64,000 nucleotides of DNA from a virus. Lineage: Duplodnaviria > Caudoviricetes. The DNA lies in the IMG/VR virus record IMGVR_UViG_2855933439_000001, positions 6,098 to 70,097 of that record. One strand, written 5' to 3'. This document shows positions 1 through 64,000 of this stretch, in pieces. Position numbers and translations under genes: made by a program. The stretch's first letter is position 1. The number at the start of each line of letters is the position of its first letter. The notes beneath the pieces are model-generated. The model saw nothing but the letters and a program-made list of their open reading frames with translations. It searched no databases and was not told the DNA's origin.

Positions 1-1160
1 GATTTGTCGATCGTCATGTTGAGGCTCCCGTTTGCAATCAGAAGTGTGTTGATGGTTACCGGCCCACCCGCACTGGCCAGCCGCAGCCGGAGCAGTTCGT
101 GCCCGTTGTCGCCGAAGTCTAAGGTGGGTTGCGCCTCCAGCAACTCGACGCCAAGGACTGACTGAATCTTCTTTCTCTGCAGCTCGCTGACGGTTCTGGC
201 GATCTCATCCGTCAGGGTTTGGCGGAAAAGCCGGTCTCCCTCCGATCCGGACGCGTTTCGCCCGAGATGGTCGATCAAGGGCAATCGGACGGCCTCGACC
301 CGCTCACGCTCGAACCAATAGAGGATTGAAAGGCGAAGTTTCGGGACCTTGAGCGTGGCGAGCCCCAGGGCAAGGCCCTCGCGTGCGGCAGGCTCAACGT
401 CGTGCATGCCCTCTTCTAGGAGATCGGTGAACCTCACGGCCGAACCCTCTGTCTTGGCGATCAGGCGGTAGAGCCATCTCCTCACGTTCGCGGGGTGGCG
501 GATAAGGTCCGCCGGCGGGATGAGCAGCTTGCCGGGCGTGCCTTGGCTGTTCCGATGCAGCGCCCAGATGGAGTATTCGACGATCTCCTTGTCGTCGTGG
601 CTGACAAGGTTGCGGGCCAACTCCAGGTCCGAGAAGCGCCTGGAGACGGAATGCTGCGGCAGTCCGGCATAGCCGGTAAGCAGGCAGATCCATTTTTGCA
701 CCAGGACATCAGCCTCAAACGCTTTGAGGTCGATCATGGTGCGCCGTTCCAGATCCGGCCGCTCCTCGTAAAGGGTGGCTGAGAGCTCGAGCGCCGTGTT
801 GAAGAATGGTGTATTCTCTTCCTTCCGAAGTGCTTCGCGATCCTTCTGCGGGGCAAGGCGGAAGAATGCCGCCACGGCCCAGGAGAGATTCTCGGCGTCC
901 GTTTCGACCTTGATCGCCTCGCGCAGGGGCTCGAGAAGGGTGTTGGCGCGCAGGAGCGCGACGAGCTTATAGGCCCACCGCCTCACCTTCACGTCGGGGC
1001 TGGACAAGTGTTGCCCTCCCGCAACGACCAGCACCGACGGATCCCGGAAGTAGCGCTGGGCCTCATAGAACTCGCATGCCCTCTGGAGGCCGATCTTGAT
1101 CTGGCCGTACTCCCGGCTGCGCAGCAGGTGGGCGATGACGATAGCATCGCCCTCGCTCAC
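1..1160 (-). CDS. HEAT/ARM-repeat-like alpha-helical protein, 3' end outside the window
   Basis: I translated this frame by hand: 386 open codons from GTG 1160 to base 1 (absent from the ORF track because no stop is in the window). Repeated HEAT-like units: LSSPDVKVRRWAYKLVALL, LVSHDDKEIVEYSIWALHR, PANVRRWLYRLIAK, DVEPAAREGLALGLATL. Confidence 0.7.
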   Translation of the reverse strand, partial: MSEGDAIVIAHLLRSREYGQIKIGLQRACEFYEAQRYFRDPSVLVVAGGQHLSSPDVKVRRWAYKLVALLRANTLLEPLREAIKVETDAENLSWAVAAFFRLAPQKDREALRKEENTPFFNTALELSATLYEERPDLERRTMIDLKAFEADVLVQKWICLLTGYAGLPQHSVSRRFSDLELARNLVSHDDKEIVEYSIWALHRNSQGTPGKLLIPPADLIRHPANVRRWLYRLIAKTEGSAVRFTDLLEEGMHDVEPAAREGLALGLATLKVPKLRLSILYWFERERVEAVRLPLIDHLGRNASGSEGDRLFRQTLTDEIARTVSELQRKKIQSVLGVELLEAQPTLDFGDNGHELLRLRLASAGGPVTINTLLIANGSLNMTIDK

Positions 1161-1308
1161 GATCCCGCCGCGCTGGATCGCGGATGGCCGCCTCACGGAA
1201 TCCTCGCCGTGAACGGGCGGGGCCCGAGGCGCGGATCGGCGGCCCCGCGCGGCCGCAAGCCGCGGGGCGATGCAGGCCGGTCGCCCGGCGTCTGGAACCT
1301 GCCCCTCA

Positions 1309-1881
1309 TCAGACCTTCTGTGCCGGCGCGAGGTCAAGCAGTGCCGCGACCTTGCGGGCGACCACCGTCCTGTCCACCTCGCCGTCCACCTCGATCACCT
1401 TGACCCGCTCACCGAGTTGAGAAAGCAGCGGCAACTGGACGGAATCGTACTGCGATAGGCGCCGTGCCGGCATGGCCGGCCGGTCGTCGCTCCGGCCACG
1501 GGCTATCATCCGTTGCGCCGAGATCTGCGGCGAGCAGGTCAGGTGAAGGGCCACGACACGATTGCCGGCAGGCAGGGCCCGTACGAGCTCGTTGAAGGGG
1601 CCGAGGGCGCCGGGCTCTCGCGGATAACCGTCGACGACGACGGGCACGCTGCTCGACGGCAGCACCGTGTTGAGCCAGCGCCACAGGGCGGGCGACCGGA
1701 TGGTCCTGCCAGAGCGGATCGCGGCATCGATTGTGTCCAGGTCGAGCCCAATCCGGGCTGCGGCTACGGGATCCCTGAGAAGGCGGCCGAGGGCATAATG
1801 GCGGAACCCATACTCAGACGCGAGCCAATCCCCAACGGTCGTCTTTCCGACGCCGGGAGGCCCGAACAGTGTGATCAGCAC
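1309..1881 (-). CDS. Adenylate/NMP kinase family protein, short-lid type
   Basis: P-loop GPPGVGKTT, HYALGRLLR (cf. HISTGDLLR), VDGYPRE (cf. LDGFPR), RMIARGRSDD short lid. Confidence 0.85.
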   Translation of the reverse strand: MLITLFGPPGVGKTTVGDWLASEYGFRHYALGRLLRDPVAAARIGLDLDTIDAAIRSGRTIRSPALWRWLNTVLPSSSVPVVVDGYPREPGALGPFNELVRALPAGNRVVALHLTCSPQISAQRMIARGRSDDRPAMPARRLSQYDSVQLPLLSQLGERVKVIEVDGEVDRTVVARKVAALLDLAPAQKV

Positions 1882-2158
1882 AAGTAGTTACTCCGAGATC
1901 CACTATGCCATTCCAAGTGATAGACTAATGCAAATCAAGACACATTGTCACGCGAACCGGGCGGCTGGTAGGCAATGCTGAGCACGCCGCGATGTCACGA
2001 TAGTCTATTCGGGCGCAACGCTCAGGCTCAGCGGGCGCGTGCGCGGGGAAGCATGGCGGTGATCTGTCGATAGCGGGATCGGCTGTACCGGGTGGTGAGC
2101 GCGACGATGTAGGCCGTCAGAGTCGCCTCGGCAAGGCCTTACGCCCGTCTAGCTGAAT

Positions 2159-2186
2159 GTCCGTTCTCACTGTTTTGAGGGCGGAC
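2159..2186. repeat. Small imperfect hairpin GTCCGTTCTCA-N6-TGAGGGCGGAC
   Basis: Inverted repeat with two G-T pairs in the intergenic region downstream of int; could be a REP-like element or terminator. Confidence 0.3.
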
Positions 2187-2315
2187 GCTGCCAGACTGTT
2201 TTCGGCCAACGCCGGTCGTTCAATCCCCCCTGCATCAGATTGCCAGGAAGAACGCTATCGCTGGTCCCGCCTTAACTTAAATGCAGCCTAGAGCACGGGT
2301 GACCCTTCCGGCTTA

Positions 2316-3374
2316 TCAAGGCGAGCTGCCTTCAGTATTTTTGCTCGGCGTGGGTAGAACTGGTGCATTGCGAGCCAATCGGGCATTGTCGGCCGTTCGA
2401 GTGTAAGTCGCGCTTTCCCGACTCCCCGCCGCCCATCCAAATAAGGCGTTCAGCTGCGCCTCAGTCGCGCCGGCCTCAGCCGCGCGTCGCGCGCCGGCCT
2501 TGCGCAAGCCATGCGCCGCACCCGGCACGCCAGCTTCGCGACAGACCTTCTTGAACCAGGTGCCGAAGCTCTCCTTCGTGAACGGCGTGCCGCGCTCTGT
2601 CGCGATGAAGGCAAGATCGCCAGTCTTCGTCGCAGCAATCGAGGCCGCGAGCGGCGCCAGGATCGGCCGCGTCACTACCGCGCCGGTCTTCTCAGTCCTG
2701 AGCGTGAGCTCGCCACCGCGCACATGCTGGCGGCCGAGCCGCACCGCGTCGCCCCGGCGCAGGCCGGTGTAAAGTAGGAGATCGAAGGCGAGGCGCTGGC
2801 GCGTGCCGACTGGCCAGCGCGCCTCGAAGGCGGCGAGCTCCTCCTCCGTCCAGGCGTGAAACCCGGCGTCGTCGTTCTCACCGGAGAGCAATTTCACGCC
2901 CGTCGTCGGGTTGCTCGCGACGTACTCCCGGTCGACGGCCCACCCGAACAGGCCGCGCATCGCCTTCAGGAAGTTGTTCGCGGCGTGCGGCCGGTCGCGC
3001 CGCCGGTCGCGGCCGGCCAGGATCGTGCGCCGGTCGATGAGCTTCACGGGCTCCGCTCCTGCGGTTTCCTCCACCGCCCGGTAGACCGTGTGGCGCTGCT
3101 TGCGCGTCGCCGGGCTCAGGTCCGACCACTCCGCGCTCTCGATGTAGCGGGCGATCAGCCAGGACAGCGAGCCGGGGGAGGGGCCTGCGGCCCGTGCTAC
3201 CGGCGATCCTTCAACCGCCAAGCGGTAGTCTCGCCAGAACGCCTCGCTGCCGTAAGTCTCGCGCATCCGGATGCGCTTGCCCTGGCCCACGCGCACGTAC
3301 CAGACCAGCTGGCCGTGCCGTGTGCGCTCGCGGACGAGGTGCGGAGGCTTCGCGCGAGGCATGGCGTCGATCAT
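2316..3374 (-). CDS. int: Phage tyrosine integrase
   Basis: LYTGLRRGDA (Arg), HGLRK (HxxR), LFGW, TYTR (Tyr). Confidence 0.95.
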   Translation of the reverse strand: MIDAMPRAKPPHLVRERTRHGQLVWYVRVGQGKRIRMRETYGSEAFWRDYRLAVEGSPVARAAGPSPGSLSWLIARYIESAEWSDLSPATRKQRHTVYRAVEETAGAEPVKLIDRRTILAGRDRRRDRPHAANNFLKAMRGLFGWAVDREYVASNPTTGVKLLSGENDDAGFHAWTEEELAAFEARWPVGTRQRLAFDLLLYTGLRRGDAVRLGRQHVRGGELTLRTEKTGAVVTRPILAPLAASIAATKTGDLAFIATERGTPFTKESFGTWFKKVCREAGVPGAAHGLRKAGARRAAEAGATEAQLNALFGWAAGSRESATYTRTADNARLARNAPVLPTPSKNTEGSSP

Positions 3375-3574
3375 AGGACGATCCTGCGGGGCGCGTCATC
3401 GGGCGGGGCTGTGATGCCCTCGGCGTGGGCGGCGATGTCCGGACCGCCCACGGTCTCGACCGCTACCCCGTCAGATCGAACGATCACACGGACCACGGGC
3501 AGGCCGGCGTTACGCACCGCGCGTATCGCTCGGGCGATGTCGGCCTGTGTCACGGTGGTAGGGCGGCGCGGCAC
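3371..3574 (-). CDS. Excisionase-like small protein
   Basis: 67 aa, RRPTTVTQADIARAIRAV motif typical of alphaproteobacterial phage proteins just upstream of int; overlaps int start by 4 nt. Confidence 0.7.
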   Translation of the reverse strand: MPRRPTTVTQADIARAIRAVRNAGLPVVRVIVRSDGVAVETVGGPDIAAHAEGITAPPDDAPRRIVL

Positions 3575-3577
3575 GGC

Positions 3578-3931
3578 TCAGACCTGCCCTTTCGCTGCTT
3601 CGTGCAGCTCGGCCCGCGCGTCCTCTGCGATCTGGAACACAGTCATGGTCTCCGCGGAGGACTCGGCGATCGGCGCGAGGATGGTGCTGATCGCGTCGAG
3701 GGCGGTGAGGGCGCTCTCGGTCGCGGCGACGGCGGAGCGCGGCGCCTGCGCGTTGAGTCGGGCGATCAGAAGGGCTGCGACTGCGAGCACCTGGTGGTCG
3801 GGCCACGTGCCCTCAGTGTTGACGGTGAAGACCTCCATCCCATCGGCGTCGCGCACGACGCCGATCTCGTTGTGGGAATCGTTCAAGGCGAGGGGGAGGC
3901 GGATCTGGTGGGCGGCGAGGGCGTCAGCCAC
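3578..3931 (-). CDS. Hypothetical phage protein
   Basis: 117 aa ORF tightly packed in the leftward operon. Confidence 0.6.
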   Translation of the reverse strand: MADALAAHQIRLPLALNDSHNEIGVVRDADGMEVFTVNTEGTWPDHQVLAVAALLIARLNAQAPRSAVAATESALTALDAISTILAPIAESSAETMTVFQIAEDARAELHEAAKGQV

Positions 3932-3934
3932 GAC

Positions 3935-4141
3935 CTACAGCTCCTCGTCCGGCGTGAGGCAGTCGGGGGGAAGACCGGAGCAGCCGCAGGTCTTGGCGTG
4001 CAGGCAGGCCCCGTCATCGGCATGGAACCCCTCGTGATGGCCGCAAGGGCACAGCCTCGGACCTTTCGGGTAGCACCAGGACGGCACGTAGGGAGTGCCG
4101 TCGCCCGGGCCGGAATAGCTGTCGCTGACGGGGCCGGGCAT
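3935..4141 (-). CDS. Small Cys/His-rich putative zinc-binding protein (68 aa)
   Basis: ATG 4141; CPCGHHEGFH...C...CGC. This is the C-terminal part of track ORF 3935..4660. Confidence 0.55.
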   Translation of the reverse strand: MPGPVSDSYSGPGDGTPYVPSWCYPKGPRLCPCGHHEGFHADDGACLHAKTCGCSGLPPDCLTPDEEL

Positions 4142-4143
4142 GG

Positions 4144-4554
4144 TCAGGCGGCTTTCCGCGTCAGGCCGAGGCCGGTTTGCCTCGCGATCGCCGACCGGGC
4201 CGCCGAGTAGCTCGGCGCGGTCATCGGGTAGTCGGGCGGGAGGCCCCACTTGGCCCGGTAGGTCTCCGGGGTGAGCCCGAGACGCCCGAGGTGCCGCTTG
4301 AGCGACTTGTAGGGCTTGCCATCCTCGAGGCTGATGATGTGGTCGTCTGTCACCGTCTTGCGGATCGGGACGGGCGGGACCGGGTGCGCGGGCTCGGCGG
4401 GGCTGGCTGGCTCGGCGAGGCGGGTGATCGCCGCGTGCACGCCGGCGATGAGGTCGGGCAGGCCCGTGATCGGCAGGGCATTGTGGCTGACGTAGGCCGT
4501 GACGATCTCGGCCGCGCGCAGGACAGGGACGGGAAGGGAATCGGTCTGGGACAT
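4144..4554 (-). CDS. mucR: Ros/MucR-family regulator, zinc-ligand-deficient type
   Basis: ATG 4554; AEIVTAYVSHN, LPDLI, PIRKTVTDDHIISLEDGKPYKSLKRHL, YRAKWGLPPDYPMTAPSYS. Confidence 0.93.
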   Translation of the reverse strand: MSQTDSLPVPVLRAAEIVTAYVSHNALPITGLPDLIAGVHAAITRLAEPASPAEPAHPVPPVPIRKTVTDDHIISLEDGKPYKSLKRHLGRLGLTPETYRAKWGLPPDYPMTAPSYSAARSAIARQTGLGLTRKAA

Positions 4555-4586
4555 GGCAGCTTCCTTCTGGGCTGGGGGTGAAGGGG

Positions 4587-4886
4587 TCAGGCCGGATGGG
4601 CCGCATTCCGGCGGGCGCGCACGGCGCGGGCGTGTCGCACCAGGGCGAGGCCTTCGACACGGCCGGCCGGCAGCGTGATCGCGATCGGGCGGCCCGAGAG
4701 CTGCTCGCGGGCGGCGTCGCGGTAAGCCTCGATCTCGGCCTCGGAGAAGCCGGCCGCGGCGAGGTGGGCGAAGGTGCAGGCGCCGTCGCCGCTCTGGTGG
4801 TGCTGCATCACCGCGGCCATGCGGGTGATGCGGTCCTGACGGTCGGGGGCGGTCTTGGCGGCGAGCACTTTGGACGGGGCGGCCAT
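4587..4886 (-). CDS. Hypothetical phage protein (99 aa)
   Basis: ATG 4886, fills the gap between ssb and mucR. Confidence 0.55.
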   Translation of the reverse strand: MAAPSKVLAAKTAPDRQDRITRMAAVMQHHQSGDGACTFAHLAAAGFSEAEIEAYRDAAREQLSGRPIAITLPAGRVEGLALVRHARAVRARRNAAHPA

Positions 4887-4906
4887 GGGTGCGTGCGGGC
4901 TCCGGG

Positions 4907-5392
4907 CTAGAACGGGATGTCGTCGTCGAGGTCGGGACGGGCGGCCGGCGCCGGGCGCGCTGCGCCACTGCGTGCGTCGGCGTACGACGGCTCGCGTATG
5001 CGGGTTTGTCCGTAGTTGTCCGGATCGGGCGCGGCGCGTTCGGCCTTGTCGAGGAGTTTCAGGTCGCCGCCGAAGCGGGCGAGCACGACTTCGGTCGAGT
5101 AGCGGTCGACCCCGGCTTGGTTCTGCCACTTGCGGGTCTGCAGCTTGCCCTGGACGAAGACCTTGGAGCCCTTCTTCAGGTACTGCTCGGCCACCCGGCA
5201 CAGGGCCTCGTTGAAGATCACGACCGAGTGCCACTCGGTCTGCTCCTTGCGGTCGCCGGTCGCCTTATCCTTCCATGATTCAGACGTCGCGATGCGAAAG
5301 CTGACGACGGGATCACCGCCTTGCGTGCGCCGGGTCTCGGGGTCTTGCCCGAGATGGCCGATTAGCTGGACCTGGTTGAGGGACCCACTCAT
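4907..5392 (-). CDS. ssb: Single-stranded DNA-binding protein
   Basis: MSGSLNQVQLIGHLGQDPE, TEWHSVV, VFVQGKLQTRKW, C-terminal DDDIPF. The frame is also open upstream to GTG 5563. Confidence 0.95.
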   Translation of the reverse strand: MSGSLNQVQLIGHLGQDPETRRTQGGDPVVSFRIATSESWKDKATGDRKEQTEWHSVVIFNEALCRVAEQYLKKGSKVFVQGKLQTRKWQNQAGVDRYSTEVVLARFGGDLKLLDKAERAAPDPDNYGQTRIREPSYADARSGAARPAPAARPDLDDDIPF

Positions 5393-5559
5393 TGGGTTTC
5401 GATCTCCGGGGTATGCTGCCCGATCGGCAGCTGTGGCATCGGGGCTGCGGCGATCGGCCGGGAAGCCTGCGTCTGCTGCTCGGGTCAGCGCCTCACCGAG
5501 AGTGATCCAGGGGTCGTCCAGTCCGAAGGGCACAGCGGGCGGGAGTTCGTCGGCCACGC

Positions 5560-5868
5560 TCACGAGGCCAGCTCCAGGTTGCGGAACTGCAGGGTAGCGC
5601 GGGCGGTCTTGATCATGACCATGAGGTCGCGCCGCGCTTCGCAGGCCGGAAGCGCACTGGCCTCCTCCGAGGCGACGCGGAGCAGCTCGGCGGCGAGCAC
5701 CACGAGCCCGGCTGGGCCGCAGGCGACGTCGCCGATCCGGCAGCGGATCTCACCCGGCACTTGGCCGATCTCGACGTAGCCGACGATGAAGCCGGCCTCG
5801 GGCTTGGCGGCGAGCCAGTCGGCGAGGGCGTCGAGGACCTCGGCTTCCTCGTGGGGGCAGCGGAGCAT
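5560..5868 (-). CDS. Hypothetical phage protein
   Basis: 102 aa, tightly packed in the operon. Confidence 0.55.
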   Translation of the reverse strand: MLRCPHEEAEVLDALADWLAAKPEAGFIVGYVEIGQVPGEIRCRIGDVACGPAGLVVLAAELLRVASEEASALPACEARRDLMVMIKTARATLQFRNLELAS

Positions 5869-5884
5869 GGCAGGACCTCTAGGC

Positions 5885-6511
5885 TCAGGCGGCGCGCCCG
5901 GCCTGCAGCGCCGGCAGGTGGGTGGTGAAGAGCGCGTAGAGCTTGATCGCCACGTCGGCCGGGGCCATCGGCCGCCAGACCTTCGGGCCAGGCAGGACCC
6001 CGAGCGTGTCGATGAACCAGGGCCGGCGGTAAGCCTTGGGCATGGCGGCGAGGAAGTCGCGCCGCTCGGTGGCGAGCGCCCGCAGGTCGACCTGCATCAG
6101 GGCCTCGCACTGCTCGGGCGTTGGGAGCGGCAACCCGGCTGCCGAGTGGATCGCCGCATCGTGCCGGGCCTCGAAGACGAGGCACACCTCCATCATCTGC
6201 TCGGCGAGCACATCGCCGAACATCGCGGCCGCGATTTGGCTGAGGGCGGCCTTGGTGGGCGAGGGCAGCTCGCCGGTGCGGGTCTCGTGCGCGTCGTGGA
6301 GCAGCCACCACGGCCGCAGGGCCGAGGGACAGAGGTCGAGGCCGACGAGGAGGTGGAGGCCAACCGAGACCGGCGTGCGCGCGTGCCCGGCGTAGCGGTT
6401 GAGGTGAGCGAGGGCGTGCGCCAAGTCCTGGAAGTCGACCTGGTCGCGCGTGGGCGTCACGAGGTCGACCGGCAGGCCTGAGGCGGCGGGGAGCCAGGGC
6501 TGAGCGGTCAC
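5885..6511 (-). CDS. HD-domain phosphohydrolase (YfbR/YfdR-like 5'-deoxynucleotidase family)
   Basis: DLAHALAHLNRYAGH, SVGLH, LLHDAHE..GELPSPTK. Confidence 0.8.
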   Translation of the reverse strand: MTAQPWLPAASGLPVDLVTPTRDQVDFQDLAHALAHLNRYAGHARTPVSVGLHLLVGLDLCPSALRPWWLLHDAHETRTGELPSPTKAALSQIAAAMFGDVLAEQMMEVCLVFEARHDAAIHSAAGLPLPTPEQCEALMQVDLRALATERRDFLAAMPKAYRRPWFIDTLGVLPGPKVWRPMAPADVAIKLYALFTTHLPALQAGRAA

Positions 6512-6855
6512 GCGACCACCTCGCCCTCGAGCTTCAGGAGCGTGCGTGCCCAGCCCTTCACGGCGGCCCGGGCGAGGGGCGTGTCGATCAGATTCACCAA
6601 GTCGGCCGCCTCCGGGTCGACGAGGCGGTCTCGCTCGTGGGCACGGTTGAGCCGGCCGACGACCTCCATCAGGAGGCGAGCCGTGTCGCAGGGCTCGGGC
6701 ATCAGGCAGCCCCGGATCGACCAGGTGACCACCTCCCGGAGCCAGACCCTGACGTCGCCCCCGGGGATGCGGAAGCCGGCGAGGTGCTGATCGAGGCGCG
6801 CGAAGAGGGCGGCACGCTCGGCTGCGTCGGCAGCGAGGAAGGTCGGGGCGAGCAT
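6508..6855 (-). CDS. Hypothetical phage protein (115 aa)
   Basis: ATG 6855; stop overlaps the HD gene start. Confidence 0.55.
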   Translation of the reverse strand: MLAPTFLAADAAERAALFARLDQHLAGFRIPGGDVRVWLREVVTWSIRGCLMPEPCDTARLLMEVVGRLNRAHERDRLVDPEAADLVNLIDTPLARAAVKGWARTLLKLEGEVVA

Positions 6856-6907
6856 CGGAGGGCGGGCTCCAGGAGGAACGGAGAGAGGGCGGGACGGGAA
6901 GGGGGGT

Positions 6908-7300
6908 TCAGGGACGTTCAGAGCGGCCGGCCGGCTCGCCCGTGGCGCGCAGGACCATGCCGCCGGTGAGCGTGCGCTTGAGGCGGTCGGAGCGGCTGCC
7001 GGGCATCGGGCGGTGCGAGGTCTCGAAGCCGAAGGCCTTGCGCTTCTGACGCTTGGCGTCAGCGATCTTCGCGAGATCCCCCGCAGGACCGCGGGTCTTC
7101 GCATCGGCGCAGCGGCCGTGCACCATGGCACGGTTGGCCAAGGCGTTCGTGCCGCCGAGACCCAGCGCCCGCAGGTGCTCGTCGCGGGGACGGTCGCCGG
7201 GCCGGATCTCGCGCGTGCAGAGTGGGCAGACGTGATTCTGAGCTTCCAGGAGCGCGAGCTTCTGCGAGGGCCTGAGGGGCGAGCGCGGGGTGGTGCGCAT
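6908..7300 (-). CDS. HNH endonuclease-like protein
   Basis: CPLC...DEHLRALGLGGTNALANRAMVHGRCADAKT, followed by the basic tail common to phage HNH proteins. Confidence 0.8.
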   Translation of the reverse strand: MRTTPRSPLRPSQKLALLEAQNHVCPLCTREIRPGDRPRDEHLRALGLGGTNALANRAMVHGRCADAKTRGPAGDLAKIADAKRQKRKAFGFETSHRPMPGSRSDRLKRTLTGGMVLRATGEPAGRSERP

Positions 7301-7368
7301 CACAGGCCTCCCACGTGGCACAAAAGGAGTAGTCGACCTCGGCTACCTTTACGGCTAAGCTTCCTGTC

Positions 7369-7680
7369 ATGACTAGCCGAGCGACGCGCGCAGTCGAGCG
7401 CACTCTTGATCCGGGACCCGAGTTGGCTCTGGGCGAAGCGGCCTTCGTGCTGCTGTCCTGTGTGTACCGGGAGCTGGCCCTGACCTACGAGCAGGCGCAT
7501 CCCGGGGATTTCGTGCGCGTCAATGAAGGTTTGTCTCGGCGAGCGATCCGGACGATGATGGAACTTCGCCTGGAGTTGGCCGACAGTGTCGAGGTGGATA
7601 CTGCGTTTGGTGCGCTTGTGGCGAAACTGAGAGGCGCAATGCTGGCAGCAGAGGAGGCCGCGAGAGCGACCCGCGGATAG
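7369..7680 (+). CDS. Orphan helical protein, paralog A (antisense to early operon)
   Basis: 103 aa; aligns without gaps to 7720..8073. Confidence 0.7.
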   Translation: MTSRATRAVERTLDPGPELALGEAAFVLLSCVYRELALTYEQAHPGDFVRVNEGLSRRAIRTMMELRLELADSVEVDTAFGALVAKLRGAMLAAEEAARATRG

Positions 7681-7719
7681 CTGGGCACGCCCCGCGCCGC
7701 CGGCTCGTCCTGCTCTCAT

Positions 7720-8073
7720 GTGATGAGGGAGTCGATGGTGTTGCACACGGACGGGGTCGCCGACTCCCACCCTGCAGGCCGATGCGTGGATGCGGAGGCG
7801 CCGCGGGCAGTCACTCCGGACTCGGCCTTCCGGCTCCTGACGCTGGCCTACTATGACGTCGCGCTGGCGTACGACGCCGTGAAGCCGGGCGGCTTCAAGA
7901 ACGTCACGCACGCGGTGGCCACCAACCTCGTGGCCGAACTCACCAAGCTTCGGGAGGATCTGCCCTGTGACGACGAGGCAGAGCGAGCCTTTCGGGGGCT
8001 GGTGCTGAAACTGCGTGAGGCTGTCCTGAGCGTCGATCGCGCCGTGGCCATCGTGGGCGCCGGCCGCGCGTGA
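7720..8073 (+). CDS. Orphan helical protein, paralog B
   Basis: 117 aa; aligns without gaps to 7369..7680. Confidence 0.7.
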   Translation: MMRESMVLHTDGVADSHPAGRCVDAEAPRAVTPDSAFRLLTLAYYDVALAYDAVKPGGFKNVTHAVATNLVAELTKLREDLPCDDEAERAFRGLVLKLREAVLSVDRAVAIVGAGRA

Positions 8074-8111
8074 GGGATCGCCCCAGACAAGGGCCGAGCG
8101 CGGCTTCGTCA

Positions 8112-8678
8112 TCACGCCACCTCGCGGGCGTCGAGGGGCAGGGCGCGTAGGCTGGCCGCGTCGGTCGGATCAAAGGGAGCGACCGCCGCCTCGGGCAGGC
8201 CGTTGTCGAGGGCGAGGCCCCGCCAGGCGAAGATTGCACCGGCCGGGCCGGGCGAGCGCGCGCTCTCGCGGCCGATCAGCGCGGAGACCCGGCCGTGGAA
8301 CGACCCGGGCCGCTTGCGGCGGGGCGCGGCGTCGAGCCAGCGCACGTAGGCGTGATGCAGCGTACCGACCGACACCGACGCGCTGGCCCTCAGCCGGGTC
8401 TCCTGCATCAGGAACTCGAGGAGCGGATCATCCTTGAATGCGTGACCGGCGAGCTCCTCGATCGGTCCGGCGTGGCCGATCTGACCCGTGATGGCGCCGA
8501 CGACGTGTAGAAGGTTGGCGTCCGTGAGCGCCGCGCAGCTCTGCCAGCGACTCCAGCGCGCGTAGGTCGCGCAAAGCTCTCGGGCCGGGACGCGTGCGGT
8601 CGGGGCAGCCGGCTCCAAGCAGTCGGCCAGGAAGGCACGGATGAGGTCGCCGAGGGTCGGCGGAGTGGGGCGGGGCAC
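8112..8678 (-). CDS. Protein with two tandem winged-helix-like repeats resembling the P4/D5 primase C-terminal domain
   Basis: AFLADCLE..ARVPARELCATYARW and EFLMQETRL..SVSVGTLHHAYVRW...AWRGLAL. Confidence 0.55.
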   Translation of the reverse strand: MPRPTPPTLGDLIRAFLADCLEPAAPTARVPARELCATYARWSRWQSCAALTDANLLHVVGAITGQIGHAGPIEELAGHAFKDDPLLEFLMQETRLRASASVSVGTLHHAYVRWLDAAPRRKRPGSFHGRVSALIGRESARSPGPAGAIFAWRGLALDNGLPEAAVAPFDPTDAASLRALPLDAREVA

Positions 8679-8720
8679 GAGCAGGCTCCATCGCTGGCGG
8701 GCGATGGGGCAGATGCTGCG

Positions 8721-8762
8721 TCAGCTTTTTCTGATAGTCAATCGCAAAGCAGAAAAATCTGA
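8721..8762 (-). promoter_or_regulatory. Putative PL promoter with two 14-bp operators
   Basis: TCAGCTTTTTCTGA (8721-8734) and GCAGAAAAATCTGA (8749-8762) flank a minus-strand TTGACT (8741-8736). Confidence 0.7.
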
Positions 8763-8799
8763 TGGCGAGCTGATGGTCCAGCGTGCTGTGTATCAGAAG

Positions 8800-9300
8800 T
8801 CACCCGTCCGGCTGAGCCTCGCACGTGAGCATTTCCGGCCACGTGTAGAAGGCGAAGCGAACCCCACTGTCTCGTATCTCATGGTCGGTGTGCATCTTGC
8901 CGCGGAGGCGGTTAGCGAACTGATTGACCCGTTGCGGCGACCAGTTTGGCTGGAGCGCTGCCACAAGTGCATTGCACGCGAGGCGAAATGCCTTGATCTC
9001 AGACGCGTCGCTTTGGTCAGGTTTTCGCCAGCGCGTGATCAGCATCGACGCGCGAGTCGACTCGCCCAGTGTGTTCGCGGTGAGGCTGAATTTCGATCCG
9101 AGTTCCCAGACGCACACGGTCTTGAGGTACTTGGGTTCTCCGCAAACGGCAGCGCCCCAGTCGAGATGATCTCCAAGACGCTTCGAAGCGGCGGTGATAG
9201 CAGGTCCAGCGTCGGCGAAAGCAATACTGAGCTCGGCTGCACGAACTGCCGGGACATTGGCAGCAAAGCAAGACGCGCTGAGAAACATTGCCTTAATCAT
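8800..9300 (-). CDS. Predicted exported protein downstream of cI (166 aa)
   Basis: ATG 9300; signal-peptide-like MIKAMFLSASCFAANVPAVRA-AE; lower GC than the phage core. Confidence 0.6.
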   Translation of the reverse strand: MIKAMFLSASCFAANVPAVRAAELSIAFADAGPAITAASKRLGDHLDWGAAVCGEPKYLKTVCVWELGSKFSLTANTLGESTRASMLITRWRKPDQSDASEIKAFRLACNALVAALQPNWSPQRVNQFANRLRGKMHTDHEIRDSGVRFAFYTWPEMLTCEAQPDG

Positions 9301-9443
9301 AGCGCGCCTAATCTCCTCAGTTGATTGAAATCTCGTGATGAGGGTGCGGCCCCGGCGCGATGCGTTGATGGCTGCCCGGCATGCCTTGACATGGGCGCAA
9401 AATGAGAACGAAAATAGAACAAATGCGTGCATAGGTTCTCGGT

Positions 9444-9683
9444 ATGGTCGCGGGAGTGGGAAATGTTGGCGGCCTCGTTGAGCATAAAAGAACGCTCCGG
9501 GTTCGATGTCTCGGCTGTGGTTCTGAGACCTACCCGCGCATAACATTGGGAATGCGCCGACTAGACCCGAAAGGAATTGATTCAATGGTTCGCAAAATGA
9601 TCTCGAGCATCTCATTTTACTGTGCGGCGTGTAACTCTGAGAAGGGCCGTGTGCTCGGACATTTTGAGGAAGCTTCGCGGTAA
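9444..9683 (+). CDS. Small zinc-ribbon protein
   Basis: CLGC ... CAAC pairs in 79 aa; converges on the cI 3' end. Confidence 0.55.
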   Translation: MVAGVGNVGGLVEHKRTLRVRCLGCGSETYPRITLGMRRLDPKGIDSMVRKMISSISFYCAACNSEKGRVLGHFEEASR

Positions 9684-9699
9684 TGCCGCACGCCACAAT

Positions 9700-10821
9700 T
9701 CAGATCCGGTGTCGTATCTCGCGCACCCACGCAAGAAGGCGAACCTCCTGGCCATCGTCCGGATCCCGGTCGTGCGGAACAATGATGGGCTTGTGCTTGG
9801 TGTTAGATGAGCGCGGATGGAACTCGTAGCGATCTTGGTAGAGCTCGAGCTGCTTCACCGACAGCTCGCGCAGGTGCCCGCCATCGCGCATACGCTCGAT
9901 CACTACTACCATGCCAGTGTAGAGCGCCGCCCGTCCGCGAAGGCTCTCGAAATCAAGGCCAGACAAACGACTCCCGCCGATGATTGGCTGCGGCTTTAAC
10001 GCATCCATAGAATCGCCACGCACATCAAAGACCAGCATGCGAGCGTACGGATACTCTTCGTCGGCCAGGGCGGAGACGCGCGGCGGCGCTACATCAGAGA
10101 ATTCGTCTACCTCTCGGAATGTGCCCGCCTCCACGACACCTCCATACATAGCTTCGACGACACGGCTGGCGGACAAGACTACCTCATCCTCGGGCGCCTC
10201 AGCCGGTGCGGTGGGAAGAACTGCGGCAGCTATTCCGGGCCGGTTGGCGCCGATGCCCGTGATGAGCCACGTCGCCGTGGTTGCAAGCGGTTTCGCGAGG
10301 GCATTGAGAAGCGCGATGTCAAGGTGTGGCCGATCGCCATCCGTCACCAGTGATCGGCGTAGCCGACTGACGGCATCTGGCTGCTTCGCTTGTTCGGCGA
10401 GACCTGCTTCCGAGAGTCCGACGTGAGCAATGCGTTGCTGCAACCGTATGAGAATCGGATGCTCGGTCCCAGTCGCCCCCGGCGACTCATGCGCCGCCTT
10501 CGACATATCCCCAGCAATCGTCTGGGAAGTGCGTCGTGACTTCACGTGGGTCGGCGCGGTGCGCGTCCCCTCGGAACCCGCGAAATCGCCGGCGACTACA
10601 CCCTTGTCAGGATCTGATATCTTCCCGAGCAGGAAATCCTCGCTTGTAGCGAGGGCGCGGGCCAAATTCGTGATGCTCTCGCCGCGTACGCTGATCTTGT
10701 GCCCACGCACTAAGTCGTTGATGAACGCAGTGTTTTTGAACCCACCGCGCCGGGCAGCCTCGGCCTGCGAGATGTCTCGCAGATCTAAGAGATAGCTCAC
10801 CCGTTCCTGAAGCGTGTTCAT
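9700..10821 (-). CDS. CI-like repressor with two XRE HTH domains and a C-terminal S24 peptidase
   Basis: ATG 10821 (MNTLQERV). HTH1 ISQAEAARRG...LARALATSEDFLL; HTH2 LSEAGLAEQA...LAKPLATTATWLITG; S24 VRGDSM (Ser) and LSVKQL (Lys). Confidence 0.9.
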   Translation of the reverse strand: MNTLQERVSYLLDLRDISQAEAARRGGFKNTAFINDLVRGHKISVRGESITNLARALATSEDFLLGKISDPDKGVVAGDFAGSEGTRTAPTHVKSRRTSQTIAGDMSKAAHESPGATGTEHPILIRLQQRIAHVGLSEAGLAEQAKQPDAVSRLRRSLVTDGDRPHLDIALLNALAKPLATTATWLITGIGANRPGIAAAVLPTAPAEAPEDEVVLSASRVVEAMYGGVVEAGTFREVDEFSDVAPPRVSALADEEYPYARMLVFDVRGDSMDALKPQPIIGGSRLSGLDFESLRGRAALYTGMVVVIERMRDGGHLRELSVKQLELYQDRYEFHPRSSNTKHKPIIVPHDRDPDDGQEVRLLAWVREIRHRI

Positions 10822-10822
10822 A

Positions 10823-10903
10823 TCGGAATTATCCGATAGCGTCACGGTTCCGCCTAGCCAGAAGTTTCTGATTGACCGTCAGCAAAATCTGATGTTTGCT
10901 GAC
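10823..10903 (+). promoter_or_regulatory. PR/PRM control region with three 14-bp operators
   Basis: TCGGAATTATCCGA (10823-36), CCAGAAGTTTCTGA (10858-71), TTGACC (10872-77), TCAGCAAAATCTGA (10879-92). Confidence 0.7.
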
Positions 10904-10906
10904 GGT

Positions 10907-11179
10907 ATGGAACAGACCCTCCGTGATCACCTGTTCGCCCTCCGCGACGTGTACTGCGCCCACACAGGCGCATCCTCGACGACGGTTGCTCAGGCCGCGT
11001 GCGGGGATTGGCGATTCTTCGACAAAGTCGGCGACGCGCCCGCAGCGTCATTTCGGATTCGCACCTACGACCGTGCGTGTCAGTGGTTCGCCGACCATTG
11101 GCCTGATGCCGTATCTTGGCCCAACGATATTCCGCGCCCGCTGCGCGACGCCGTCACAGCCGAAGCGGGGGCTGCCTGA
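10907..11179 (+). CDS. Cro-like protein, divergent from cI (90 aa)
   Basis: ATG 10907; STTVAQAACGDWRFFDK...ACQWFADHWPDAVSWPNDIPRP pattern seen in alphaproteobacterial phage genes at the cro position. Confidence 0.75.
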   Translation: MEQTLRDHLFALRDVYCAHTGASSTTVAQAACGDWRFFDKVGDAPAASFRIRTYDRACQWFADHWPDAVSWPNDIPRPLRDAVTAEAGAA

Positions 11180-11448
11180 TGCGCGCCCGCTGGATCCTCA
11201 TCCGCTTGGCCCCCGAGGCGATCTCTTCGACCGCCGCCGCCCAGACGCCCCTAGCTACGGCGGCAGTCGATACGCCGGCCGGGTGCGCGACGCGACCGGC
11301 CGGCAAACCCTGGTCCCGCTACGCCCCCGAGGGCGTCGCGGCCCTGATGATCCTCGCGGGCTTGGTGCTCATCGCCGCCGGCCCGTGCCTCGCTCCGCCG
11401 GCGTCCGTCGCGCTGCGCGGCGCGCTCACGGCGGAAAGCCGGCCCTGA
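11179..11448 (+). CDS. Hypothetical protein with one predicted TM helix
   Basis: TGATG overlap with cro; GVAALMILAGLVLIAAG. Confidence 0.45.
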   Translation: MRARWILIRLAPEAISSTAAAQTPLATAAVDTPAGCATRPAGKPWSRYAPEGVAALMILAGLVLIAAGPCLAPPASVALRGALTAESRP

Positions 11449-11571
11449 TGGACCGGCCTGCCGTCTTCCCGATCACGGTCTCCTCCCGCGGCCGTCCCGA
11501 AGTTCCTGCCGGCGCCGGTTCTGGGACCGGTAGGGGCGTGGCCCTCACGGGCGTTTCCTCCCAAGGTGACT

Positions 11572-11601
11572 GGCCGGAGCCCTCGCGGCTCCGGCCCTTT
11601 T
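11572..11601 (+). terminator. Intrinsic terminator (tR1-like)
   Basis: GGCCGGAGCC-CTCGC-GGCTCCGGCC-CTTTT, perfect 10-bp stem. Confidence 0.65.
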
Positions 11602-11743
11602 GGGATTTCCGTTCCTCGTGCGCGACCCATGCCCACCAAAGCCGGTCGCGCTCAACCACACATCACGCCGCCTCCTCTCTGGCGCCGCCCGCCATGGGCC
11701 GCCCTACCGTGGTGTTAACAACACACCACAGGAGGTTTCCGAG

Positions 11744-12223
11744 ATGTCGGAATTCTTCTCCGAGATCTCGGAAAAACCTTCCGAGCGCTCGGAACACCCT
11801 CCCGAGACACGCCGGATGACGACGCTGGAAGAGGCCGCTTTTCTCATCAAGGACGTCGCCGAGCCGCGGCCGGCCGGGGATTCCGTCAAGGCCGCCATCG
11901 ACCGCGCGGCCCGGCGGGTCTCCGCCTTTCTCCAGGAGCCCATGCGTTATGGTCGGGCCGAGGACATCTGGCGGCGGGAAGCCCGGCGCATCTCCGCCGA
12001 GGAGATGGACGCGCTCCGCGCCGCTCACGCCCAGCGCCAGCGCGCGCTCGCGGACCAGGGCTGCGCGGTGGCTGAGGTGGCTGACCGCCTGGAGCACCTG
12101 GTTGCCCTCTGCGATGCGGGCGAGGCTCGGCTCGCTGTTGATCAGCTTCGGTGTGCGGCTCGTGCGGCGCGGCGATCGGCGAACGCGCTGGGGCGTCTGG
12201 CTGACGCGCGGGCGGAGGCCTGA
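11744..12223 (+). CDS. Phage regulator at the CII position (159 aa)
   Basis: GGAGG at 11731 then ATG 11744; GDSVKAAIDRAARR...WRREARRISAEEMDALR; C-terminal coiled coil. Confidence 0.6.
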   Translation: MSEFFSEISEKPSERSEHPPETRRMTTLEEAAFLIKDVAEPRPAGDSVKAAIDRAARRVSAFLQEPMRYGRAEDIWRREARRISAEEMDALRAAHAQRQRALADQGCAVAEVADRLEHLVALCDAGEARLAVDQLRCAARAARRSANALGRLADARAEA

Positions 12224-12356
12224 GCGATGACCCGTCGCCGCCTCAGCACCGGTCCTCCGGCCCCCATCATCCCGGCGGAGGACCCATCGTCGTCATCTAA
12301 CCCATAGGCCGCCAGAGCCGGATCACCGGCCGCCCGGCCACCGCGCCCACCCGTCC

Positions 12357-12752
12357 GTGGCGCGCATTTCAGGGGCCTCGATCATGGTACAACCGAGTGT
12401 GCGTCCGCGCGTGGCGGTTGCCGCGTCGCTCCTTCTGTGCGCCCCGCATCCCGGCTCGGACGGCGTGCTGGCCTACGTCGACCTCCTGCGCGACGAGGCC
12501 GCGTACTTGCTCCGCCGCTACGGCGTCGAACGCCGCGGCCTCAGCGACGAGGAGGCGGACGAGGCCGCGCGCCTCGCCGGTACCGCACAGGATCTCCTAA
12601 CCCTTGCCGACCTCTACCTGCACAGCGCCACCCCGTATCGGGATGACCCACGCACCGCCCGAGCGCCCTGCCACGCGCCGGCCCCGCTGCCCGGCCACCT
12701 CCTGGTGCGCCCCAGGGAGGGCGCCCCGACCGATCTCCAGGTGCGGGGGTGA
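12357..12752 (+). CDS. Hypothetical phage protein
   Basis: 131 aa, overlaps the next start. Confidence 0.5.
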   Translation: MARISGASIMVQPSVRPRVAVAASLLLCAPHPGSDGVLAYVDLLRDEAAYLLRRYGVERRGLSDEEADEAARLAGTAQDLLTLADLYLHSATPYRDDPRTARAPCHAPAPLPGHLLVRPREGAPTDLQVRG

Positions 12753-13537
12753 GCATGGCCACGCGCGCCTGCCCCGTCTGGTCCCCGAAGGACATCCGCC
12801 GCGCGGTCCCGAAGCCGGCTCCGATGCTCCCCCCGGCCTCCGCGCCGATCCCGGAACCCTGCACACCCGCCTGCCCGCACAGCGCGGCCCCGCTCGACCT
12901 CGAGGGTCTCTACGCCCAGGTCGAGGCGGATCGGATGGCCCGGCTCGCACCTCCTACGGCCCCGGCGCCTGTCCCTCCTGTCGCGCCCGCGACCGTTACT
13001 GATCCGGTCGACAGCCCGCGCCGCGCTCGCGCCGTGGCCAAACCGACCGCCCAACGTCGCCCAAGCGCCAGCGCCCCGACCAAGGGCGCCCAGGCCGTCG
13101 CGCGCATCGAGGCGCAGGCCCTCACCACCGGCGCGCGCCCGGCCCCGGTTGCACCCGCTCGCCCGGTCGTGACGATCCAGGCGGCCACGCATCGGGGCCG
13201 CGTGGCCAGTGACTTCCCGAACGCCGACGCCTTCATCCTGGCGCCGACGCCGGGCGGCATGCCGTCCCGCATCTTCGCCGAGCTCCTGCGCCGCCGGGCC
13301 GCCGCGGTGCACGCCGACATCTTCGCCGGCGAGCCTGAGGCGAGGGCTTGGCGCCGCGACGTCGCCCGTGAGGATCTCCGCGCCCTCGCCGACCTCTACG
13401 AGCACTGCCCGACCCTCTACCCCGTCGTGACGATCCGCGAGAGCGACGGCCTCGCGATCAACGGTGACGCCCTACGCGCCGCCGTCCAGCGCTTGGGCGG
13501 CGGCTCCTCGCCCGCCCTCGCCTGCGTTGAGGGCTGA
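12749..13537 (+). CDS. Pro/Ala-rich hypothetical phage protein
   Basis: 262 aa, phage-like codon usage, packed in the operon. Confidence 0.55.
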   Translation: MSMATRACPVWSPKDIRRAVPKPAPMLPPASAPIPEPCTPACPHSAAPLDLEGLYAQVEADRMARLAPPTAPAPVPPVAPATVTDPVDSPRRARAVAKPTAQRRPSASAPTKGAQAVARIEAQALTTGARPAPVAPARPVVTIQAATHRGRVASDFPNADAFILAPTPGGMPSRIFAELLRRRAAAVHADIFAGEPEARAWRRDVAREDLRALADLYEHCPTLYPVVTIRESDGLAINGDALRAAVQRLGGGSSPALACVEG

Positions 13538-13541
13538 GACC

Positions 13542-14762
13542 GTGGGCTCGGCCGCGCACGACGCCTGGGTTGAGGAGGCCCGCGCCGCGGACCTCGTCGC
13601 CTACGCGCGCGCCCGCTCGCCCAAGATCCTGCGCACCACCACCGAGTGGATCGGCCCGTGCCCCGGCTGCGGCGGCACCGACCGCTTCGGCATCTCGCTG
13701 CGCAAGAGCATCTGGTCGTGCCGGCAGGGCGGGGGCACGCCGATCGGCGGCGACGTCATCGCCCTGGTGCAGCACGTCGAGGGCTGCGACTTCCGCACCG
13801 CCTGCACGATCCTGACTGGACGCCGCCCTCCAGGGGTCGAACCCGAGACGGAGGCCGAGCGCGCCGAGCGGCGCGCCGTTCGGGCGGCGCGCGAGGTGGC
13901 GTCCCGTGCGAAGGCTGCGGCGGCCGAGCGGGAGAGTGCGCGTTTCCGCGAGGCTGAGCGGGAGCGGCTTCGGGATCTCTGGCGCGCCGCCGGGCCCGTC
14001 GCCGATTCGCCGGCGGAGGCCTACCTGGCGCGACGCGGACTTGCGCCCCCGCATGGTGCTGATCTGCGGTGCGCGCTTGCCCATCCCTTCTTCGCGTCGG
14101 GGGCGCACGGTGCAGCGGTGCTGCACCGCGGTCCAGCGCTTCTGGCCGCGATCCGCGGCCCGGGTACCGGTCCGGAAGGTCGCTTCGCAGGCCTGCACGC
14201 GACCTGGATCGACCTCGACGCCCCGGACGGCAAGCTCCGGCTCGCCGACCCCGCCACCGGCGAGTGCCTGCCGGCCCGCAAGGCCCGGGGCTCGGTCACC
14301 GACGGCCGGATCGAGCTCGTGCGCGTCGTCGACCCCGTCCGCCTGGTGCTGGGAGAGGGGATCGAGACGGTGCTCTCGGCCTGGGAGGCCTTGCGCGCCT
14401 GCCGCCCCGTCTTCGTCGAGGGGTGCGCCTTCTGGTCCGGCGTCGCGCTCGGCAACATCGCCGGGAAGGCGGCCGACACCGTACCCCACCCATCCGAGCG
14501 GCGGCTCGACCGGGCCGGGCGCCTGCGCCGCCTCTTCGTGCCGAGCGGGACCCCGGCCGATGACGCCGGCCCCGGCATTCCGATCCCGCCCTCCGTCCGC
14601 GAGCTCTGGCTCTGCGGCGACGGCGATTCGGACCGGTTCGCCACCACCCTCGCCCTCGAGCGCGCCCGCCGCCGCTACGCCCGACCCGGCCTCTCGGTCG
14701 AGATCGCCTGGGCGCCCGAGGGCCAGGATTTCAACGACGTGCTTCGGAGTGCCGCCGCGTGA
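13542..14762 (+). CDS. Primase: zinc-binding N-terminus and TOPRIM domain
   Basis: GTG 13542; GPCPGCGGTDRF..WSCRQ, LGEGIETVLS, LCGDGD, APEGQDFND. Confidence 0.88.
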   Translation: MGSAAHDAWVEEARAADLVAYARARSPKILRTTTEWIGPCPGCGGTDRFGISLRKSIWSCRQGGGTPIGGDVIALVQHVEGCDFRTACTILTGRRPPGVEPETEAERAERRAVRAAREVASRAKAAAAERESARFREAERERLRDLWRAAGPVADSPAEAYLARRGLAPPHGADLRCALAHPFFASGAHGAAVLHRGPALLAAIRGPGTGPEGRFAGLHATWIDLDAPDGKLRLADPATGECLPARKARGSVTDGRIELVRVVDPVRLVLGEGIETVLSAWEALRACRPVFVEGCAFWSGVALGNIAGKAADTVPHPSERRLDRAGRLRRLFVPSGTPADDAGPGIPIPPSVRELWLCGDGDSDRFATTLALERARRRYARPGLSVEIAWAPEGQDFNDVLRSAAA

Positions 14763-15337
14763 TGCCCGCCATGCCCCCCGTCTGCGAGGTATCGATCGCT
14801 CTCGACCGAGCCACGGCGGCTCGGCTCGCGCCGCCGCCACCCCGGCGCTCGGCGCGCGAGCCCGAGGGCGTCCGTGCCGCGGGCCCGGCTCGGAGCTTCG
14901 CAGGCCTGACCGTCAGCATCGGGGCGGTGGCGCGCCAAGCCATTGCCGAAGCGCGGGCCAAGCGCGCCGGGACCGAGGCCGTGCTGCCGCTCGCCCCCGA
15001 GCCCGCTCCCATCTCGATCAGCCTCGCGCCGCCCCGCGACCTCGCTGACGCGCTCGCCGGCTACACGTTCGCACAGCTCTACACCCATGCCCTCGACGGC
15101 CTGCGCCGGGCCAGGATCAACCTCGAACACGCCGAGGATCTGGCCTCGGGTCGGCACGAGCCCCGCGAACTACGCCGCGACCCAACCGCGTTCGCGCCCA
15201 CTCCCGGCTGCGTCGCCGAGTTCGTCGCCACCGCCCGCGTCAAGGCTGCCGAGGCCGAGGCGCTGTGCGCGGTCCTCGCCCTGTGCGCCGGGCGGGAGCC
15301 ACTGGTCGCCCAGGCGCTCGCGGGGGAGGGGGCCTGA
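14759..15337 (+). CDS. Hypothetical phage protein
   Basis: 192 aa between primase and helicase, GTGA overlap. Confidence 0.55.
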   Translation: MMPAMPPVCEVSIALDRATAARLAPPPPRRSAREPEGVRAAGPARSFAGLTVSIGAVARQAIAEARAKRAGTEAVLPLAPEPAPISISLAPPRDLADALAGYTFAQLYTHALDGLRRARINLEHAEDLASGRHEPRELRRDPTAFAPTPGCVAEFVATARVKAAEAEALCAVLALCAGREPLVAQALAGEGA

Positions 15338-15383
15338 ACCCCCTCTCACTTTCACCATCTCAGAGCCTCGTGTGAGCCCGCCC

Positions 15384-16874
15384 GTGTCCGACGACCCCAA
15401 AGACCGCATCGCGGGCGCCTTCGCCTCGGCCTCCGTCCTCAGCGAGCACGAGGCCGTGCCCGGCTTGCAGGAGCCCCTCGACGAAGGCGACGACGGCGAC
15501 AGCGACGCCCCGGTGTCCGAGGACGGCGACGGCCCGGCCGACCCGCGCCCCATGGGCTTCGACCTTGGCGCCATGAACCGGGAGTACGCCCTGGTGCTGA
15601 TGGGCTCGAAGGCCGTGATCATGCAGCAGCAGGAGGGGGGCCCGATCGAGGACCGGGTCAAGCTGCTTACCCTCGACGCCTTCCGCGCCTGGTTCATGAA
15701 CCGGCCGACCGAGATCCTCGACAAGGACGGCAAGATCAAGCGCGTCACCTGGGCCGCGCGCTGGCTGGTGAGCCGCGAGCGTCGGCAGTACCGCGGGATC
15801 GAGTTCTTCCCCGATCCCGACAACGAGCCGAACACGCCCGGCTACTTCAACCTCTGGCAGGGCTTCGCTGTCACGCCGCGGGCGAAGGCGAACGGCTACG
15901 GCGTCTTCCGCGATCACCTCCTGACCAACGTCTGCGGCGGGTCGAAGACCCTGTTCGACTGGGTCTTCGGCTGGTTCGCCCACATCGTGCAGCGCCCGCG
16001 CGAACGCATCGGCACGGCCGTGGTGATGCGCGGCAAGATGGGCTCGGGCAAGTCCGTCGTCGGCGACGTCTTCGGCTCGCTCATCGCCAGCCACTTCTTC
16101 CTGGTCGACGATCCCCGCTACCTCGTGGGTCAGTTCAACGCCCACATGGCGAGCTGCCTTCTGCTGCAGGCGGATGAAGGCTTCTGGGCCGGCGATAAGG
16201 CCGCCGAGGGCCGCCTCAAGGGTCTCGTTACGGCCGAGACGCAGATGATCGAGTCGAAGGGGGTCGACCCGATCCGGCTCAAGAACTTCGTGCGCCTGCT
16301 CATCACCTCGAACGAGGATTGGGTGATCCCGGCCGGCAAGGATGAGCGGCGCTTCTGCGTGATCGATGTCGGATCGGGCTGCGCGCAGAACAAGGAGTAC
16401 TTCGCCGAGCTGTACCGTGAGATGGGCGACGGCGGCCGTGAGGCGCTGCTGCACGACCTGCTCAGCTTCGATCTCACCAAGGTCAACCTGCGCCAGATCC
16501 CGCGCACCGAAGCGCTCCTCGAGCAGAAGCTGCGCTCGCTCGACACGGTCGAATCGTGGTGGTTCGAGCGGCTCGCCGCGGGCTCGTGCCTGTCGAAAGA
16601 AGCGCGCTGGCACCCGCACATCCCGGGTGAGGCGCTGTTCGACGACTACATTGTCACCGCCGACAAGATTGGCGTCCGGCGCAAATCCGAGCTGATTGCC
16701 TTCGGGATCAAGATGCGCAAGCTGATCCCCGGCCTCGCCCGCAAGCGGTGCCACTTCGACGGCTCGACGGATCGGATGTGGTGCTACGTGCTGCCGCCGC
16801 TCGCCGCCTGCCGCGAGATGTTCGAGGCCGAGGTCAACCAGGCCGTGACCTGGGACGGGGAGGGGGAGCCGTGA
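15384..16874 (+). CDS. Primase-associated helicase (DUF5906 / NrS-1-like)
   Basis: GTG start near 15372-15384; Walker A GKMGSGKS, QFNAH, LQADE, TSNEDW, DERRF. Confidence 0.9.
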   Translation: MSDDPKDRIAGAFASASVLSEHEAVPGLQEPLDEGDDGDSDAPVSEDGDGPADPRPMGFDLGAMNREYALVLMGSKAVIMQQQEGGPIEDRVKLLTLDAFRAWFMNRPTEILDKDGKIKRVTWAARWLVSRERRQYRGIEFFPDPDNEPNTPGYFNLWQGFAVTPRAKANGYGVFRDHLLTNVCGGSKTLFDWVFGWFAHIVQRPRERIGTAVVMRGKMGSGKSVVGDVFGSLIASHFFLVDDPRYLVGQFNAHMASCLLLQADEGFWAGDKAAEGRLKGLVTAETQMIESKGVDPIRLKNFVRLLITSNEDWVIPAGKDERRFCVIDVGSGCAQNKEYFAELYREMGDGGREALLHDLLSFDLTKVNLRQIPRTEALLEQKLRSLDTVESWWFERLAAGSCLSKEARWHPHIPGEALFDDYIVTADKIGVRRKSELIAFGIKMRKLIPGLARKRCHFDGSTDRMWCYVLPPLAACREMFEAEVNQAVTWDGEGEP

Positions 16875-17204
16875 GAGACCGGGCAGGAAGGGGTGAATCA
16901 CGCTGCGGCGGCGCGCACCATCGCACGCCCCGGGTTGGCTGCGCCCGAGAGACCGGCAAGGAAGGGGTGAATCGCTCCTGTCGCGCGCGGCCGCGCCGTG
17001 CCAACCCGGGATCGGATGTCGCGAGAGACCGGGAAGGAAGGGGTGAATCGCCCGTCTGTCCCAAGTCGAGTTGGGACAGACGACGAACATGGGACAGCGC
17101 AACTCATTGATTTTAAAGGGGTTTTCCCATCTGTCCCAAGTGTCCCAACTTTTTTCGCGCCCGCGCGCGTAAAAGCGCGTTTATCCCTTCCTTCCCGGTC
17201 TCTC
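16873..17204. repeat. Three 27-bp direct repeats plus one inverted partial copy
   Basis: GAGAGACCGG(G/C)(C/A)AGGAAGGGGTGAATC at 16873-16899, 16947-16973 and 17023-17049; inverted 20-nt copy at 17185-17204. Confidence 0.9.
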
Positions 17205-17350
17205 GCGGAACGCCAATCGGAGCCGTGAATGACTCACGTGAGGCTGAAACATGGGACACTTGGGACAGATGGGATAACCCCTTTGAAATCAGATACTTAG
17301 CTTGTCCCAACTTGATTCTTTGATCTTCTAGAGTTGGGACAGTTGGGACA
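17057..17350. other. Putative replication origin: TGTCCCA/TGGGACA iterons and a long inverted repeat
   Basis: Ten exact heptamers in both orientations; perfect 22-bp inverted repeat 17126-17147 / 17252-17273; AT-rich patches; directly after the helicase. Confidence 0.7.
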
Positions 17351-17459
17351 AAGGCCGTCGAAGGGCGGTGTTGCCGCGCTAAATCGGCGATCGCAACCCG
17401 GCTTAAACCATTGATCCTGCATCATAAACGCTTCTCCAGTCGCGTACGAGGCGGGTGTC

Positions 17460-18368
17460 ATGCGCAAGCGGATCGGGATCGAGGACTTCCTGCGCTGGGC
17501 CTACCGCGACGAGCTGCCGAAGGCGCAGCCCGATCCGGGCCTGCTCGGCCCTGCGGGCTACCGGGGCGGCATGGGCGGCCTGGAACGCATGGCGGAGCTC
17601 GGCGTGCGGATCGATGTTCCCGACAACCGCTACGGGGTCGTGCCGAACGCCTGGGGCGGCGACGACCCGCACCCGGACGCGGTTCGGGCCGCGCATGCGG
17701 TCGAGGCCCTCCACGCACTCGAGCTCGAGCTGCCGGACGGTTGGAACCCGATCGCCGACATGGGGGAACTCGGCACGCTCGGCCCTGCCGCGGTCCAGCG
17801 GGCGCTCCACGGCCTCTGCTTCACCCACGCGTCTGGCCGGCGCACGTTGCGCCCCCACGCCACGCCGCGCCGGCTCGTGTTCCGACACGCCCTCCTGGGC
17901 GGAACGCCGGACTGGGAAGGGGAGGCGCCCGTCATTGCCCTCGTGACCGGCGGCAACGGCAAGCCGGCCTGGTTCCGGCGCGAGACCGTGATGGGGGAGG
18001 GTGGTGCCTACGAGATCGAGGTCGACGGGATGGACCGCAAGCGCCGCCTCCCGCACCCCGACGCGTACCAGAAGCCCTCCCTCTCCCCCGACCCCGTTGA
18101 GACGATCATGGGCCGGGGCGAGTACGAGATCTGGCGCTCGGTCCTCGATCTCCTGCACGCCGACTTGGCGCCGCAGCTCACCGCCTTCACGCTCGAGGGG
18201 TGCGCCCGGCCGATGCGTCCCTGGGAGACGGGGGATCTCCCGAAGCGTCGCGTTATCCACAGCCTTCTGCGCGTCGCTGCTCCCCCTCAGAAGGGGCCCT
18301 CGCGCCCTCTGGGACGGGCGCGCCGGCCCGCGTCCCCTGTGCGCCACGTGCTGCAAGGGGCAGCTTGA
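17460..18368 (+). CDS. Hypothetical phage protein at the Q (late regulator) position
   Basis: 302 aa, last gene before the late terminator and structural genes; function inferred from position only. Confidence 0.6.
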   Translation: MRKRIGIEDFLRWAYRDELPKAQPDPGLLGPAGYRGGMGGLERMAELGVRIDVPDNRYGVVPNAWGGDDPHPDAVRAAHAVEALHALELELPDGWNPIADMGELGTLGPAAVQRALHGLCFTHASGRRTLRPHATPRRLVFRHALLGGTPDWEGEAPVIALVTGGNGKPAWFRRETVMGEGGAYEIEVDGMDRKRRLPHPDAYQKPSLSPDPVETIMGRGEYEIWRSVLDLLHADLAPQLTAFTLEGCARPMRPWETGDLPKRRVIHSLLRVAAPPQKGPSRPLGRARRPASPVRHVLQGAA

Positions 18369-18414
18369 CGGCGCGCCTGGAATTTGGTGACAGTCCGGTC
18401 ACCCTCAGAAGGTC

Positions 18415-18451
18415 AGAAAAACCCCGGCGCACCCCGCCGGGGTTTTTCTTT
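18415..18451 (+). terminator. Strong bidirectional intrinsic terminator
   Basis: AGAAAAACCCCGGCG-CACCC-CGCCGGGGTTTTTCT, perfect 15-bp stem. Confidence 0.85.
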
Positions 18452-18520
18452 GGGCCGCAGGGCTTGTCCGAACCCGCTCGCCGCGGGCAGCGCCGCGGCA
18501 CTCACACCCCGGAGGCGACC

Positions 18521-18694
18521 ATGGGCTGCGCCTGCGCCGAGCGCCGCACCGCCCTCGTCGAGGGCGCCCGGGCGCTCCTGCGCGGCGACGCGCGGAGTGC
18601 AGCGCAGGGCGCGCGGCGGATCGGGCAGAGCCTGGCGCAGGACGCCGCGGCGCTCGCTCGCCAGATCGAACAGGCGCGGCGGCGGGCCCGATGA
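18521..18694 (+). CDS. Small hypothetical protein (57 aa)
   Basis: GGAGG RBS, MGCACAERR..., ATGA overlap with the next gene. Confidence 0.6.
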   Translation: MGCACAERRTALVEGARALLRGDARSAAQGARRIGQSLAQDAAALARQIEQARRRAR

Positions 18695-19275
18695 CCGGCG
18701 CCCTGACCGTCACGCTCGACGCCGCGGCCATCGCCCGGCTCGGCAACCAGATCGCGGCGACCGGCGCCAAGGCGCCGCTCGCGCTCGCCCGGGCGATCAA
18801 CCACACGGGCGACAAGGCCAAGACGCAGATGACCCGGGCGCTCGTCCCCCAAACGGGGCTGACGCGCCGGGTGATCGTCAAGGCCCTGCGCGTCCACAAG
18901 GCGGGCGCGGGGTCGCTGACCTACACGGTCACCGTCAAGGGCGGGGACATCCGCCTCAAGTACTTCAAGGCCCGCGAGACCGCGCAGGGCGTCTCGGCCG
19001 CGCCCTGGAACAAGCGCTCGATCTGGCCGCACACCTTCATGAAGGCCGGCTGGTGGCCGTCCCGGGTGGTCAAGCCCAACTGGAACGGCCAGGTCTTCGA
19101 GCGGGCGCTGTCGAAGACGAACAGCGGCATGGACCGCTTCACCGTCGTGCGCTCCGGCCTGTATCTCCCCGACGAGCTCGTGACGGGTGCGAGCCGCGCG
19201 GCCTTCGAGGCGGCGGTCGCCCGCGACCTGCCCGACCGGCTGGCGCACGAGCTCGGCCGGGTGCTCGGCGCCTGA
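18691..19275 (+). CDS. Tail completion-type protein (lambda gpZ / HK97 gp10-like)
   Basis: ALARAINHTGDKAKTQMTRAL, IRLKYFKARET; family assigned by resemblance. Confidence 0.65.
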   Translation: MTGALTVTLDAAAIARLGNQIAATGAKAPLALARAINHTGDKAKTQMTRALVPQTGLTRRVIVKALRVHKAGAGSLTYTVTVKGGDIRLKYFKARETAQGVSAAPWNKRSIWPHTFMKAGWWPSRVVKPNWNGQVFERALSKTNSGMDRFTVVRSGLYLPDELVTGASRAAFEAAVARDLPDRLAHELGRVLGA

Positions 19276-19299
19276 CCCCGCCGGCCCCGGCCGGCCCGC

Positions 19300-19350
19300 G
19301 GGTCCCTCCCCGGGCGATCGCCCCCCACGGGCGAGAGACCCCGGGTTCTT
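19300..19350 (+). other. Putative lambda-type cos site (cosQ + cosN)
   Basis: GGGTCCC (19300-06), 22 nt, then GGGCGAGAGACCCCGGGTTCTT, just upstream of terS; resembles lambda GGGTCCT..GGGCGGCGACCTCGCGGGTTTT. Confidence 0.6.
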
Positions 19351-19395
19351 GCCAGTGAGGCTGCCCCGAAAGCACGGTTGCCAGGGTTGTGAGAC

Positions 19396-19980
19396 GTGCC
19401 AACCGACGTTGCCACACCTGAGGTGATGTGGCCGGCCGCCCGGATTGCCGAGCGCGACGGCGTCACCCGCGAGGCGGTGCTCAAGCTCGTGCGCGACCAC
19501 GCCGCCCAGCACGGGCTCGCGGTCGAGCGCGACGGGCGCGGCCGCATCGCGCTGATCAACGTCGTCCAGTACGACCACCTGCGGGGCCGCTACGCCGACC
19601 CCTCGAAGGCGCAGGCCTCGAAGGCCGCCGCGCCGCCCGCGCCGGCCCCGGCCGACAGCTACGACGAGGCCCTGCGCCAGCGCGCCTGGCACGACGTCGA
19701 GAAGCGGCGGCTCGAGGTCGGCGACCTGCGCAAGCAGCTCCTGCGGCGCGACCGCTACGAGGCGGCCGTCGCGCAGGCCGCCGCCGAGATGGCGCGGTAC
19801 ATCGATCAACTGCCCCAGGAGGCGGACGCGATCGGCCGGGCGCTCGGCCTGGAGAACGTCCACACCCTGCGGCTCGAACTCAAGAATGCGGCGGCCCGGA
19901 TGCGCGCGAAGATCGCGGGCGCGTTCCAGGCCATGGCCGCGGAGGCGCCGGCGACGGACGAGGAGGTGCCGGCGGAGTAG
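19396..19980 (+). CDS. Terminase small subunit (Nu1-like)
   Basis: N-terminal wHTH (AARIAERDGVTREAV), coiled coil, directly upstream of the large subunit. Confidence 0.8.
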   Translation: MPTDVATPEVMWPAARIAERDGVTREAVLKLVRDHAAQHGLAVERDGRGRIALINVVQYDHLRGRYADPSKAQASKAAAPPAPAPADSYDEALRQRAWHDVEKRRLEVGDLRKQLLRRDRYEAAVAQAAAEMARYIDQLPQEADAIGRALGLENVHTLRLELKNAAARMRAKIAGAFQAMAAEAPATDEEVPAE

Positions 19981-19985
19981 CGGGA

Positions 19986-22037
19986 ATGAGCGGCTTTTCC
20001 GGCGCGGCCAGACTGGTGACCGGCCGGATCGGCCAGGTCCTCGAGCCGCGCCCCCCGGTGGCCGTCTCGCAGTGGCTCGCCGACAACCTCGTCCTCATCG
20101 ACGGCCCGCTTGCCGGGCAGCGCTGGAACCCGGCTGGGGCGCCCTACCTCACTGAGATCGCCGACTGCCTCGGCGACGATCATCCCTGCAACCTCGTCAC
20201 GGTGCGCAAGAGCCAGCAGACCGGCGCCTCGATCCTGGCGCTCGGCTGGATGCTCTACATCGCCGACCAGGAGCCGGCGAACACGCTCTACGGCGTGCCC
20301 GGCATCGACTTTTTGCGCGACATCAACGGGCAGAAGCTCCAGCCCCTGATCGACGCGTGGCAGAAGCGTGCCGGCCGGGTCGTGATCGAGCCGCAGACCA
20401 GCCGCTCGGGCGCCGGCTCGACCACCTACGAGAAGAAATTCCCGGGCGGTTACGTCTCGCTCGGCAACGCCAACTCGGTCATGGACCTCTCGTCCAAGAC
20501 CACGAAGAAGGGCGTCAAGGACGAATTGTCGAAGTGGGCCGACATTCCGGGCTTCGGTGACCCCGAGACCCTGTTCTTCGGCCGGTTCACGGCGTTCCGG
20601 CGCACGAAAGACTACAAGATCCTGGAGATCTCGACGCCCGAGATCGACACCGGCGACGAGACGGGCGAGAAGCCCGGCCACTGCCGGATCGACCGGTCGT
20701 TCCGGCGCTCCGATCAGCGGTTCTGGAACCTGACCTGCCCGGGCTGCGGCAACCTCTTCGTCCATGACTTCGAGCGGCTGCGGATCGACGCCGCGCATCC
20801 CCACCGCACCCGCTACGAATGCCGGTGCGGGCACCACGTCACCGAGGCCGAGCGGGTCGAGGCGTTGCGGGACGGGCGCTGGATCCCCTCCGTCGAGGGC
20901 GAGGGGCGCCATCCGGGCTTTCACATCGACGCGTTCATCTCGCTCATGATGAGCTACGAGGCGATCGCCGAGGACTGGCTCAAGAACGCGAAGAAGGGCG
21001 ACAAGGGCGCCAAGGACTTCTCGAACCTGACCCTCGGGCTGCCCTACCGCCAGCGCGGCGACGCCCCCGACCACACCCGCCTGATGGAGCGGCGCGAGGA
21101 CGGGCTCACGCGCTTCCACGTGCCGGCGCAGGGCCTGCTCCTCGTGGCGAGCGCCGACGTGCAGATGCGCGGCATCTGGTACGAGGTCGTGGCCTTCGCA
21201 CCCGACGGTCAGAGCTGGACGGTCGACGCGGATTACATCCCGGGCGACCCCGCCGACTCGCGGAGCGAGGTCTACGGCCTCCTCCTCGACCGGACGCTCC
21301 GGCGCGAGTTCCCCGACGCGTTCGGGCGCACGCGGCGGGTCGACGTGCTCGGGATCGACACGGGCTACCTCTCGAACGCCGTCTACGGCTTCGTGCGGCT
21401 GAACCAATCGATCAACCTCAACACCGGGCACGACACGATCCTGGCGCTCGACGGCGTGCCGGGCTGGCAGAAGCCGCCGATCGGGCAGCGGCGCGAGGTC
21501 GAGGTCGACCTCGACGGACGCAAGATCAAGGGCGGCGTCCACATCTATCCGGTGGGGACCTGGGGCCTCAAGTCCTGGCTCTACAACGCGCTGCACAAGG
21601 CCGGCGTCCGCTCGGGCGAGCGGGTCGATCCGCCCGGCTACTGCCACTTCGGCATGTGGCTCGACGAGACGTACTTCAAGCAGCTCACGGGTGAGCGGCT
21701 CGAAGACGTGATCGTCAAGGGGCAGGTGACCACCCGAAAGTGGGCGAAGACCACCGACAACCACCTGCTCGACTGCCGGGTCTACAACCTGGCGCTCGCC
21801 GAATACCTTGGGCTCTCCTCGATGAGCCCGGACGAATGGGCCGCGCTCGCGCGGGCCCGCGGACTGCCGGACGAGCTCTCGCACGTCGACCTCTTCACGC
21901 CTGCGCGGAGGTTAGCGACGTCGCCCGAGGGCTCGTCCGGCGCACCCCTGGCGCCCGTGCCGGCGCCGCCCCCGCCCGAGCCTCCGGCGCCGCCCCCGGC
22001 ACCGAGCTGGTTCGACCGCCCGACCGACTGGTTCTGA
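19986..22037 (+). CDS. Terminase large subunit, lambda GpA family
   Basis: ATG 19986; VRKSQQTGAS, KDELSKW, ISTPE, CPGC/CRC zinc site, ADVQ, IDTGY, NHLLDCRVY. Confidence 0.95.
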   Translation: MSGFSGAARLVTGRIGQVLEPRPPVAVSQWLADNLVLIDGPLAGQRWNPAGAPYLTEIADCLGDDHPCNLVTVRKSQQTGASILALGWMLYIADQEPANTLYGVPGIDFLRDINGQKLQPLIDAWQKRAGRVVIEPQTSRSGAGSTTYEKKFPGGYVSLGNANSVMDLSSKTTKKGVKDELSKWADIPGFGDPETLFFGRFTAFRRTKDYKILEISTPEIDTGDETGEKPGHCRIDRSFRRSDQRFWNLTCPGCGNLFVHDFERLRIDAAHPHRTRYECRCGHHVTEAERVEALRDGRWIPSVEGEGRHPGFHIDAFISLMMSYEAIAEDWLKNAKKGDKGAKDFSNLTLGLPYRQRGDAPDHTRLMERREDGLTRFHVPAQGLLLVASADVQMRGIWYEVVAFAPDGQSWTVDADYIPGDPADSRSEVYGLLLDRTLRREFPDAFGRTRRVDVLGIDTGYLSNAVYGFVRLNQSINLNTGHDTILALDGVPGWQKPPIGQRREVEVDLDGRKIKGGVHIYPVGTWGLKSWLYNALHKAGVRSGERVDPPGYCHFGMWLDETYFKQLTGERLEDVIVKGQVTTRKWAKTTDNHLLDCRVYNLALAEYLGLSSMSPDEWAALARARGLPDELSHVDLFTPARRLATSPEGSSGAPLAPVPAPPPPEPPAPPPAPSWFDRPTDWF

Positions 22038-22049
22038 GGACGCGCCCCG

Positions 22050-22250
22050 ATGGCCTGGACGACCGCCGATCTCGACGCGATCAACCAAGCCATCGCCACG
22101 GGTGCGTCCAAGGTGCGCTTTGCCGACAACCGCGAGGTAACCTACCGCTCGCTCGCCGACATGCGCTCGGTGCGCGACGAGATCGCGGCCTTCCTCGGCC
22201 TGAAACCCGCGCCGCTGTGCACCACCTACGCCAGCTTCGGACGGGACTGA
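22050..22250 (+). CDS. Head-tail joining protein, gpW-like
   Basis: AINQAIATGASKVRFADNREVTYRSLADM between terminase and portal. Confidence 0.85.
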   Translation: MAWTTADLDAINQAIATGASKVRFADNREVTYRSLADMRSVRDEIAAFLGLKPAPLCTTYASFGRD

Positions 22251-22253
22251 CCG

Positions 22254-23777
22254 ATGTCGCTCGCCCTGAAGGCGCTGACCGCGCTCGCCTGGGTGGCGCC
22301 GCGGGCGGCCATGACGCGCGCCCACGCCCTCGGCCTCGTCGAGGGGACGCGCGGCTACGACGGCGCCAAGGTCGGCCGGCGGGCCGACACCTTCGCCGGC
22401 GGCGCGACCTCGGCTAACGTCGAGATCGGCACGGCGCTCGCGCGCCTGCGCAACCGCTCGCGGGACTTCGCCCGCAACACGGCGGCCGGCCAGCGCGTGC
22501 TCGACATCAAGACCGCGCACACGATCGGCACCGGCATCCTCGCGGTACCCGACAACGGATCGGACCGGATCGACAACCAGGTCCGGCAGGAATGGGACGA
22601 CTGGTGCGCCGTCTCCGACGTCGAGGGCGTGCTCGACTTCGCCGGCCAGCAGGTCACGGCCTACCGCACGACCTGCGAGGGCGGCGAGGCGGTCGTGCGC
22701 CGCGTCATCCGCCCGCTCTCCTCCGGGATGCGGGTTCCGCTGCAGCTCCACGTCCTCGAGGGCGACTGGATCGACACAGCCCGCGATCTCGGCCTGTTCG
22801 AGGGCCAGAACTCGCGCCTCGGCGTGGGTCTCGGCGACTACGATCGGCGTACGGGCTACTGGCTGCACGTACAGCATCCGGGCGACTTCAACTTCTACGG
22901 CTCGCCCTTCGTCTCGAAATTCGTCGAGGCTTCCGAGGTGATCCACCTCTACCGGCCCCTGCGGCCGGGCCAGGTGCGCGGCGTGCCGGTGTTCGCGCCC
23001 GTGCTGATGACGGCGCGCGATCTCGCCGACCTGATGGACGCGGTTCTGGTCAAGGCCAAGACCGAGGCGTGCTTTGCCGCCTTCGTCGAGACGAACGGCG
23101 AGCAGCAGAGCAACGTCGGCCAGGTCGTCAAGGAGGGCGGAGTCGCCCGGCGCCTGATCGAGAAACTCGCGCCTGGGATGATCAACTATCTCAACCCCGG
23201 CGAGAAGGTGAGCTTTGCCGCGCCTACCGGGTCGGGCCAGTTCGAGCCGGTCTGGCTCGCCGGCCAGATGGCGCTCGCGGCCGGCACCGGCATCACCTAC
23301 GACCAGCTCACGGGCGACCTCCGGCAGGCGAACTACTCTAGCCTGCGGGCCGGCAAGATCGAGAACCGGCGCCTGACCGAGCAGGAGCAGCACCTGATGC
23401 TGGTGCCGCAGCTCATGCGGCGCGTGACCGGTTGGTGGACCGATACTGCGATCGCCGCCGGGGCCCTGAAGCCCCGCAAGGACGGCTATCGCTGGAACTA
23501 CGTCATGCCGGCGGTCGAGCCGATCGACCCCAGGAAGGACCTCGAGGCCGACATCCTGGCGGTGCGCGCCGGCCGGATGACGCCCCAGACCTTCATCGGT
23601 TCATGGGGCGAAGACTGGCGCAAGGTCATCGCCGACACCAAGGCCTTCTTCGAGCTCGCCGACAAGGACGGCCTCGTCCTCGACATCGACCCGCGCCGCA
23701 CCTCGCAGCTCGGCGTCGCGCAGTCGCCTGGCGGCGAGGGCTACGCCACCGATCCGCCGAAGCCTGGCGCCGACTGA
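22254..23777 (+). CDS. Portal protein, lambda family
   Basis: GYDGA, LRNRSRD, RPGQVRGVP, TGDLRQANYSSLRAG, IDPRKD. Confidence 0.95.
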   Translation: MSLALKALTALAWVAPRAAMTRAHALGLVEGTRGYDGAKVGRRADTFAGGATSANVEIGTALARLRNRSRDFARNTAAGQRVLDIKTAHTIGTGILAVPDNGSDRIDNQVRQEWDDWCAVSDVEGVLDFAGQQVTAYRTTCEGGEAVVRRVIRPLSSGMRVPLQLHVLEGDWIDTARDLGLFEGQNSRLGVGLGDYDRRTGYWLHVQHPGDFNFYGSPFVSKFVEASEVIHLYRPLRPGQVRGVPVFAPVLMTARDLADLMDAVLVKAKTEACFAAFVETNGEQQSNVGQVVKEGGVARRLIEKLAPGMINYLNPGEKVSFAAPTGSGQFEPVWLAGQMALAAGTGITYDQLTGDLRQANYSSLRAGKIENRRLTEQEQHLMLVPQLMRRVTGWWTDTAIAAGALKPRKDGYRWNYVMPAVEPIDPRKDLEADILAVRAGRMTPQTFIGSWGEDWRKVIADTKAFFELADKDGLVLDIDPRRTSQLGVAQSPGGEGYATDPPKPGAD

Positions 23778-23804
23778 CCCCCAACCCCCCAGGAAAATCC
23801 GACG

Positions 23805-25871
23805 ATGAGCGGCATCCGTGCGGCGCTGACGCGCGCCGTCTCCAACGCGCTGACGCGCGCGGCCACGACGCCCCGCATGGGCCCCGACGGGTTCGAGCCT
23901 GGCTCGACCGTCACCCGCGCGGCGAGCTTCGTGCCCGGCACTTACGACGCGGCCGCCCGCACGATCGAGGCGGTGTTCTCGAGCGGCGCCCGGATCCGGC
24001 GCTGGGGCGCCTTCGAGGAGCTCGCGGTCGGACCGGAGGCGGTCGACCTCGGCCGCGCCATCGACGGCCGCATGGCGTTCCTGTTCAACCACGACCAGGC
24101 CCGGCCGATCGGCGTGGTCGAGGAGGCCCGCTTCGACGCGACCGGCCTCGCGGGGCGCTTGCGCTTCGCCGACACCGAGGACGGCCGCGCCTTCGAAGGC
24201 ATGGTCTCGCGCGGCGAGCTCTCGTCGATCTCGGTCGGCTACCGCGTCACCTCGTGGACGCTGACCAGCGTCGAGGACGACACCGAAATCTGGCGGGCGG
24301 ACAAGTGGGAGCTCCTCGAGGTCTCCCTCGTGACCGTCCCCGCCGATCCCCGGGCGGCCGTGCGCAGCACGCCCGCCGAACCCACCCCCACCCCCCGGGC
24401 GCAGGCCCAAACCGAGGAGAGCGACGTGCTTCGTCGTCATTCGCCGCAGGCGGGCCCGGCGCCCGTTGAGACCGTCGCTCCCGAGGCCCCCGAGACCCGC
24501 GCCGCCCCGGCCGCGGCTCCGGCACCCGCCCCCGTGCTGGCCGTCGACGGCCAAGCGCAGGTGCGCGCCGAGCGCGCCCGCGCTGCCGAGATCCGCGAGA
24601 TCGGCCGCCGCTCCGGGATGCCGCAGGCCGACATCGACGCCGCGCTCGACGGCGACACCGGCGCCGAGGCCTTCCGCATTCGCGCCTTCGACTTCATGGC
24701 CGCCCGCTCGGATGCCTCCATGACCCGCAGCGTGCCCCGTGCCCAGGTCACCGGCCCGTCCGAGGTCGAGCAGCGCGGCGCGGCGATCGAGAACGCGCTG
24801 ATGCACCGCTTCGACCCGAAGGGCGTGCAGCTCTCCGACCAGGGCCGGCTGTTCCGCGGCATGACGCTGCTCGAGATCGGCTCCGACCTGCTCGAGGGCG
24901 CCGGCGTGCGCACGCGCGGCATGTCCAAGCACGAGCGCGCCCAGGCGATGCTCGAGATGCGCTCAGGCGTGTCCGACATCGCGATCCGCTCGGGCGGCTC
25001 GCTCTCCACCTCGGACTTCCCCAACATCCTGGCGAATGTCGCCAACAAGACCCTGCGGATGGGCTACCAAGCCGCCCCGCAGACCTTCCGGCCGCTCGTG
25101 CGCGTGGTCACCGTGCCGGACTTCAAGCCGGTGAGCCGCGTCCAGCTCGGCGAGGCGCCCCAGCTCGAGAAGGTCAACGAGCACGGCGAGTTCAAGCGCG
25201 GCAAGATGGGCGACGCCGGCGAGAAGTACGCCGTCGCGACCTACGGCAAGATCGTCTCGATCACCCGTCAGGTCATCATCAACGACGACCTCGACGCCTT
25301 CACGCGCATCCCGCGCGCGTTCGGCGTGGCGGCGGCGAACCTCGAGAGCGACCTCGTCTGGGGCCAGATCACCGGCAATCCGGCGCTCGCCGACGGGTTC
25401 AACGTGTTCGACGGCACGAACCACAAGAACGTCGGCACCGGCGCGCCCACCATCGGGGCCGCCGGCGTCGGCGCGGCGCGCCAGATGATGCGGGTCCAGA
25501 CCGGCCTCGACGGCAAGACGCTGCTCAACGTCACCCCGACCTACCTCGTGGTGCCGACCGCCCTCGAGACGGTCGCCGAGCAGTTCCTGGGGCAGATCTA
25601 CCCGACGAAGTCTTCGGACGTCGTGACGGCGTCGATGAAGAAGCTTCAGGCAGTTTCCGAGCCCCGCCTCGACGTCGCCTCGGCCTCGACCTGGTATCTC
25701 GCCGGCTCGCCCGAGCAGATCGACATCATCGAGCTCGCCTACCTCGAGGGCCAGGAGGGGCTCTACACCGAGACCCGCATGGGCTTCGACGTCGACGGCG
25801 TCGAGGTGAAGGTCCGCCAGGACGTCGCCGCCAAGGTGATCGACTTCCGCGGCCTGTGGCGCTCGGCCTGA
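23805..25871 (+). CDS. HK97-type prohead protease fused to major capsid protein
   Basis: Protease LFNHD and ISVGY, WELLEVSLV; low-complexity linker; capsid STSDFPNILANVANK, TYGKIVSITRQVIINDDL. Confidence 0.9.
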   Translation: MSGIRAALTRAVSNALTRAATTPRMGPDGFEPGSTVTRAASFVPGTYDAAARTIEAVFSSGARIRRWGAFEELAVGPEAVDLGRAIDGRMAFLFNHDQARPIGVVEEARFDATGLAGRLRFADTEDGRAFEGMVSRGELSSISVGYRVTSWTLTSVEDDTEIWRADKWELLEVSLVTVPADPRAAVRSTPAEPTPTPRAQAQTEESDVLRRHSPQAGPAPVETVAPEAPETRAAPAAAPAPAPVLAVDGQAQVRAERARAAEIREIGRRSGMPQADIDAALDGDTGAEAFRIRAFDFMAARSDASMTRSVPRAQVTGPSEVEQRGAAIENALMHRFDPKGVQLSDQGRLFRGMTLLEIGSDLLEGAGVRTRGMSKHERAQAMLEMRSGVSDIAIRSGGSLSTSDFPNILANVANKTLRMGYQAAPQTFRPLVRVVTVPDFKPVSRVQLGEAPQLEKVNEHGEFKRGKMGDAGEKYAVATYGKIVSITRQVIINDDLDAFTRIPRAFGVAAANLESDLVWGQITGNPALADGFNVFDGTNHKNVGTGAPTIGAAGVGAARQMMRVQTGLDGKTLLNVTPTYLVVPTALETVAEQFLGQIYPTKSSDVVTASMKKLQAVSEPRLDVASASTWYLAGSPEQIDIIELAYLEGQEGLYTETRMGFDVDGVEVKVRQDVAAKVIDFRGLWRSA

Positions 25872-25961
25872 TCGGCCAGGCCCCGGCCCTCGTGACGCGG
25901 GCCGCCTGACGCGGCCCGCGATCCTCCCGGCAACCCCCATCCCTCGAGGCCAGTCCACCCC

Positions 25962-26291
25962 ATGCGCAACTTCGTGCAGAAAGGCGAGGTCGTCACCCTG
26001 ACCGCGCCCGCCAACCTCCTGTCCGGCGACGTCGTGATCGTCGGCGCCATCTTCGGCGTCGCAGCCGCCGACGCGCTCTCGGGCGCCGACGTCGAGGTCG
26101 TGACCGGCGGCGTCTACGACCTGCCCAAGGTCTCGGCCCAGGCCTGGACGCAGGGCGCCGCCGTCTACTGGGACGCCACCGCCAAGAACGCCACCACGAC
26201 GGCGGGGAGCAATACCAAGCTCGGCGTCGCGGTGCTGGCGGCCGCCAATCCCTCGGCCGTCGGCCGCGTGCGGCTCAACAAGTCGTTCTGA
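25962..26291 (+). CDS. DUF2190 family head decoration protein
   Basis: MRNFVQKGEVVTLTAP...GVYDLPK...VYWD. Confidence 0.85.
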   Translation: MRNFVQKGEVVTLTAPANLLSGDVVIVGAIFGVAAADALSGADVEVVTGGVYDLPKVSAQAWTQGAAVYWDATAKNATTTAGSNTKLGVAVLAAANPSAVGRVRLNKSF

Positions 26292-26298
26292 GGCGCCC

Positions 26299-26706
26299 AT
26301 GCCCGCGCCGTTCGCCGCACTCGCCCGCGCCGCCAGCCGCACGGTCGATGCGGTCTACGCCGAGGGCTTCACGCTCCAGCCCCGCACGGCGCCGCTCGTC
26401 GGCGCCGTGCGGGACGTCAACGCTCGGCCGGTCGTCGACACGGCGCGCCTGGCGGTCGCCTTCCGGGGCGTCTGGGTGGCGCCCGGCGCCATGATGAACG
26501 CCCATGGCCGGGCGATGTCTGACGCGACCACGAAGGCGATCGCGGGCGAGAAGCCCCGGATCGACGTCGACGTCGCGCGCCTGCCCCAGCGCCCGGTCCA
26601 GGGCGACCTGATCATCCGGACCGACACGGGCGAGCGCTACCAGGTCACCGACTACCTGCCGGTCGACCTCGGGCGCGCCCAGATCCACCTCGCGGAGATC
26701 CGATGA
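26299..26706 (+). CDS. Head-tail attachment protein (gpFII-like)
   Basis: Position; PVQGDLIIRTDTGERYQV. Confidence 0.65.
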   Translation: MPAPFAALARAASRTVDAVYAEGFTLQPRTAPLVGAVRDVNARPVVDTARLAVAFRGVWVAPGAMMNAHGRAMSDATTKAIAGEKPRIDVDVARLPQRPVQGDLIIRTDTGERYQVTDYLPVDLGRAQIHLAEIR

Positions 26707-27476
26707 GCCTCGCGCTGACGGCCCTGCGGCTCCAGGCGGTGGAGACGCTGCTCGCCGATCCGGGGATCGCGCAACTGTGCGGCCCCCTGGTCTACGACGA
26801 GCGCATCGCCGACTTCGACCACCGCGAGCCCGTGCCGGTGATCGTGGTCACGACCGAGTCGATCGTGGCGAAGGCCTACTCCGCCAACAACGGCGGCTCG
26901 CCCTTCGACCTGCGCTGCGAGCTGGTGCTCGAGATCGCGATGACGGCGGTGGCCGACGTCGAGGGCGTGCCCATGCTCCACCGCGTCGGCAGCGACCGCG
27001 ACCTGGCCGCCTTCCTCGACTTCCTGAGCGAGCGCGCCGTCGTGGCCCTTTGCGAGGGGGAGACGTCCCAGGCCGCGCTCCTGCGGCGCGCGGTGACGCG
27101 GCGCGTCCCCGAGTACAAGAGCGATCCGTTCAGGACCGACCAGACCGGCGAGAAGTTCGCGGTCCGCTACCTGCGGTTCGCGGTCGAGCTCAAGGGCGAC
27201 GACGGCGAGGACGCGCTCGATCCCCCGACCGGCCCCTACGCGAGCCTGCCCGATCCGCTGCGCACGGTCTGCGAGGCGGCCCCCTCGGGATCGAGCGCGC
27301 AGGCCACCTGCCAGCTCCTGGCCGGCATCCTGCCCGCCCCGGCCCCGCCTCCGGTGCTGCCCTTCACGGGCGCCGATCTCACCTTCGCGCCGCACGCGCT
27401 CGCCCCGGACGCGGCCCCGAGCGAGGCCGACGACCGCGCGGCCGCGATCACCTTCGGCGTGCGCGCCAACCCCTGA
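26703..27476 (+). CDS. Putative tail terminator/completion protein
   Basis: Position between head-tail adaptor and sheath. Confidence 0.55.
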   Translation: MSLALTALRLQAVETLLADPGIAQLCGPLVYDERIADFDHREPVPVIVVTTESIVAKAYSANNGGSPFDLRCELVLEIAMTAVADVEGVPMLHRVGSDRDLAAFLDFLSERAVVALCEGETSQAALLRRAVTRRVPEYKSDPFRTDQTGEKFAVRYLRFAVELKGDDGEDALDPPTGPYASLPDPLRTVCEAAPSGSSAQATCQLLAGILPAPAPPPVLPFTGADLTFAPHALAPDAAPSEADDRAAAITFGVRANP

Positions 27477-27489
27477 GCCGAGGCCACCG

Positions 27490-27702
27490 ATGGACACTCA
27501 CGTCACCCCGGCCCTGCCGACCGCGCAGATCCCCGACCCCTCGCGCGGCCGGATGCTCCCGCCCGAGGGCGCGCCGGTCGCCTGGAACGCCTACTGGGCC
27601 GGCATGGCGCGCCGCGGCGAGGTCACCGTGCGCCCGCTCGACCTGCCGGCGCCCGAGGCGGCCTCGGCGGCCGACCCCGACGCGGCCGCCCCGGCGGCCT
27701 GA
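27490..27702 (+). CDS. DUF2635 (Mu gp38-like) protein
   Basis: IPDPSRGRMLPPEG..VAWNAYWAGMARRGEV. Confidence 0.8.
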   Translation: MDTHVTPALPTAQIPDPSRGRMLPPEGAPVAWNAYWAGMARRGEVTVRPLDLPAPEAASAADPDAAAPAA

Positions 27703-27777
27703 CCCTTCACACACCCCCTGTCCCGCCACCCACGGCCGCCCGCACGGCGGCCGGCTTTCCGTTCGGAGTGATCGCCC

Positions 27778-29334
27778 GTGGCCGTATCGTTCAACCAGAT
27801 GCCCGGCGACGTCCGGCGCCCGCTGTTCTACGCCGAGTTCAACCCGGGTGTGCCGCCCTACTCGGGCCTCTCGCGCACCCTGGTGCTCGGCCGGCGCAAG
27901 AGCGGCGCGAACGGCGGCAGCCTCGTCGCCCTCAAGGCGCAGAACGTCGGCTCGACGGACCCGAACGCGCTCGGCGGCCGCGGGTCCATGCTCGCCGACA
28001 TGATCGCCTACGCGCGGTATCACAACCCGCTCGGCGAGATCTGGGCGATGGACGTCGGCGACCCGTCGGGCGGCTCGAATGCGGCCGGCGCGATCGCGAT
28101 CACCGGCACCGCCACGGCGGCCGGCACCCTCGTGCGCTACATCGGCGGCCAGCGGTACGGCGTCGGCGTCGCGGTCGGCGACACCGGCGCGACCGTCGCG
28201 GCCGCGCTCGTCGCGGCGGTGGGCCGGGGCTACGTGGTCTTCAACCGGCGCATGTCCGCGCCCGTCACGGCCGCGGTCGACGGCACGGTCACGAGCAAGG
28301 TCAACCTCACCGCCGTGCACACCGGCACCGAGGGCAACGGCATCCGGATCGAGGCCGGCCTCGACGGCGACGAGATCGACCCGGCGGGCCTCACCGCCGC
28401 GATCACGGCGATGACCGGCGGCGCCGGCGACGTCGACATGGCGGCGGCCCTCGCGGCGCTCGGCTCGGCGCAGTTCGACTGGGTCGCCTCGCCATACGCG
28501 CTGACGGGCCAGCTCAACGCCTCCCGCGATTTCTTCTCGGACGCGGGCTCGGGCCGCTGGTCGCCGACGGTCGGCCTCGGCGGCCACCACATCACGATCG
28601 CGACCGGCAACGTCTCGACCCTGACCACCCTCGGCGCGGCCCGCAACGATCGCCACGCGACCATCGTCGGCGTCCTGAACTATCCGACCCCGGTCTGGTC
28701 GATCGTCGCGGCGATCGCCGGCGTCGTCGGGCTGTCGAAGAACCTCGGCCGGCCGCTCACCGAGGCGATCGAGATCGCCCGGCCGCTGCAAACCCTCGTG
28801 CTCTCCGGGGTGCGCCCGCCGAAGGATCACGGCGACCGCTGGGGCGGGGCGGATTACGAGACGCTCTATCACAACGAGATCTCGGCCCTCGAGATCAACA
28901 ACGACGGGTCGGTGGCGATCGGTCGTCTGTTCACGACCTACCAGACCAACGCCTACGGGCAGCCCGACATCTCGTTTCTCACCCTCGAGACCATGGCGAT
29001 CTCGGCCTACGTCGGGCGCTACATCAAGCTCAAGGTCACGAGCACCTACCCGCGCCACGCGCTGCGCGACGACAACCCGCGCGGCTTGCAGGGCGTGGTC
29101 ACCCCGCCCCAGGCGCGCGCCACCATGGTGCACGCCTACACCGAGCTCTCGGAAATCGGCGGCATCGTCGAGAAGCCGGAGCTGTTCGCGCAGTTCCTGA
29201 TCGTCGAGCGCTCGAGCGACCCGCAGCGGCTCAACGCCTACCTGCCGATCGATGTCACCAACCAGCTCTCGGTCTTCGCCGCGAACATCACGGTCAACCA
29301 GGAGCTCACCGCCAGCAACGGCTCGCTCCTCTGA
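27778..29334 (+). CDS. Tail sheath protein, Mu gpL-like
   Basis: MAVSFNQMPGDVRRPLFYAEF, GRGSMLADM, TTYQTNAYG. Confidence 0.93.
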   Translation: MAVSFNQMPGDVRRPLFYAEFNPGVPPYSGLSRTLVLGRRKSGANGGSLVALKAQNVGSTDPNALGGRGSMLADMIAYARYHNPLGEIWAMDVGDPSGGSNAAGAIAITGTATAAGTLVRYIGGQRYGVGVAVGDTGATVAAALVAAVGRGYVVFNRRMSAPVTAAVDGTVTSKVNLTAVHTGTEGNGIRIEAGLDGDEIDPAGLTAAITAMTGGAGDVDMAAALAALGSAQFDWVASPYALTGQLNASRDFFSDAGSGRWSPTVGLGGHHITIATGNVSTLTTLGAARNDRHATIVGVLNYPTPVWSIVAAIAGVVGLSKNLGRPLTEAIEIARPLQTLVLSGVRPPKDHGDRWGGADYETLYHNEISALEINNDGSVAIGRLFTTYQTNAYGQPDISFLTLETMAISAYVGRYIKLKVTSTYPRHALRDDNPRGLQGVVTPPQARATMVHAYTELSEIGGIVEKPELFAQFLIVERSSDPQRLNAYLPIDVTNQLSVFAANITVNQELTASNGSLL

Positions 29335-29420
29335 CGCCCTCGCGGCTGGGCCTCGCGCCCGGCCGCCCTCGCACCCTCCGCACCCCTTCCCGCACCCCTT
29401 CCGCTTAGAGGCTCGACGTC

Positions 29421-29789
29421 ATGGATACCAAGGGCGGGCGCTTTACGCTCGACATCAACGGCCGCACCTATTCGGGCCGCGGCAAGGCCACGGTCGAGCC
29501 CGCCCGGGTCTCGCGCGAGAACGGCGTCAACCAGAACGGCACCGGCTACTCGACGGTCAAGCCGAAGCTCGCCAAGCTCGACCTCACCTTCGACCGCGGC
29601 GTCGGCCTCCGGTGGGACGACGCCATGGTGCTGGCCGAGGTCGACGTGACCTTCGTCGAGACCGACCTCAAGACGCCGGTCACGCACCTCTACACCGCCG
29701 CCTCCTGGTCGGGCACGCCCTCGATCGACACCGAGACCGGCGAGGTCTCCGGCCTGTCGATCGAAACCGACAAGTACCAGCAGATCTGA
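29421..29789 (+). CDS. Tail tube protein, Mu gpM-like
   Basis: 122 aa directly after the sheath; C-terminal DTETGEVSGL. Confidence 0.85.
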   Translation: MDTKGGRFTLDINGRTYSGRGKATVEPARVSRENGVNQNGTGYSTVKPKLAKLDLTFDRGVGLRWDDAMVLAEVDVTFVETDLKTPVTHLYTAASWSGTPSIDTETGEVSGLSIETDKYQQI

Positions 29790-29847
29790 CGCCGCGACGG
29801 GCCCCGCGCGGGCCCGTCCCCGGCGCGCCGCCAGGAGAACCCGACCC

Positions 29848-30195
29848 GTGGCCCACGAAGTCAAGATCCCGCTCAAGACGCCGATTATCACCCACGGCGG
29901 CGAGGTGCGCGAGATCGTGCTCAAGGCGCCGAGCTTCGACGCCTACATGGAGCACGGCGAGCCCTACACGGTGGCCGAGACCCCCGACGGCGCGCGCTAC
30001 GCGGTCGAGAGCATGGAGGTCATTCGGGCCTACGTGGCCGACTGCCTGGTCTCTCCGGCCGACGTCAACCTGCTCTCGCAGTGCGACGCCCGCACCGGCC
30101 GGGAGGTGCGAAAGGTAATCCTGGGTTTTTTCCAGCCCGACGGCGAGGTGACCGAACCGTCGCCGACCTCGCCGACGACCTCGCCTTCGAGCTGA
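29848..30195 (+). CDS. Tail assembly chaperone
   Basis: IPLKTPIITHGGEVREIVLKAP; between tube and tape measure. Confidence 0.8.
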   Translation: MAHEVKIPLKTPIITHGGEVREIVLKAPSFDAYMEHGEPYTVAETPDGARYAVESMEVIRAYVADCLVSPADVNLLSQCDARTGREVRKVILGFFQPDGEVTEPSPTSPTTSPSS

Positions 30196-30314
30196 GCCAG
30201 GACGTCGCCGCGATCGGGCGGATGAGCCTGCCGCAGGTGATCTACTGGTACGGCCGGGCGCTCGCCCGGGCCGAGAAACGCCGCCGTGAGCGGGAGACGC
30301 GGGGGCAACGCTGA
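30123..30314 (+). CDS. -1 frameshift extension of the tail chaperone
   Basis: Slippery G GGT TTT TTC at 30123-30132; the -1 frame encodes ADLADDLAFELSQDVAAIGRMSLPQVIYWYGRAL and ends at the tape-measure start. Confidence 0.7.
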   Translation, partial: GFFPARRRGDRTVADLADDLAFELSQDVAAIGRMSLPQVIYWYGRALARAEKRRRERETRGQR

Positions 30315-32956
30315 TGGGCCGGATCATCGAAGCCAAGGCCGTCATCTCGGCCGAGGACCGCACCGGCGCCGTCTTCGACAAGATCGGGAAGAAGCTTCAG
30401 GGCCTCGGCAAGGGCGCGAAGGCTTCGGCCGAGATCGAGCGCCTCTCGGGCCGCCTCGGCGGCTTGCAGCGCCAGATGCAGGCCTTCGACAAGGTTCGCG
30501 GCGTCGAGAGCTCGCTCGCGAGCTCCCGCATGGCGATGCGCCAGGCTCAAGGGGAGGCGAAGCGCCTCGCGAGTGCCCTCGACAGCGCCCGGGCCTCGGC
30601 CAAGACCCTCAAGACCCCGGAGGCGACCGCCTCGGTCAAGCAGCTCGAGCGCCAACTGCGCGGCGCCGAGACCGCCGCCCGCGCGACCGAGGCCGCGTTC
30701 GCGCGCCAGGCAGCGAGCTTCAAGTCGGCGCGCCAGGAGATGAATTCCTTCGGCGTGCCCGTGACCTCGGCGGTCGGGCATCAGAAGGCCTTGCGCTCGG
30801 CGATCGAGTCGACCTCGGCCGCCCTCGACAAGCAGATGCGCATGGATCGCCTCGCCACCCGCGGCGCGGCCGACGCCAAGCGTACGCGCCTCGCGCGGCG
30901 CGACGAGGAGGTCGCCCGCCGGGCCGAGATCCTCGAGCGCCGCCAGGGCCGGCGCGACGCGATCAAGGGCGCGGCCGGCATGGCGGGCCTCGCCGCCGTG
31001 CACAAGGCCGAGCACTTCGGCGCCCACGCGCTGCACACCTACCAGGAGTTCGACAGCGAGCGCCGCTTCGGCCAGATCGTGATGGGCCTGTCGGACGCCG
31101 AGCAGAAGCCGCTCGTCGACCAGGCGATCCACATGGGCGGGAGCACGCGCTACAACGACGTGCAGGTGCTCGAGGCGCAGCGCGAGCTCGCCGCCCGCGG
31201 CTTGAAGCGCGACCAAGTCATGGGCCTGATGAGCCCGGCCGCCGACCTCGGCATGGCGACCGATCTGCGCCTGCCCGACGCCGTTAAGCAAATGGAGGGC
31301 GCGCTGTTCGGCTTCAAGAAGCCGATGGCGACGCTTCAGGAGGCGATGGAGTCGGCTCGCCAGACCGCCGACGCCCAGGTCAAGGCCGCCAAGATCTCGG
31401 GCATGACGCCCGATGACATCAGCCAGGCCTATAAGTACGGCGCGACCCCGGCCCGGATGGCGGGGCTGTCCGAGCAGACCTTGCTCGGCTTTGCCGGCAT
31501 CTCGAAAAAGGCGAACATGGGCGGCCAGGAGTCCGGCACCGCCTTCCGGGCACTCGTCGCCAACGCGCTCAAGCCGACCCGCGGCGCCAAAGAGGCGATG
31601 CTGGCGAACGGGCTCGATTACAAGAATTACCAGAAAAACCCGGACAAGATCGACCTCGACGCCTTCGTCAAGACTGTCGCGGCGCAGTACGGGGTCAAGC
31701 TCGACAAGGACACGCGCGGCGGTCTCGGCAAGATCTTTTCCGACAAGGGGATGATCGGCGACCCGTCGAAGTTCACGCCGGCCGTGATGAAACTCCTCTC
31801 CGATAACCTCGGCGGGGATGACGCCAAGTCGAAAAAGTCGATCGCCGGCCTCGCCAACCGCTTCCGTGACGCGTCCATGTGGGGCGTCGACACCGATCGC
31901 CTGGTGCAAGACCTGATGAAGGCGATCCCGGGCAACCCGGCGCTCGCCAACGCGATTTTCGGGTCGAAGCAGGGCGCCCGCATCGCCAACGCGCTCGGCG
32001 ATCCCGAGACGTTCAAGCACCTGATCGAGGAGCTCCTCAGCCACTCGCAGGGCTACGCGAAGACCGTCGCTGACGCCCGCATGGCCGGCTTCGACGGCGC
32101 GGTGAAGCGCTTGCAGGGCGCGACCACCAACGCCGAGACCAAGCTCGGTCGGGCGTGGGATGACGACGGCAAGGGCGGGATCCTGACGAGCCTCACCGAC
32201 AAGGCCGGCCACCTGGTGCAGAGCTTCGCCGAGCTCAGCAACGGGGCGGCTCAGCTCACCTCGGGCGTGCTCGGCGCGGCGTCGGTGTTCCTCGGGATCA
32301 AGAGCGCGGGCCTCACGGCCTCGGCGCTCGGCTTCGGCGGCCCGGCGGCGGCCGCCGCGGCGGGCCTGAGCACCGCGGGCGCCGGCGTCGCGATCGGCGC
32401 CGGCGTCGCGGCCTACAGCACGGCCGAGCAACTGCCCAAGGCGGTCGCCGAGCGCCGCGTCGACCCGGCGACAGGTGGCGCGCTCGACGAAAACCCCATG
32501 GCCGACCTCGGCCCCTGGATCAAGGAAACCTGGCGCTCCCTGTTCGGAGGCGGCCAGACCCTCCCGGTCGAGGTGAAATCCTGGGGCGACGCCAAGGGCA
32601 ACCTCGGCGAGCGCGGTGCGCTCGGCGCGGCGTCCGGCGCGGGCGCGGATCTCTCGGGCCAGTCGACGATCCTCGGCAACACGCTCGAAAAGGCGCTCGG
32701 GTCATTCGAGGCCAAGATGGGCAAGCCGCTCGAGGCGAACGTCAAGCCCGATCAGATCCAGGCCAACGTCAAGCCCGACCAGGTCACGGCGAAGATCGAG
32801 GGCCAAGCCCAGGTCAACGTGACCGTCAAGATCGACGGGCCCGGCGCCGTCTCGGGCCTCTCGGCGACCTCGTCGGGCAACATCCGCGCCAATGCCGGCT
32901 TCCGGTCCGGCGCGATGTCCATGCCGCAGGCGGCAGGCAACCCGGGTGGGATTTAG
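30314..32956 (+). CDS. Tape measure protein
   Basis: 880 aa, helical Ala-rich; STRYNDVQVLEAQRELAARG, ESGTAFRAL. Confidence 0.92.
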   Translation: MGRIIEAKAVISAEDRTGAVFDKIGKKLQGLGKGAKASAEIERLSGRLGGLQRQMQAFDKVRGVESSLASSRMAMRQAQGEAKRLASALDSARASAKTLKTPEATASVKQLERQLRGAETAARATEAAFARQAASFKSARQEMNSFGVPVTSAVGHQKALRSAIESTSAALDKQMRMDRLATRGAADAKRTRLARRDEEVARRAEILERRQGRRDAIKGAAGMAGLAAVHKAEHFGAHALHTYQEFDSERRFGQIVMGLSDAEQKPLVDQAIHMGGSTRYNDVQVLEAQRELAARGLKRDQVMGLMSPAADLGMATDLRLPDAVKQMEGALFGFKKPMATLQEAMESARQTADAQVKAAKISGMTPDDISQAYKYGATPARMAGLSEQTLLGFAGISKKANMGGQESGTAFRALVANALKPTRGAKEAMLANGLDYKNYQKNPDKIDLDAFVKTVAAQYGVKLDKDTRGGLGKIFSDKGMIGDPSKFTPAVMKLLSDNLGGDDAKSKKSIAGLANRFRDASMWGVDTDRLVQDLMKAIPGNPALANAIFGSKQGARIANALGDPETFKHLIEELLSHSQGYAKTVADARMAGFDGAVKRLQGATTNAETKLGRAWDDDGKGGILTSLTDKAGHLVQSFAELSNGAAQLTSGVLGAASVFLGIKSAGLTASALGFGGPAAAAAAGLSTAGAGVAIGAGVAAYSTAEQLPKAVAERRVDPATGGALDENPMADLGPWIKETWRSLFGGGQTLPVEVKSWGDAKGNLGERGALGAASGAGADLSGQSTILGNTLEKALGSFEAKMGKPLEANVKPDQIQANVKPDQVTAKIEGQAQVNVTVKIDGPGAVSGLSATSSGNIRANAGFRSGAMSMPQAAGNPGGI

Positions 32957-32959
32957 ACC

Positions 32960-33436
32960 ATGCGTGATTGGCGCCTGAGCCTGCGCCCCGCGAGTTTCCG
33001 CGGGGCGCGCTTTCTCGTCGAGAAAGACCAGGCCGGCAAGGTCGGCCGGCGGGTCGTGCGGCACGAGTACGTCAAGGCCGAGGAGCACGGCACCGAGGAC
33101 ATGGGGCGGCTCGTCCGGGAGTACCGGATCACGGCCTATCTCGCCTCGGATGCCGCCGACGCCGAGATGGCGGCCCTGATCGCGGCCTGCGGCCGGGCCG
33201 GGGTCGGAACGCTCGTGCTGCCGCTGCTGGGCGCCGACCAGGTCCGCTGCGAGGGCTGCGAGCTCGCCACGCAAAAGGACAAGCTCGGTTACATCGCGGT
33301 CGATCTCGAATTCGTCGAGGCGGGCCAGGACGGGGGCGGCTTCCCGGCCATCCCGCTCGGCGACCGCCTGGCGCAAGGGGCCCTCGACGGGCTCAGCCAG
33401 GTCGTCTCGAGCGTGCTCGGCGTCTTCCCGTTCTGA
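32960..33436 (+). CDS. DNA circularization protein N-terminal domain (Mu gp43-like)
   Basis: LRPASFRGARFLV, GRRVVRHEY, EDMGR, FVEAG. Confidence 0.88.
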   Translation: MRDWRLSLRPASFRGARFLVEKDQAGKVGRRVVRHEYVKAEEHGTEDMGRLVREYRITAYLASDAADAEMAALIAACGRAGVGTLVLPLLGADQVRCEGCELATQKDKLGYIAVDLEFVEAGQDGGGFPAIPLGDRLAQGALDGLSQVVSSVLGVFPF

Positions 33437-33449
33437 CGGAGTCCTCCCC

Positions 33450-34196
33450 ATGCCCATCGCCCCCTCGGGCGCGCTCGCGGGCGCGGCGGTCTCGGCCGGC
33501 GCGCTGGCGCAGATCGTGCTCGACCTCGCCGCCGGCCTGACCGTGGCGCCCGCGATCGCGGTCGACGTGACCCGGGCCTGCCGGCGGGTCCTCAAGGTCG
33601 ACGCCCCGCGGGTCACCAGCCGGGCCGACGTCGCGGCGATCGCCGCCGCCCTCGTCGAGGCCGTGCAGGCGCTCGCCCGCGCCGCCGCGCCCAGCGATGC
33701 GAGCGCCGGCCTCTACGCGGCCGCGGCCCGCGCGCGGGTCGCCGTGCCGGTCTCGGCCTCGCCGGTGCTCACCCGCGCCTACCGCTACGCCGGGGCGCTC
33801 TCGCTCTCGGTCGCGGTCGCCTGCCTCGGCGAGGCCTTCCTGGCCGAGTGCCGCTCGGACTTCGCCGACCGGCGCGCGGCCACGGCGGCGCGGACCCGGA
33901 TCACGACGGCCTGCGACGGCATCTTCGACCCCGTCGCCGACCTCCTCGGCCAGGAGGTCGCCGAGATCCTCGGCGCGGCGGCCCGCCAGGCCTCGGCCCA
34001 CCTCGTGACGCAGGCGGTCAGCCTCGCGCCCGTGGTGCGGGTCGCGACCGGGCGGTCGTTCCCGTCGACGGCGCTCGCGTGGAGCCTCTACGGCGACCCG
34101 AGCCGCGCCGACGAGCTCGTCAGCCGCAACCGCATCGGCACGCCGCTGTTCTGCCCGGCGACGATCGAGGCGGTCTCGCCCGGGGGCGCCGCATGA
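33450..34196 (+). CDS. Probable C-terminal part of the DNA circularization protein, as a separate ORF
   Basis: Ends PSTALAWSLYGDPSRADELVSRNRIGTPLFCP, like the Mu gp43 C-terminus. Confidence 0.7.
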   Translation: MPIAPSGALAGAAVSAGALAQIVLDLAAGLTVAPAIAVDVTRACRRVLKVDAPRVTSRADVAAIAAALVEAVQALARAAAPSDASAGLYAAAARARVAVPVSASPVLTRAYRYAGALSLSVAVACLGEAFLAECRSDFADRRAATAARTRITTACDGIFDPVADLLGQEVAEILGAAARQASAHLVTQAVSLAPVVRVATGRSFPSTALAWSLYGDPSRADELVSRNRIGTPLFCPATIEAVSPGGAA

Positions 34197-34513
34197 GCCC
34201 GGCTCGCCCGCCCTGCCGCAAGTGCCAGGCGACCGCGCCCGGGCACTGCCACCGGGACGCCTGCCCGCGTGCGGCCGTCCTCGAGCCCGGGACGGCCCAC
34301 GTGCTGATCACCCCGGCGCTCCTCGCCGAGGTCCTCGCCGCTGGCCTGGCGCACCTGGTGCGCGCGATGCCGTTCGACGCGACCACCGCGGTCGCCGTGC
34401 TGGCGCATCCGGGCCTGCCGCCCGGCTACCACGGCGTGCGCGAGCCCGTCGTTCTGCGCGCGCCCGGCGGCCGGCCGGCGTGCCTGCGCCTCAAGCCCGA
34501 GCGGGACACCTGA
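34193..34513 (+). CDS. Small protein with Cys-rich N-terminus (106 aa)
   Basis: ATGA overlap; CRKC..HCHRDAC. Confidence 0.5.
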   Translation: MSPARPPCRKCQATAPGHCHRDACPRAAVLEPGTAHVLITPALLAEVLAAGLAHLVRAMPFDATTAVAVLAHPGLPPGYHGVREPVVLRAPGGRPACLRLKPERDT

Positions 34514-34514
34514 A

Positions 34515-34781
34515 ATGCCGAACGTCTCCTTCGCTGTCCCGCCGGCTCCGCCGGTCGCGCGGCGCGTCCATGTGCCGGTTCCCGGCCCGGAGGCCTGCGC
34601 GCGCTGCCGGCACTTCGAGACCGTCGACGGCCAGGGCGAGAGCTGGGGCGCCTGCCGCCGCCACGCGCCCGTCGTGGCCGCCCGCGGCGCCGGCGACCTG
34701 CGCGGCTGGCCCCTGGTCTACGCCGTCAACCGCTGCGGCGACTTCGACCGCGCCTACGACCCGCCCCTGACCGGAGCTTAG
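34515..34781 (+). CDS. Small Cys-rich phage protein
   Basis: CARCRHF..GACRRHAP..WPLVYAVNRCGDF. Confidence 0.65.
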   Translation: MPNVSFAVPPAPPVARRVHVPVPGPEACARCRHFETVDGQGESWGACRRHAPVVAARGAGDLRGWPLVYAVNRCGDFDRAYDPPLTGA

Positions 34782-35872
34782 TGCCCGTGCCCTTCGTCGA
34801 GGAGATCGTGACCCTGATCGTCGACGGGCACGGCCTGATCGGCTGGCAGGACGTGTCGGTCGATCGCTCCATGGAGTCGGCCGAGATCTCGTTCACGCTC
34901 GGGGCCACGAACCCGAGCTGGTCGGCCGAGGCCAAGGCCCTGCGCCACGGCCGCGAGGTCGAGATCCGCACCGCCCCCGCCGGGCGCGGCGGCGGCGAGC
35001 TCCTGGTCAAGGGCCACGTCACGGCCTACGGCGCGAAGTACGGCAAGAGCTCGAAAGCCGTCACGGTCGAGGGCAAGTCGAAGTCGGCCGACGCCGTCGA
35101 CTGTCACCCGGTCAAGCACAAAACCGGGCGCTTTGAAAACAAGACCCTGCTCGAGATCGCCAACGAGCTCGACGAGGTCCGGTGCGGCTACTCGACCGAT
35201 CAGAAGCTCGAGCCGATCCCGAAGGTGCAGCGGCGCCCGACCGACACGATCCACCAGACGATCGAGCGCGAGGCGCGCCGGCTCGGGCTGATGCTCTCGG
35301 GCCAGCCCGACGGCTCGGTCAAGATCACCCGCGCCGGCACCAAGCGCCACGCCGGCGCCCTGGTGCTCGGCCAATCGCCGATCGAGGATCTCGACGTCCG
35401 GATCAAGTGCGACGCCAAGCACTCGCCGATCGTCGGGCGCGGGCAGCGCGCCAAGGGCACCGGCAAGGAGTCCTTGCGGCTCGAGGAGCAGGAGACCGAC
35501 CCGAGCGTCGGGCGCAACCGGCCGCTGCTCATCATTCCCGAGGGCGACTGGACCAAGAAAGAGCTGAAGAAGCGCCTGCGCTGGGAGCGCCTGCGGCGGG
35601 CGGCCTACGGCACGACGATCACCGTCAAGGTCTCGACCTGGCGCGACGAGGCCGGCCAGCTCTGGACCCCCGGGCACCTTATGGCGATCCAGGTCGACCC
35701 CGAGGACGTCGACAGCGACTTCGCGCTCTCGACCGTCAATTTCCGCCAGGACCGCGAGGGCGGCACGCTCGCCTACCTGACCTTCGTCGACCCCAAGGCC
35801 CAGGGCGGCAAGAAAGGGTCGGGCACCTCCGACAGCGCCTTCGACGCCGGCTCGGGCGTCGACGAGGAGTGA
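34781..35872 (+). CDS. Baseplate hub protein (Mu gp44-like)
   Basis: GWQDVSVDRSMES, KSADAVDC, TWRDEAGQLWTPG. Confidence 0.88.
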   Translation: MPVPFVEEIVTLIVDGHGLIGWQDVSVDRSMESAEISFTLGATNPSWSAEAKALRHGREVEIRTAPAGRGGGELLVKGHVTAYGAKYGKSSKAVTVEGKSKSADAVDCHPVKHKTGRFENKTLLEIANELDEVRCGYSTDQKLEPIPKVQRRPTDTIHQTIEREARRLGLMLSGQPDGSVKITRAGTKRHAGALVLGQSPIEDLDVRIKCDAKHSPIVGRGQRAKGTGKESLRLEEQETDPSVGRNRPLLIIPEGDWTKKELKKRLRWERLRRAAYGTTITVKVSTWRDEAGQLWTPGHLMAIQVDPEDVDSDFALSTVNFRQDREGGTLAYLTFVDPKAQGGKKGSGTSDSAFDAGSGVDEE

Positions 35873-35875
35873 TGC

Positions 35876-36382
35876 ATGGGCCGCACGCAGCTTTTCCGCA
35901 CCGAGCTCTCGCAGACCTACGACGACGGCGAATTGCAGCTCGCCCGCGGGCTCGGCTACGCCGGCGAGGAGTTCGATCGGGTGCACGTCGTGCGCCAGCA
36001 CGGCCTCGCCTCGCACGCCCCGAAGGGCTCGCACGGGGTCGGGATCGCGGGCGCCGGCGAGCGCGGCCTCGTCGCCTTCCTCGGCCTCGAGCACCAGGAC
36101 AAGCGGCCCAAAAACCTCGCCGAGGGCAACACCACCCTCTACGACGCCAAGGGCAACGCGACCCGGATGCTCGGCGACGACGGGGTCTGGCACGACGCCG
36201 GCGACCGCGCTCAGAAGATGACGGGCAAGACCATCACGCTCACCGGCACCGACAGGCTCGTGCTCAAGGTCGGCTCGACGACGGTCACGATCACCCCGGG
36301 CCGCGTCGACCTCGGGGGCGAGGGCGGCTCGGCCGTGATGACGCAGGCCGGCCCCTCCTCGATCGTCTTCGCCAAGGTCTGA
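35876..36382 (+). CDS. Baseplate spike (Mu gp45-like)
   Basis: DDGELQL, QHGLASHAP, LAEGNTTLYD. Confidence 0.88.
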   Translation: MGRTQLFRTELSQTYDDGELQLARGLGYAGEEFDRVHVVRQHGLASHAPKGSHGVGIAGAGERGLVAFLGLEHQDKRPKNLAEGNTTLYDAKGNATRMLGDDGVWHDAGDRAQKMTGKTITLTGTDRLVLKVGSTTVTITPGRVDLGGEGGSAVMTQAGPSSIVFAKV

Positions 36383-36386
36383 CCCC

Positions 36387-36923
36387 ATGCAGCTCACGCT
36401 CACGCCGCTCGCCGACGAGGGCGTCACGGTGCTGCCGCCCGACATCGTCTGGAACGGCGTCGTCGGCGACTTCGCCCTGGCGACCACGCCCGAGGACGGC
36501 GCCGCCGGCGGCCTCGTCGCGGCCAACCCGTTGCGGACCGCGGTCCTCCTCCTCCTGTTCACCGACGCCCGGGTCGAGGCGGCCGAGCTGCGGTTCGAGC
36601 ACCGGGGCGACCGCCGCGGCTGGCCGGGCGACGGCTTCGACGTCGACACGGCCGCCGGCGAGGCCCCGCTCGGGTCGAAACTCTGGCTGTTTCGCCGCCA
36701 CGAGCTCACCGACCTGACCGCCCGCGAGGTCGCGGCCGAGGCCGAGCGCGCGCTGCAACCCCTGGTCAAGCAGGGGGCCGCCGCGCGCGTCACCGTCGCC
36801 GCCACCGCCGACAAGGTCGCGGGCCGCATCAATCTCAGCGTCGGGGTCTACGGCCGCGACGGCCGCAGCGTCTACGCCGACCAGTTCGACCTCTTATGGA
36901 AGCGAGCCGATGGCCGGTTATAG
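36387..36923 (+). CDS. Baseplate protein (Mu gp46-like)
   Basis: LRTAVLLLLFTDAR, RRGWPGD, GSKLWLFRR, AERALQPL. Confidence 0.9.
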   Translation: MQLTLTPLADEGVTVLPPDIVWNGVVGDFALATTPEDGAAGGLVAANPLRTAVLLLLFTDARVEAAELRFEHRGDRRGWPGDGFDVDTAAGEAPLGSKLWLFRRHELTDLTAREVAAEAERALQPLVKQGAAARVTVAATADKVAGRINLSVGVYGRDGRSVYADQFDLLWKRADGRL

Positions 36924-38022
36924 CATCCGCGCACTTGCCGACCTGTCCCGCGCCGCCCGCTCCTACTTCACGGGAGCGGCCGGCGGGGCCGTCGCGAGCG
37001 TCTGGGCCAACACCTTCACGGTGTTTGCCAAGGTGCTCGGGCTCCTGACCTATGAGCACGAGCTGCGCCGGCGCTGGCTGTCTCGCCAGATCTTCGCCTC
37101 GACCGCCGACGAGCTCTGGCTCGCCCGGCACGCGTTCGAGCTCGGCCTAGCGCAGGGCGCCGGGGTCGCGGCGCTCGGCAGCGTCACGGCGGCCGCCACC
37201 CCGGGCCTCGCGATCCCGGCCGGCCTCACCTTCGTGCGCGACGACGGCCTGACCTACACGACCCTCGCGCGCGCGATCGCCGCCGGGCCCACCGTGACCC
37301 TCTACGTCGAGGCGGACGCGGTCGGGGAGGCCGGCAACGCGCCGGCCGGCACGGTGCTCGCCCTCTCGCCCGACACGGCCGCGCCCGACGGGCTCGGCGC
37401 CGGCGGCACGGTCGACGCCGACGAGGATGGCGGCGGCCTCTCGGGCGGGGTCGACCCGGAGGACCTCGAGTCCCTGCGCGCCCGGGTGCTCGCCCGCAAG
37501 CGCGAGCCGCCCCACGGCGGCAGCGCCCGCGACTACGCGGCCTGGCTCGCCGCGGCACTGCCCGGGGTGGTGCGGGCCGTCTTCGTCGACGCCTACGCCA
37601 ACGACGCCCGCAGCGTCTGGGTCGTGTTCACGGTCGCCGACCAGCCCGACGGCATCCCGAGCGCCGGGCAGGTCACGATCGCGCAGGCCTACCTCGACGA
37701 CCCGGTGCGCCGCCCCGTCACCGCCCGGGTCTTCGTCGCCGCGCCCGCCCCAGTCGCGGTGTCGGTCGCGATCGGCGGGCTCACGCCCGACACGCCGGAC
37801 ATTCGCGCCGCCATCGCGGCCGAGCTCGCGGCCGTCTTCGTCGACCGCGCCGAGCCCGGCCGGCCGACGCTCGGCCCCTTCGTCCTCTCGGCCTCCTGGC
37901 TCAACGAAGCGGTGAGCCGGGCGACCGGCGAGGATCGCCACCGCCTCGTCAGCCCGTCCGGCGACCTCACCTTCGGGGCCGGCCAATACCCCGTCCTCGG
38001 GGCCGTGTCCTACGTCCCGTGA
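36910..38022 (+). CDS. Baseplate J-like protein (Mu gp47)
   Basis: QIFASTADELWL, EDLESLRARVL, PPHGGSARDY. Confidence 0.92.
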   Translation: MAGYSIRALADLSRAARSYFTGAAGGAVASVWANTFTVFAKVLGLLTYEHELRRRWLSRQIFASTADELWLARHAFELGLAQGAGVAALGSVTAAATPGLAIPAGLTFVRDDGLTYTTLARAIAAGPTVTLYVEADAVGEAGNAPAGTVLALSPDTAAPDGLGAGGTVDADEDGGGLSGGVDPEDLESLRARVLARKREPPHGGSARDYAAWLAAALPGVVRAVFVDAYANDARSVWVVFTVADQPDGIPSAGQVTIAQAYLDDPVRRPVTARVFVAAPAPVAVSVAIGGLTPDTPDIRAAIAAELAAVFVDRAEPGRPTLGPFVLSASWLNEAVSRATGEDRHRLVSPSGDLTFGAGQYPVLGAVSYVP

Positions 38023-38029
38023 GGCGCTA

Positions 38030-38992
38030 ATGCTGATCCGCCTGAGCACCGACGGCCGCGGCTACACCGGCGACACGACGGCGCTCACCGCCGATGCGAC
38101 GCTGCTCACGGTCGGGGCTCCGTCGATCCGCTTCATCCGCGCCGACGCCGTCCTGCCCACCGTCGACGGGCCGCTGCCGACGGCCGACACCGACGCCGGC
38201 GGGGGCGTTCCGCCGGGGTGGCCCTGCGCCCGGCTCGCCGACGCGCCGCCCTCGGTCGTCGACGCGCAGGCCGCCCCGACCGCAGATCAGATCCTGCCGC
38301 AGATCGCCGGCGCGCTCACGCCGCGCGGGCCGGCCTGGGGCGCCGACGAGGCCGGCGACGGGCGCGGCGCCTCGCCCGTCATGCGCCGGGTCTGGTCGGC
38401 GCTCGCGGCGTGGGTGGCGGACCTCAACGCTACCGAATGGACGCTCGCCACGCAGGCGTTGCCCTCGGCCATCACCTACAGCCTGCCCGAGTGGGAGGCC
38501 GAGTTCGGCCTGCCCGACCCGTGCTTTCAGGGGGGGTCGGGCGCGGCGGCCCGGGTCGGGGCGGTGCGGGCCCGCTTCGCCGCGCTCGGGGGCGCCTCCC
38601 CGGCCTACTTCGTCTGTCTGGCCGCCTCGATCGGGTACGACATCACGATCGAGGAGCCGACGCAGTTCCTCTGCGACGTCTCCGAGGTCGTCGAGGAGGG
38701 CCTGACGGAGACCTGGTTTCTCGTCGACGACGGCGCGATCGACGACACACCGCTCGAGGGCTTCCTGCTCAACCCCGACGTCGAGGACGCCGATCCGCTC
38801 TCCGACGAGATGCAGTGGAAATACTGGATCGTGCATGTGCGCGCGGCCGGCGAGACCTGGTTCCGGGTCGACGAGGGCGAGCTCGACCTCGATCCCCTCG
38901 AGGGCTTCGACATCGCCGCGGACCTCGAGTGCCTGCTCGGCCGCTACGCCCCGCAGCACACGCGGTTGCTGTTTAATTATTCCGTAACGTAA
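38030..38992 (+). CDS. Baseplate protein (Mu gp48 / DUF2313-like) with N-terminal extension
   Basis: LTPRGPAWG, LPEWEAEFGLPDPC, LECLLGRYAPQHT. Confidence 0.85.
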   Translation: MLIRLSTDGRGYTGDTTALTADATLLTVGAPSIRFIRADAVLPTVDGPLPTADTDAGGGVPPGWPCARLADAPPSVVDAQAAPTADQILPQIAGALTPRGPAWGADEAGDGRGASPVMRRVWSALAAWVADLNATEWTLATQALPSAITYSLPEWEAEFGLPDPCFQGGSGAAARVGAVRARFAALGGASPAYFVCLAASIGYDITIEEPTQFLCDVSEVVEEGLTETWFLVDDGAIDDTPLEGFLLNPDVEDADPLSDEMQWKYWIVHVRAAGETWFRVDEGELDLDPLEGFDIAADLECLLGRYAPQHTRLLFNYSVT

Positions 38993-39074
38993 GCCACCCG
39001 CCGCCCTCGCCCACCGCCCCGGCCGCCCCCGCGCGCCGGGCGCGGCCGCGCGCCTGAACCTCACGGGATCCGCC

Positions 39075-40019
39075 ATGCTCTACAATCCCCCGTCCGGCTC
39101 GATCGACCCGAACGCCCCGTACATCGGCAAGAACACGACCGCCGGCACGCAGGGTTCGAAGGTGCCGCGCGGCGCCGTCGAGTTCCCGCAGCGCGAGATC
39201 GTCAACGTCATCCTCGCCTCGGGCCAGGATCCGAGCAACGCCGACTTGCAGCAACTGCTCAAGGCGATCCGCTGGCTGATCCAGAACGCCTACAACGACC
39301 CGACCGTGCAGGCGGCCGTGATCAACCTGATCACGAACAACTATGCGCGGGGCTCCTACATCGGGCGCCAGATCTTCGCCAACCCCGGCACGGTCGCCTA
39401 CACGCCGACCCCGGGCACGAAGTCGGTGCGCGTGACGGTGCACGGCGGCGGCGCGGGCGGCGGCGGCGCCGACCCGACGAGCTCCGGGCAGTTTAGCGCG
39501 GGCGGCGGCGGCGGCGCTGGCGGCATCGCGATCAGCCGGATCACCAGCGGTTTTGCGGGCGCGCTGGTCACGGTCGGTGCGGCCGGCGCCGGCGGCGTCA
39601 ATCCGATCGGCATCGCGCCTTTCACCCGCGACGGCGGCAACGGCGGCGACTCGTCCTTCGGCGCCTTCCTGTCGGCCACGGGCGGCGGCGGCGCCCGCGG
39701 CGGCGCGGCCGGCACGTTCGTGAACGTCCAGGCCGGCGGCGGCGGCGGCGTCGGGATCGGCGGCAGCGAGCTCAACCTGCCGGGCGCCCCCGGCATGTAC
39801 TCCACCGCCTGCGACCCCGGCAACGCGGCGTCGGGCTTCGGCGGCATCTCGATCCTCTACGGCCGCGGCGGCAACCCGATCTATTCCGGCGGCGGCGCGG
39901 GCGAGGCCTCGCAGGCCTACGGCGCGGGCGGCTCGGGCGCGTCCAACGGGGCCAGCGCCCCGGCCCGCCAGGGCGGCGCCGGCCGAGGCGGCATCGTCCT
40001 GGTCGACGAGTTCGCCTGA
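39075..40019 (+). CDS. Tail fibre protein with glycine-rich domain
   Basis: N-terminal AVEFPQREIVNVILASG; HGGGAGGGG and many Gly runs. Confidence 0.8.
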   Translation: MLYNPPSGSIDPNAPYIGKNTTAGTQGSKVPRGAVEFPQREIVNVILASGQDPSNADLQQLLKAIRWLIQNAYNDPTVQAAVINLITNNYARGSYIGRQIFANPGTVAYTPTPGTKSVRVTVHGGGAGGGGADPTSSGQFSAGGGGGAGGIAISRITSGFAGALVTVGAAGAGGVNPIGIAPFTRDGGNGGDSSFGAFLSATGGGGARGGAAGTFVNVQAGGGGGVGIGGSELNLPGAPGMYSTACDPGNAASGFGGISILYGRGGNPIYSGGGAGEASQAYGAGGSGASNGASAPARQGGAGRGGIVLVDEFA

Positions 40020-40049
40020 GCCGCCCTCCCTTCCCGCACCCCGCTACAG

Positions 40050-40592
40050 GTGACCCCCCTCATGACCGAATATCTGCTGGTCGACGCCGACGGCGTCGCC
40101 GTCGCCCGCGCCGCCTTCGAGGCCGGCCAGGCCCCCGAGGACCTGTTCCACCCGGAGCTCGCGGCGCGCTACCACGCCCGCGGCGCGGCCGACCTCGGCT
40201 GGCGCTGGGACGGCGCGGCGTTCGTGCCGCCCGCCCCGCCGAGGCCGGCCGAGCTCCTCGCCTACGCCGCGGCGCGGCGCTTCGCGGTCGAGACTGGCGG
40301 TCTCGTCATCGGCGGCACGCCCTTCGCCACCGACGACCGGGCCAAGACCATGCTGCTCGGCGCGCGCGCCGCGGCGCAGGCCGACCCGGCCTTCGTGACG
40401 ACCTGGTTTGCCGCCGACGGCACGACCCACGAGCTCGGGGCCGCCGACCTGGTCGCGATCTCGACCGCGGTGCTCGGCCACGTCAGCGCGTGCTTCGCGA
40501 CCTACGCGCAGGTCGCCGCCGGGATCCAGGCGAGCCCGCCCACGGTCGCGACCTACGCGGCGGTCGACACGGCCTTCGCCGCCCTCGCGTGA
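40050..40592 (+). CDS. DUF4376-like tail fibre assembly protein, copy 1
   Basis: YAAARRFAVETGG, TWFAADG, HVSACF. Confidence 0.8.
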   Translation: MTPLMTEYLLVDADGVAVARAAFEAGQAPEDLFHPELAARYHARGAADLGWRWDGAAFVPPAPPRPAELLAYAAARRFAVETGGLVIGGTPFATDDRAKTMLLGARAAAQADPAFVTTWFAADGTTHELGAADLVAISTAVLGHVSACFATYAQVAAGIQASPPTVATYAAVDTAFAALA

Positions 40593-40632
40593 CGGGGCCC
40601 GCCGCCGCGCCCTCTGCCGTCCGGAGCCCCGC

Positions 40633-41091
40633 ATGGATCTCGAGACCATCAACAACGGCCGGATCGCCAACGACGGCACCGGCGACACCCCGCGCGATGC
40701 CTGGGGCAAGCAGAACCGGAACAACGCCAAGCTAAAGGCGGCAGCCCAGACTGCGCTCGACGCCGCCGGCGCTGTGGTGGGCGGAGCGGCGGCCGCAACT
40801 GCTGCGGCCGCGGCCGCCCAGGCGGTGCTCAACGGCGGCGTCGTGCCGGCCAGCATGGCGCCCCGGCGGTTGCAGTTCCTCGACGCCCTCGAGGCCTCCG
40901 GCGCCGGCCGGGTCGCCACCCTCGCGGCGGCCGTGCCCTCCGATCCGGGCGACCCGGTCAACCGGGCCTACCAGCACACCCTGTTCGTCACCGCTTCGTG
41001 CCGGCTCGCCGTCTTCGCCCGCGCGACGCTCGGGCTCACCGACGCGGCCTTCGCGGCGATCCTCGACGCGGCCCGCACCCTTCAGGACTGA
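40633..41091 (+). CDS. Tail-associated protein with ANDGTGD attachment motif (152 aa)
   Basis: ATG 40633; TINNGRIANDGTGDTPRDAWGKQNRN. Confidence 0.65.
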   Translation: MDLETINNGRIANDGTGDTPRDAWGKQNRNNAKLKAAAQTALDAAGAVVGGAAAATAAAAAAQAVLNGGVVPASMAPRRLQFLDALEASGAGRVATLAAAVPSDPGDPVNRAYQHTLFVTASCRLAVFARATLGLTDAAFAAILDAARTLQD

Positions 41092-41095
41092 CCCC

Positions 41096-42454
41096 ATGCT
41101 GCGCCACGTGCTCCTCGCCCTCGCGATCCTCACCGCTCCGGCGGCGGCGCAGACCTTCGCACTGCCCGAGATCGGCCTACAGGCCTCGGGCGCCTGCCGG
41201 CAGCTCGCCGTGCGCGATCGCGTCAGCACCGCCATGGTGCCGATCGGCTGCCTCGACGTGGTCGGCCCGGGCTTCCGGCTGACCCCGAGCGGCCTGGCGA
41301 TGAGCGCCCTGCCGCCGCTCGACACCTCGAGCGCGAGCCGCCTGACCGGCAGGCACAACCCGCCCAACGCCGTCATGCTCGGCGGGGGCAACCGGATCTC
41401 GTTCTGCCCGACCCTGTCCTGCGTCGACAATCCGTCGACCGATCACCAGCGCGCGACGGCCCTGATCTCGGCCGAGACGCAGGATGACGGGCATTCCGAG
41501 GAGCAGACGCTCGCGGTGCTGACCACCGTCAGGACCGGCTATGCCCGGCCCTGGCTGACGAGCACGGCCTACGCGCTCGGCGACAACGTCTCGATGCAGG
41601 ACGGCCGCAACAGCGTCTACCGCGTCGTGCAGGCCGGCACCTCGGCCGCCTCCGGCTCGGGCCCGAGCGGCAAGGGCTCCTCGATCGTCGACGGGTCGGT
41701 GCGCTGGGCCTGGATCAACGATGCCGCGATCAACGCCAAGGCGGGCATCTATAACGAGACGCAGATCGTCGCCGGGGGCGGCGCGACCTGGGGTCAGGCG
41801 AACAACGTCCACCTCCGGCCCGGCGCGATCCCCACATTCGCGGCCAATACCGAGCTCGATTTCGCGAACGACAGCGGGACCGACTGCGCCATCGGCGTGT
41901 CCAACTGCCTCGGCCTCTGGCTGCAAATGGTGGGCAGCAACAAGTCGACGGCCGGCGCCCTGATCTCGTCCTCGAACACGACCAACGCGGCGGCCGTCTG
42001 GGGGCTGCGTCTCGCCGGGAGCAAGCTCGCCGAGGACTCGAGCTTGCAGATCGACACCAGCGGCGTGCGCGCGATCGGCATCGGCACTTTCTCGCCCGGC
42101 GTCTACTCGGGCGCGGCGATCGAGATCCAGGGCCAGGCGCAGGCCGGCATCGGCATCGGCGGCACCAAGACGATCGCCGGCATCCTGGACGCCTCGACCT
42201 CCGCGAACGGCATCGCGCTCAACGGCGTCTACAGCGGCGCGCAGATCGTGGGCACGGGCTGGTCGGTCAGCCCGAGCGGCAACGTCGCCGCCCAGAGCGT
42301 CACGGTCTCCGGCAACCTCTACGTGCCGGCGCCGATCGTGCCGGCGACGGCGTCGACGGGCTGCGCGAAAGGCCAGATCAGCTACGACGCAAGTTTCGCC
42401 TACGTCTGCGTCGCCACGAATACCTGGAAACGCGCTGCCCTGAGCTCCTGGTAG
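41096..42454 (+). CDS. Fibre/adhesin-like beta-rich protein with apparent signal peptide
   Basis: MLRHVLLALAILTAPAAA-Q; internal W..STAYALGD..YRVVQAGTS..DGSVRW sugar-binding-like motif; C-terminal YVCVATNTWKRAALSSW. Confidence 0.7.
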   Translation: MLRHVLLALAILTAPAAAQTFALPEIGLQASGACRQLAVRDRVSTAMVPIGCLDVVGPGFRLTPSGLAMSALPPLDTSSASRLTGRHNPPNAVMLGGGNRISFCPTLSCVDNPSTDHQRATALISAETQDDGHSEEQTLAVLTTVRTGYARPWLTSTAYALGDNVSMQDGRNSVYRVVQAGTSAASGSGPSGKGSSIVDGSVRWAWINDAAINAKAGIYNETQIVAGGGATWGQANNVHLRPGAIPTFAANTELDFANDSGTDCAIGVSNCLGLWLQMVGSNKSTAGALISSSNTTNAAAVWGLRLAGSKLAEDSSLQIDTSGVRAIGIGTFSPGVYSGAAIEIQGQAQAGIGIGGTKTIAGILDASTSANGIALNGVYSGAQIVGTGWSVSPSGNVAAQSVTVSGNLYVPAPIVPATASTGCAKGQISYDASFAYVCVATNTWKRAALSSW

Positions 42455-42549
42455 GGCGCCAAGCCGCCGCGCCTCGTCTTCCCTGATCGCCGCACAATCC
42501 CAGGGCGCCCTCGAGCGCCCTGCCTCCCCTCGCGCGCCCGAGACCCAGC

Positions 42550-44121
42550 ATGGCATTCCCGCTCATCAACATCGGGTCGGCCGCCAACGACGGCACCGGC
42601 GACGACCTGCGCACCGCGTTCGCCAAGGTCAACAGCTTCCTCGCGGCCTACGCGTCGCCCGACGGCCTCGCGACCGACATCGCCGCGGCGGCGAGCACGG
42701 CGCTCGACTCCGGCGTGACGCTCGCAAAGCGGATCAGCACCGGCACGGTTGCCCGGGCGCAGGTGCTCTCGGATTGGAACAGCAACCGTCCGCTGCATCT
42801 CAACGACGTGATCAAGCCCGGGACCTACGGCGAAAGCGACAATCTCTGGTCGTCAATCAATGAGCTCGCGAACCGGGCGCGCGAGCGCAACACCAGCTTT
42901 GAGCTCCCGGCCGGCAAGTTCCTCTGTAATGGCGAGGTCGACCTCCAATTTACCGAGGTCGTCGGTGCGGGGTCGGGCATTTACGACACGACGACCGTTC
43001 ATCGGCAGAACGCCGGAGATATGTTCGTCTCTCTCGGACACGTCGCCCGCCTGCGCCGGCTTCGCCTTCGTCACGAGGGCGTGTCGGGCAAGGCTCTGGC
43101 CCTCCGGAATGGCGACGCGCATCGGATCGACGACGTCGGCATTGACGGGTTGCACCCGGCGGCGACCGACAGTCTCATGACGTTCTTTGGGTCCAATTGT
43201 CGGTTCGACAATCTTTCCATTTCCAGCCTTCGGGCGGCTTCGTCTTATTGTCTCGAGTGCCTGAGCAGTGAAACGTCGGGTAATATCAACATCAACAATG
43301 TGATTTCCGGCCTCTACATGGGCGGGACGAGCAGCGGTGTGCATGTCGGGTCGTCCGACGGCAGTCGCCGCCCGGAGGGCCTGCACTTCATCGCGCCTCA
43401 ATCAGTGATCGTCGGCGGCCCGGCATTTACGGTCGGGGCAATCCTGCAACTGGTCATCGTCGCGCCGATGCTCGACCAGGTGAAGGGCTACGGCATCCTG
43501 ATCAAGACCGAAGCGCCCTACGGCGTGTCATGCGTGCAGGTCATCGGCGGATGGATCGGCTCCTCGTCGGTGACGGACCCGAACGCGGTCGGCATCGGGA
43601 TCGACAACGGCTCTCCGATCGCCAGCGCCAACGTCGGCGGCGTCGTCGTCACCGGCGGCACGGGCCTGCGCTACCTGAAAACCGGCATCGATGTCATCGG
43701 CCAGACGCAAGACCTCACCGTCGACGATAGCGTGCAGTTCTCCGACCTTGCCTCGGGCATCTGCATCGATGCGCCAGACCTCAACTGGATCAAGACGCAA
43801 CTGACCGTCGGAAGTCGGATCAAGGTGCCGGCTGGGGCCCAATTGATCCGCAACAAAGCCACGGGCAGGGGCGGGCTTAAGAAGTCGCGCAAGACGTTCT
43901 CGATCCCGACGAGCGGTTTCAGCGGCTATGTCGGAGGCGATCACGGCCTGGTCGCCCCGCCTGCGACTTTGACGGTCGGGTTCGACGTCGGGACGGCGAC
44001 AATGCAGCCGCCCGGAATACAGATGGCGACAAAGGATCTCAACAATGTCGTTCTGAATGCTCAGATAAACGGCATTGTCGCTCACGGAACCGGCACTGTA
44101 ACCGTCGACATGGAAGTCTGA
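42550..44121 (+). CDS. Tailspike-like protein with parallel beta-helix (pectate-lyase-like fold)
   Basis: N-terminal INIGSAANDGTGDDLRTAFAKVN; LPAGKFL..VVGAGSG entry motif; repetitive beta strands; lower GC in the body. Confidence 0.75.
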   Translation: MAFPLINIGSAANDGTGDDLRTAFAKVNSFLAAYASPDGLATDIAAAASTALDSGVTLAKRISTGTVARAQVLSDWNSNRPLHLNDVIKPGTYGESDNLWSSINELANRARERNTSFELPAGKFLCNGEVDLQFTEVVGAGSGIYDTTTVHRQNAGDMFVSLGHVARLRRLRLRHEGVSGKALALRNGDAHRIDDVGIDGLHPAATDSLMTFFGSNCRFDNLSISSLRAASSYCLECLSSETSGNININNVISGLYMGGTSSGVHVGSSDGSRRPEGLHFIAPQSVIVGGPAFTVGAILQLVIVAPMLDQVKGYGILIKTEAPYGVSCVQVIGGWIGSSSVTDPNAVGIGIDNGSPIASANVGGVVVTGGTGLRYLKTGIDVIGQTQDLTVDDSVQFSDLASGICIDAPDLNWIKTQLTVGSRIKVPAGAQLIRNKATGRGGLKKSRKTFSIPTSGFSGYVGGDHGLVAPPATLTVGFDVGTATMQPPGIQMATKDLNNVVLNAQINGIVAHGTGTVTVDMEV

Positions 44122-44129
44122 GGCCAACC

Positions 44130-44636
44130 ATGACTTACGCCATCATCAGCCAGGACCGCGTCGTGGGGCTGGCTCCGACGGAGCCGGACCTCCCGCGCAG
44201 CATCGAAGTGCAGGACGTCTCCGGCGTGCTGGGGATCGAAATCGGGTGGTCTCGGCAGGATGGGGCGTGGGTCGCTCCGGAGCTGCCCGCGGCCGACTTG
44301 GTTGCGCGGGCAGGCGCCCGGCGGCAGCGGGCCGAGAATGCCGGCGTGGCGTTCGCCGCTGCGGGCGGATCGCGCTGGCACTCCGATCGCGCGAGCGTCG
44401 CCCGCATGATGGCGGATCGGATCTCGGCGCTGACGGACGCCACCAGGACGGCGCTCTGGCACGACGCGGACGGCGCATCGCGTGCGCTCTCAGCCCGCGA
44501 CGTGATGGCCGTTACGGACGCCATCAACGCCCATCTGCGCGCCTGCGCCGACGCCTACAAGGCCGCCGTGGACGGGATCGAGGCTGGCGCAATCAAGACC
44601 AGTGCGGGCATCGCCGCGGTCTCCTGGCCGGCCTGA
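44130..44636 (+). CDS. DUF4376-like tail fibre assembly protein, copy 2
   Basis: GIEIGWSRQDGAWVAP, ARRQRAENAGV, WHDADG. Confidence 0.75.
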   Translation: MTYAIISQDRVVGLAPTEPDLPRSIEVQDVSGVLGIEIGWSRQDGAWVAPELPAADLVARAGARRQRAENAGVAFAAAGGSRWHSDRASVARMMADRISALTDATRTALWHDADGASRALSARDVMAVTDAINAHLRACADAYKAAVDGIEAGAIKTSAGIAAVSWPA

Positions 44637-44721
44637 CGCGCCCTCCTCTCATCGCAGGAACGATCACGACCGCGGCGCCCCGCTGCCGCGGCCCTGACGC
44701 GCTCCCTCCCGCCCGTCCCGC

Positions 44722-44746
44722 GCCGCCCCTCCCGGGCGGCTTTTTT
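44722..44746 (+). terminator. Intrinsic terminator (copy 1 of duplicated terminator-RBS element)
   Basis: GCCGCCC-CTCCC-GGGCGGC-TTTTTT. Confidence 0.8.
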
Positions 44747-44766
44747 GTGCCCGGAGCTCTCCCCTC

Positions 44767-45033
44767 ATGGCCACCGCCTCTTACGCCCCGACCGCCGACG
44801 ACTGGACGGATGCCGGGACCACCCCGTGCTACGTCCAGGTGCTCAACACCGCGTGCGTGGCGTTCGTGATCGACACGAGCGCGCCCGCGAGCTCGGTGCC
44901 GGCCACTGCCGGGCATCAGCTCGGCGTGACCGGCGAGACCTCGGCCGACATCGGGCTTGCCGGTCAGCGCCTCTACCTGCGCTCGCTCTCGCTGCCGGCG
45001 AACCTCGTCCCTGACGTGCGCGTGTCGAGGTAA
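44767..45033 (+). CDS. Small beta-rich hypothetical protein
   Basis: 88 aa, GGAG RBS, immediately upstream of the GH5 gene. Confidence 0.65.
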   Translation: MATASYAPTADDWTDAGTTPCYVQVLNTACVAFVIDTSAPASSVPATAGHQLGVTGETSADIGLAGQRLYLRSLSLPANLVPDVRVSR

Positions 45034-45037
45034 TCCC

Positions 45038-47593
45038 ATGACGATCCGGATCGGCCGCGCGAGCGGCGGCGGCGGCTTCACGGTCACGCGCGATGCGACC
45101 TCGGGCCAGTACAGCGCGACCGGGCTCAAGGCCGGATCCGCGGCCGCCCTGTTCGACATCACGGCTGGCGGCGCGGCCGTCGAGACCGTCACGGTGAGCG
45201 GCGGCGGCGTTGCGACCTTCACCACCTCCCCCACCAGCGGCCACACCTACGTGGTGGACGGGGTGCAGCGGATCCCGGCCGGCGTGGCCGGCGGCGTGTC
45301 GGCGCCGGCGCCTTTCAGCTTCGGCCCGTGGATCGGCGTCAACGCGTCGGGCTTGGAGAACGGCAACCGATACGAGGCCAGCCTGGGCCTTAACAATGTC
45401 GAGGGTACGCATTTCTTCGTCCCCACGATGAATGCCATCAATCAGTGCAACAACGCTGGCGTGAAGCATTACCGGGTGCCGTTCCTGCTCGAGCGGCTCT
45501 ATCGCTCGCTCGGGGCCACCAGCCTCGACGCGGGTTACTACGCCAACCTCGTCACCACGGCCGACCGCATCCACTCGGTGGGCGGGAAAATCTCGTGGGA
45601 CTGCCACGCTTACGGCGAGGGCTGGTTCAACGGCGTCAAATACAACATCTCCTCGACGGGGGCCTACAACAAGACGCATCTGCTCGCGCTCTGGCGCATG
45701 TTCCTTCAAGGCCCGCTCGGCACGCATCCGGCGACGGAGGCGATCGACCTCAATAACGAGTGGCAGGCGCTCGCCAACCCGGCGGATCTGCCCGTCATTC
45801 AGCAGTACATCATCGATCAGCTTCGCGCGGACGGCAGCGAAATCCCGATCATTTACGAAGGTGATCAGTACAGCAACGGCGAGCACTTCTGGACGATCAA
45901 TTCCGTGGGCTTCCCCATGGTCGATCTGAAGAACAAGGCGCGTCCTTCGGGCCATATCTATATGGATCCCGACAGCGACGGCAACGTCACCTCGCACCCC
46001 ACCTGGGCGTCGTGCAAGGCCGGCGGCAGCACGGATGACACCCCGCTCAACCGCATCAAGAGCTTCGTCGATAACGCCCCGGCTGGCCTACAGCTCAACA
46101 TGGGCGAGACCACCATCTATTCGGATGGTCTGGAAGCGTTTTACAGGGCGCTCAAGTATCTCATCGATCACGGTCACTCGGGTTATATCTGGAACATCGG
46201 CGAGCAGTCCGGCCCCATCGAGTCCAACCTGTTCTCCTACAACGGCGTCGAGCGGCCTCAGTGGGAGGTGATCCGCGAATTCACCGGCGTTCCGCTCCGC
46301 ACGCTCACTCTGCGCGCGCCTCACGGTGCGGATGCCGGCGCCGCGGCCACCCTCAAGATCCGGGCCTCGGGCTACACCGCGACCGCGTTCCCCGTCACGC
46401 TGAGCGACGGCGGCGCCGGCGGCACGTTCTCGGTCAACCCGGTCACCGTGCCGGTCGGCTTCGGCAGCGAAGTGACCGTGACCTACACGCAGCCGGGCAC
46501 CAAGGTCGTCAACCTGTCGCTGACCAACGCGGTCGGGCGCACGAACCCGGCGGCGTTCGCCTTCAGCACGGATCCCGCCAACCGCATCAACCTCCTCACG
46601 TCGGCGCCGACGACGTGGACGGATGTCAACCACGCCACCTTCGACGGGGCGACCGGGACGCTCACCGAGGACGGCAACAACGACTACCACTACCAGCGCC
46701 TGCCGGTCGTGTCGGTCGCCTCGGGCGCCGTCGAGTTGTGGATCGACTTCGCGAACACAAGCACCCGCAGGACGGGCGTCCTCGTGTTCGGCGATACGTT
46801 CGGGTTCTCGCGTTTCGGCCAGATCAATTTCGACCTGGACGCAGGCACGATCACCGCGACCAGCGGGGCCGGGCTCATCTCGTCTTCTATCGCCCCGATT
46901 GCGGGCGGTCAGAGACTCAAGATGTTCCTCGACCCGGGCCCCCTCACGGAGGTCTCTCTGGAAGTCTACTTGCAGAGCGGGAACTCCTATCAAGGCTCCG
47001 GGCAGTTCCTGCGTTACGATCCGAGCAGCGTGAAGATCTACCAGCCGGCCTCGATCGGCACGCCAGGGGTGACCTTCCCCGATCCCGCCGCGGTGTCCTC
47101 ATCGATCGGGGGCACGCACAGCACGACCTACGGCTTCGAAAACCTCACGGACGTGACCGACGCCGACGGCGGGTCGTTCGCCAAGCGGTTCCCGCTCTCG
47201 GCGGATCAGAACTTCCACGGCGGCGCTTCCTCCGCGACGTTCGTGGTCAACCAGAAATACACTCACGAGATGTCGGTGCACAGCGTGAGCAACACCGGCT
47301 TTCTGATCTTGGACAGCTACGACGGCTCGGTTGACCACAGCGTGATATACGATCTCGCCAATCACACAATCGTCGCCTCGGCTGGCATTGTCACTGGCAC
47401 CCCGAAGGTCACGGCTCGCGACCACGGGTTCTACAAGGTCGAGTTCGATTTCATTGCCGCGGGAAGCGGAGGCACTGGCTACGAACGCCAGTGGTACGTG
47501 GAGCCGGTGCAGCGGGCGGCGTCCGACTGGCAGGGCCCGTCCCAAAGCATCGTCCTCGACTGCTACCAGGCGCAGATCAAGCCCGCGACGTAA
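45038..47593 (+). CDS. GH5 glycoside hydrolase (endoglucanase-like) with C-terminal Ig-like and tandem CBM-like domains (851 aa)
   Basis: ATG 45038; GVNASGLE, HYRVPFLLERL, DCHAY, NNE (acid/base, 45758-60), GHIYMDPD, MGET (nucleophile, 46106-08), YIWN. Confidence 0.85.
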   Translation: MTIRIGRASGGGGFTVTRDATSGQYSATGLKAGSAAALFDITAGGAAVETVTVSGGGVATFTTSPTSGHTYVVDGVQRIPAGVAGGVSAPAPFSFGPWIGVNASGLENGNRYEASLGLNNVEGTHFFVPTMNAINQCNNAGVKHYRVPFLLERLYRSLGATSLDAGYYANLVTTADRIHSVGGKISWDCHAYGEGWFNGVKYNISSTGAYNKTHLLALWRMFLQGPLGTHPATEAIDLNNEWQALANPADLPVIQQYIIDQLRADGSEIPIIYEGDQYSNGEHFWTINSVGFPMVDLKNKARPSGHIYMDPDSDGNVTSHPTWASCKAGGSTDDTPLNRIKSFVDNAPAGLQLNMGETTIYSDGLEAFYRALKYLIDHGHSGYIWNIGEQSGPIESNLFSYNGVERPQWEVIREFTGVPLRTLTLRAPHGADAGAAATLKIRASGYTATAFPVTLSDGGAGGTFSVNPVTVPVGFGSEVTVTYTQPGTKVVNLSLTNAVGRTNPAAFAFSTDPANRINLLTSAPTTWTDVNHATFDGATGTLTEDGNNDYHYQRLPVVSVASGAVELWIDFANTSTRRTGVLVFGDTFGFSRFGQINFDLDAGTITATSGAGLISSSIAPIAGGQRLKMFLDPGPLTEVSLEVYLQSGNSYQGSGQFLRYDPSSVKIYQPASIGTPGVTFPDPAAVSSSIGGTHSTTYGFENLTDVTDADGGSFAKRFPLSADQNFHGGASSATFVVNQKYTHEMSVHSVSNTGFLILDSYDGSVDHSVIYDLANHTIVASAGIVTGTPKVTARDHGFYKVEFDFIAAGSGGTGYERQWYVEPVQRAASDWQGPSQSIVLDCYQAQIKPAT

Positions 47594-47652
47594 GCCGCAG
47601 CACTCGGCGCCCCTGGCCGGCCCATCCACGGGGCGCCCTCCCTCGACCCCGC

Positions 47653-47678
47653 AAGCCGCCCCTCCGGGCGGCTTTTTT
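47653..47678 (+). terminator. Intrinsic terminator (copy 2 of duplicated element)
   Basis: AAGCCGCCC-CTCC-GGGCGGCTT-TTTT. Confidence 0.8.
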
Positions 47679-47697
47679 GTTGCCCGGAGATCTCCGC

Positions 47698-47913
47698 ATG
47701 ACCCCGCAGCTCCTGCTCGTCGCCCTCGTCTGCGCCGTCGGCACCCCGCGCGTCGACTGCATGCGCGCGACCGCCCTCGACGTGATCGTGCAGCCGGCCG
47801 CGTCCGCGATCCCGACCGCGTGCCTCCTCGAGGGCGAGGCGCGCCTCGCGTCCGGCGCGCTCGAGCTCGCGCCCGGCACCTACCCGCTTTTTCGCTGCGA
47901 GCGCCGCCGCTGA
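47698..47913 (+). CDS. Small exported or membrane-anchored Cys-containing protein (71 aa)
   Basis: Hydrophobic N-terminus LLLVALVC; four Cys. Confidence 0.6.
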   Translation: MTPQLLLVALVCAVGTPRVDCMRATALDVIVQPAASAIPTACLLEGEARLASGALELAPGTYPLFRCERRR

Positions 47914-47932
47914 TCGCTCGCCCTGTCCCGGA

Positions 47933-48673
47933 GTGCTGACCATGATGAATCCCCCCGAGGCGGCCGCGCTCGCGCGCCTCACTGCCGCCGGCTTCAAGGG
48001 CCGGGCCGCCCGCCTCTCCGACCTCGACCTGCCGCGCCTCGGCGCGACGATCGGCGTCGGCGAGGACGAGATCCATAGCGTGATCGAGGTCGAGACCTCC
48101 GGCGGCGGTTTCGATAAGGCGGGCCGGCCCAAGGCGCTCTATGAGCCGCACCGCGCCTTCGCGCTCTCGAGCGGGCCCACGCGCGCGGCGCTGGTGCGTG
48201 CCGGCCTCGCCTATGCGAGTTGGGGCGCAGAGCCTTACCCGGACGACAGCTATCCCCGGATCCTGGCCGCCCTGGCGATCGACGCGCGCGTCGCGCTCGA
48301 GGCGACGAGCTGGGGCCTCGGGCAGATCATGGGGAGCAATCACGCCGAGGCCGGCTACGCGAGCGCCGCCGAAATGGTGGCGGCCTTCCTCGACGGCGAG
48401 GAGCCGCACCTCGCCGCCATGGTGAGTTTCATCAAGGCGACCCATCTCGACGACGAATTGCGCGCCCACAACTGGGCTGCATTTGCCCGCGGCTACAATG
48501 GCGCGCAGTATTCCAAGAATAAATACGACGTGAAGCTGAAGGCGGCTTTTGCCAAGTGGCAGAAGATCCCCGACACGCCGTATCCGCCCGCGCCGGCCGC
48601 GCCGTCGGCCGCCCCGGCCGTGGCCGCGGTCCCGGGCCGCTGCCCGACCTGCGGCAAGGCGCTCGCCGCCTGA
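47933..48673 (+). CDS. Endolysin, N-acetylmuramidase (DUF3380 family)
   Basis: VIEVETSGGGF, LYEPH, SWGLGQIMGSN, FARGYNG, YDVKL. Confidence 0.92.
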   Translation: MLTMMNPPEAAALARLTAAGFKGRAARLSDLDLPRLGATIGVGEDEIHSVIEVETSGGGFDKAGRPKALYEPHRAFALSSGPTRAALVRAGLAYASWGAEPYPDDSYPRILAALAIDARVALEATSWGLGQIMGSNHAEAGYASAAEMVAAFLDGEEPHLAAMVSFIKATHLDDELRAHNWAAFARGYNGAQYSKNKYDVKLKAAFAKWQKIPDTPYPPAPAAPSAAPAVAAVPGRCPTCGKALAA

Positions 48674-48731
48674 CGGCGCTGCACCTCCGCACCTCCCCGC
48701 CTCTCCACCTCAACGCCTCTCGAGGTCTGAT

Positions 48732-49304
48732 ATGCGCAAGCTCCTGCTCGCGGTCGCCGCCGTCGCGGTCGCCGCCGTCTCGCTCGTCCTGCCGTTCGCC
48801 GCCTTCGCGGCCGTTATCTCGCCGGCCGACATCTCGACCGACCTCTGCTGCACGTCCGTGGCGGCCCTGGCCGCCCCGACGGCCGTCGCCCTGCCGTGGG
48901 GCGACTGGATCGCGCTCGCAGGCCGCGAGCTCCTGCCGGCGGTCTCGACCGTCCTCGTCGCCGTCGTGACCTGGGCGGTGCACCGCTACGTGCCCCTCCT
49001 CGGCGCCTTCGTCTCTCAGGCCCTCGTCGAGCGCCTGGTCGGCAACGCCCTGGCTTACGCCCTCAACGACCTCGAGGGCGCCGCCAAGGGCAAGGTGCTG
49101 AGCGTGCCGCTCGGCTCGGCCGTGGTCGCCAGCGCCGCCCAGCGCGCCGTCGACGCCGGCCTGCCGTGGCTGGTCAAGCAGGCCGGCGGCCCGGCCGGCA
49201 TCGCCGAGAAAGCGTTCCGGAGCCTGCACCTCGAGGAGAACGCGACGGCGGCCGCCGTGCTCGGCCCGGCGCTCGCGCAGCTCAAGGCCGGCGCCAACGC
49301 CTGA
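48732..49304 (+). CDS. Membrane protein in the lysis cassette (holin or accessory candidate)
   Basis: ATG 48732; signal-like N-terminus and a further hydrophobic segment. Confidence 0.55.
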   Translation: MRKLLLAVAAVAVAAVSLVLPFAAFAAVISPADISTDLCCTSVAALAAPTAVALPWGDWIALAGRELLPAVSTVLVAVVTWAVHRYVPLLGAFVSQALVERLVGNALAYALNDLEGAAKGKVLSVPLGSAVVASAAQRAVDAGLPWLVKQAGGPAGIAEKAFRSLHLEENATAAAVLGPALAQLKAGANA

Positions 49305-49356
49305 CCCCGACCGGGCCGCCAGCCGGTGGCCCGGCCCTCCCGCCGCAGGTGATGAC

Positions 49357-49722
49357 ATGGGCGACGCCCTCCCTGTTCAGCTGCCCGCGCCGGCCTCGCC
49401 CGACCCGGTGCAACTCGCCGCAATCGCCATGGCGGCGCAGCGGATCGTCGCCGAGGAGATGGGCAAGACCGCCGGCCCGTTCGTCACGCGATCCGAGGCC
49501 GAGGCGATCGCCCGCAAGGTGGTGATCGCGGCGTTTCACGAATTCGACGTCGACCTCGACCGCCCCGAGAGCGTACGGGCGTTCAACGCGACCCTGCAGC
49601 ACGCCGAGCGCTCCCGTACTTGGTGGGATCGTGCGGCCAACACGATCTGGTCGGGCATCTGGACGGCGATCGCCGCCGGCATGGTGGCGGCCTTCGTCAA
49701 ATTCGCCGGGGTCAGCAAATGA
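49357..49722 (+). CDS. Protein with C-terminal TM helix (holin candidate)
   Basis: TIWSGIWTAIAAGMVAAFVKF. Confidence 0.55.
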   Translation: MGDALPVQLPAPASPDPVQLAAIAMAAQRIVAEEMGKTAGPFVTRSEAEAIARKVVIAAFHEFDVDLDRPESVRAFNATLQHAERSRTWWDRAANTIWSGIWTAIAAGMVAAFVKFAGVSK

Positions 49723-50198
49723 CCCCGGCGCTCTGGCTCCTGCGCGCCGGGGTCCTGGCGGCCCTGGCGGCGCTCGTCTGGCAGCTCGCACTCTGGTGCG
49801 GGCCCGACCTCGAGCTGCGGCTCGCTCCCGTGCTCGCCGACCAGGCGATCACCGACGTGTTGCGCGACGAGGAGACCCGCGAGGCGTGCTTCGTCTGGCG
49901 GTTTTCCAAGCTGCGCGCCGCCCGCACCCTCGACGCTAACTGGACCCTGCGCGCCGAGGGGCGGATCTATCCCTACCAGGCCGTGCGCCAGGACCTCGAC
50001 AGTCTCGGCGACCGCTCGCCCGGCGCGCTCATCGACCGCCCGCCCGGGCCCGGCCAGTGGACGCGCAAGTGCATCGACACCCCGCCGGCCCTCGTCGGCC
50101 GGCCCTTCGTCATCACCGGCTTCGTCGAATACGCCACCGCCGCAACCGGCGCCTGGTGGAGCCTCCGGCAGCCGACCGCAAGCGCGCGGGTGCCCTGA
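49719..50198 (+). CDS. N-terminally anchored membrane protein (159 aa)
   Basis: ATGA overlap; LWLLRAGVLAALAALVWQLALW. Confidence 0.55.
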   Translation: MTPALWLLRAGVLAALAALVWQLALWCGPDLELRLAPVLADQAITDVLRDEETREACFVWRFSKLRAARTLDANWTLRAEGRIYPYQAVRQDLDSLGDRSPGALIDRPPGPGQWTRKCIDTPPALVGRPFVITGFVEYATAATGAWWSLRQPTASARVP

Positions 50199-50422
50199 TG
50201 ACCGCGATCGACCGCGCCGCCGAGGCGCTCCTCTCCGCCGCCCTCGAGGCGGCCGCCGGCGACGTCATGGTCGCCCTCGCCCAGCTCTGCGCGCCGCTCT
50301 CGGTCGGCGATGTCGAGGGCGAGACCTATCAGGCGGCCCTCGAGCGCATGATCTCCCGCCATTTCCGGTCGACCCGCCTCGCGATCTGCGGGGTCGGGAG
50401 TCCGCGCGACGAGGGGGCCTGA
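50198..50422 (+). CDS. Hypothetical protein (74 aa)
   Basis: TGATG overlaps at both ends. Confidence 0.55.
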   Translation: MTAIDRAAEALLSAALEAAAGDVMVALAQLCAPLSVGDVEGETYQAALERMISRHFRSTRLAICGVGSPRDEGA

Positions 50423-51762
50423 TGCCTCTCAAGACCACCCCCGACCAGGCCGCGCGCGAGATCGCCGCGATCGAGGCGGCCCTGCGCGCCGGCCACCCCG
50501 GCCAGCGCCTGCCGGGCGGGCCCCGCAAGGGCGCGCACGTCGCCGCCGCTGAGGTCCTCGGCGTCGACGCTTCGAGCCTGCGCGCCCGCGTCGGCTGGCC
50601 CGGCCAAACCGGCCGCCACGCCCGCGACCATGGCTTGTCCGTCGACTGGTCGCTCGACCACGTCACGCACGCGGCCGCCGCGCGCGGCGAGCTCGGCACG
50701 GATCCGGTGCTGCCGGGCTACGCAATCAAGCGCGTCTCAACGCAGCGCGACGGGGAGGGCGCCACCGAGCGCGAATGGGTGACGCAGGCCAAGGCGCCCG
50801 GCAAGGCCGCGCCCCTCCCGCCGGGCCACGTGGTCAAGGGGGTGAGCCGGCTCCTCGACGGCGAGGGCCGCACGCTCGCCGAGTGGGTCAAGACGCGCGA
50901 GGGCATGAGCCCGGCCGACATGGTCGCGGCGATCCGGGAGGCCTTCACGGGGTTTTCCGAGCGCGCCGAGCCCGCACCGGGCCCGGCCGCCGTCGAGGCC
51001 GATCTCGCCAACGTCCTGGTATGTCCTGACTTTCACCTCGGTTTGCTGACCTGGAAGGACGAGGTTGGCGCGAACTGGGATCTCAAGATCGCGCAGACCA
51101 CGATCGACGCCGCCGTCGCGCGCCTCGTCGACGCCGTCCCGGCCGCCGGCCAAGCGGTGGTGCTGGGCCTCGGCGACCTCCTGCACTCGGACGGCTACGA
51201 TCCGCTGACGGCGCGCTCGAAGAACGTGCTCGACGTCGACGGGCGCTATCCGAAGATCCTCAAGGCGGCGACGCGCCTGATGATCGGGATCGTCTCGCGG
51301 GCGCTCGCCCGTCATGAGCGCGTGCTCGTGCGCATCCTGCCGGGCAACCACGACGCGGAGTCGGCGATCGCGGTCTCGCTCGCCCTCGCCCTGTACTACG
51401 AGGGCGACCCGCGCGTGACCGTCGACGACGACCCGGGTTATTTCTGGTGGTGGTCGCATGGCGCGACGCTGCTCGGCGCCACCCACGGCGACGCCGCCAA
51501 GATGGCGGATCTGCCGCTGATCATGGCGACCCGCAACCCCGAGGCCTGGGGCCGCTCGAAGTACCGGCAGATCTTTACTGGCCACGTCCATACGAAGACG
51601 GCCGTCGAGGTCTCGGGCGTGACTGTCGAGAGCTTCCAGACCCCAATCCCCGCCGATGCCTGGCATCACAAGCAGGGTTACGGGGCGACGCGGTCGCTCA
51701 CCGCGATCACCCTCGACAAGGCCCGTGGCGAGGTCGCCCGGACCAAGGTTAACGTGCTGTAG
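50422..51762 (+). CDS. Calcineurin-like metallophosphoesterase with N-terminal HTH-like region
   Basis: PDFHLG, LGDLLH, PGNHD, THGD, GHVH; AAAEVLGVDASSLRAR. Confidence 0.85.
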   Translation: MPLKTTPDQAAREIAAIEAALRAGHPGQRLPGGPRKGAHVAAAEVLGVDASSLRARVGWPGQTGRHARDHGLSVDWSLDHVTHAAAARGELGTDPVLPGYAIKRVSTQRDGEGATEREWVTQAKAPGKAAPLPPGHVVKGVSRLLDGEGRTLAEWVKTREGMSPADMVAAIREAFTGFSERAEPAPGPAAVEADLANVLVCPDFHLGLLTWKDEVGANWDLKIAQTTIDAAVARLVDAVPAAGQAVVLGLGDLLHSDGYDPLTARSKNVLDVDGRYPKILKAATRLMIGIVSRALARHERVLVRILPGNHDAESAIAVSLALALYYEGDPRVTVDDDPGYFWWWSHGATLLGATHGDAAKMADLPLIMATRNPEAWGRSKYRQIFTGHVHTKTAVEVSGVTVESFQTPIPADAWHHKQGYGATRSLTAITLDKARGEVARTKVNVL

Positions 51763-51771
51763 GCGACTCCG

Positions 51772-52329
51772 ATGCTCACCCTCCCTCCCGTCGTAGCACT
51801 CAGCGGCGCCGCCGGCGCCGGCAAGTCGACCGCGGCCGAGATTCTGATCGGTCGCCACGGCTACACTCGCGTAAAGATGGCCGGGCCTTTGAAGGCCATG
51901 CTGCGCGCGATCGGTCTTGGCGATGCTGAGATCGAGGGCGACCGCAAGGAAGTGCCCTGCAAACTTCTGATGGGCGCAACCCCGCGCTACGCCATGATCG
52001 AGCTCGGCTGCGCCTGGGGCCGCGAGCGCATCCACCCCGACCTCTGGACCCACCTCTGGGCACACCAGGCGTGCGCCGTGCGCGAGGCCGGCGGCCGCGT
52101 GGTCTGCGACGACTGTCGGTTTCTAAACGAGGCCGCGGCCGTGCGCGAGCTCGGGGGCATCGTGCTGCGCCTGCGCCGCCCGGCCGTCGAGGGCAAGATC
52201 ACTCACGCGAGCGAGGCGCACGCCTTCACTCCCGACCTGCATGTGTGGAACGAGGAGAACTGCCCGAGCGCACTCGCGGCGGAGCTCGAGGGCGCGCTTC
52301 GGCTCCTAGTGACGAAGAGGCCAGCGTAG
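51772..52329 (+). CDS. Phage deoxynucleoside monophosphate kinase
   Basis: GAAGAGKST, MAGPLKAM, TPRYAMIELGCAWGR, DDCRFLNE, HASE. Confidence 0.9.
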   Translation: MLTLPPVVALSGAAGAGKSTAAEILIGRHGYTRVKMAGPLKAMLRAIGLGDAEIEGDRKEVPCKLLMGATPRYAMIELGCAWGRERIHPDLWTHLWAHQACAVREAGGRVVCDDCRFLNEAAAVRELGGIVLRLRRPAVEGKITHASEAHAFTPDLHVWNEENCPSALAAELEGALRLLVTKRPA

Positions 52330-52642
52330 CACCGCCGGATACAAGACAACACAACAGTCCTTCGCTGTGCCCACAGGGGCGGGCCTCTTTTGCGTTCGAA
52401 GGGACGTGCACAGTTGGTAGTGATTAACGCCAATGGATGCGCGCAAACAGGAAGCTCAAGACCATGATCACGCAGTCGGCTTCACAATCCGGCCATGTGT
52501 GTCGTCACATGCAGGGGAGGCCCTGAGCTCTCCAAATTGGAATAAACAAGCGCCCAAGATCGGCTCACCGCCTTGCCCTCGTTCTCACGTACTGCGCCGG
52601 CCACTGGCACTGGTAAGCACACAGACTTCTGCAGTAGTTCAG

Positions 52643-52719
52643 AAAGCCCGCTATTAGCCTGCAATAAATTACAATTGCATCCTCGCCGCGGGTAAAAACC
52701 GTTGTGCTAATCGGGCTTT
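52643..52719. repeat. Nested inverted repeats upstream of vsr
   Basis: AAAGCCCG..ATTAGC / GCTAAT-CGGGCTTT enclosing TGCAAT-N8-ATTGCA (52660-52679). Confidence 0.55.
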
Positions 52720-52931
52720 TACACCGCCCGGTTTAGTCGAGTTGTTGAGTTGGGCAGCCCGGATCAAGCGACATCATTCAGCTCCCACTCCGTGAGCCGG
52801 TTGAACGCAGGAAGGTCGCCGAGCACCCGTAATCTTTCGCACAACGATTCCAGCTGCCTTCGGCGCAAAAGGATTCACGACGTGCGTATAGCTTGGTAGA
52901 GGTGCTCACGGCGAGGACGAACGGATGATCC

Positions 52932-53345
52932 ATGGACACTGTTGATAGAGAGACGCGGTCCCGGATGATGAGCAGCATCCGTGGCAAGGACACGAAGCCG
53001 GAACTTGTGGTCCGGCGGCTTGCACACAGCTTGGGCTACCGTTTCCGTCTGCACCGGCGGGATCTCGCAGGAAGTCCTGACCTTGTGTTCCCTCGTCGAC
53101 AGAAAGTAATTTTCGTCCACGGTTGCTATTGGCATCGCCACCCAGGGTGCCGATATGCGTATTCGCCAAAATCGAACACTGACTTCTGGAACGAAAAATT
53201 CGCGGCGAATGTGGCGCGCGACAAAGCAGCGGTTTCGCGACTGCAGGCTGAAGGCTGGGATTCACTGGTCATCTGGGAGTGCGAAACGGCTGATGCCGAG
53301 AAGCTGACGGCCCGACTTCAGACTCATCTTGGAGTACCACAATGA
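52932..53345 (+). CDS. vsr: Very short patch repair endonuclease
   Basis: RSRMMSSIRGKDTKPE, GSPDLVF, FVHGCYWHRH, VIWECE. Confidence 0.96.
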   Translation: MDTVDRETRSRMMSSIRGKDTKPELVVRRLAHSLGYRFRLHRRDLAGSPDLVFPRRQKVIFVHGCYWHRHPGCRYAYSPKSNTDFWNEKFAANVARDKAAVSRLQAEGWDSLVIWECETADAEKLTARLQTHLGVPQ

Positions 53346-54847
53346 AGGCCGGCACGGCGGTGCGGGCGGCAAAGCTCGAGAGGATAAGGAAGGGCGGGGC
53401 GCCCAGGGTACTGGAACTCTGCTCGGGCTGCGGGGGAATGTCTCTAGGGCTGAAGGCTGCCGGCTTCGATCTCGTGGCCCATATCGAAATGGATGTAACA
53501 GCTGCGGCGAGCTACGCGCTCAACTTCGACCCTCCGAGCGCCGAACGTAGAGAGGCCTGGGCTGCCGCAAGGGACATGACCCAGTCTGATCCAGAATCGC
53601 TCTGCCGCGATCTGGGCCTGGATGGACCTGTGGCGGAACAGTTTGATATCCTGGCTGCGGGACTACCGTGTCAGGCTTTTGCGCGCATCGGTCGCTCGAA
53701 GCTGAGGTCGATCGCCGGAGAAGAGGACGCCTTCAAGCACGACCCACGTGCGCGCCTCTACCAACACTTTCTCCAGCATGTCGAAGCGGTTCTTCCGGTC
53801 GCGATCTTGATCGAGAACGTGCCGGACATTCTCAATTTCGGCGGACACAATGTGCCCGAGGAGATTTGCAGCACGCTTGAAGGCCTGGGCTACTTTGCTC
53901 GATACACACTTCTGAACGCAGCCTACTATGGGGTGCCCCAGATGCGCGAGCGCCTATTTCTGGTGGCGATCGACGCATCGCTCGGGCAGATACCACGATT
54001 TCCAACTCCTACACACGCGGCCAAGCTGCCTTCCGGCTATCAGGGTACTCGGACCGTGGCGCTACGGCATGTGCCCGCGGAGGGGGGGCGGTTCACGCAG
54101 GCGCCAGTCGCCAACCCGGGACTTCCCCCCGCCGTGACAGTCCGTGCGGCCTTGTCCGACCTTCCGCGGATCACAGAGCATTTCAGCGATCCTGGAGCTA
54201 TGCGTCGGCGAAGCACATCCGATGTACTCCCCTATGTGACTTACTATGGTCTGACAGACTATGCTGCAAAGATGCGGGCGTGGCCCGGGCTGCCGAAGTG
54301 TCACGCAGGGACTGATGGTCACGTCGTAAGATTGACGCCCCGGGACTTCGAGATATTCCAGCGAATGCGTGTCGGCGGAGATTTCCCCCATGCAAGTGCA
54401 GTAGCCAATCAGATATTTGCGGAACGGCTCAGATTGATCGATCCACAGCCAGCTGAGAGTAGCGAGGCTTGGCAGACAATCCGCAAATCGTGTGTGCCGC
54501 CCTATGACCCTGGAAAGTTTCCAAACAAGTGGTGGAAGATGGATCCTGCCATGCCGTCCCGTACTCTCACGGCCCACATGGGGAAAGATACTTATTCGCA
54601 CATCCACTGGGACAGCCGCCAAAAGCGAACAGTGTCCGTCCGCGAAGCGGCGCGGCTCCAGTCCTTCCCGGATGCATTCCGTTTCGCTGGCGCCATGAAC
54701 GCTGCCTTCCGGCAAATCGGCAATGCGGTTCCTCCGGTTCTCGCGCAGGCCGTCGGTCAGCAGCTGAAGCTCGATCTCTCGCGCGCTCGAGCCCTCAAGC
54801 ACGAGCCGTCCGAAGCCGCAGCCGCCACGAAGGCAATCGCCGCGTAG
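53342..54847 (+). CDS. DNA (cytosine-5) methyltransferase
   Basis: Motif I LCSGCGG, IV PCQ, VI ENV, VIII QMRERLF, IX VREAARLQSFPD, X QIGNAVPP. Confidence 0.95.
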   Translation: MKAGTAVRAAKLERIRKGGAPRVLELCSGCGGMSLGLKAAGFDLVAHIEMDVTAAASYALNFDPPSAERREAWAAARDMTQSDPESLCRDLGLDGPVAEQFDILAAGLPCQAFARIGRSKLRSIAGEEDAFKHDPRARLYQHFLQHVEAVLPVAILIENVPDILNFGGHNVPEEICSTLEGLGYFARYTLLNAAYYGVPQMRERLFLVAIDASLGQIPRFPTPTHAAKLPSGYQGTRTVALRHVPAEGGRFTQAPVANPGLPPAVTVRAALSDLPRITEHFSDPGAMRRRSTSDVLPYVTYYGLTDYAAKMRAWPGLPKCHAGTDGHVVRLTPRDFEIFQRMRVGGDFPHASAVANQIFAERLRLIDPQPAESSEAWQTIRKSCVPPYDPGKFPNKWWKMDPAMPSRTLTAHMGKDTYSHIHWDSRQKRTVSVREAARLQSFPDAFRFAGAMNAAFRQIGNAVPPVLAQAVGQQLKLDLSRARALKHEPSEAAAATKAIAA

Positions 54848-54975
54848 GTTCTCACCACCGTCGAATCACTTTAGGTTGCAGAGGGCAGGAAGAGGCTGTA
54901 GCTGGGCTGGAGGAGGCGTGTGGGCAATAGCGTGAAAATACATGCGTACGGACTTCTCGATGGGAACGTCCGGGG

Positions 54976-56454
54976 ATGAAGTTCGAAGAAAATCCCCCCG
55001 ATGCAGCTTCGCTGATGATGTCGGCGCGGAGTTTCGGAAACTACGATCTTCCGGGCGCGCTCGCCGATCTCATCGACAACAGCATCAAGGGTGGGGCCCG
55101 GGAGATTGCGCTGACTTGCGACTTCGCGGGGGGAGCACCGGAAATTCGAATCCGAGATGACGGCCACGGCATGTCGGGCGATGAGCTGCGGCGCGCCATG
55201 CGCCCGGCCAGCACTGATCCGCTTGTCGAGCGATCGCCCGATGACCTGGGTCGTTTCGGCTGGGGCATGAAGTCGGCATCCTTCTCCCAATGCACACGTC
55301 TCCTCGTGCTCACCTGCCACGCCGGTAAGATGAGTGGCTGTCTCTGGGATTTGGAAGATGTCGACGGCTGGCGCATGGGCGTATTGGAGGCGGCCGACAT
55401 CATGGCAACGGCGTCTCCCGAATTGAGAGCGACCGGCGGCGTTGAAATCATATGGTCGAACTGCGATCGCCTTTCAGAGAACGGGTCCCTGACCGTCGCC
55501 GAGTTCAACACTCTCATCGTGCATGCCCGGAGCCGGCTGGCGCTCATCTTCCATCGATATCTTGCGGGCGAGGTGCGGGGCCGACGGTTGACGATCCGGC
55601 TGAACGGCCACAAGGTCGAAGCCTGGGATCCCTTCTATCGGGACCATGAGGCCACTCAGGTGCTGGAGCCGGAAAATTTAGAGATCGGCGGGCGGGCGAT
55701 AGACATTCAGCCATTCATCCTGCCCCACTATTCGAAGCTCAAGACCGGTCAATATGATAAACTCGGCGGAGAAGAAGGTTTCCTTCGTAACCAAGGCTTC
55801 TACGTTTACCGGAGCCATCGTCTGATCATCAGTGGCACTTGGTTCCGGCTTGTTCGGCATGGCGAGCTGTCTCAACTGGTGCGAATACGCGTCGACATTC
55901 CTAACGCGCTCGATCACATCTGGAAGATCACGATTGACAAGTCGGACGCTCAGCTGCCGGCGGCTCTTCGCACTAGGCTGCGCCAGATCGTCGAAGGCCT
56001 CAGACGGCGTTCCGCCAAGGTGTTCCGGTCCCGCGGCGGCCGCCTGGACCGCACTCATACGACGTCTGTGTGGAGCCGCTACTCCCGCGGCGGCGAGATC
56101 CACTACGCCATCAACCGAGAGCATCCCATTATCGAGGCGTTGCTGGACTCCGGCGACGGCGAACAGCAGCGCGCGGCCTCGGCAGCTATCAGGGTCATCG
56201 AACAGGCTTTCCCGGTGCAGGCCTTCGGGCAGGATGCCGCTGCGAACATCGACGCCATTCACCAGACGCTCGCCGATCCCGAGGCTTTCCGGGCTGACCT
56301 GTTGGCTGCCCTGCCGCTTCTGTTAGCCCAGGTGAACGGCGATCTGACAGCGTTGGAGGCGCTGCTGCGGAGTACCGAGCCTTGGTGCGAGGCGTGGAAT
56401 ACGACAGAAAGCGTCCTTAAGGAAAAAGGGTGGATGCGTGCGAAATCTCAGTAG
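54976..56454 (+). CDS. GHKL/MORC-type ATPase (MzaB-like)
   Basis: DLIDNSI, DDGHGM, DLGRFGWGMKSASFS, NQGFYVYRSHRLI. Confidence 0.9.
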   Translation: MKFEENPPDAASLMMSARSFGNYDLPGALADLIDNSIKGGAREIALTCDFAGGAPEIRIRDDGHGMSGDELRRAMRPASTDPLVERSPDDLGRFGWGMKSASFSQCTRLLVLTCHAGKMSGCLWDLEDVDGWRMGVLEAADIMATASPELRATGGVEIIWSNCDRLSENGSLTVAEFNTLIVHARSRLALIFHRYLAGEVRGRRLTIRLNGHKVEAWDPFYRDHEATQVLEPENLEIGGRAIDIQPFILPHYSKLKTGQYDKLGGEEGFLRNQGFYVYRSHRLIISGTWFRLVRHGELSQLVRIRVDIPNALDHIWKITIDKSDAQLPAALRTRLRQIVEGLRRRSAKVFRSRGGRLDRTHTTSVWSRYSRGGEIHYAINREHPIIEALLDSGDGEQQRAASAAIRVIEQAFPVQAFGQDAAANIDAIHQTLADPEAFRADLLAALPLLLAQVNGDLTALEALLRSTEPWCEAWNTTESVLKEKGWMRAKSQ

Positions 56455-59134
56455 CGAGCTTGCATATTTCACTCTGAAGCTGGGTGAGATGTATGCGGAC
56501 GACGTAATGCGGGGCCAAGCACTGCCGGACGGCGTCATCGCCGCGGTGGTCGCAGGCAGTCCGTTCCAGCTCGATTCGGTGGAGGTCGCTTGGCTTGTCC
56601 GGGAGCTTGAGGGCAGCTTCACGACGACTCAGACGCGCGGCTCGTCCGTGTCCCGCGACCACCGGCCTTGGCTGCGCGATAGGCGCAGCGAGATCGACTT
56701 CTACTACTGGGATCGGCTGCGACGGTACTACCTGGAAGGTGGCGTGATTCCGCCACAGGTCGTTGCTACTCTGGATAACGTCACGGACGAACTTCTCGAC
56801 TTCTCTGGAAATCCGAAGGAATCCGGTGTCGGTTCTCGCCGTGGTATGGTTATCGGCCACGTTCAATCCGGCAAGACGACCAACTATTCCGCTTTAATCT
56901 GCAAGGCGGCGGACGCCGGTTATCGCACCATCCTGCTGCTGGCGGGCATTACCAACACGCTGCGATCGCAAACGCAGGAGCGGCTGGATGAAACCTTTAT
57001 TGGCAAGAAGTCCGTTTTTCACTCGCTCGCCCAAGAGCCGCTGCCCGTCCTGACTTACGCGATCAAGAAACGCTTTCCAGCCTACGGAACTTCCCGCGAC
57101 AGCGACTTCACTCGCAATCCAGGTGGGGGAGTGGTGTTTAGCCTCGCCGCCCACAATGAGCCAATCATCTTCGTCACCAAGAAGAATAAGGCACCGCTTA
57201 CCAAGCTCAAGAACTGGCTGATCGAGCAAGGACATGGCGCAGTCATCACCTCGCCGCTGCTGTTGATCGACGATGAGGCAGATAATGCCTCGATCAACAC
57301 GGCCAAGGACCCAGGAGCTACGACCGCCATTAATTCGGTTATCCGCGAGATCTTGAACCTCTTTGAGCGCAGCACTTACATCGGCTACACTGCAACTCCG
57401 TTCGCCAACATATTTATAGATCCGGACACCAACGATGCGATGCTGAAGGATGACTTGTTCCCGCGGCACTTCATCAAGGCTCTTGATCCACCGTCGAACT
57501 ATGTCGGCGCAGCTCGCGTTTTTGCCACCGACGGCGACCTGCGTCCGACGATGGTCAAGGTCGTCTCGGACTACGCTGCGGTGCTACCGCTGAAGCACAA
57601 GAGCGATGATCCGGTCGCAGCTCTTCCAGAATCGCTGCTGACAGCCATGCGAGTGTTCACGCTGACGCGAGCGATCCGAGTCCTGCGAGGGCAGGGCAAC
57701 AAGCATTGTTCGATGATGATCAATGTCAGCCGCTTCAACGCCGTGCAGGAGAAAGTATACGGCCTCGTCTACACGTATCTCGACACATTAAAGAATTCAG
57801 CTGCGGTGAGCGCCGGCCTTGGTGCCCGCGCACTAGACGATCCGATCATCGCCGCCATCAAAGCCGATTTTGACCGCGAGTTCTCCGGCGCTGGCGTAAC
57901 CTTCGAACAAGCGTTGTCCGTTCTGAGAGAAGCTACCGCCAGCATCGTCCCGATTACCGTCAACATGAAGGGCGGCGTTCTCGACTATCGTGGCAACCGC
58001 GTTCATGGCCTGCACGTGATCGCGATCGGTGGCTTGGCGCTCTCGCGCGGTTTGACGCTGGAAGACCTGACCGTCTCCTACATTCTGCGGAACACCGCAG
58101 CGTCCGATACCCTGATGCAGATGGCGCGCTGGTTCGGCTACCGGCCGGAGTTCGAGGACATCTGCCGGATCTACCTCCCGCAGATCGCGCTAGGGCACTA
58201 CTCGCAGATACATGAGGCCATCGAGGAGCTGCGCGTCGAGGTGCGCCGCATGCAGGATAGCGGAATGACGCCGGAGCACTTCGGATTGAAGGTCAGAGAG
58301 AGTCCTACGGCAATCAAAATCACAGCCGCCAACAAAATGCGCACTGCCACCCAGATGACCGTCGCCCAGGATTATTCAGAACGGCACCTGGAAGGCTACA
58401 TCCTGACGAACGATAGCTGTGTAAACGCACGCAATCTTGAAAAAGTGCAGAGTTTTATTGCTGCCCTCGGCACCCCTTCTGACCAGTCATCGACGACCCA
58501 AGTGGTCGTGTGGCGGCGAGTACCTGGCTTGCGGGTGTTGAGCCTGCTGAAGGAGTTCACCTTCCCGCCGGCGCACGGCGATCTCGGACCGATCATGGGT
58601 GGCACCAGCCTTTTCATGGACTACTTCTCCGACCGAGTGTCTGATGAAATGGCGGAATGGGACGTGGCATTCCCCCACCCTCAAGGCGGTAAGCTCTCAG
58701 AAATCGAGATCGTACCTGGACGACAATACCCGCTACGACAGCGCCTGACGGGCGATGCCGTCGATGGAGGTTGGCGGGTGACGGGGGGCCGCAACCGGGT
58801 CGCCGATCCAAACGATGCGCAGATTGCGCTATCGGCTGACCAACTGGCCGGAGGTCAGGCCGAGAAGGCGCGGGAAAACGGCCTAAGGGGCGACAAGGCA
58901 TTCTGCGCGCAGCGCACCTGTCCTCTATTGCTCATCCACGTCTTCACGACCAAGGCGGACGCAACGGACAAGAAGTTGACCGATCCAGTCGCCTCATTGA
59001 GCTTCTGCCTGCCGTCGACGAGCAAGGCGTCGATCGCGCGCACCTATCAAGTCAACGCTGTCTATCGCAAGCAGCTGGAGGCCGAAGCCGACAGTGAGGC
59101 CGAGGACGACGAAGCTATCTTAGAGGCGGAATAG
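56438..59134 (+). CDS. Z1-domain protein with degenerate SF2 helicase motifs (MzaC-like)
   Basis: GHVQSGKT, IDDEAD, GYTATP, LSRGLTLEDL, DTLMQMARWFGYR. Confidence 0.92.
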   Translation: MRNLSSELAYFTLKLGEMYADDVMRGQALPDGVIAAVVAGSPFQLDSVEVAWLVRELEGSFTTTQTRGSSVSRDHRPWLRDRRSEIDFYYWDRLRRYYLEGGVIPPQVVATLDNVTDELLDFSGNPKESGVGSRRGMVIGHVQSGKTTNYSALICKAADAGYRTILLLAGITNTLRSQTQERLDETFIGKKSVFHSLAQEPLPVLTYAIKKRFPAYGTSRDSDFTRNPGGGVVFSLAAHNEPIIFVTKKNKAPLTKLKNWLIEQGHGAVITSPLLLIDDEADNASINTAKDPGATTAINSVIREILNLFERSTYIGYTATPFANIFIDPDTNDAMLKDDLFPRHFIKALDPPSNYVGAARVFATDGDLRPTMVKVVSDYAAVLPLKHKSDDPVAALPESLLTAMRVFTLTRAIRVLRGQGNKHCSMMINVSRFNAVQEKVYGLVYTYLDTLKNSAAVSAGLGARALDDPIIAAIKADFDREFSGAGVTFEQALSVLREATASIVPITVNMKGGVLDYRGNRVHGLHVIAIGGLALSRGLTLEDLTVSYILRNTAASDTLMQMARWFGYRPEFEDICRIYLPQIALGHYSQIHEAIEELRVEVRRMQDSGMTPEHFGLKVRESPTAIKITAANKMRTATQMTVAQDYSERHLEGYILTNDSCVNARNLEKVQSFIAALGTPSDQSSTTQVVVWRRVPGLRVLSLLKEFTFPPAHGDLGPIMGGTSLFMDYFSDRVSDEMAEWDVAFPHPQGGKLSEIEIVPGRQYPLRQRLTGDAVDGGWRVTGGRNRVADPNDAQIALSADQLAGGQAEKARENGLRGDKAFCAQRTCPLLLIHVFTTKADATDKKLTDPVASLSFCLPSTSKASIARTYQVNAVYRKQLEAEADSEAEDDEAILEAE

Positions 59135-60118
59135 ATGCCCGGCGACGGTTGGATGGATATAGCGCCGGCGCCGGGACCGACGGCGGACAATGTCCGCCGC
59201 GCCGACAGCCGGCACCCCCTCGAATTTTTTCGCGGGCGGGACTTCGGAGGCCGGTACATCTTCTCTCTTGCCGCAGACAGCGGCTGCCGGGACCTGCCCG
59301 AACCGCCGAAGCTCAATGGTATCAAGGTCGGGCTGGAGCGCCGCGGCGCAGACCACGCCCGGCTTGTTCTTACGCTCTTGGACCGCGAGCACTTCGACAT
59401 CTTCCGCGCGCTCTGTGATCACCTTCTTGCAGCAACCTCGGGTCTCCCACATGGGGCCAACGCGGCCGGCCTGCGACAAGTCCTCCGCCGGCTGGGCGAA
59501 TGGCACGATATGCTGCGTCGTAGGCGCGACGGCCTGCTCAGTGTTCCGGAGCGCATCGGTCTGACGGGCGAGCTCCTGTTTCTCCGGGATGTGATCCTGC
59601 CCCGGCTGACGCCCGCTGAGGCTGCTGCGGCTTGGCGGGGCGGCCATAGGGATGAGCAGGACTTCGCGGTCGGACCCTGGCAGTTCGAGGTTAAGACTCA
59701 GCTTTCGACGGCCGACCAACGCCTGATCATCGCATCCGAGGCGCAGCTGGACACTGCTGGAAGCCGCCTTCTACTCTGCCACCAAGGTGTCGCGGCGAGC
59801 CCCCCGGGCTGCCAGGCTTTCACGCTCAATGGGTTAGTGGCAGAGCTGGCCACTATCTTCTTCGCCGCCGGTCCATCGGCGGGCGATCTCTTTGATTTGG
59901 CCCTGGAAGCGTGGGGCTATAGTCGGCAAGATGAATATAATCAGCCGACCTGGGTCTTGACCGACAGGCGGCTGTTCGAGGTCCGAGAGGACTTCCCCCG
60001 CATCGTACCCGCCATGCTTCCGGCAGGTGTGCAGAGGGTCTCCTACGAGGTACTACTGCGGGACTGCCAGCCCTTTGCAGTCGATATTGCGCAGACGCTG
60101 GACAGCGTTTTCGCATGA
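59135..60118 (+). CDS. PD-(D/E)XK motif protein, DUF4420 (MzaD-like)
   Basis: IGLTGELLFL, DEQDFAV..FEVKT, IASEAQLD. Confidence 0.88.
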   Translation: MPGDGWMDIAPAPGPTADNVRRADSRHPLEFFRGRDFGGRYIFSLAADSGCRDLPEPPKLNGIKVGLERRGADHARLVLTLLDREHFDIFRALCDHLLAATSGLPHGANAAGLRQVLRRLGEWHDMLRRRRDGLLSVPERIGLTGELLFLRDVILPRLTPAEAAAAWRGGHRDEQDFAVGPWQFEVKTQLSTADQRLIIASEAQLDTAGSRLLLCHQGVAASPPGCQAFTLNGLVAELATIFFAAGPSAGDLFDLALEAWGYSRQDEYNQPTWVLTDRRLFEVREDFPRIVPAMLPAGVQRVSYEVLLRDCQPFAVDIAQTLDSVFA

Positions 60119-62232
60119 GCAATCTACAGTTAGTCGAGGCCTTCGATCAGTTCTGGGCAGACCTGCTCTTCGAGGCAGAGGCGTCCGGCGAGCCGCAGCC
60201 CGCTGTCTTTTTCAGCCTCTATGCAAAGCTTGCAGCCGAGAATGGGGACACCATCGATCTCATGTACACGCCGGCGCGCCACGAGAGACGCGGTGGCTAT
60301 CAGATCGATGGATGCGCCCTTGACGTCGAGCGAGGCGACCTCTTTCTCGCTGTTTCGGATTTCCGGACAAGCCGTGTGCTCGAGACCCTCAACGCGGCCC
60401 AAACAGACGGCCTGTTCGCACGCGCCCTGCGCTTCTGCGAGCAGGCGGTGCAACCTGCCTTTATCCACGCGATCGAAGAGACTAGCCCGACGTTTGAGGC
60501 CGCTTCGCTGATCTACTCGGGCCGGGCCCAGATCCGCCGCATCCGCATAGTCGCATTCTCGAACGCGCGGCTGTCTACACGCCGCATGCCGGAAACAACC
60601 GGTGAGGTGCTTGGCGTGCCGGTCGTCTGCAGTGTATTGGATTTCGCTAGGTATGCCGACATCTCCGCCGCGCGCGGCGGGCTGGGGTCAATTGAGATCG
60701 ACGTTGCCGCCTTGAACCAGTCACCTCTGCCGTGCCTTCCAGCCCACAGCATAGACGGCGAGCACGCATCATATCTGTTGGCGGTGCCTGGGTCCTTCCT
60801 CGCCGAGATTTACGGCCTCTATGGCGCCCGGCTCTTGGAGCAAAACGTCCGGACATTCCTTCAGGCCAAAACCAAAGTAAACACCGGGATTATTAGAACG
60901 CTGGAAACGCAGCCGGAGATGTTTTTTGCCTACAACAACGGCCTTACTGCTACTGCATCTGGCATTACCATGGTGCGGATGGCGGATGGTAGCCTTGGCA
61001 TCTCAGTTATAAAAAATTTGCAGATCGTTAATGGCGGCCAGACAACCGCTTCGATCCTCTACGCGAGCGACAGCCAGCGGCGGGAACGCCGCGCCGATCT
61101 TCATCGAGTCTTTGTCCAGATGAAACTCTCTGTGGTGAATCCAGACCGCTTGGAAGAAATTGTTCCGAAGATTTCTAGATTTGCAAACACTCAGAACAAG
61201 ATCAGCGAGGCTGACTTTTTCTCCGGCCATCCGGTCCATCTAGTGCTGCAGCGAATCTCGCGTCAGCTTTCTGCACCTGCAAAGCCTGGTTCACTCTCCG
61301 GTTCCAAGTGGTTCTACGAGAGGGCGCGAGGTCAGTATCGTGACAAGCTCGCCTACGGCACTGCTGCTGAAAAGCGACGCTTCGAACTCCAGTTTCCTCG
61401 CGAGCAATTAATAGATAAGACCGATCTTGCCAAATTCGAGGTCACCTTCGATTGCCGACCACACATCGTTAGCCGCGGTGCCCAGAAATGCTTCCTCGAT
61501 TATGCGGAGAAGGTCGGGAAGGCTTGGGCGGCGTCAGAGGCGTCCTTTAACGAATATTGGTTTCGGTGCGTCGTAGCGAAAGCAATCGTCTTTCGGTGCA
61601 TGGATCGAATGATTAGTTCGTCAAGCTGGTACCAAGAGGATCGCGGTTACAAGGCGCAAGTTGTAACTTACACAATATCGTGGCTGGTGAACCATATACA
61701 GAGGGAGGAGCTCGAGCTCGATCTGAATCTCATTTGGCAGCGACAACAAATTCCTGAGGAGGTTGGTGCGGTGCTGCAGCAGCTGGCGCCACAGGTCTCG
61801 GCTACCATCAAGGCTGCGCCCCCGCAGATGAAGAACGTCGGCGAGTATTGCAAGCAGCAGGCTTGCTGGGCTGCTGTTGCCGGCTCCGCTTATCGGTTCC
61901 GAGGTAGTCTCCACGGCTTCACGATTAACCGTGCCGAAGCCAACCGCAGTCGGAATGCAGGTATAGCCGCCAAGAAGTTCGACACAGAAGTCGATTTCGA
62001 TCGGGTCCTTGTCGCCATGCTCTCTGATACGGAGCCGTATGTCAGTTTCGCCCGGGCTCAGCGTCTCATCACTCCTAAATCAGACGCGGCACTGCGCCGG
62101 CTGACCCGCGGCGATGTCTCTCTGCCAGCTTCGGAGCGCAACGCACTCAAATATATGTTGGAGAAGATGCAGGCGGCCGGCTTCGACCTGCCGGCGAGAG
62201 TGAAGGCGGCCTTAGTGGCTGCGGCGCAATAG
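60115..62232 (+). CDS. AIPR family protein (MzaE-like)
   Basis: LLEQNVRTFL, FFAYNNGLT, QIVNGGQTT, ISRFANTQN, WFYERARGQY. Confidence 0.93.
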   Translation: MSNLQLVEAFDQFWADLLFEAEASGEPQPAVFFSLYAKLAAENGDTIDLMYTPARHERRGGYQIDGCALDVERGDLFLAVSDFRTSRVLETLNAAQTDGLFARALRFCEQAVQPAFIHAIEETSPTFEAASLIYSGRAQIRRIRIVAFSNARLSTRRMPETTGEVLGVPVVCSVLDFARYADISAARGGLGSIEIDVAALNQSPLPCLPAHSIDGEHASYLLAVPGSFLAEIYGLYGARLLEQNVRTFLQAKTKVNTGIIRTLETQPEMFFAYNNGLTATASGITMVRMADGSLGISVIKNLQIVNGGQTTASILYASDSQRRERRADLHRVFVQMKLSVVNPDRLEEIVPKISRFANTQNKISEADFFSGHPVHLVLQRISRQLSAPAKPGSLSGSKWFYERARGQYRDKLAYGTAAEKRRFELQFPREQLIDKTDLAKFEVTFDCRPHIVSRGAQKCFLDYAEKVGKAWAASEASFNEYWFRCVVAKAIVFRCMDRMISSSSWYQEDRGYKAQVVTYTISWLVNHIQREELELDLNLIWQRQQIPEEVGAVLQQLAPQVSATIKAAPPQMKNVGEYCKQQACWAAVAGSAYRFRGSLHGFTINRAEANRSRNAGIAAKKFDTEVDFDRVLVAMLSDTEPYVSFARAQRLITPKSDAALRRLTRGDVSLPASERNALKYMLEKMQAAGFDLPARVKAALVAAAQ

Positions 62233-62649
62233 TCTGGCTGTGGCTCAAACATTACTACGACGCGCGCGGCTCCAGCATCTGTTATCCAGCTTGCGCCGTA
62301 CTAAAAGATTTCCTTAGTATGCATTGTCTGTCTGGTCAGCATCGAAGAAGTTCTTAGGGACATGCGGTCGTCCACCTTGATGCGATCCATCCGGAGTTCG
62401 CATGCGCGGTAGTCGCCATAGTCGAGATAGCTGACCTGATCGCGGGTGATGAGGGACTGAAGGAATCGGAGGCGATGCATGCGAGCAACACTCGCGCGGA
62501 GCAGCTCAGGTGGATGCTACGAGACTCGGCCCATTGCGGCGCGACCGCGCCGTCTAGCTGGTGCGGGAGGAGCGCAAGATTACCCTTTTGCCTCAGTGGA
62601 CACCAAAATCCCGCACCTGGGACGCCGCTCCTTGGAAGTGTTGGATAAC

Positions 62650-62671
62650 TCGACTTCTCTCCTGGGCACCA
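62650..62671 (+). other. tRNA-Leu-like 3' fragment, putative att site; not a complete tRNA
   Basis: TCGACTTCTCTCCTGGGCACCA resembles the alphaproteobacterial tRNA-Leu(CAG) end as I recall it (TCGAGTCCTCTCCTGGGCACCA); followed by hairpin AACCACT-N5-AGTGGTT. Confidence 0.6.
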
Positions 62672-62735
62672 ACCACTCGCTAAGTGGTTGAGCCTCCAAA
62701 AGCTTCAAGCAGATCATGTGGTTAGGCGAGCCCGC

Positions 62736-62758
62736 GTGCTACACAGCGGTGCTACACA
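62736..62758 (+). promoter_or_regulatory. Tandem 10-bp direct repeat, candidate integrase arm-type sites
   Basis: GTGCTACACA at 62736-45 and 62749-58, abutting ATG 62758. Confidence 0.55.
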
Positions 62759-64000
62759 TGGTCCTCCCGATGTCCCGGCCTCAGCTCCATCCCCGCTCCG
62801 GCGTCTACTGGCTGCGCAAGCGCGTGCCGGCTGACCTCGTGGCCGCCGTCGGCAGGCGGGAGGTGACGCTCAGCCTGCAGACGAAGGATCCGGCAGAGGC
62901 CAAGAAGCGGTACGCCGAGGAGCTCCTGAAGCTGGAGCGGCAGTGGGCCGGCCTCCGGTCGGGACCATGCAGCCTGATCGAGGTCGAGGCGCATGGGCTC
63001 GCCTGCAAGGTCCACGATTGGTGGCTGGAGACCCACCGGGCGAACCCGAGCGAGCAAAGCTTCTGGCCCGTCGATCTCGCTGACAAGCTCTGGGCGTCCC
63101 CCACCCCGGTTGGAGCCGAGACGCTGCTCGACGAGCTTGTGAATGGCCGAATCGGTCCGCATCAATGGCGCATCCGCGAGTTGCAGACCTGGTGCGAGCA
63201 GACGGCCGGGACGGTGCTGGAGAAGCACTGGCTGATCGTTGACGAAATTAGCCGAGCGAGGCTTGCGAGGGCTGTGGCCGCGGCGGGTGCAGCGGGCCAG
63301 TCTCACGCTGAACTGGCATGCCCGAGGCGAGTTCGATGGGGTGCGGCAGAGTGATGCCATGCTCGCAGCTGCTGCCCCCCTGCGTGTGGCCGCTGCTCGA
63401 CAGCCGGTCGGATTCGACGAACTGGTGAAAGGGTGGGCGGCGGAGAAGCGGCCGGCGGAGAAGACACGCTACGAATGGACGCGCGTGATGGCGCAGTTCT
63501 CCTCTTTTCTCGGCCACGAGGACGCGGCACGGGTAACGCCTGACGACGTGCAGCGCTGGAAGGAGGCGCTGATCGCGAAGGGCTTGGCTCCAAAGACCAT
63601 CAGCGATGGCAAGCTGGTGGAGCTCCGCAGTATATTTCAGTGGACTGCAGACAACCGCCGGCTGATGAGCAACCCGGCCGAGCGGGTCAGCATGGATGTG
63701 AAGCGGAAGGCCTCTGAGACGATCCGCATCTTCACGGACGAGGAGGCTTCGATCGTCCTCCGAGCGGCCCTGACACAGAAGGATCCCGTTCTGCGGTGGG
63801 TCCCATGGCTCTGCGCCTACTCAGGCGCGCGTGTCTCCGAGGTGTGCCAGCTGCGGGTTCAAGACGTGTGTCAGATCGAGGGTGTCTGGTGCATGAGGTT
63901 CGATCCTGAGGTAGGTCCGTTGAAGACGGCCAGCTCGGAGCGCGCGGTGCCGCTGCACCAAGCTCTGTTAGACCCCGTTTCATAAAGCTCGTGCGAGTCG
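62758..64000 (+). pseudogene. DUF6538-type tyrosine integrase with two frameshifts; continues beyond the window
   Basis: HPRSGVYWLRKRVP; extra G near 63286 (AVAAA|VQRASLTL); YSGARVSE, LKTASSER; one missing base near 63977 gives TAA at 63983-85, while the other frame reads FIKLVR. Confidence 0.8.

Follow-up and report, generated by a model that had tools for sequence, protein, structure and literature searches.

The window (the whole 64,000-nucleotide stretch of DNA analyzed in this study) contains a prophage of a Mu-like myovirus, and a gene for a multidomain GH5 protein, here called P0001, resides in it. Genes for a terminase, portal, capsid, tape measure, baseplate J protein, Mu gp48-like protein, tail fibres and a DUF4376 protein precede it, and the structural genes, the GH5 gene and the endolysin gene all lie on the same strand. 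The terminase is nearest to those of Rhizobium and Aurantimonas phages. The original prediction placed the GH5 gene between the tail and lysis genes; baseplate and tail-fibre genes upstream and a PF11860 endolysin downstream confirm that position. The features of the region are as follows:

42550..44636, + strand: a 523-aa protein whose N-terminus is fibre-connector-like and a DUF4376 protein (tail-fibre PHROG), both upstream of the cassette
44722..44762, + strand: duplicated element, copy 1 (G+C-rich hairpin, T-run and GGAG, then the ATG of ORF88); direct repeat D1
44767..45033, + strand: ORF88, an 88-aa orphan with its stop 4 nt before the GH5 start; GC3 0.91
45038..47593, + strand: GH5 multidomain gene (P0001), 851 aa
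45038..45322, + strand: N-terminal module, aa 1-95, 42-56% identical to proteins with other payloads
45326..46291, + strand: GH5 catalytic domain, aa 97-418, with putative acid/base E241 and putative nucleophile E357
46307..46546, + strand: Ig/PKD-like domain, aa 424-503, kept beside the GH5 domain in relatives
46598..47122, + strand: C-terminal beta-sandwich domain 1, aa 521-695, of an Rcc01080-like family
47123..47593, + strand: C-terminal beta-sandwich domain 2, aa 696-851, and stop codon
47653..47695, + strand: duplicated element, copy 2 (terminator and GGAG, then the ATG of a small ORF)
47698..47913, + strand: ORF of 71 aa, hydrophobic at its N-terminus, shortly before the endolysin gene
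47933..48673, + strand: endolysin (N-acetylmuramidase), PF11860 at E 5e-45; phrog_1224

The two terminator-plus-RBS copies bracket a cassette made up of ORF88 and the GH5 gene; the terminator-like site of the first copy lies at 44722-44740. After each T-run the start codon follows 8-10 nt past the GGAG, leaving no room for a promoter between terminator and start, and a scan for sigma-70-like sites, one promoter type, returned none in 38000-50500. Two strong intrinsic terminators around a cassette are a moron-like feature, at odds with the explanation preferred below. ORF88 belongs to no PHROG or Pfam family and has neither a homologue nor a PDB match. The 71-aa ORF has no Pfam family and is possibly a holin or lipoprotein gene. 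Endolysin homologues with 36-63% identity were found in 11 of the 100 other genomes searched in the host genus. In six regions compared within the genus, ORF88, the GH5 protein and the small ORF had no match; no region matched in more than the J, gp48 and fibre-N-terminus proteins (27-35% identity) and two short stretches of a 452-aa tail protein.

An ORF over the GH5 gene runs from a TTG at 44957 to 47593 on the + strand. The predicted ATG at 45038, giving 851 aa, is nonetheless the preferred start because a GAGG precedes it by 7 nt, within the final part of ORF88, and because the metagenomic protein P0007, which begins MTIR, aligns from residue 2. The Shine-Dalgarno sequence of the GH5 gene thus sits within the last codons of ORF88. 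A signal peptide had been predicted to be absent, and the first 60 windows of P0001 agree, with a maximum 15-aa Kyte-Doolittle mean of 1.35. Therefore, an extracellular substrate could be reached only on the particle or through lysis.

The catalytic domain is a real but divergent GH5 domain, and its set of catalytic residues is intact. The match to PF00150 (E 3.6e-6, 27.1 bits against a cut-off of 23.5) covers aa 126-389 and profile positions 21-270 of 272, and the score was 30.4 bits in the own-genome family search. A phmmer search with P0001 found 22 distinct PDB chains at E<=1, led by 1gzj (E 2.8e-13); all are named endoglucanase, cellulase or EGI. The endoglucanase-type identity originally proposed is supported by both results. 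All eight conserved GH5 residues that had been assigned from the sequence are present at their motifs. They are invariant in the nine rows of alignment A2, and their conservation in alignment A1 is given below, out of 51 rows of which 5 have no GH5 domain and have the N-terminal module alone in common with P0001:

YRVP, aa 145-148: R146, same residue in 47/51 rows
DCHAY, aa 188-192: H190, same residue in 46/51 rows
NNEW, aa 239-242: N240 in 48/51 rows and E241 in 47/51 rows
GHIY, aa 305-308: H306 in 46/51 rows and Y308 in 47/51 rows
GET, aa 356-358: E357, same residue in 46/51 rows
IWN, aa 384-386: W385, same residue in 44/51 rows

The resemblance to GH5_5 enzymes also holds: the nearest characterized enzymes by PDB match, RBcel1 and Ps_Cel5A, are both GH5_5. 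Fungal EGI-type entries, which we take to be GH5_5 as well, are among the top PDB matches. GH5 as a whole also takes in mannanases, xylanases and other enzymes. P0001 might be a receptor-binding protein that keeps the GH5 fold mainly for binding, or an enzyme acting on a non-glucan substrate. Its divergence would suit such a role: the Pfam score is low, and 181 relatives were found at E<=1e-3 among 1.84 billion representatives. The retention of both catalytic glutamates with the other six conserved residues, and the endoglucanase or cellulase names on 22 of 22 PDB matches, argue against it, and we consider it improbable.

Close relatives of P0001 itself were absent from the genome contigs and viral contigs searched. 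At E<=1e-5, 1 of 50,697 phage records matched; matches occurred in 0 of 10 genomes of the same genus and in 10 of 300 genomes of the family; in every case the identity was about 30% or lower, or the E-value was weak. The GH5 domain is 25-30% identical to each relative compared, the GH5 proteins of the host EPS cluster included. The closest cellular relatives sit in EPS clusters rather than bcs operons, and one of them (in G172) bears a Tat-type leader. On two metagenomic phage contigs, GH5+Ig relatives with about 30% identity directly follow tail-fibre genes. In one of these contigs (L067), genes for a tail assembly protein, a J-like protein and a tail fibre are followed by one for a GH5+Ig protein, which has a length of at least 814 aa and shares 29% identity with P0001 across 435 aa (E 1e-24); the other (L061) has fibre-like ORFs directly upstream of a GH5-Ig-beta-sandwich protein. 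On a further viral contig (L021), a GH5 domain lies within a 1730-aa fibre-like ORF.

The N-terminal module, of about 95 aa, recurs on SGNH-like proteins in the structural gene blocks of two IMG/VR contigs (L019 and L020), where the genes bearing it stand between the portal and capsid genes and not among the tail genes. It has no Pfam or PDB match and was not found in the 100 other genomes of the host genus searched. The docking-type N-terminus of the neighbouring 523-aa fibre protein is absent from P0001. Judging from its occurrence on enzymes with different payloads, the module is likely an attachment or adaptor part, and it may represent a general means of attaching different enzymes to phage particles. 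A known virion-attachment domain was not found in P0001 with Pfam or PDB, an observation that counts against a particle location.

The Ig-like segment noted after the GH5 domain is present, with a weak PKD match (E 5e-4) whose 20.5 bits fall short of the 23.5-bit cut-off; an aligned block of this domain containing SDGGAGGTFS is present in A2 and on contig L067. The two C-terminal domains were described in the original prediction as related. Compared directly by BLASTP they are weakly similar (E 0.078, 12/36 identities around both motifs quoted there). A domain HMM built without P0001 matches both copies, at 682-850 with 13.2 bits and at 497-688 with 11.8 bits, above the maximum of 8.9 bits from 500 shuffles, which supports the relationship although the fit is weak. 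In an ESM Atlas model (pTM 0.60), the C-terminal part, the region compared, has viral proteins and CBM_4_9 as its predicted look-alikes. With profile A5, built from the domain alone, matches were obtained to Rcc01080, the head-spike fibre of the Rhodobacter gene transfer agent (RcGTA), at E 3.3e-11 and to a tail fibre gp17 at E 0.006, and the A2 profile reaches Rcc01080 at E 2.8e-9. The five-protein profile A3 missed Rcc01080 at E<=0.05, as did P0001 alone at E<=10 in the PDB, and the C-terminal region alone gave chance-level antibody matches and nothing more against the PDB. The link to Rcc01080 thus varies with alignment composition: A2 and A5 reach it, and A3 does not.

The phage relatives and the relatives of BcsA suggest that the host is an alphaproteobacterium of the Hyphomicrobiales type; a megablast of window positions 1-9000 against plasmids gave no match. 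The host genes bear on the possible substrate. The original prediction proposed a check of the host for bcs genes, and bcsA and bcsB were found: BcsA reaches 804.5 bits where the cut-off is 699.1, and the BcsB and GH8 genes lie on one contig. The host holds six other GH5 genes and one GH8 gene. Four GH5 genes are carried by the host EPS cluster, so cellulose is not the sole candidate substrate. Plant wall glucans, the other target originally suggested, found no support, and the reading of P0001 as a plant-wall auxiliary metabolic gene was rejected because a secretion signal is absent and fibre-type domains are present. Lysogenic conversion in a broader sense would make P0001 a moron-encoded glucanase, expressed from the prophage for the benefit of the host and trimming its own cellulose or EPS or attacking plant wall glucans. 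The terminator brackets fit this role, as does codon composition: in-frame GC3 is 0.876 for the GH5 gene and 0.84-0.885 in its catalytic and C-terminal parts, versus 0.93-0.96 in the structural genes. The cellular relatives are also EPS-cluster glycanases. However, P0001 has no signal peptide, whereas the G172 relative has its Tat-type leader; no promoter-like site was found, nor is there space for one after the terminator; P0001 carries viral-type fibre domains; and the host already owns the other GH5 and GH8 genes. Such a role is therefore very unlikely.

We propose instead that P0001 is a late phage glucan depolymerase that works extracellularly, either as a component of the particle or beside it (probability roughly 0.55 for the particle-associated form). 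The GH5 protein would be produced late, along with the products of the tail and lysis genes, assuming that transcription reads through the terminators. Its two C-terminal beta-sandwich domains would bind host surface polysaccharide, with the N-terminal module as the likely attachment part, one that other phage enzymes carry too. The GH5 domain would cleave beta-1,4-glucosidic bonds by a retaining mechanism with E241 as the predicted acid/base and E357 as the predicted nucleophile. The substrate may be host cellulose or another exopolysaccharide susceptible to GH5, and cleavage would give access to the cell surface during adsorption or release the progeny from the matrix after lysis. P0001 probably binds and cuts a sugar polymer that coats the host cell.

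The enzyme may also be soluble and have no place on the particle, being made late, released by lysis and degrading the matrix so that the progeny disperse. The gene adjoins the lysis genes and its product is without a signal peptide, the cassette is set off by terminators, and P0001 has no recognizable anchor domain. A spike of RcGTA, described in a preprint as loosely attached, detachable and biofilm-degrading (bioRxiv 10.64898/2026.07.19.739414), shows that intermediate cases exist. Yet the C-terminal domain family is matched to a virion fibre, the relatives immediately follow tail-fibre genes or form part of a fibre-like ORF, and the N-terminal module with its varied payloads looks like an adaptor. 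We consider a soluble enzyme a serious but less likely possibility. Taken jointly, particle-associated or lysis-released, a late phage depolymerase acting on host extracellular glucan is quite likely. The original prediction of a virion-borne or lysis-released anti-polysaccharide enzyme is the best supported by gene context, tail-module relatives, fibre-type domains and the precedent of Erwinia phage S6; we infer it, and with it the activity, substrate, late read-through expression and particle presence of P0001.

Several known systems resemble P0001 in part. For the C-terminal domains the counterpart is Rcc01080 (GhsB), a particle-borne RcGTA fibre that is reported to mediate capsule binding (PMC7296036; PMC10218006). 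The A5 beta-sandwich family aligns with residues 93-242 of the Rcc01080 chain and shares with it the motifs ED..NN.H, FDL..GT and Y.G.G. Rcc01080 has no enzyme domain, whereas P0001 has GH5. According to the structural report, an N-terminal Ile/Leu-Gly repeat fastens Rcc01080 to a base protein that is pentameric (PMC7296036). The head-spike unit thus has two genes, with a single flexible fibre held by a small base protein. The N-terminus of P0001 (MTIRIGRASGGGGF) showed no clear Ile/Leu-Gly repeat on inspection, and the product of ORF88, the adjacent candidate for a base-protein gene, is without similarity to any solved chain in the PDB. By analogy with this two-gene unit, ORF88 and the GH5 protein might form a self-contained enzymatic spike module. 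ORF88 would then make up a small, symmetric base at a vertex, on the capsid or elsewhere. Suspended from this base through its N-terminal module, the GH5 protein would be a flexible fibre able to bind and cut polysaccharide, and so a decoration fibre armed with a glycanase, not a tailspike of the baseplate. This arrangement would explain why enzymes with the N-terminal module lie between portal and capsid genes in L019 and L020; we nevertheless think it unlikely.

For the catalytic domain, RBcel1 (4ee9, E 3.7e-76) and Pseudomonas stutzeri Cel5A (4lx4, E 6.7e-74) are the best PDB matches of the A2 family profile; as a single sequence, P0001 matches 4lx4 at 2.4e-12 and 4ee9 at 3.7e-7, far lower scores than with the profile. 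RBcel1 is a GH5_5 endo-1,4-beta-glucanase with E135, Y201 and E245, and for Ps_Cel5A, also classed as GH5_5, a function like that of BcsZ in cellulose production has been suggested (PMC8900817). The P0001 family and these two enzymes agree in the columns of the acid/base, the Tyr and the nucleophile. They are single-domain cellular proteins, whereas P0001 is multidomain and phage-borne.

For the gene position, Rhizobium phage vB_RleM_PPF1 has a related backbone, with a terminase 53% identical to that of the prophage. Its PPF1_32 gene, for an SGNH/GDSL hydrolase, follows the baseplate and tail genes and immediately precedes the endolysin gene, the same slot as that of the GH5 gene. PPF1_32 is of the esterase class, whereas P0001 is of the glycosidase class; their sequences are not similar, and PPF1_32 lacks the N-terminal module.

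The closest functional precedent is gp095 of Erwinia phage vB_EamP-S6, published as a CMC-active GH5 protein of a phage whose first receptor is host cellulose and whose infection depends on cellulose (PMC9544554). With this case already in print, the novelty implied by the original prediction was overstated. In a literature search over titles and the starts of abstracts, no comparable prophage tail-region GH5 case came up, which is not proof of absence from print. Both gp095 and P0001 are phage-encoded multidomain GH5 proteins with Ig-like domains, and the gp095 gene, like the GH5 gene here, adjoins virion structural genes and shortly precedes the lysis genes, in S6 a holin and an endolysin gene. 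However, S6 is a lytic N4-like podovirus of a gammaproteobacterium, whereas P0001 belongs to a Mu-like myovirus prophage. The GH5 domain of gp095 is C-terminal, after the Ig-like domains, whereas P0001 has an N-terminal module followed by GH5, Ig and two beta-sandwich domains. The two GH5 domains represent different lineages because no pairwise similarity is detectable between them (BLASTP E 2.5).

In sum, phage GH5 cellulases were known before, and P0001 differs in both lineage and domain arrangement. Enzymes of this type that target the cellulose of the host came to light recently, with phage S6. P0001 adds a second, unrelated GH5 lineage, GH5_5-like and near the glycanases of EPS and cellulose systems, taken up by temperate myoviruses. 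If active, the enzyme would offer a defined tool and a marker for phage adsorption that depends on cellulose or EPS, matrices that matter for surface colonization in the host's bacterial group. Compared with gp095, the architecture of P0001 appears new, combining a swappable N-terminal module, a catalytic domain, an Ig domain and two putative binding domains related to a GTA fibre.

The GH5 gene occupies window positions 45038-47593 (+) as an open frame encoding an 851-aa multidomain protein, P0001, with an in-frame GC3 of 0.876. We prefer the ATG at 45038 over a possible longer start (TTG at 44957), since GAGG lies 7 nt upstream of it and the metagenomic relative P0007 aligns from residue 2. 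With 27.1 bits over aa 126-389, P0001 passed the cut-off (23.5) of the Pfam GH5 family (PF00150), and a phmmer search of the PDB (E<=1) returned 22 distinct chains, all named endoglucanase, cellulase or EGI and headed by 1gzj (2.8e-13). The eight GH5 residues listed in the original prediction were located at R146, H190, N240, E241, H306, Y308, E357 and W385; alignment A1 keeps them in 44-48 of its 51 rows, five of which come from proteins without any GH5 domain, and they stand in all nine rows of the family alignment A2. The lack of a signal peptide was also borne out, as the N-terminus of P0001 has no hydrophobic stretch. Against the PDB, the A2 profile first matched RBcel1 (4ee9, E 3.7e-76) and P. 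stutzeri Cel5A (4lx4, 6.7e-74), followed by Xanthomonas-type and fungal endoglucanases; we take the fungal entries and Ralstonia Egl to be GH5_5. PMC8900817 describes both RBcel1 and Ps_Cel5A as GH5_5 endo-1,4-beta-glucanases, and E135, Y201 and E245 as the key residues of RBcel1. The substrate of P0001 is probably a beta-1,4-glucan.

P0001 is distant from all other proteins compared. HMMER, run exhaustively against 1.84 billion representatives, retrieved just 181 proteins at E<=1e-3 and two at E<=1e-30, one being the query itself; the closest relative shows 32% identity, and a word-indexed search found two relatives apart from the query. Of 300 further genomes from the family, 10 contain a match, none of them among the 10 of the same genus, and the gene is single-copy in its own genome. 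Each relative compared, whether phage-type (P0007, P0004 and the protein of metagenomic phage contig L067) or cellular (EPS-cluster enzymes and the host's own GH5s), shares 25-30% identity with the GH5 domain. The protein is laid out as follows.

aa 1-95: N-terminal module, shared with the N-termini of other proteins
aa 97-418: GH5 domain
aa ~424-503: PKD-like Ig domain (weak match)
aa ~521-695 and 696-851: two beta-sandwich-type domains

The N-terminal module had no match in Pfam or PDB searches. The N-termini of P0003, P0042, P0075, P0089 and the 87-aa P0141 share 42-56% identity with it; downstream, these proteins differ, carrying either an FN3 domain or SGNH-like motifs (GDS...HP). On two podovirus-like IMG/VR contigs (L019, ~1202-3280; L020, 4893-6731), the module is fused to SGNH-like esterase parts, and these genes lie between the portal and major head genes, outside the tail genes. 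The Ig domain is conserved in relatives too, again adjoining GH5. The two C-terminal domains resemble each other weakly (E 0.078), and both were matched (13.2 and 11.8 bits, versus at most 8.9 bits in 500 shuffles) by an HMM of the corresponding domain built from P0004, P0005 (two copies), P0006, P0013, P0002 and P0007, with P0001 left out. The domain-only profile A5 matched the RcGTA head-spike fibre Rcc01080 (6tb9_F3, E 3.3e-11) and a tail fibre gp17 (E 0.006), and A2 also matched Rcc01080 (E 2.8e-9); profile A3, made from five whole proteins without P0001, did not reach Rcc01080 at E<=0.05, nor did the P0001 C-terminal region alone in a PDB search. Two papers describe Rcc01080 as the fibre attaching RcGTA to the capsule (PMC7296036; PMC10218006). 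As leads only, ESM Atlas look-alikes of aa 525-851 were viral hypothetical proteins (score 0.93) and a CBM_4_9 cluster (0.90), and the structural look-alikes were viral and Laminin_G_3 clusters (TM 0.45-0.56). GC3 within the gene is mosaic: the N-terminal module (0.947) and Ig domain (0.942) are like the phage structural genes, most of which measured 0.93-0.96 (terminase, 0.84), and values are lower in the catalytic domain (0.84) and the C-terminal domains (0.885 and 0.854). This suggests assembly from parts of different age or origin.

The DNA around the gene, from 19 to 49 kb of the window, is a myovirus-type prophage, with its terminase closest to those of Microcystis phage yong2 (61%), Rhizobium phage PPF1 (53%) and Aurantimonas phage AmM-1 (41%). 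Its gene order agrees with the original prediction, which placed the GH5 gene between tail and lysis genes: the gene follows the tail-fibre genes and precedes a PF11860 endolysin.

19428-22037: terminase
22254-23777: portal
23805-25871: protease-capsid fusion
30314-32956: tape measure
upstream of the tail fibre: baseplate hub, wedge, J and Mu gp48-like proteins
39075-40019: Gly-rich tail fibre, then a DUF4376 protein
after the first DUF4376 protein: 452-aa tail protein
42550-44121: 523-aa protein with a fibre-connector N-terminus, then a second DUF4376 protein
after the second DUF4376 protein, in order: ORF88 (an 88-aa orphan ORF), the GH5 gene (45038-47593, +), a 71-aa ORF and the PF11860 endolysin

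The recognisable part of the 523-aa protein is only its 33-50-aa tail-fibre-connector-like N-terminus, and no other gene measured has a GC3 as low (0.81); we regard it as probably another receptor-binding or depolymerase protein, brought in by a swap. The 71-aa ORF (47698-47913), between the second terminator copy and the endolysin, has a hydrophobic N-terminus (MTPQLLLVALVCAVG...) and no match in a family search; it could encode a holin, a spanin-type lipoprotein or an exclusion protein.

A 41-nt element, consisting of a hairpin, a T-run and GGAG with a start codon 8-10 nt on, is present at 44722-44762 and 47653-47695, flanking ORF88 and the GH5 gene on both sides. Its two hairpins are the strongest of four terminator-like sites on the + strand of 38000-50500; a scan of that interval gave no sigma-70-like promoter site. 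The GH5 gene is most likely expressed by read-through together with the late genes, and its product would gain access to extracellular polymer only as part of the particle or once the cell has lysed. We favour a particle-associated depolymerase, given the fibre-type binding domains, the common N-terminal module and the tail-module position of relatives. A soluble enzyme released by lysis stays in contention, with terminators on both sides of the cassette and no recognised anchor in P0001 speaking for it. A role in lysogenic conversion and action on plant wall glucans are both weak readings.

Single-domain cellular relatives are located in polysaccharide clusters. The relative in genome G172 has a Tat-type leader and adjoins flippase-like and phosphomannomutase-like genes, and that in a Lichenihabitans MAG neighbours genes for a GT2, an epimerase, a Wzx-type flippase, Glf and a GGDEF-EAL protein. 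The original prediction had called for a check of the host for bcs genes; BcsA (804.5 bits, cut-off 699.1; ~50% identical to annotated rhizobial bcsA genes) and BcsB were both found. The cellulose synthase set is spread over two short contigs, C301 (L013) and C267 (L002/L034), and BcsB and a GH8 BcsZ-like gene adjoin on one contig. The host has six GH5 genes other than the phage gene, four of them on contig C96 (L148 and L149, 1-26208) in an EPS cluster with GDP-mannose 4,6-dehydratase, an epimerase, a GT1, a Wza-like exporter, ManC and a priming sugar transferase. It is unusual for a single EPS cluster to hold as many as four glycanases. Among candidate substrates of the phage enzyme, we place cellulose first and the C96 EPS second.

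Related enzymes occur in other phages. On L067, the GH5 gene follows genes for tail assembly, J-like (1256 aa) and tail fibre proteins; its product (GH5+Ig+FN3, at least 814 aa) lacks a signal peptide and shares 29% identity with P0001 across 435 aa (E 1e-24). On another metagenomic phage contig, L061, a GH5-Ig-beta-sandwich protein directly follows fibre-like ORFs. A G+C-rich IMG/VR viral contig (L021, 7316-12508) carries a GH5 domain mid-way in a 1730-aa fibre-like ORF, which is rich in short Ser/Thr/Gly/Ala repeats. A search of 50,697 phage records with P0004 gave five matching records at E<=1e-3, including two Stutzerimonas stutzeri phages annotated 'cellulase family glycosylhydrolase'. 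In Rhizobium phage PPF1, an SGNH/GDSL hydrolase immediately upstream of the endolysin fills the same slot as the GH5 gene; its sequence is unrelated to P0001. The PPF1 tail region (21008-24651) holds two esterase-type genes, a sialate O-acetylesterase and this SGNH/GDSL hydrolase.

Phage GH5 enzymes are already known as a kind. Erwinia phage S6 has the order gp095 (PF00150, E 5e-44), gp094, gp093, holin and endolysin; gp095 is described as CMC-active, and host cellulose as the first receptor, in PMC9544554. The gp095 GH5 domain has no pairwise similarity to P0001. A CMC-active viral GH5 was cloned in a rumen virome study (PMC10465536). The enzyme described here belongs to a separate GH5 lineage, has a new architecture and is carried by a temperate myovirus.
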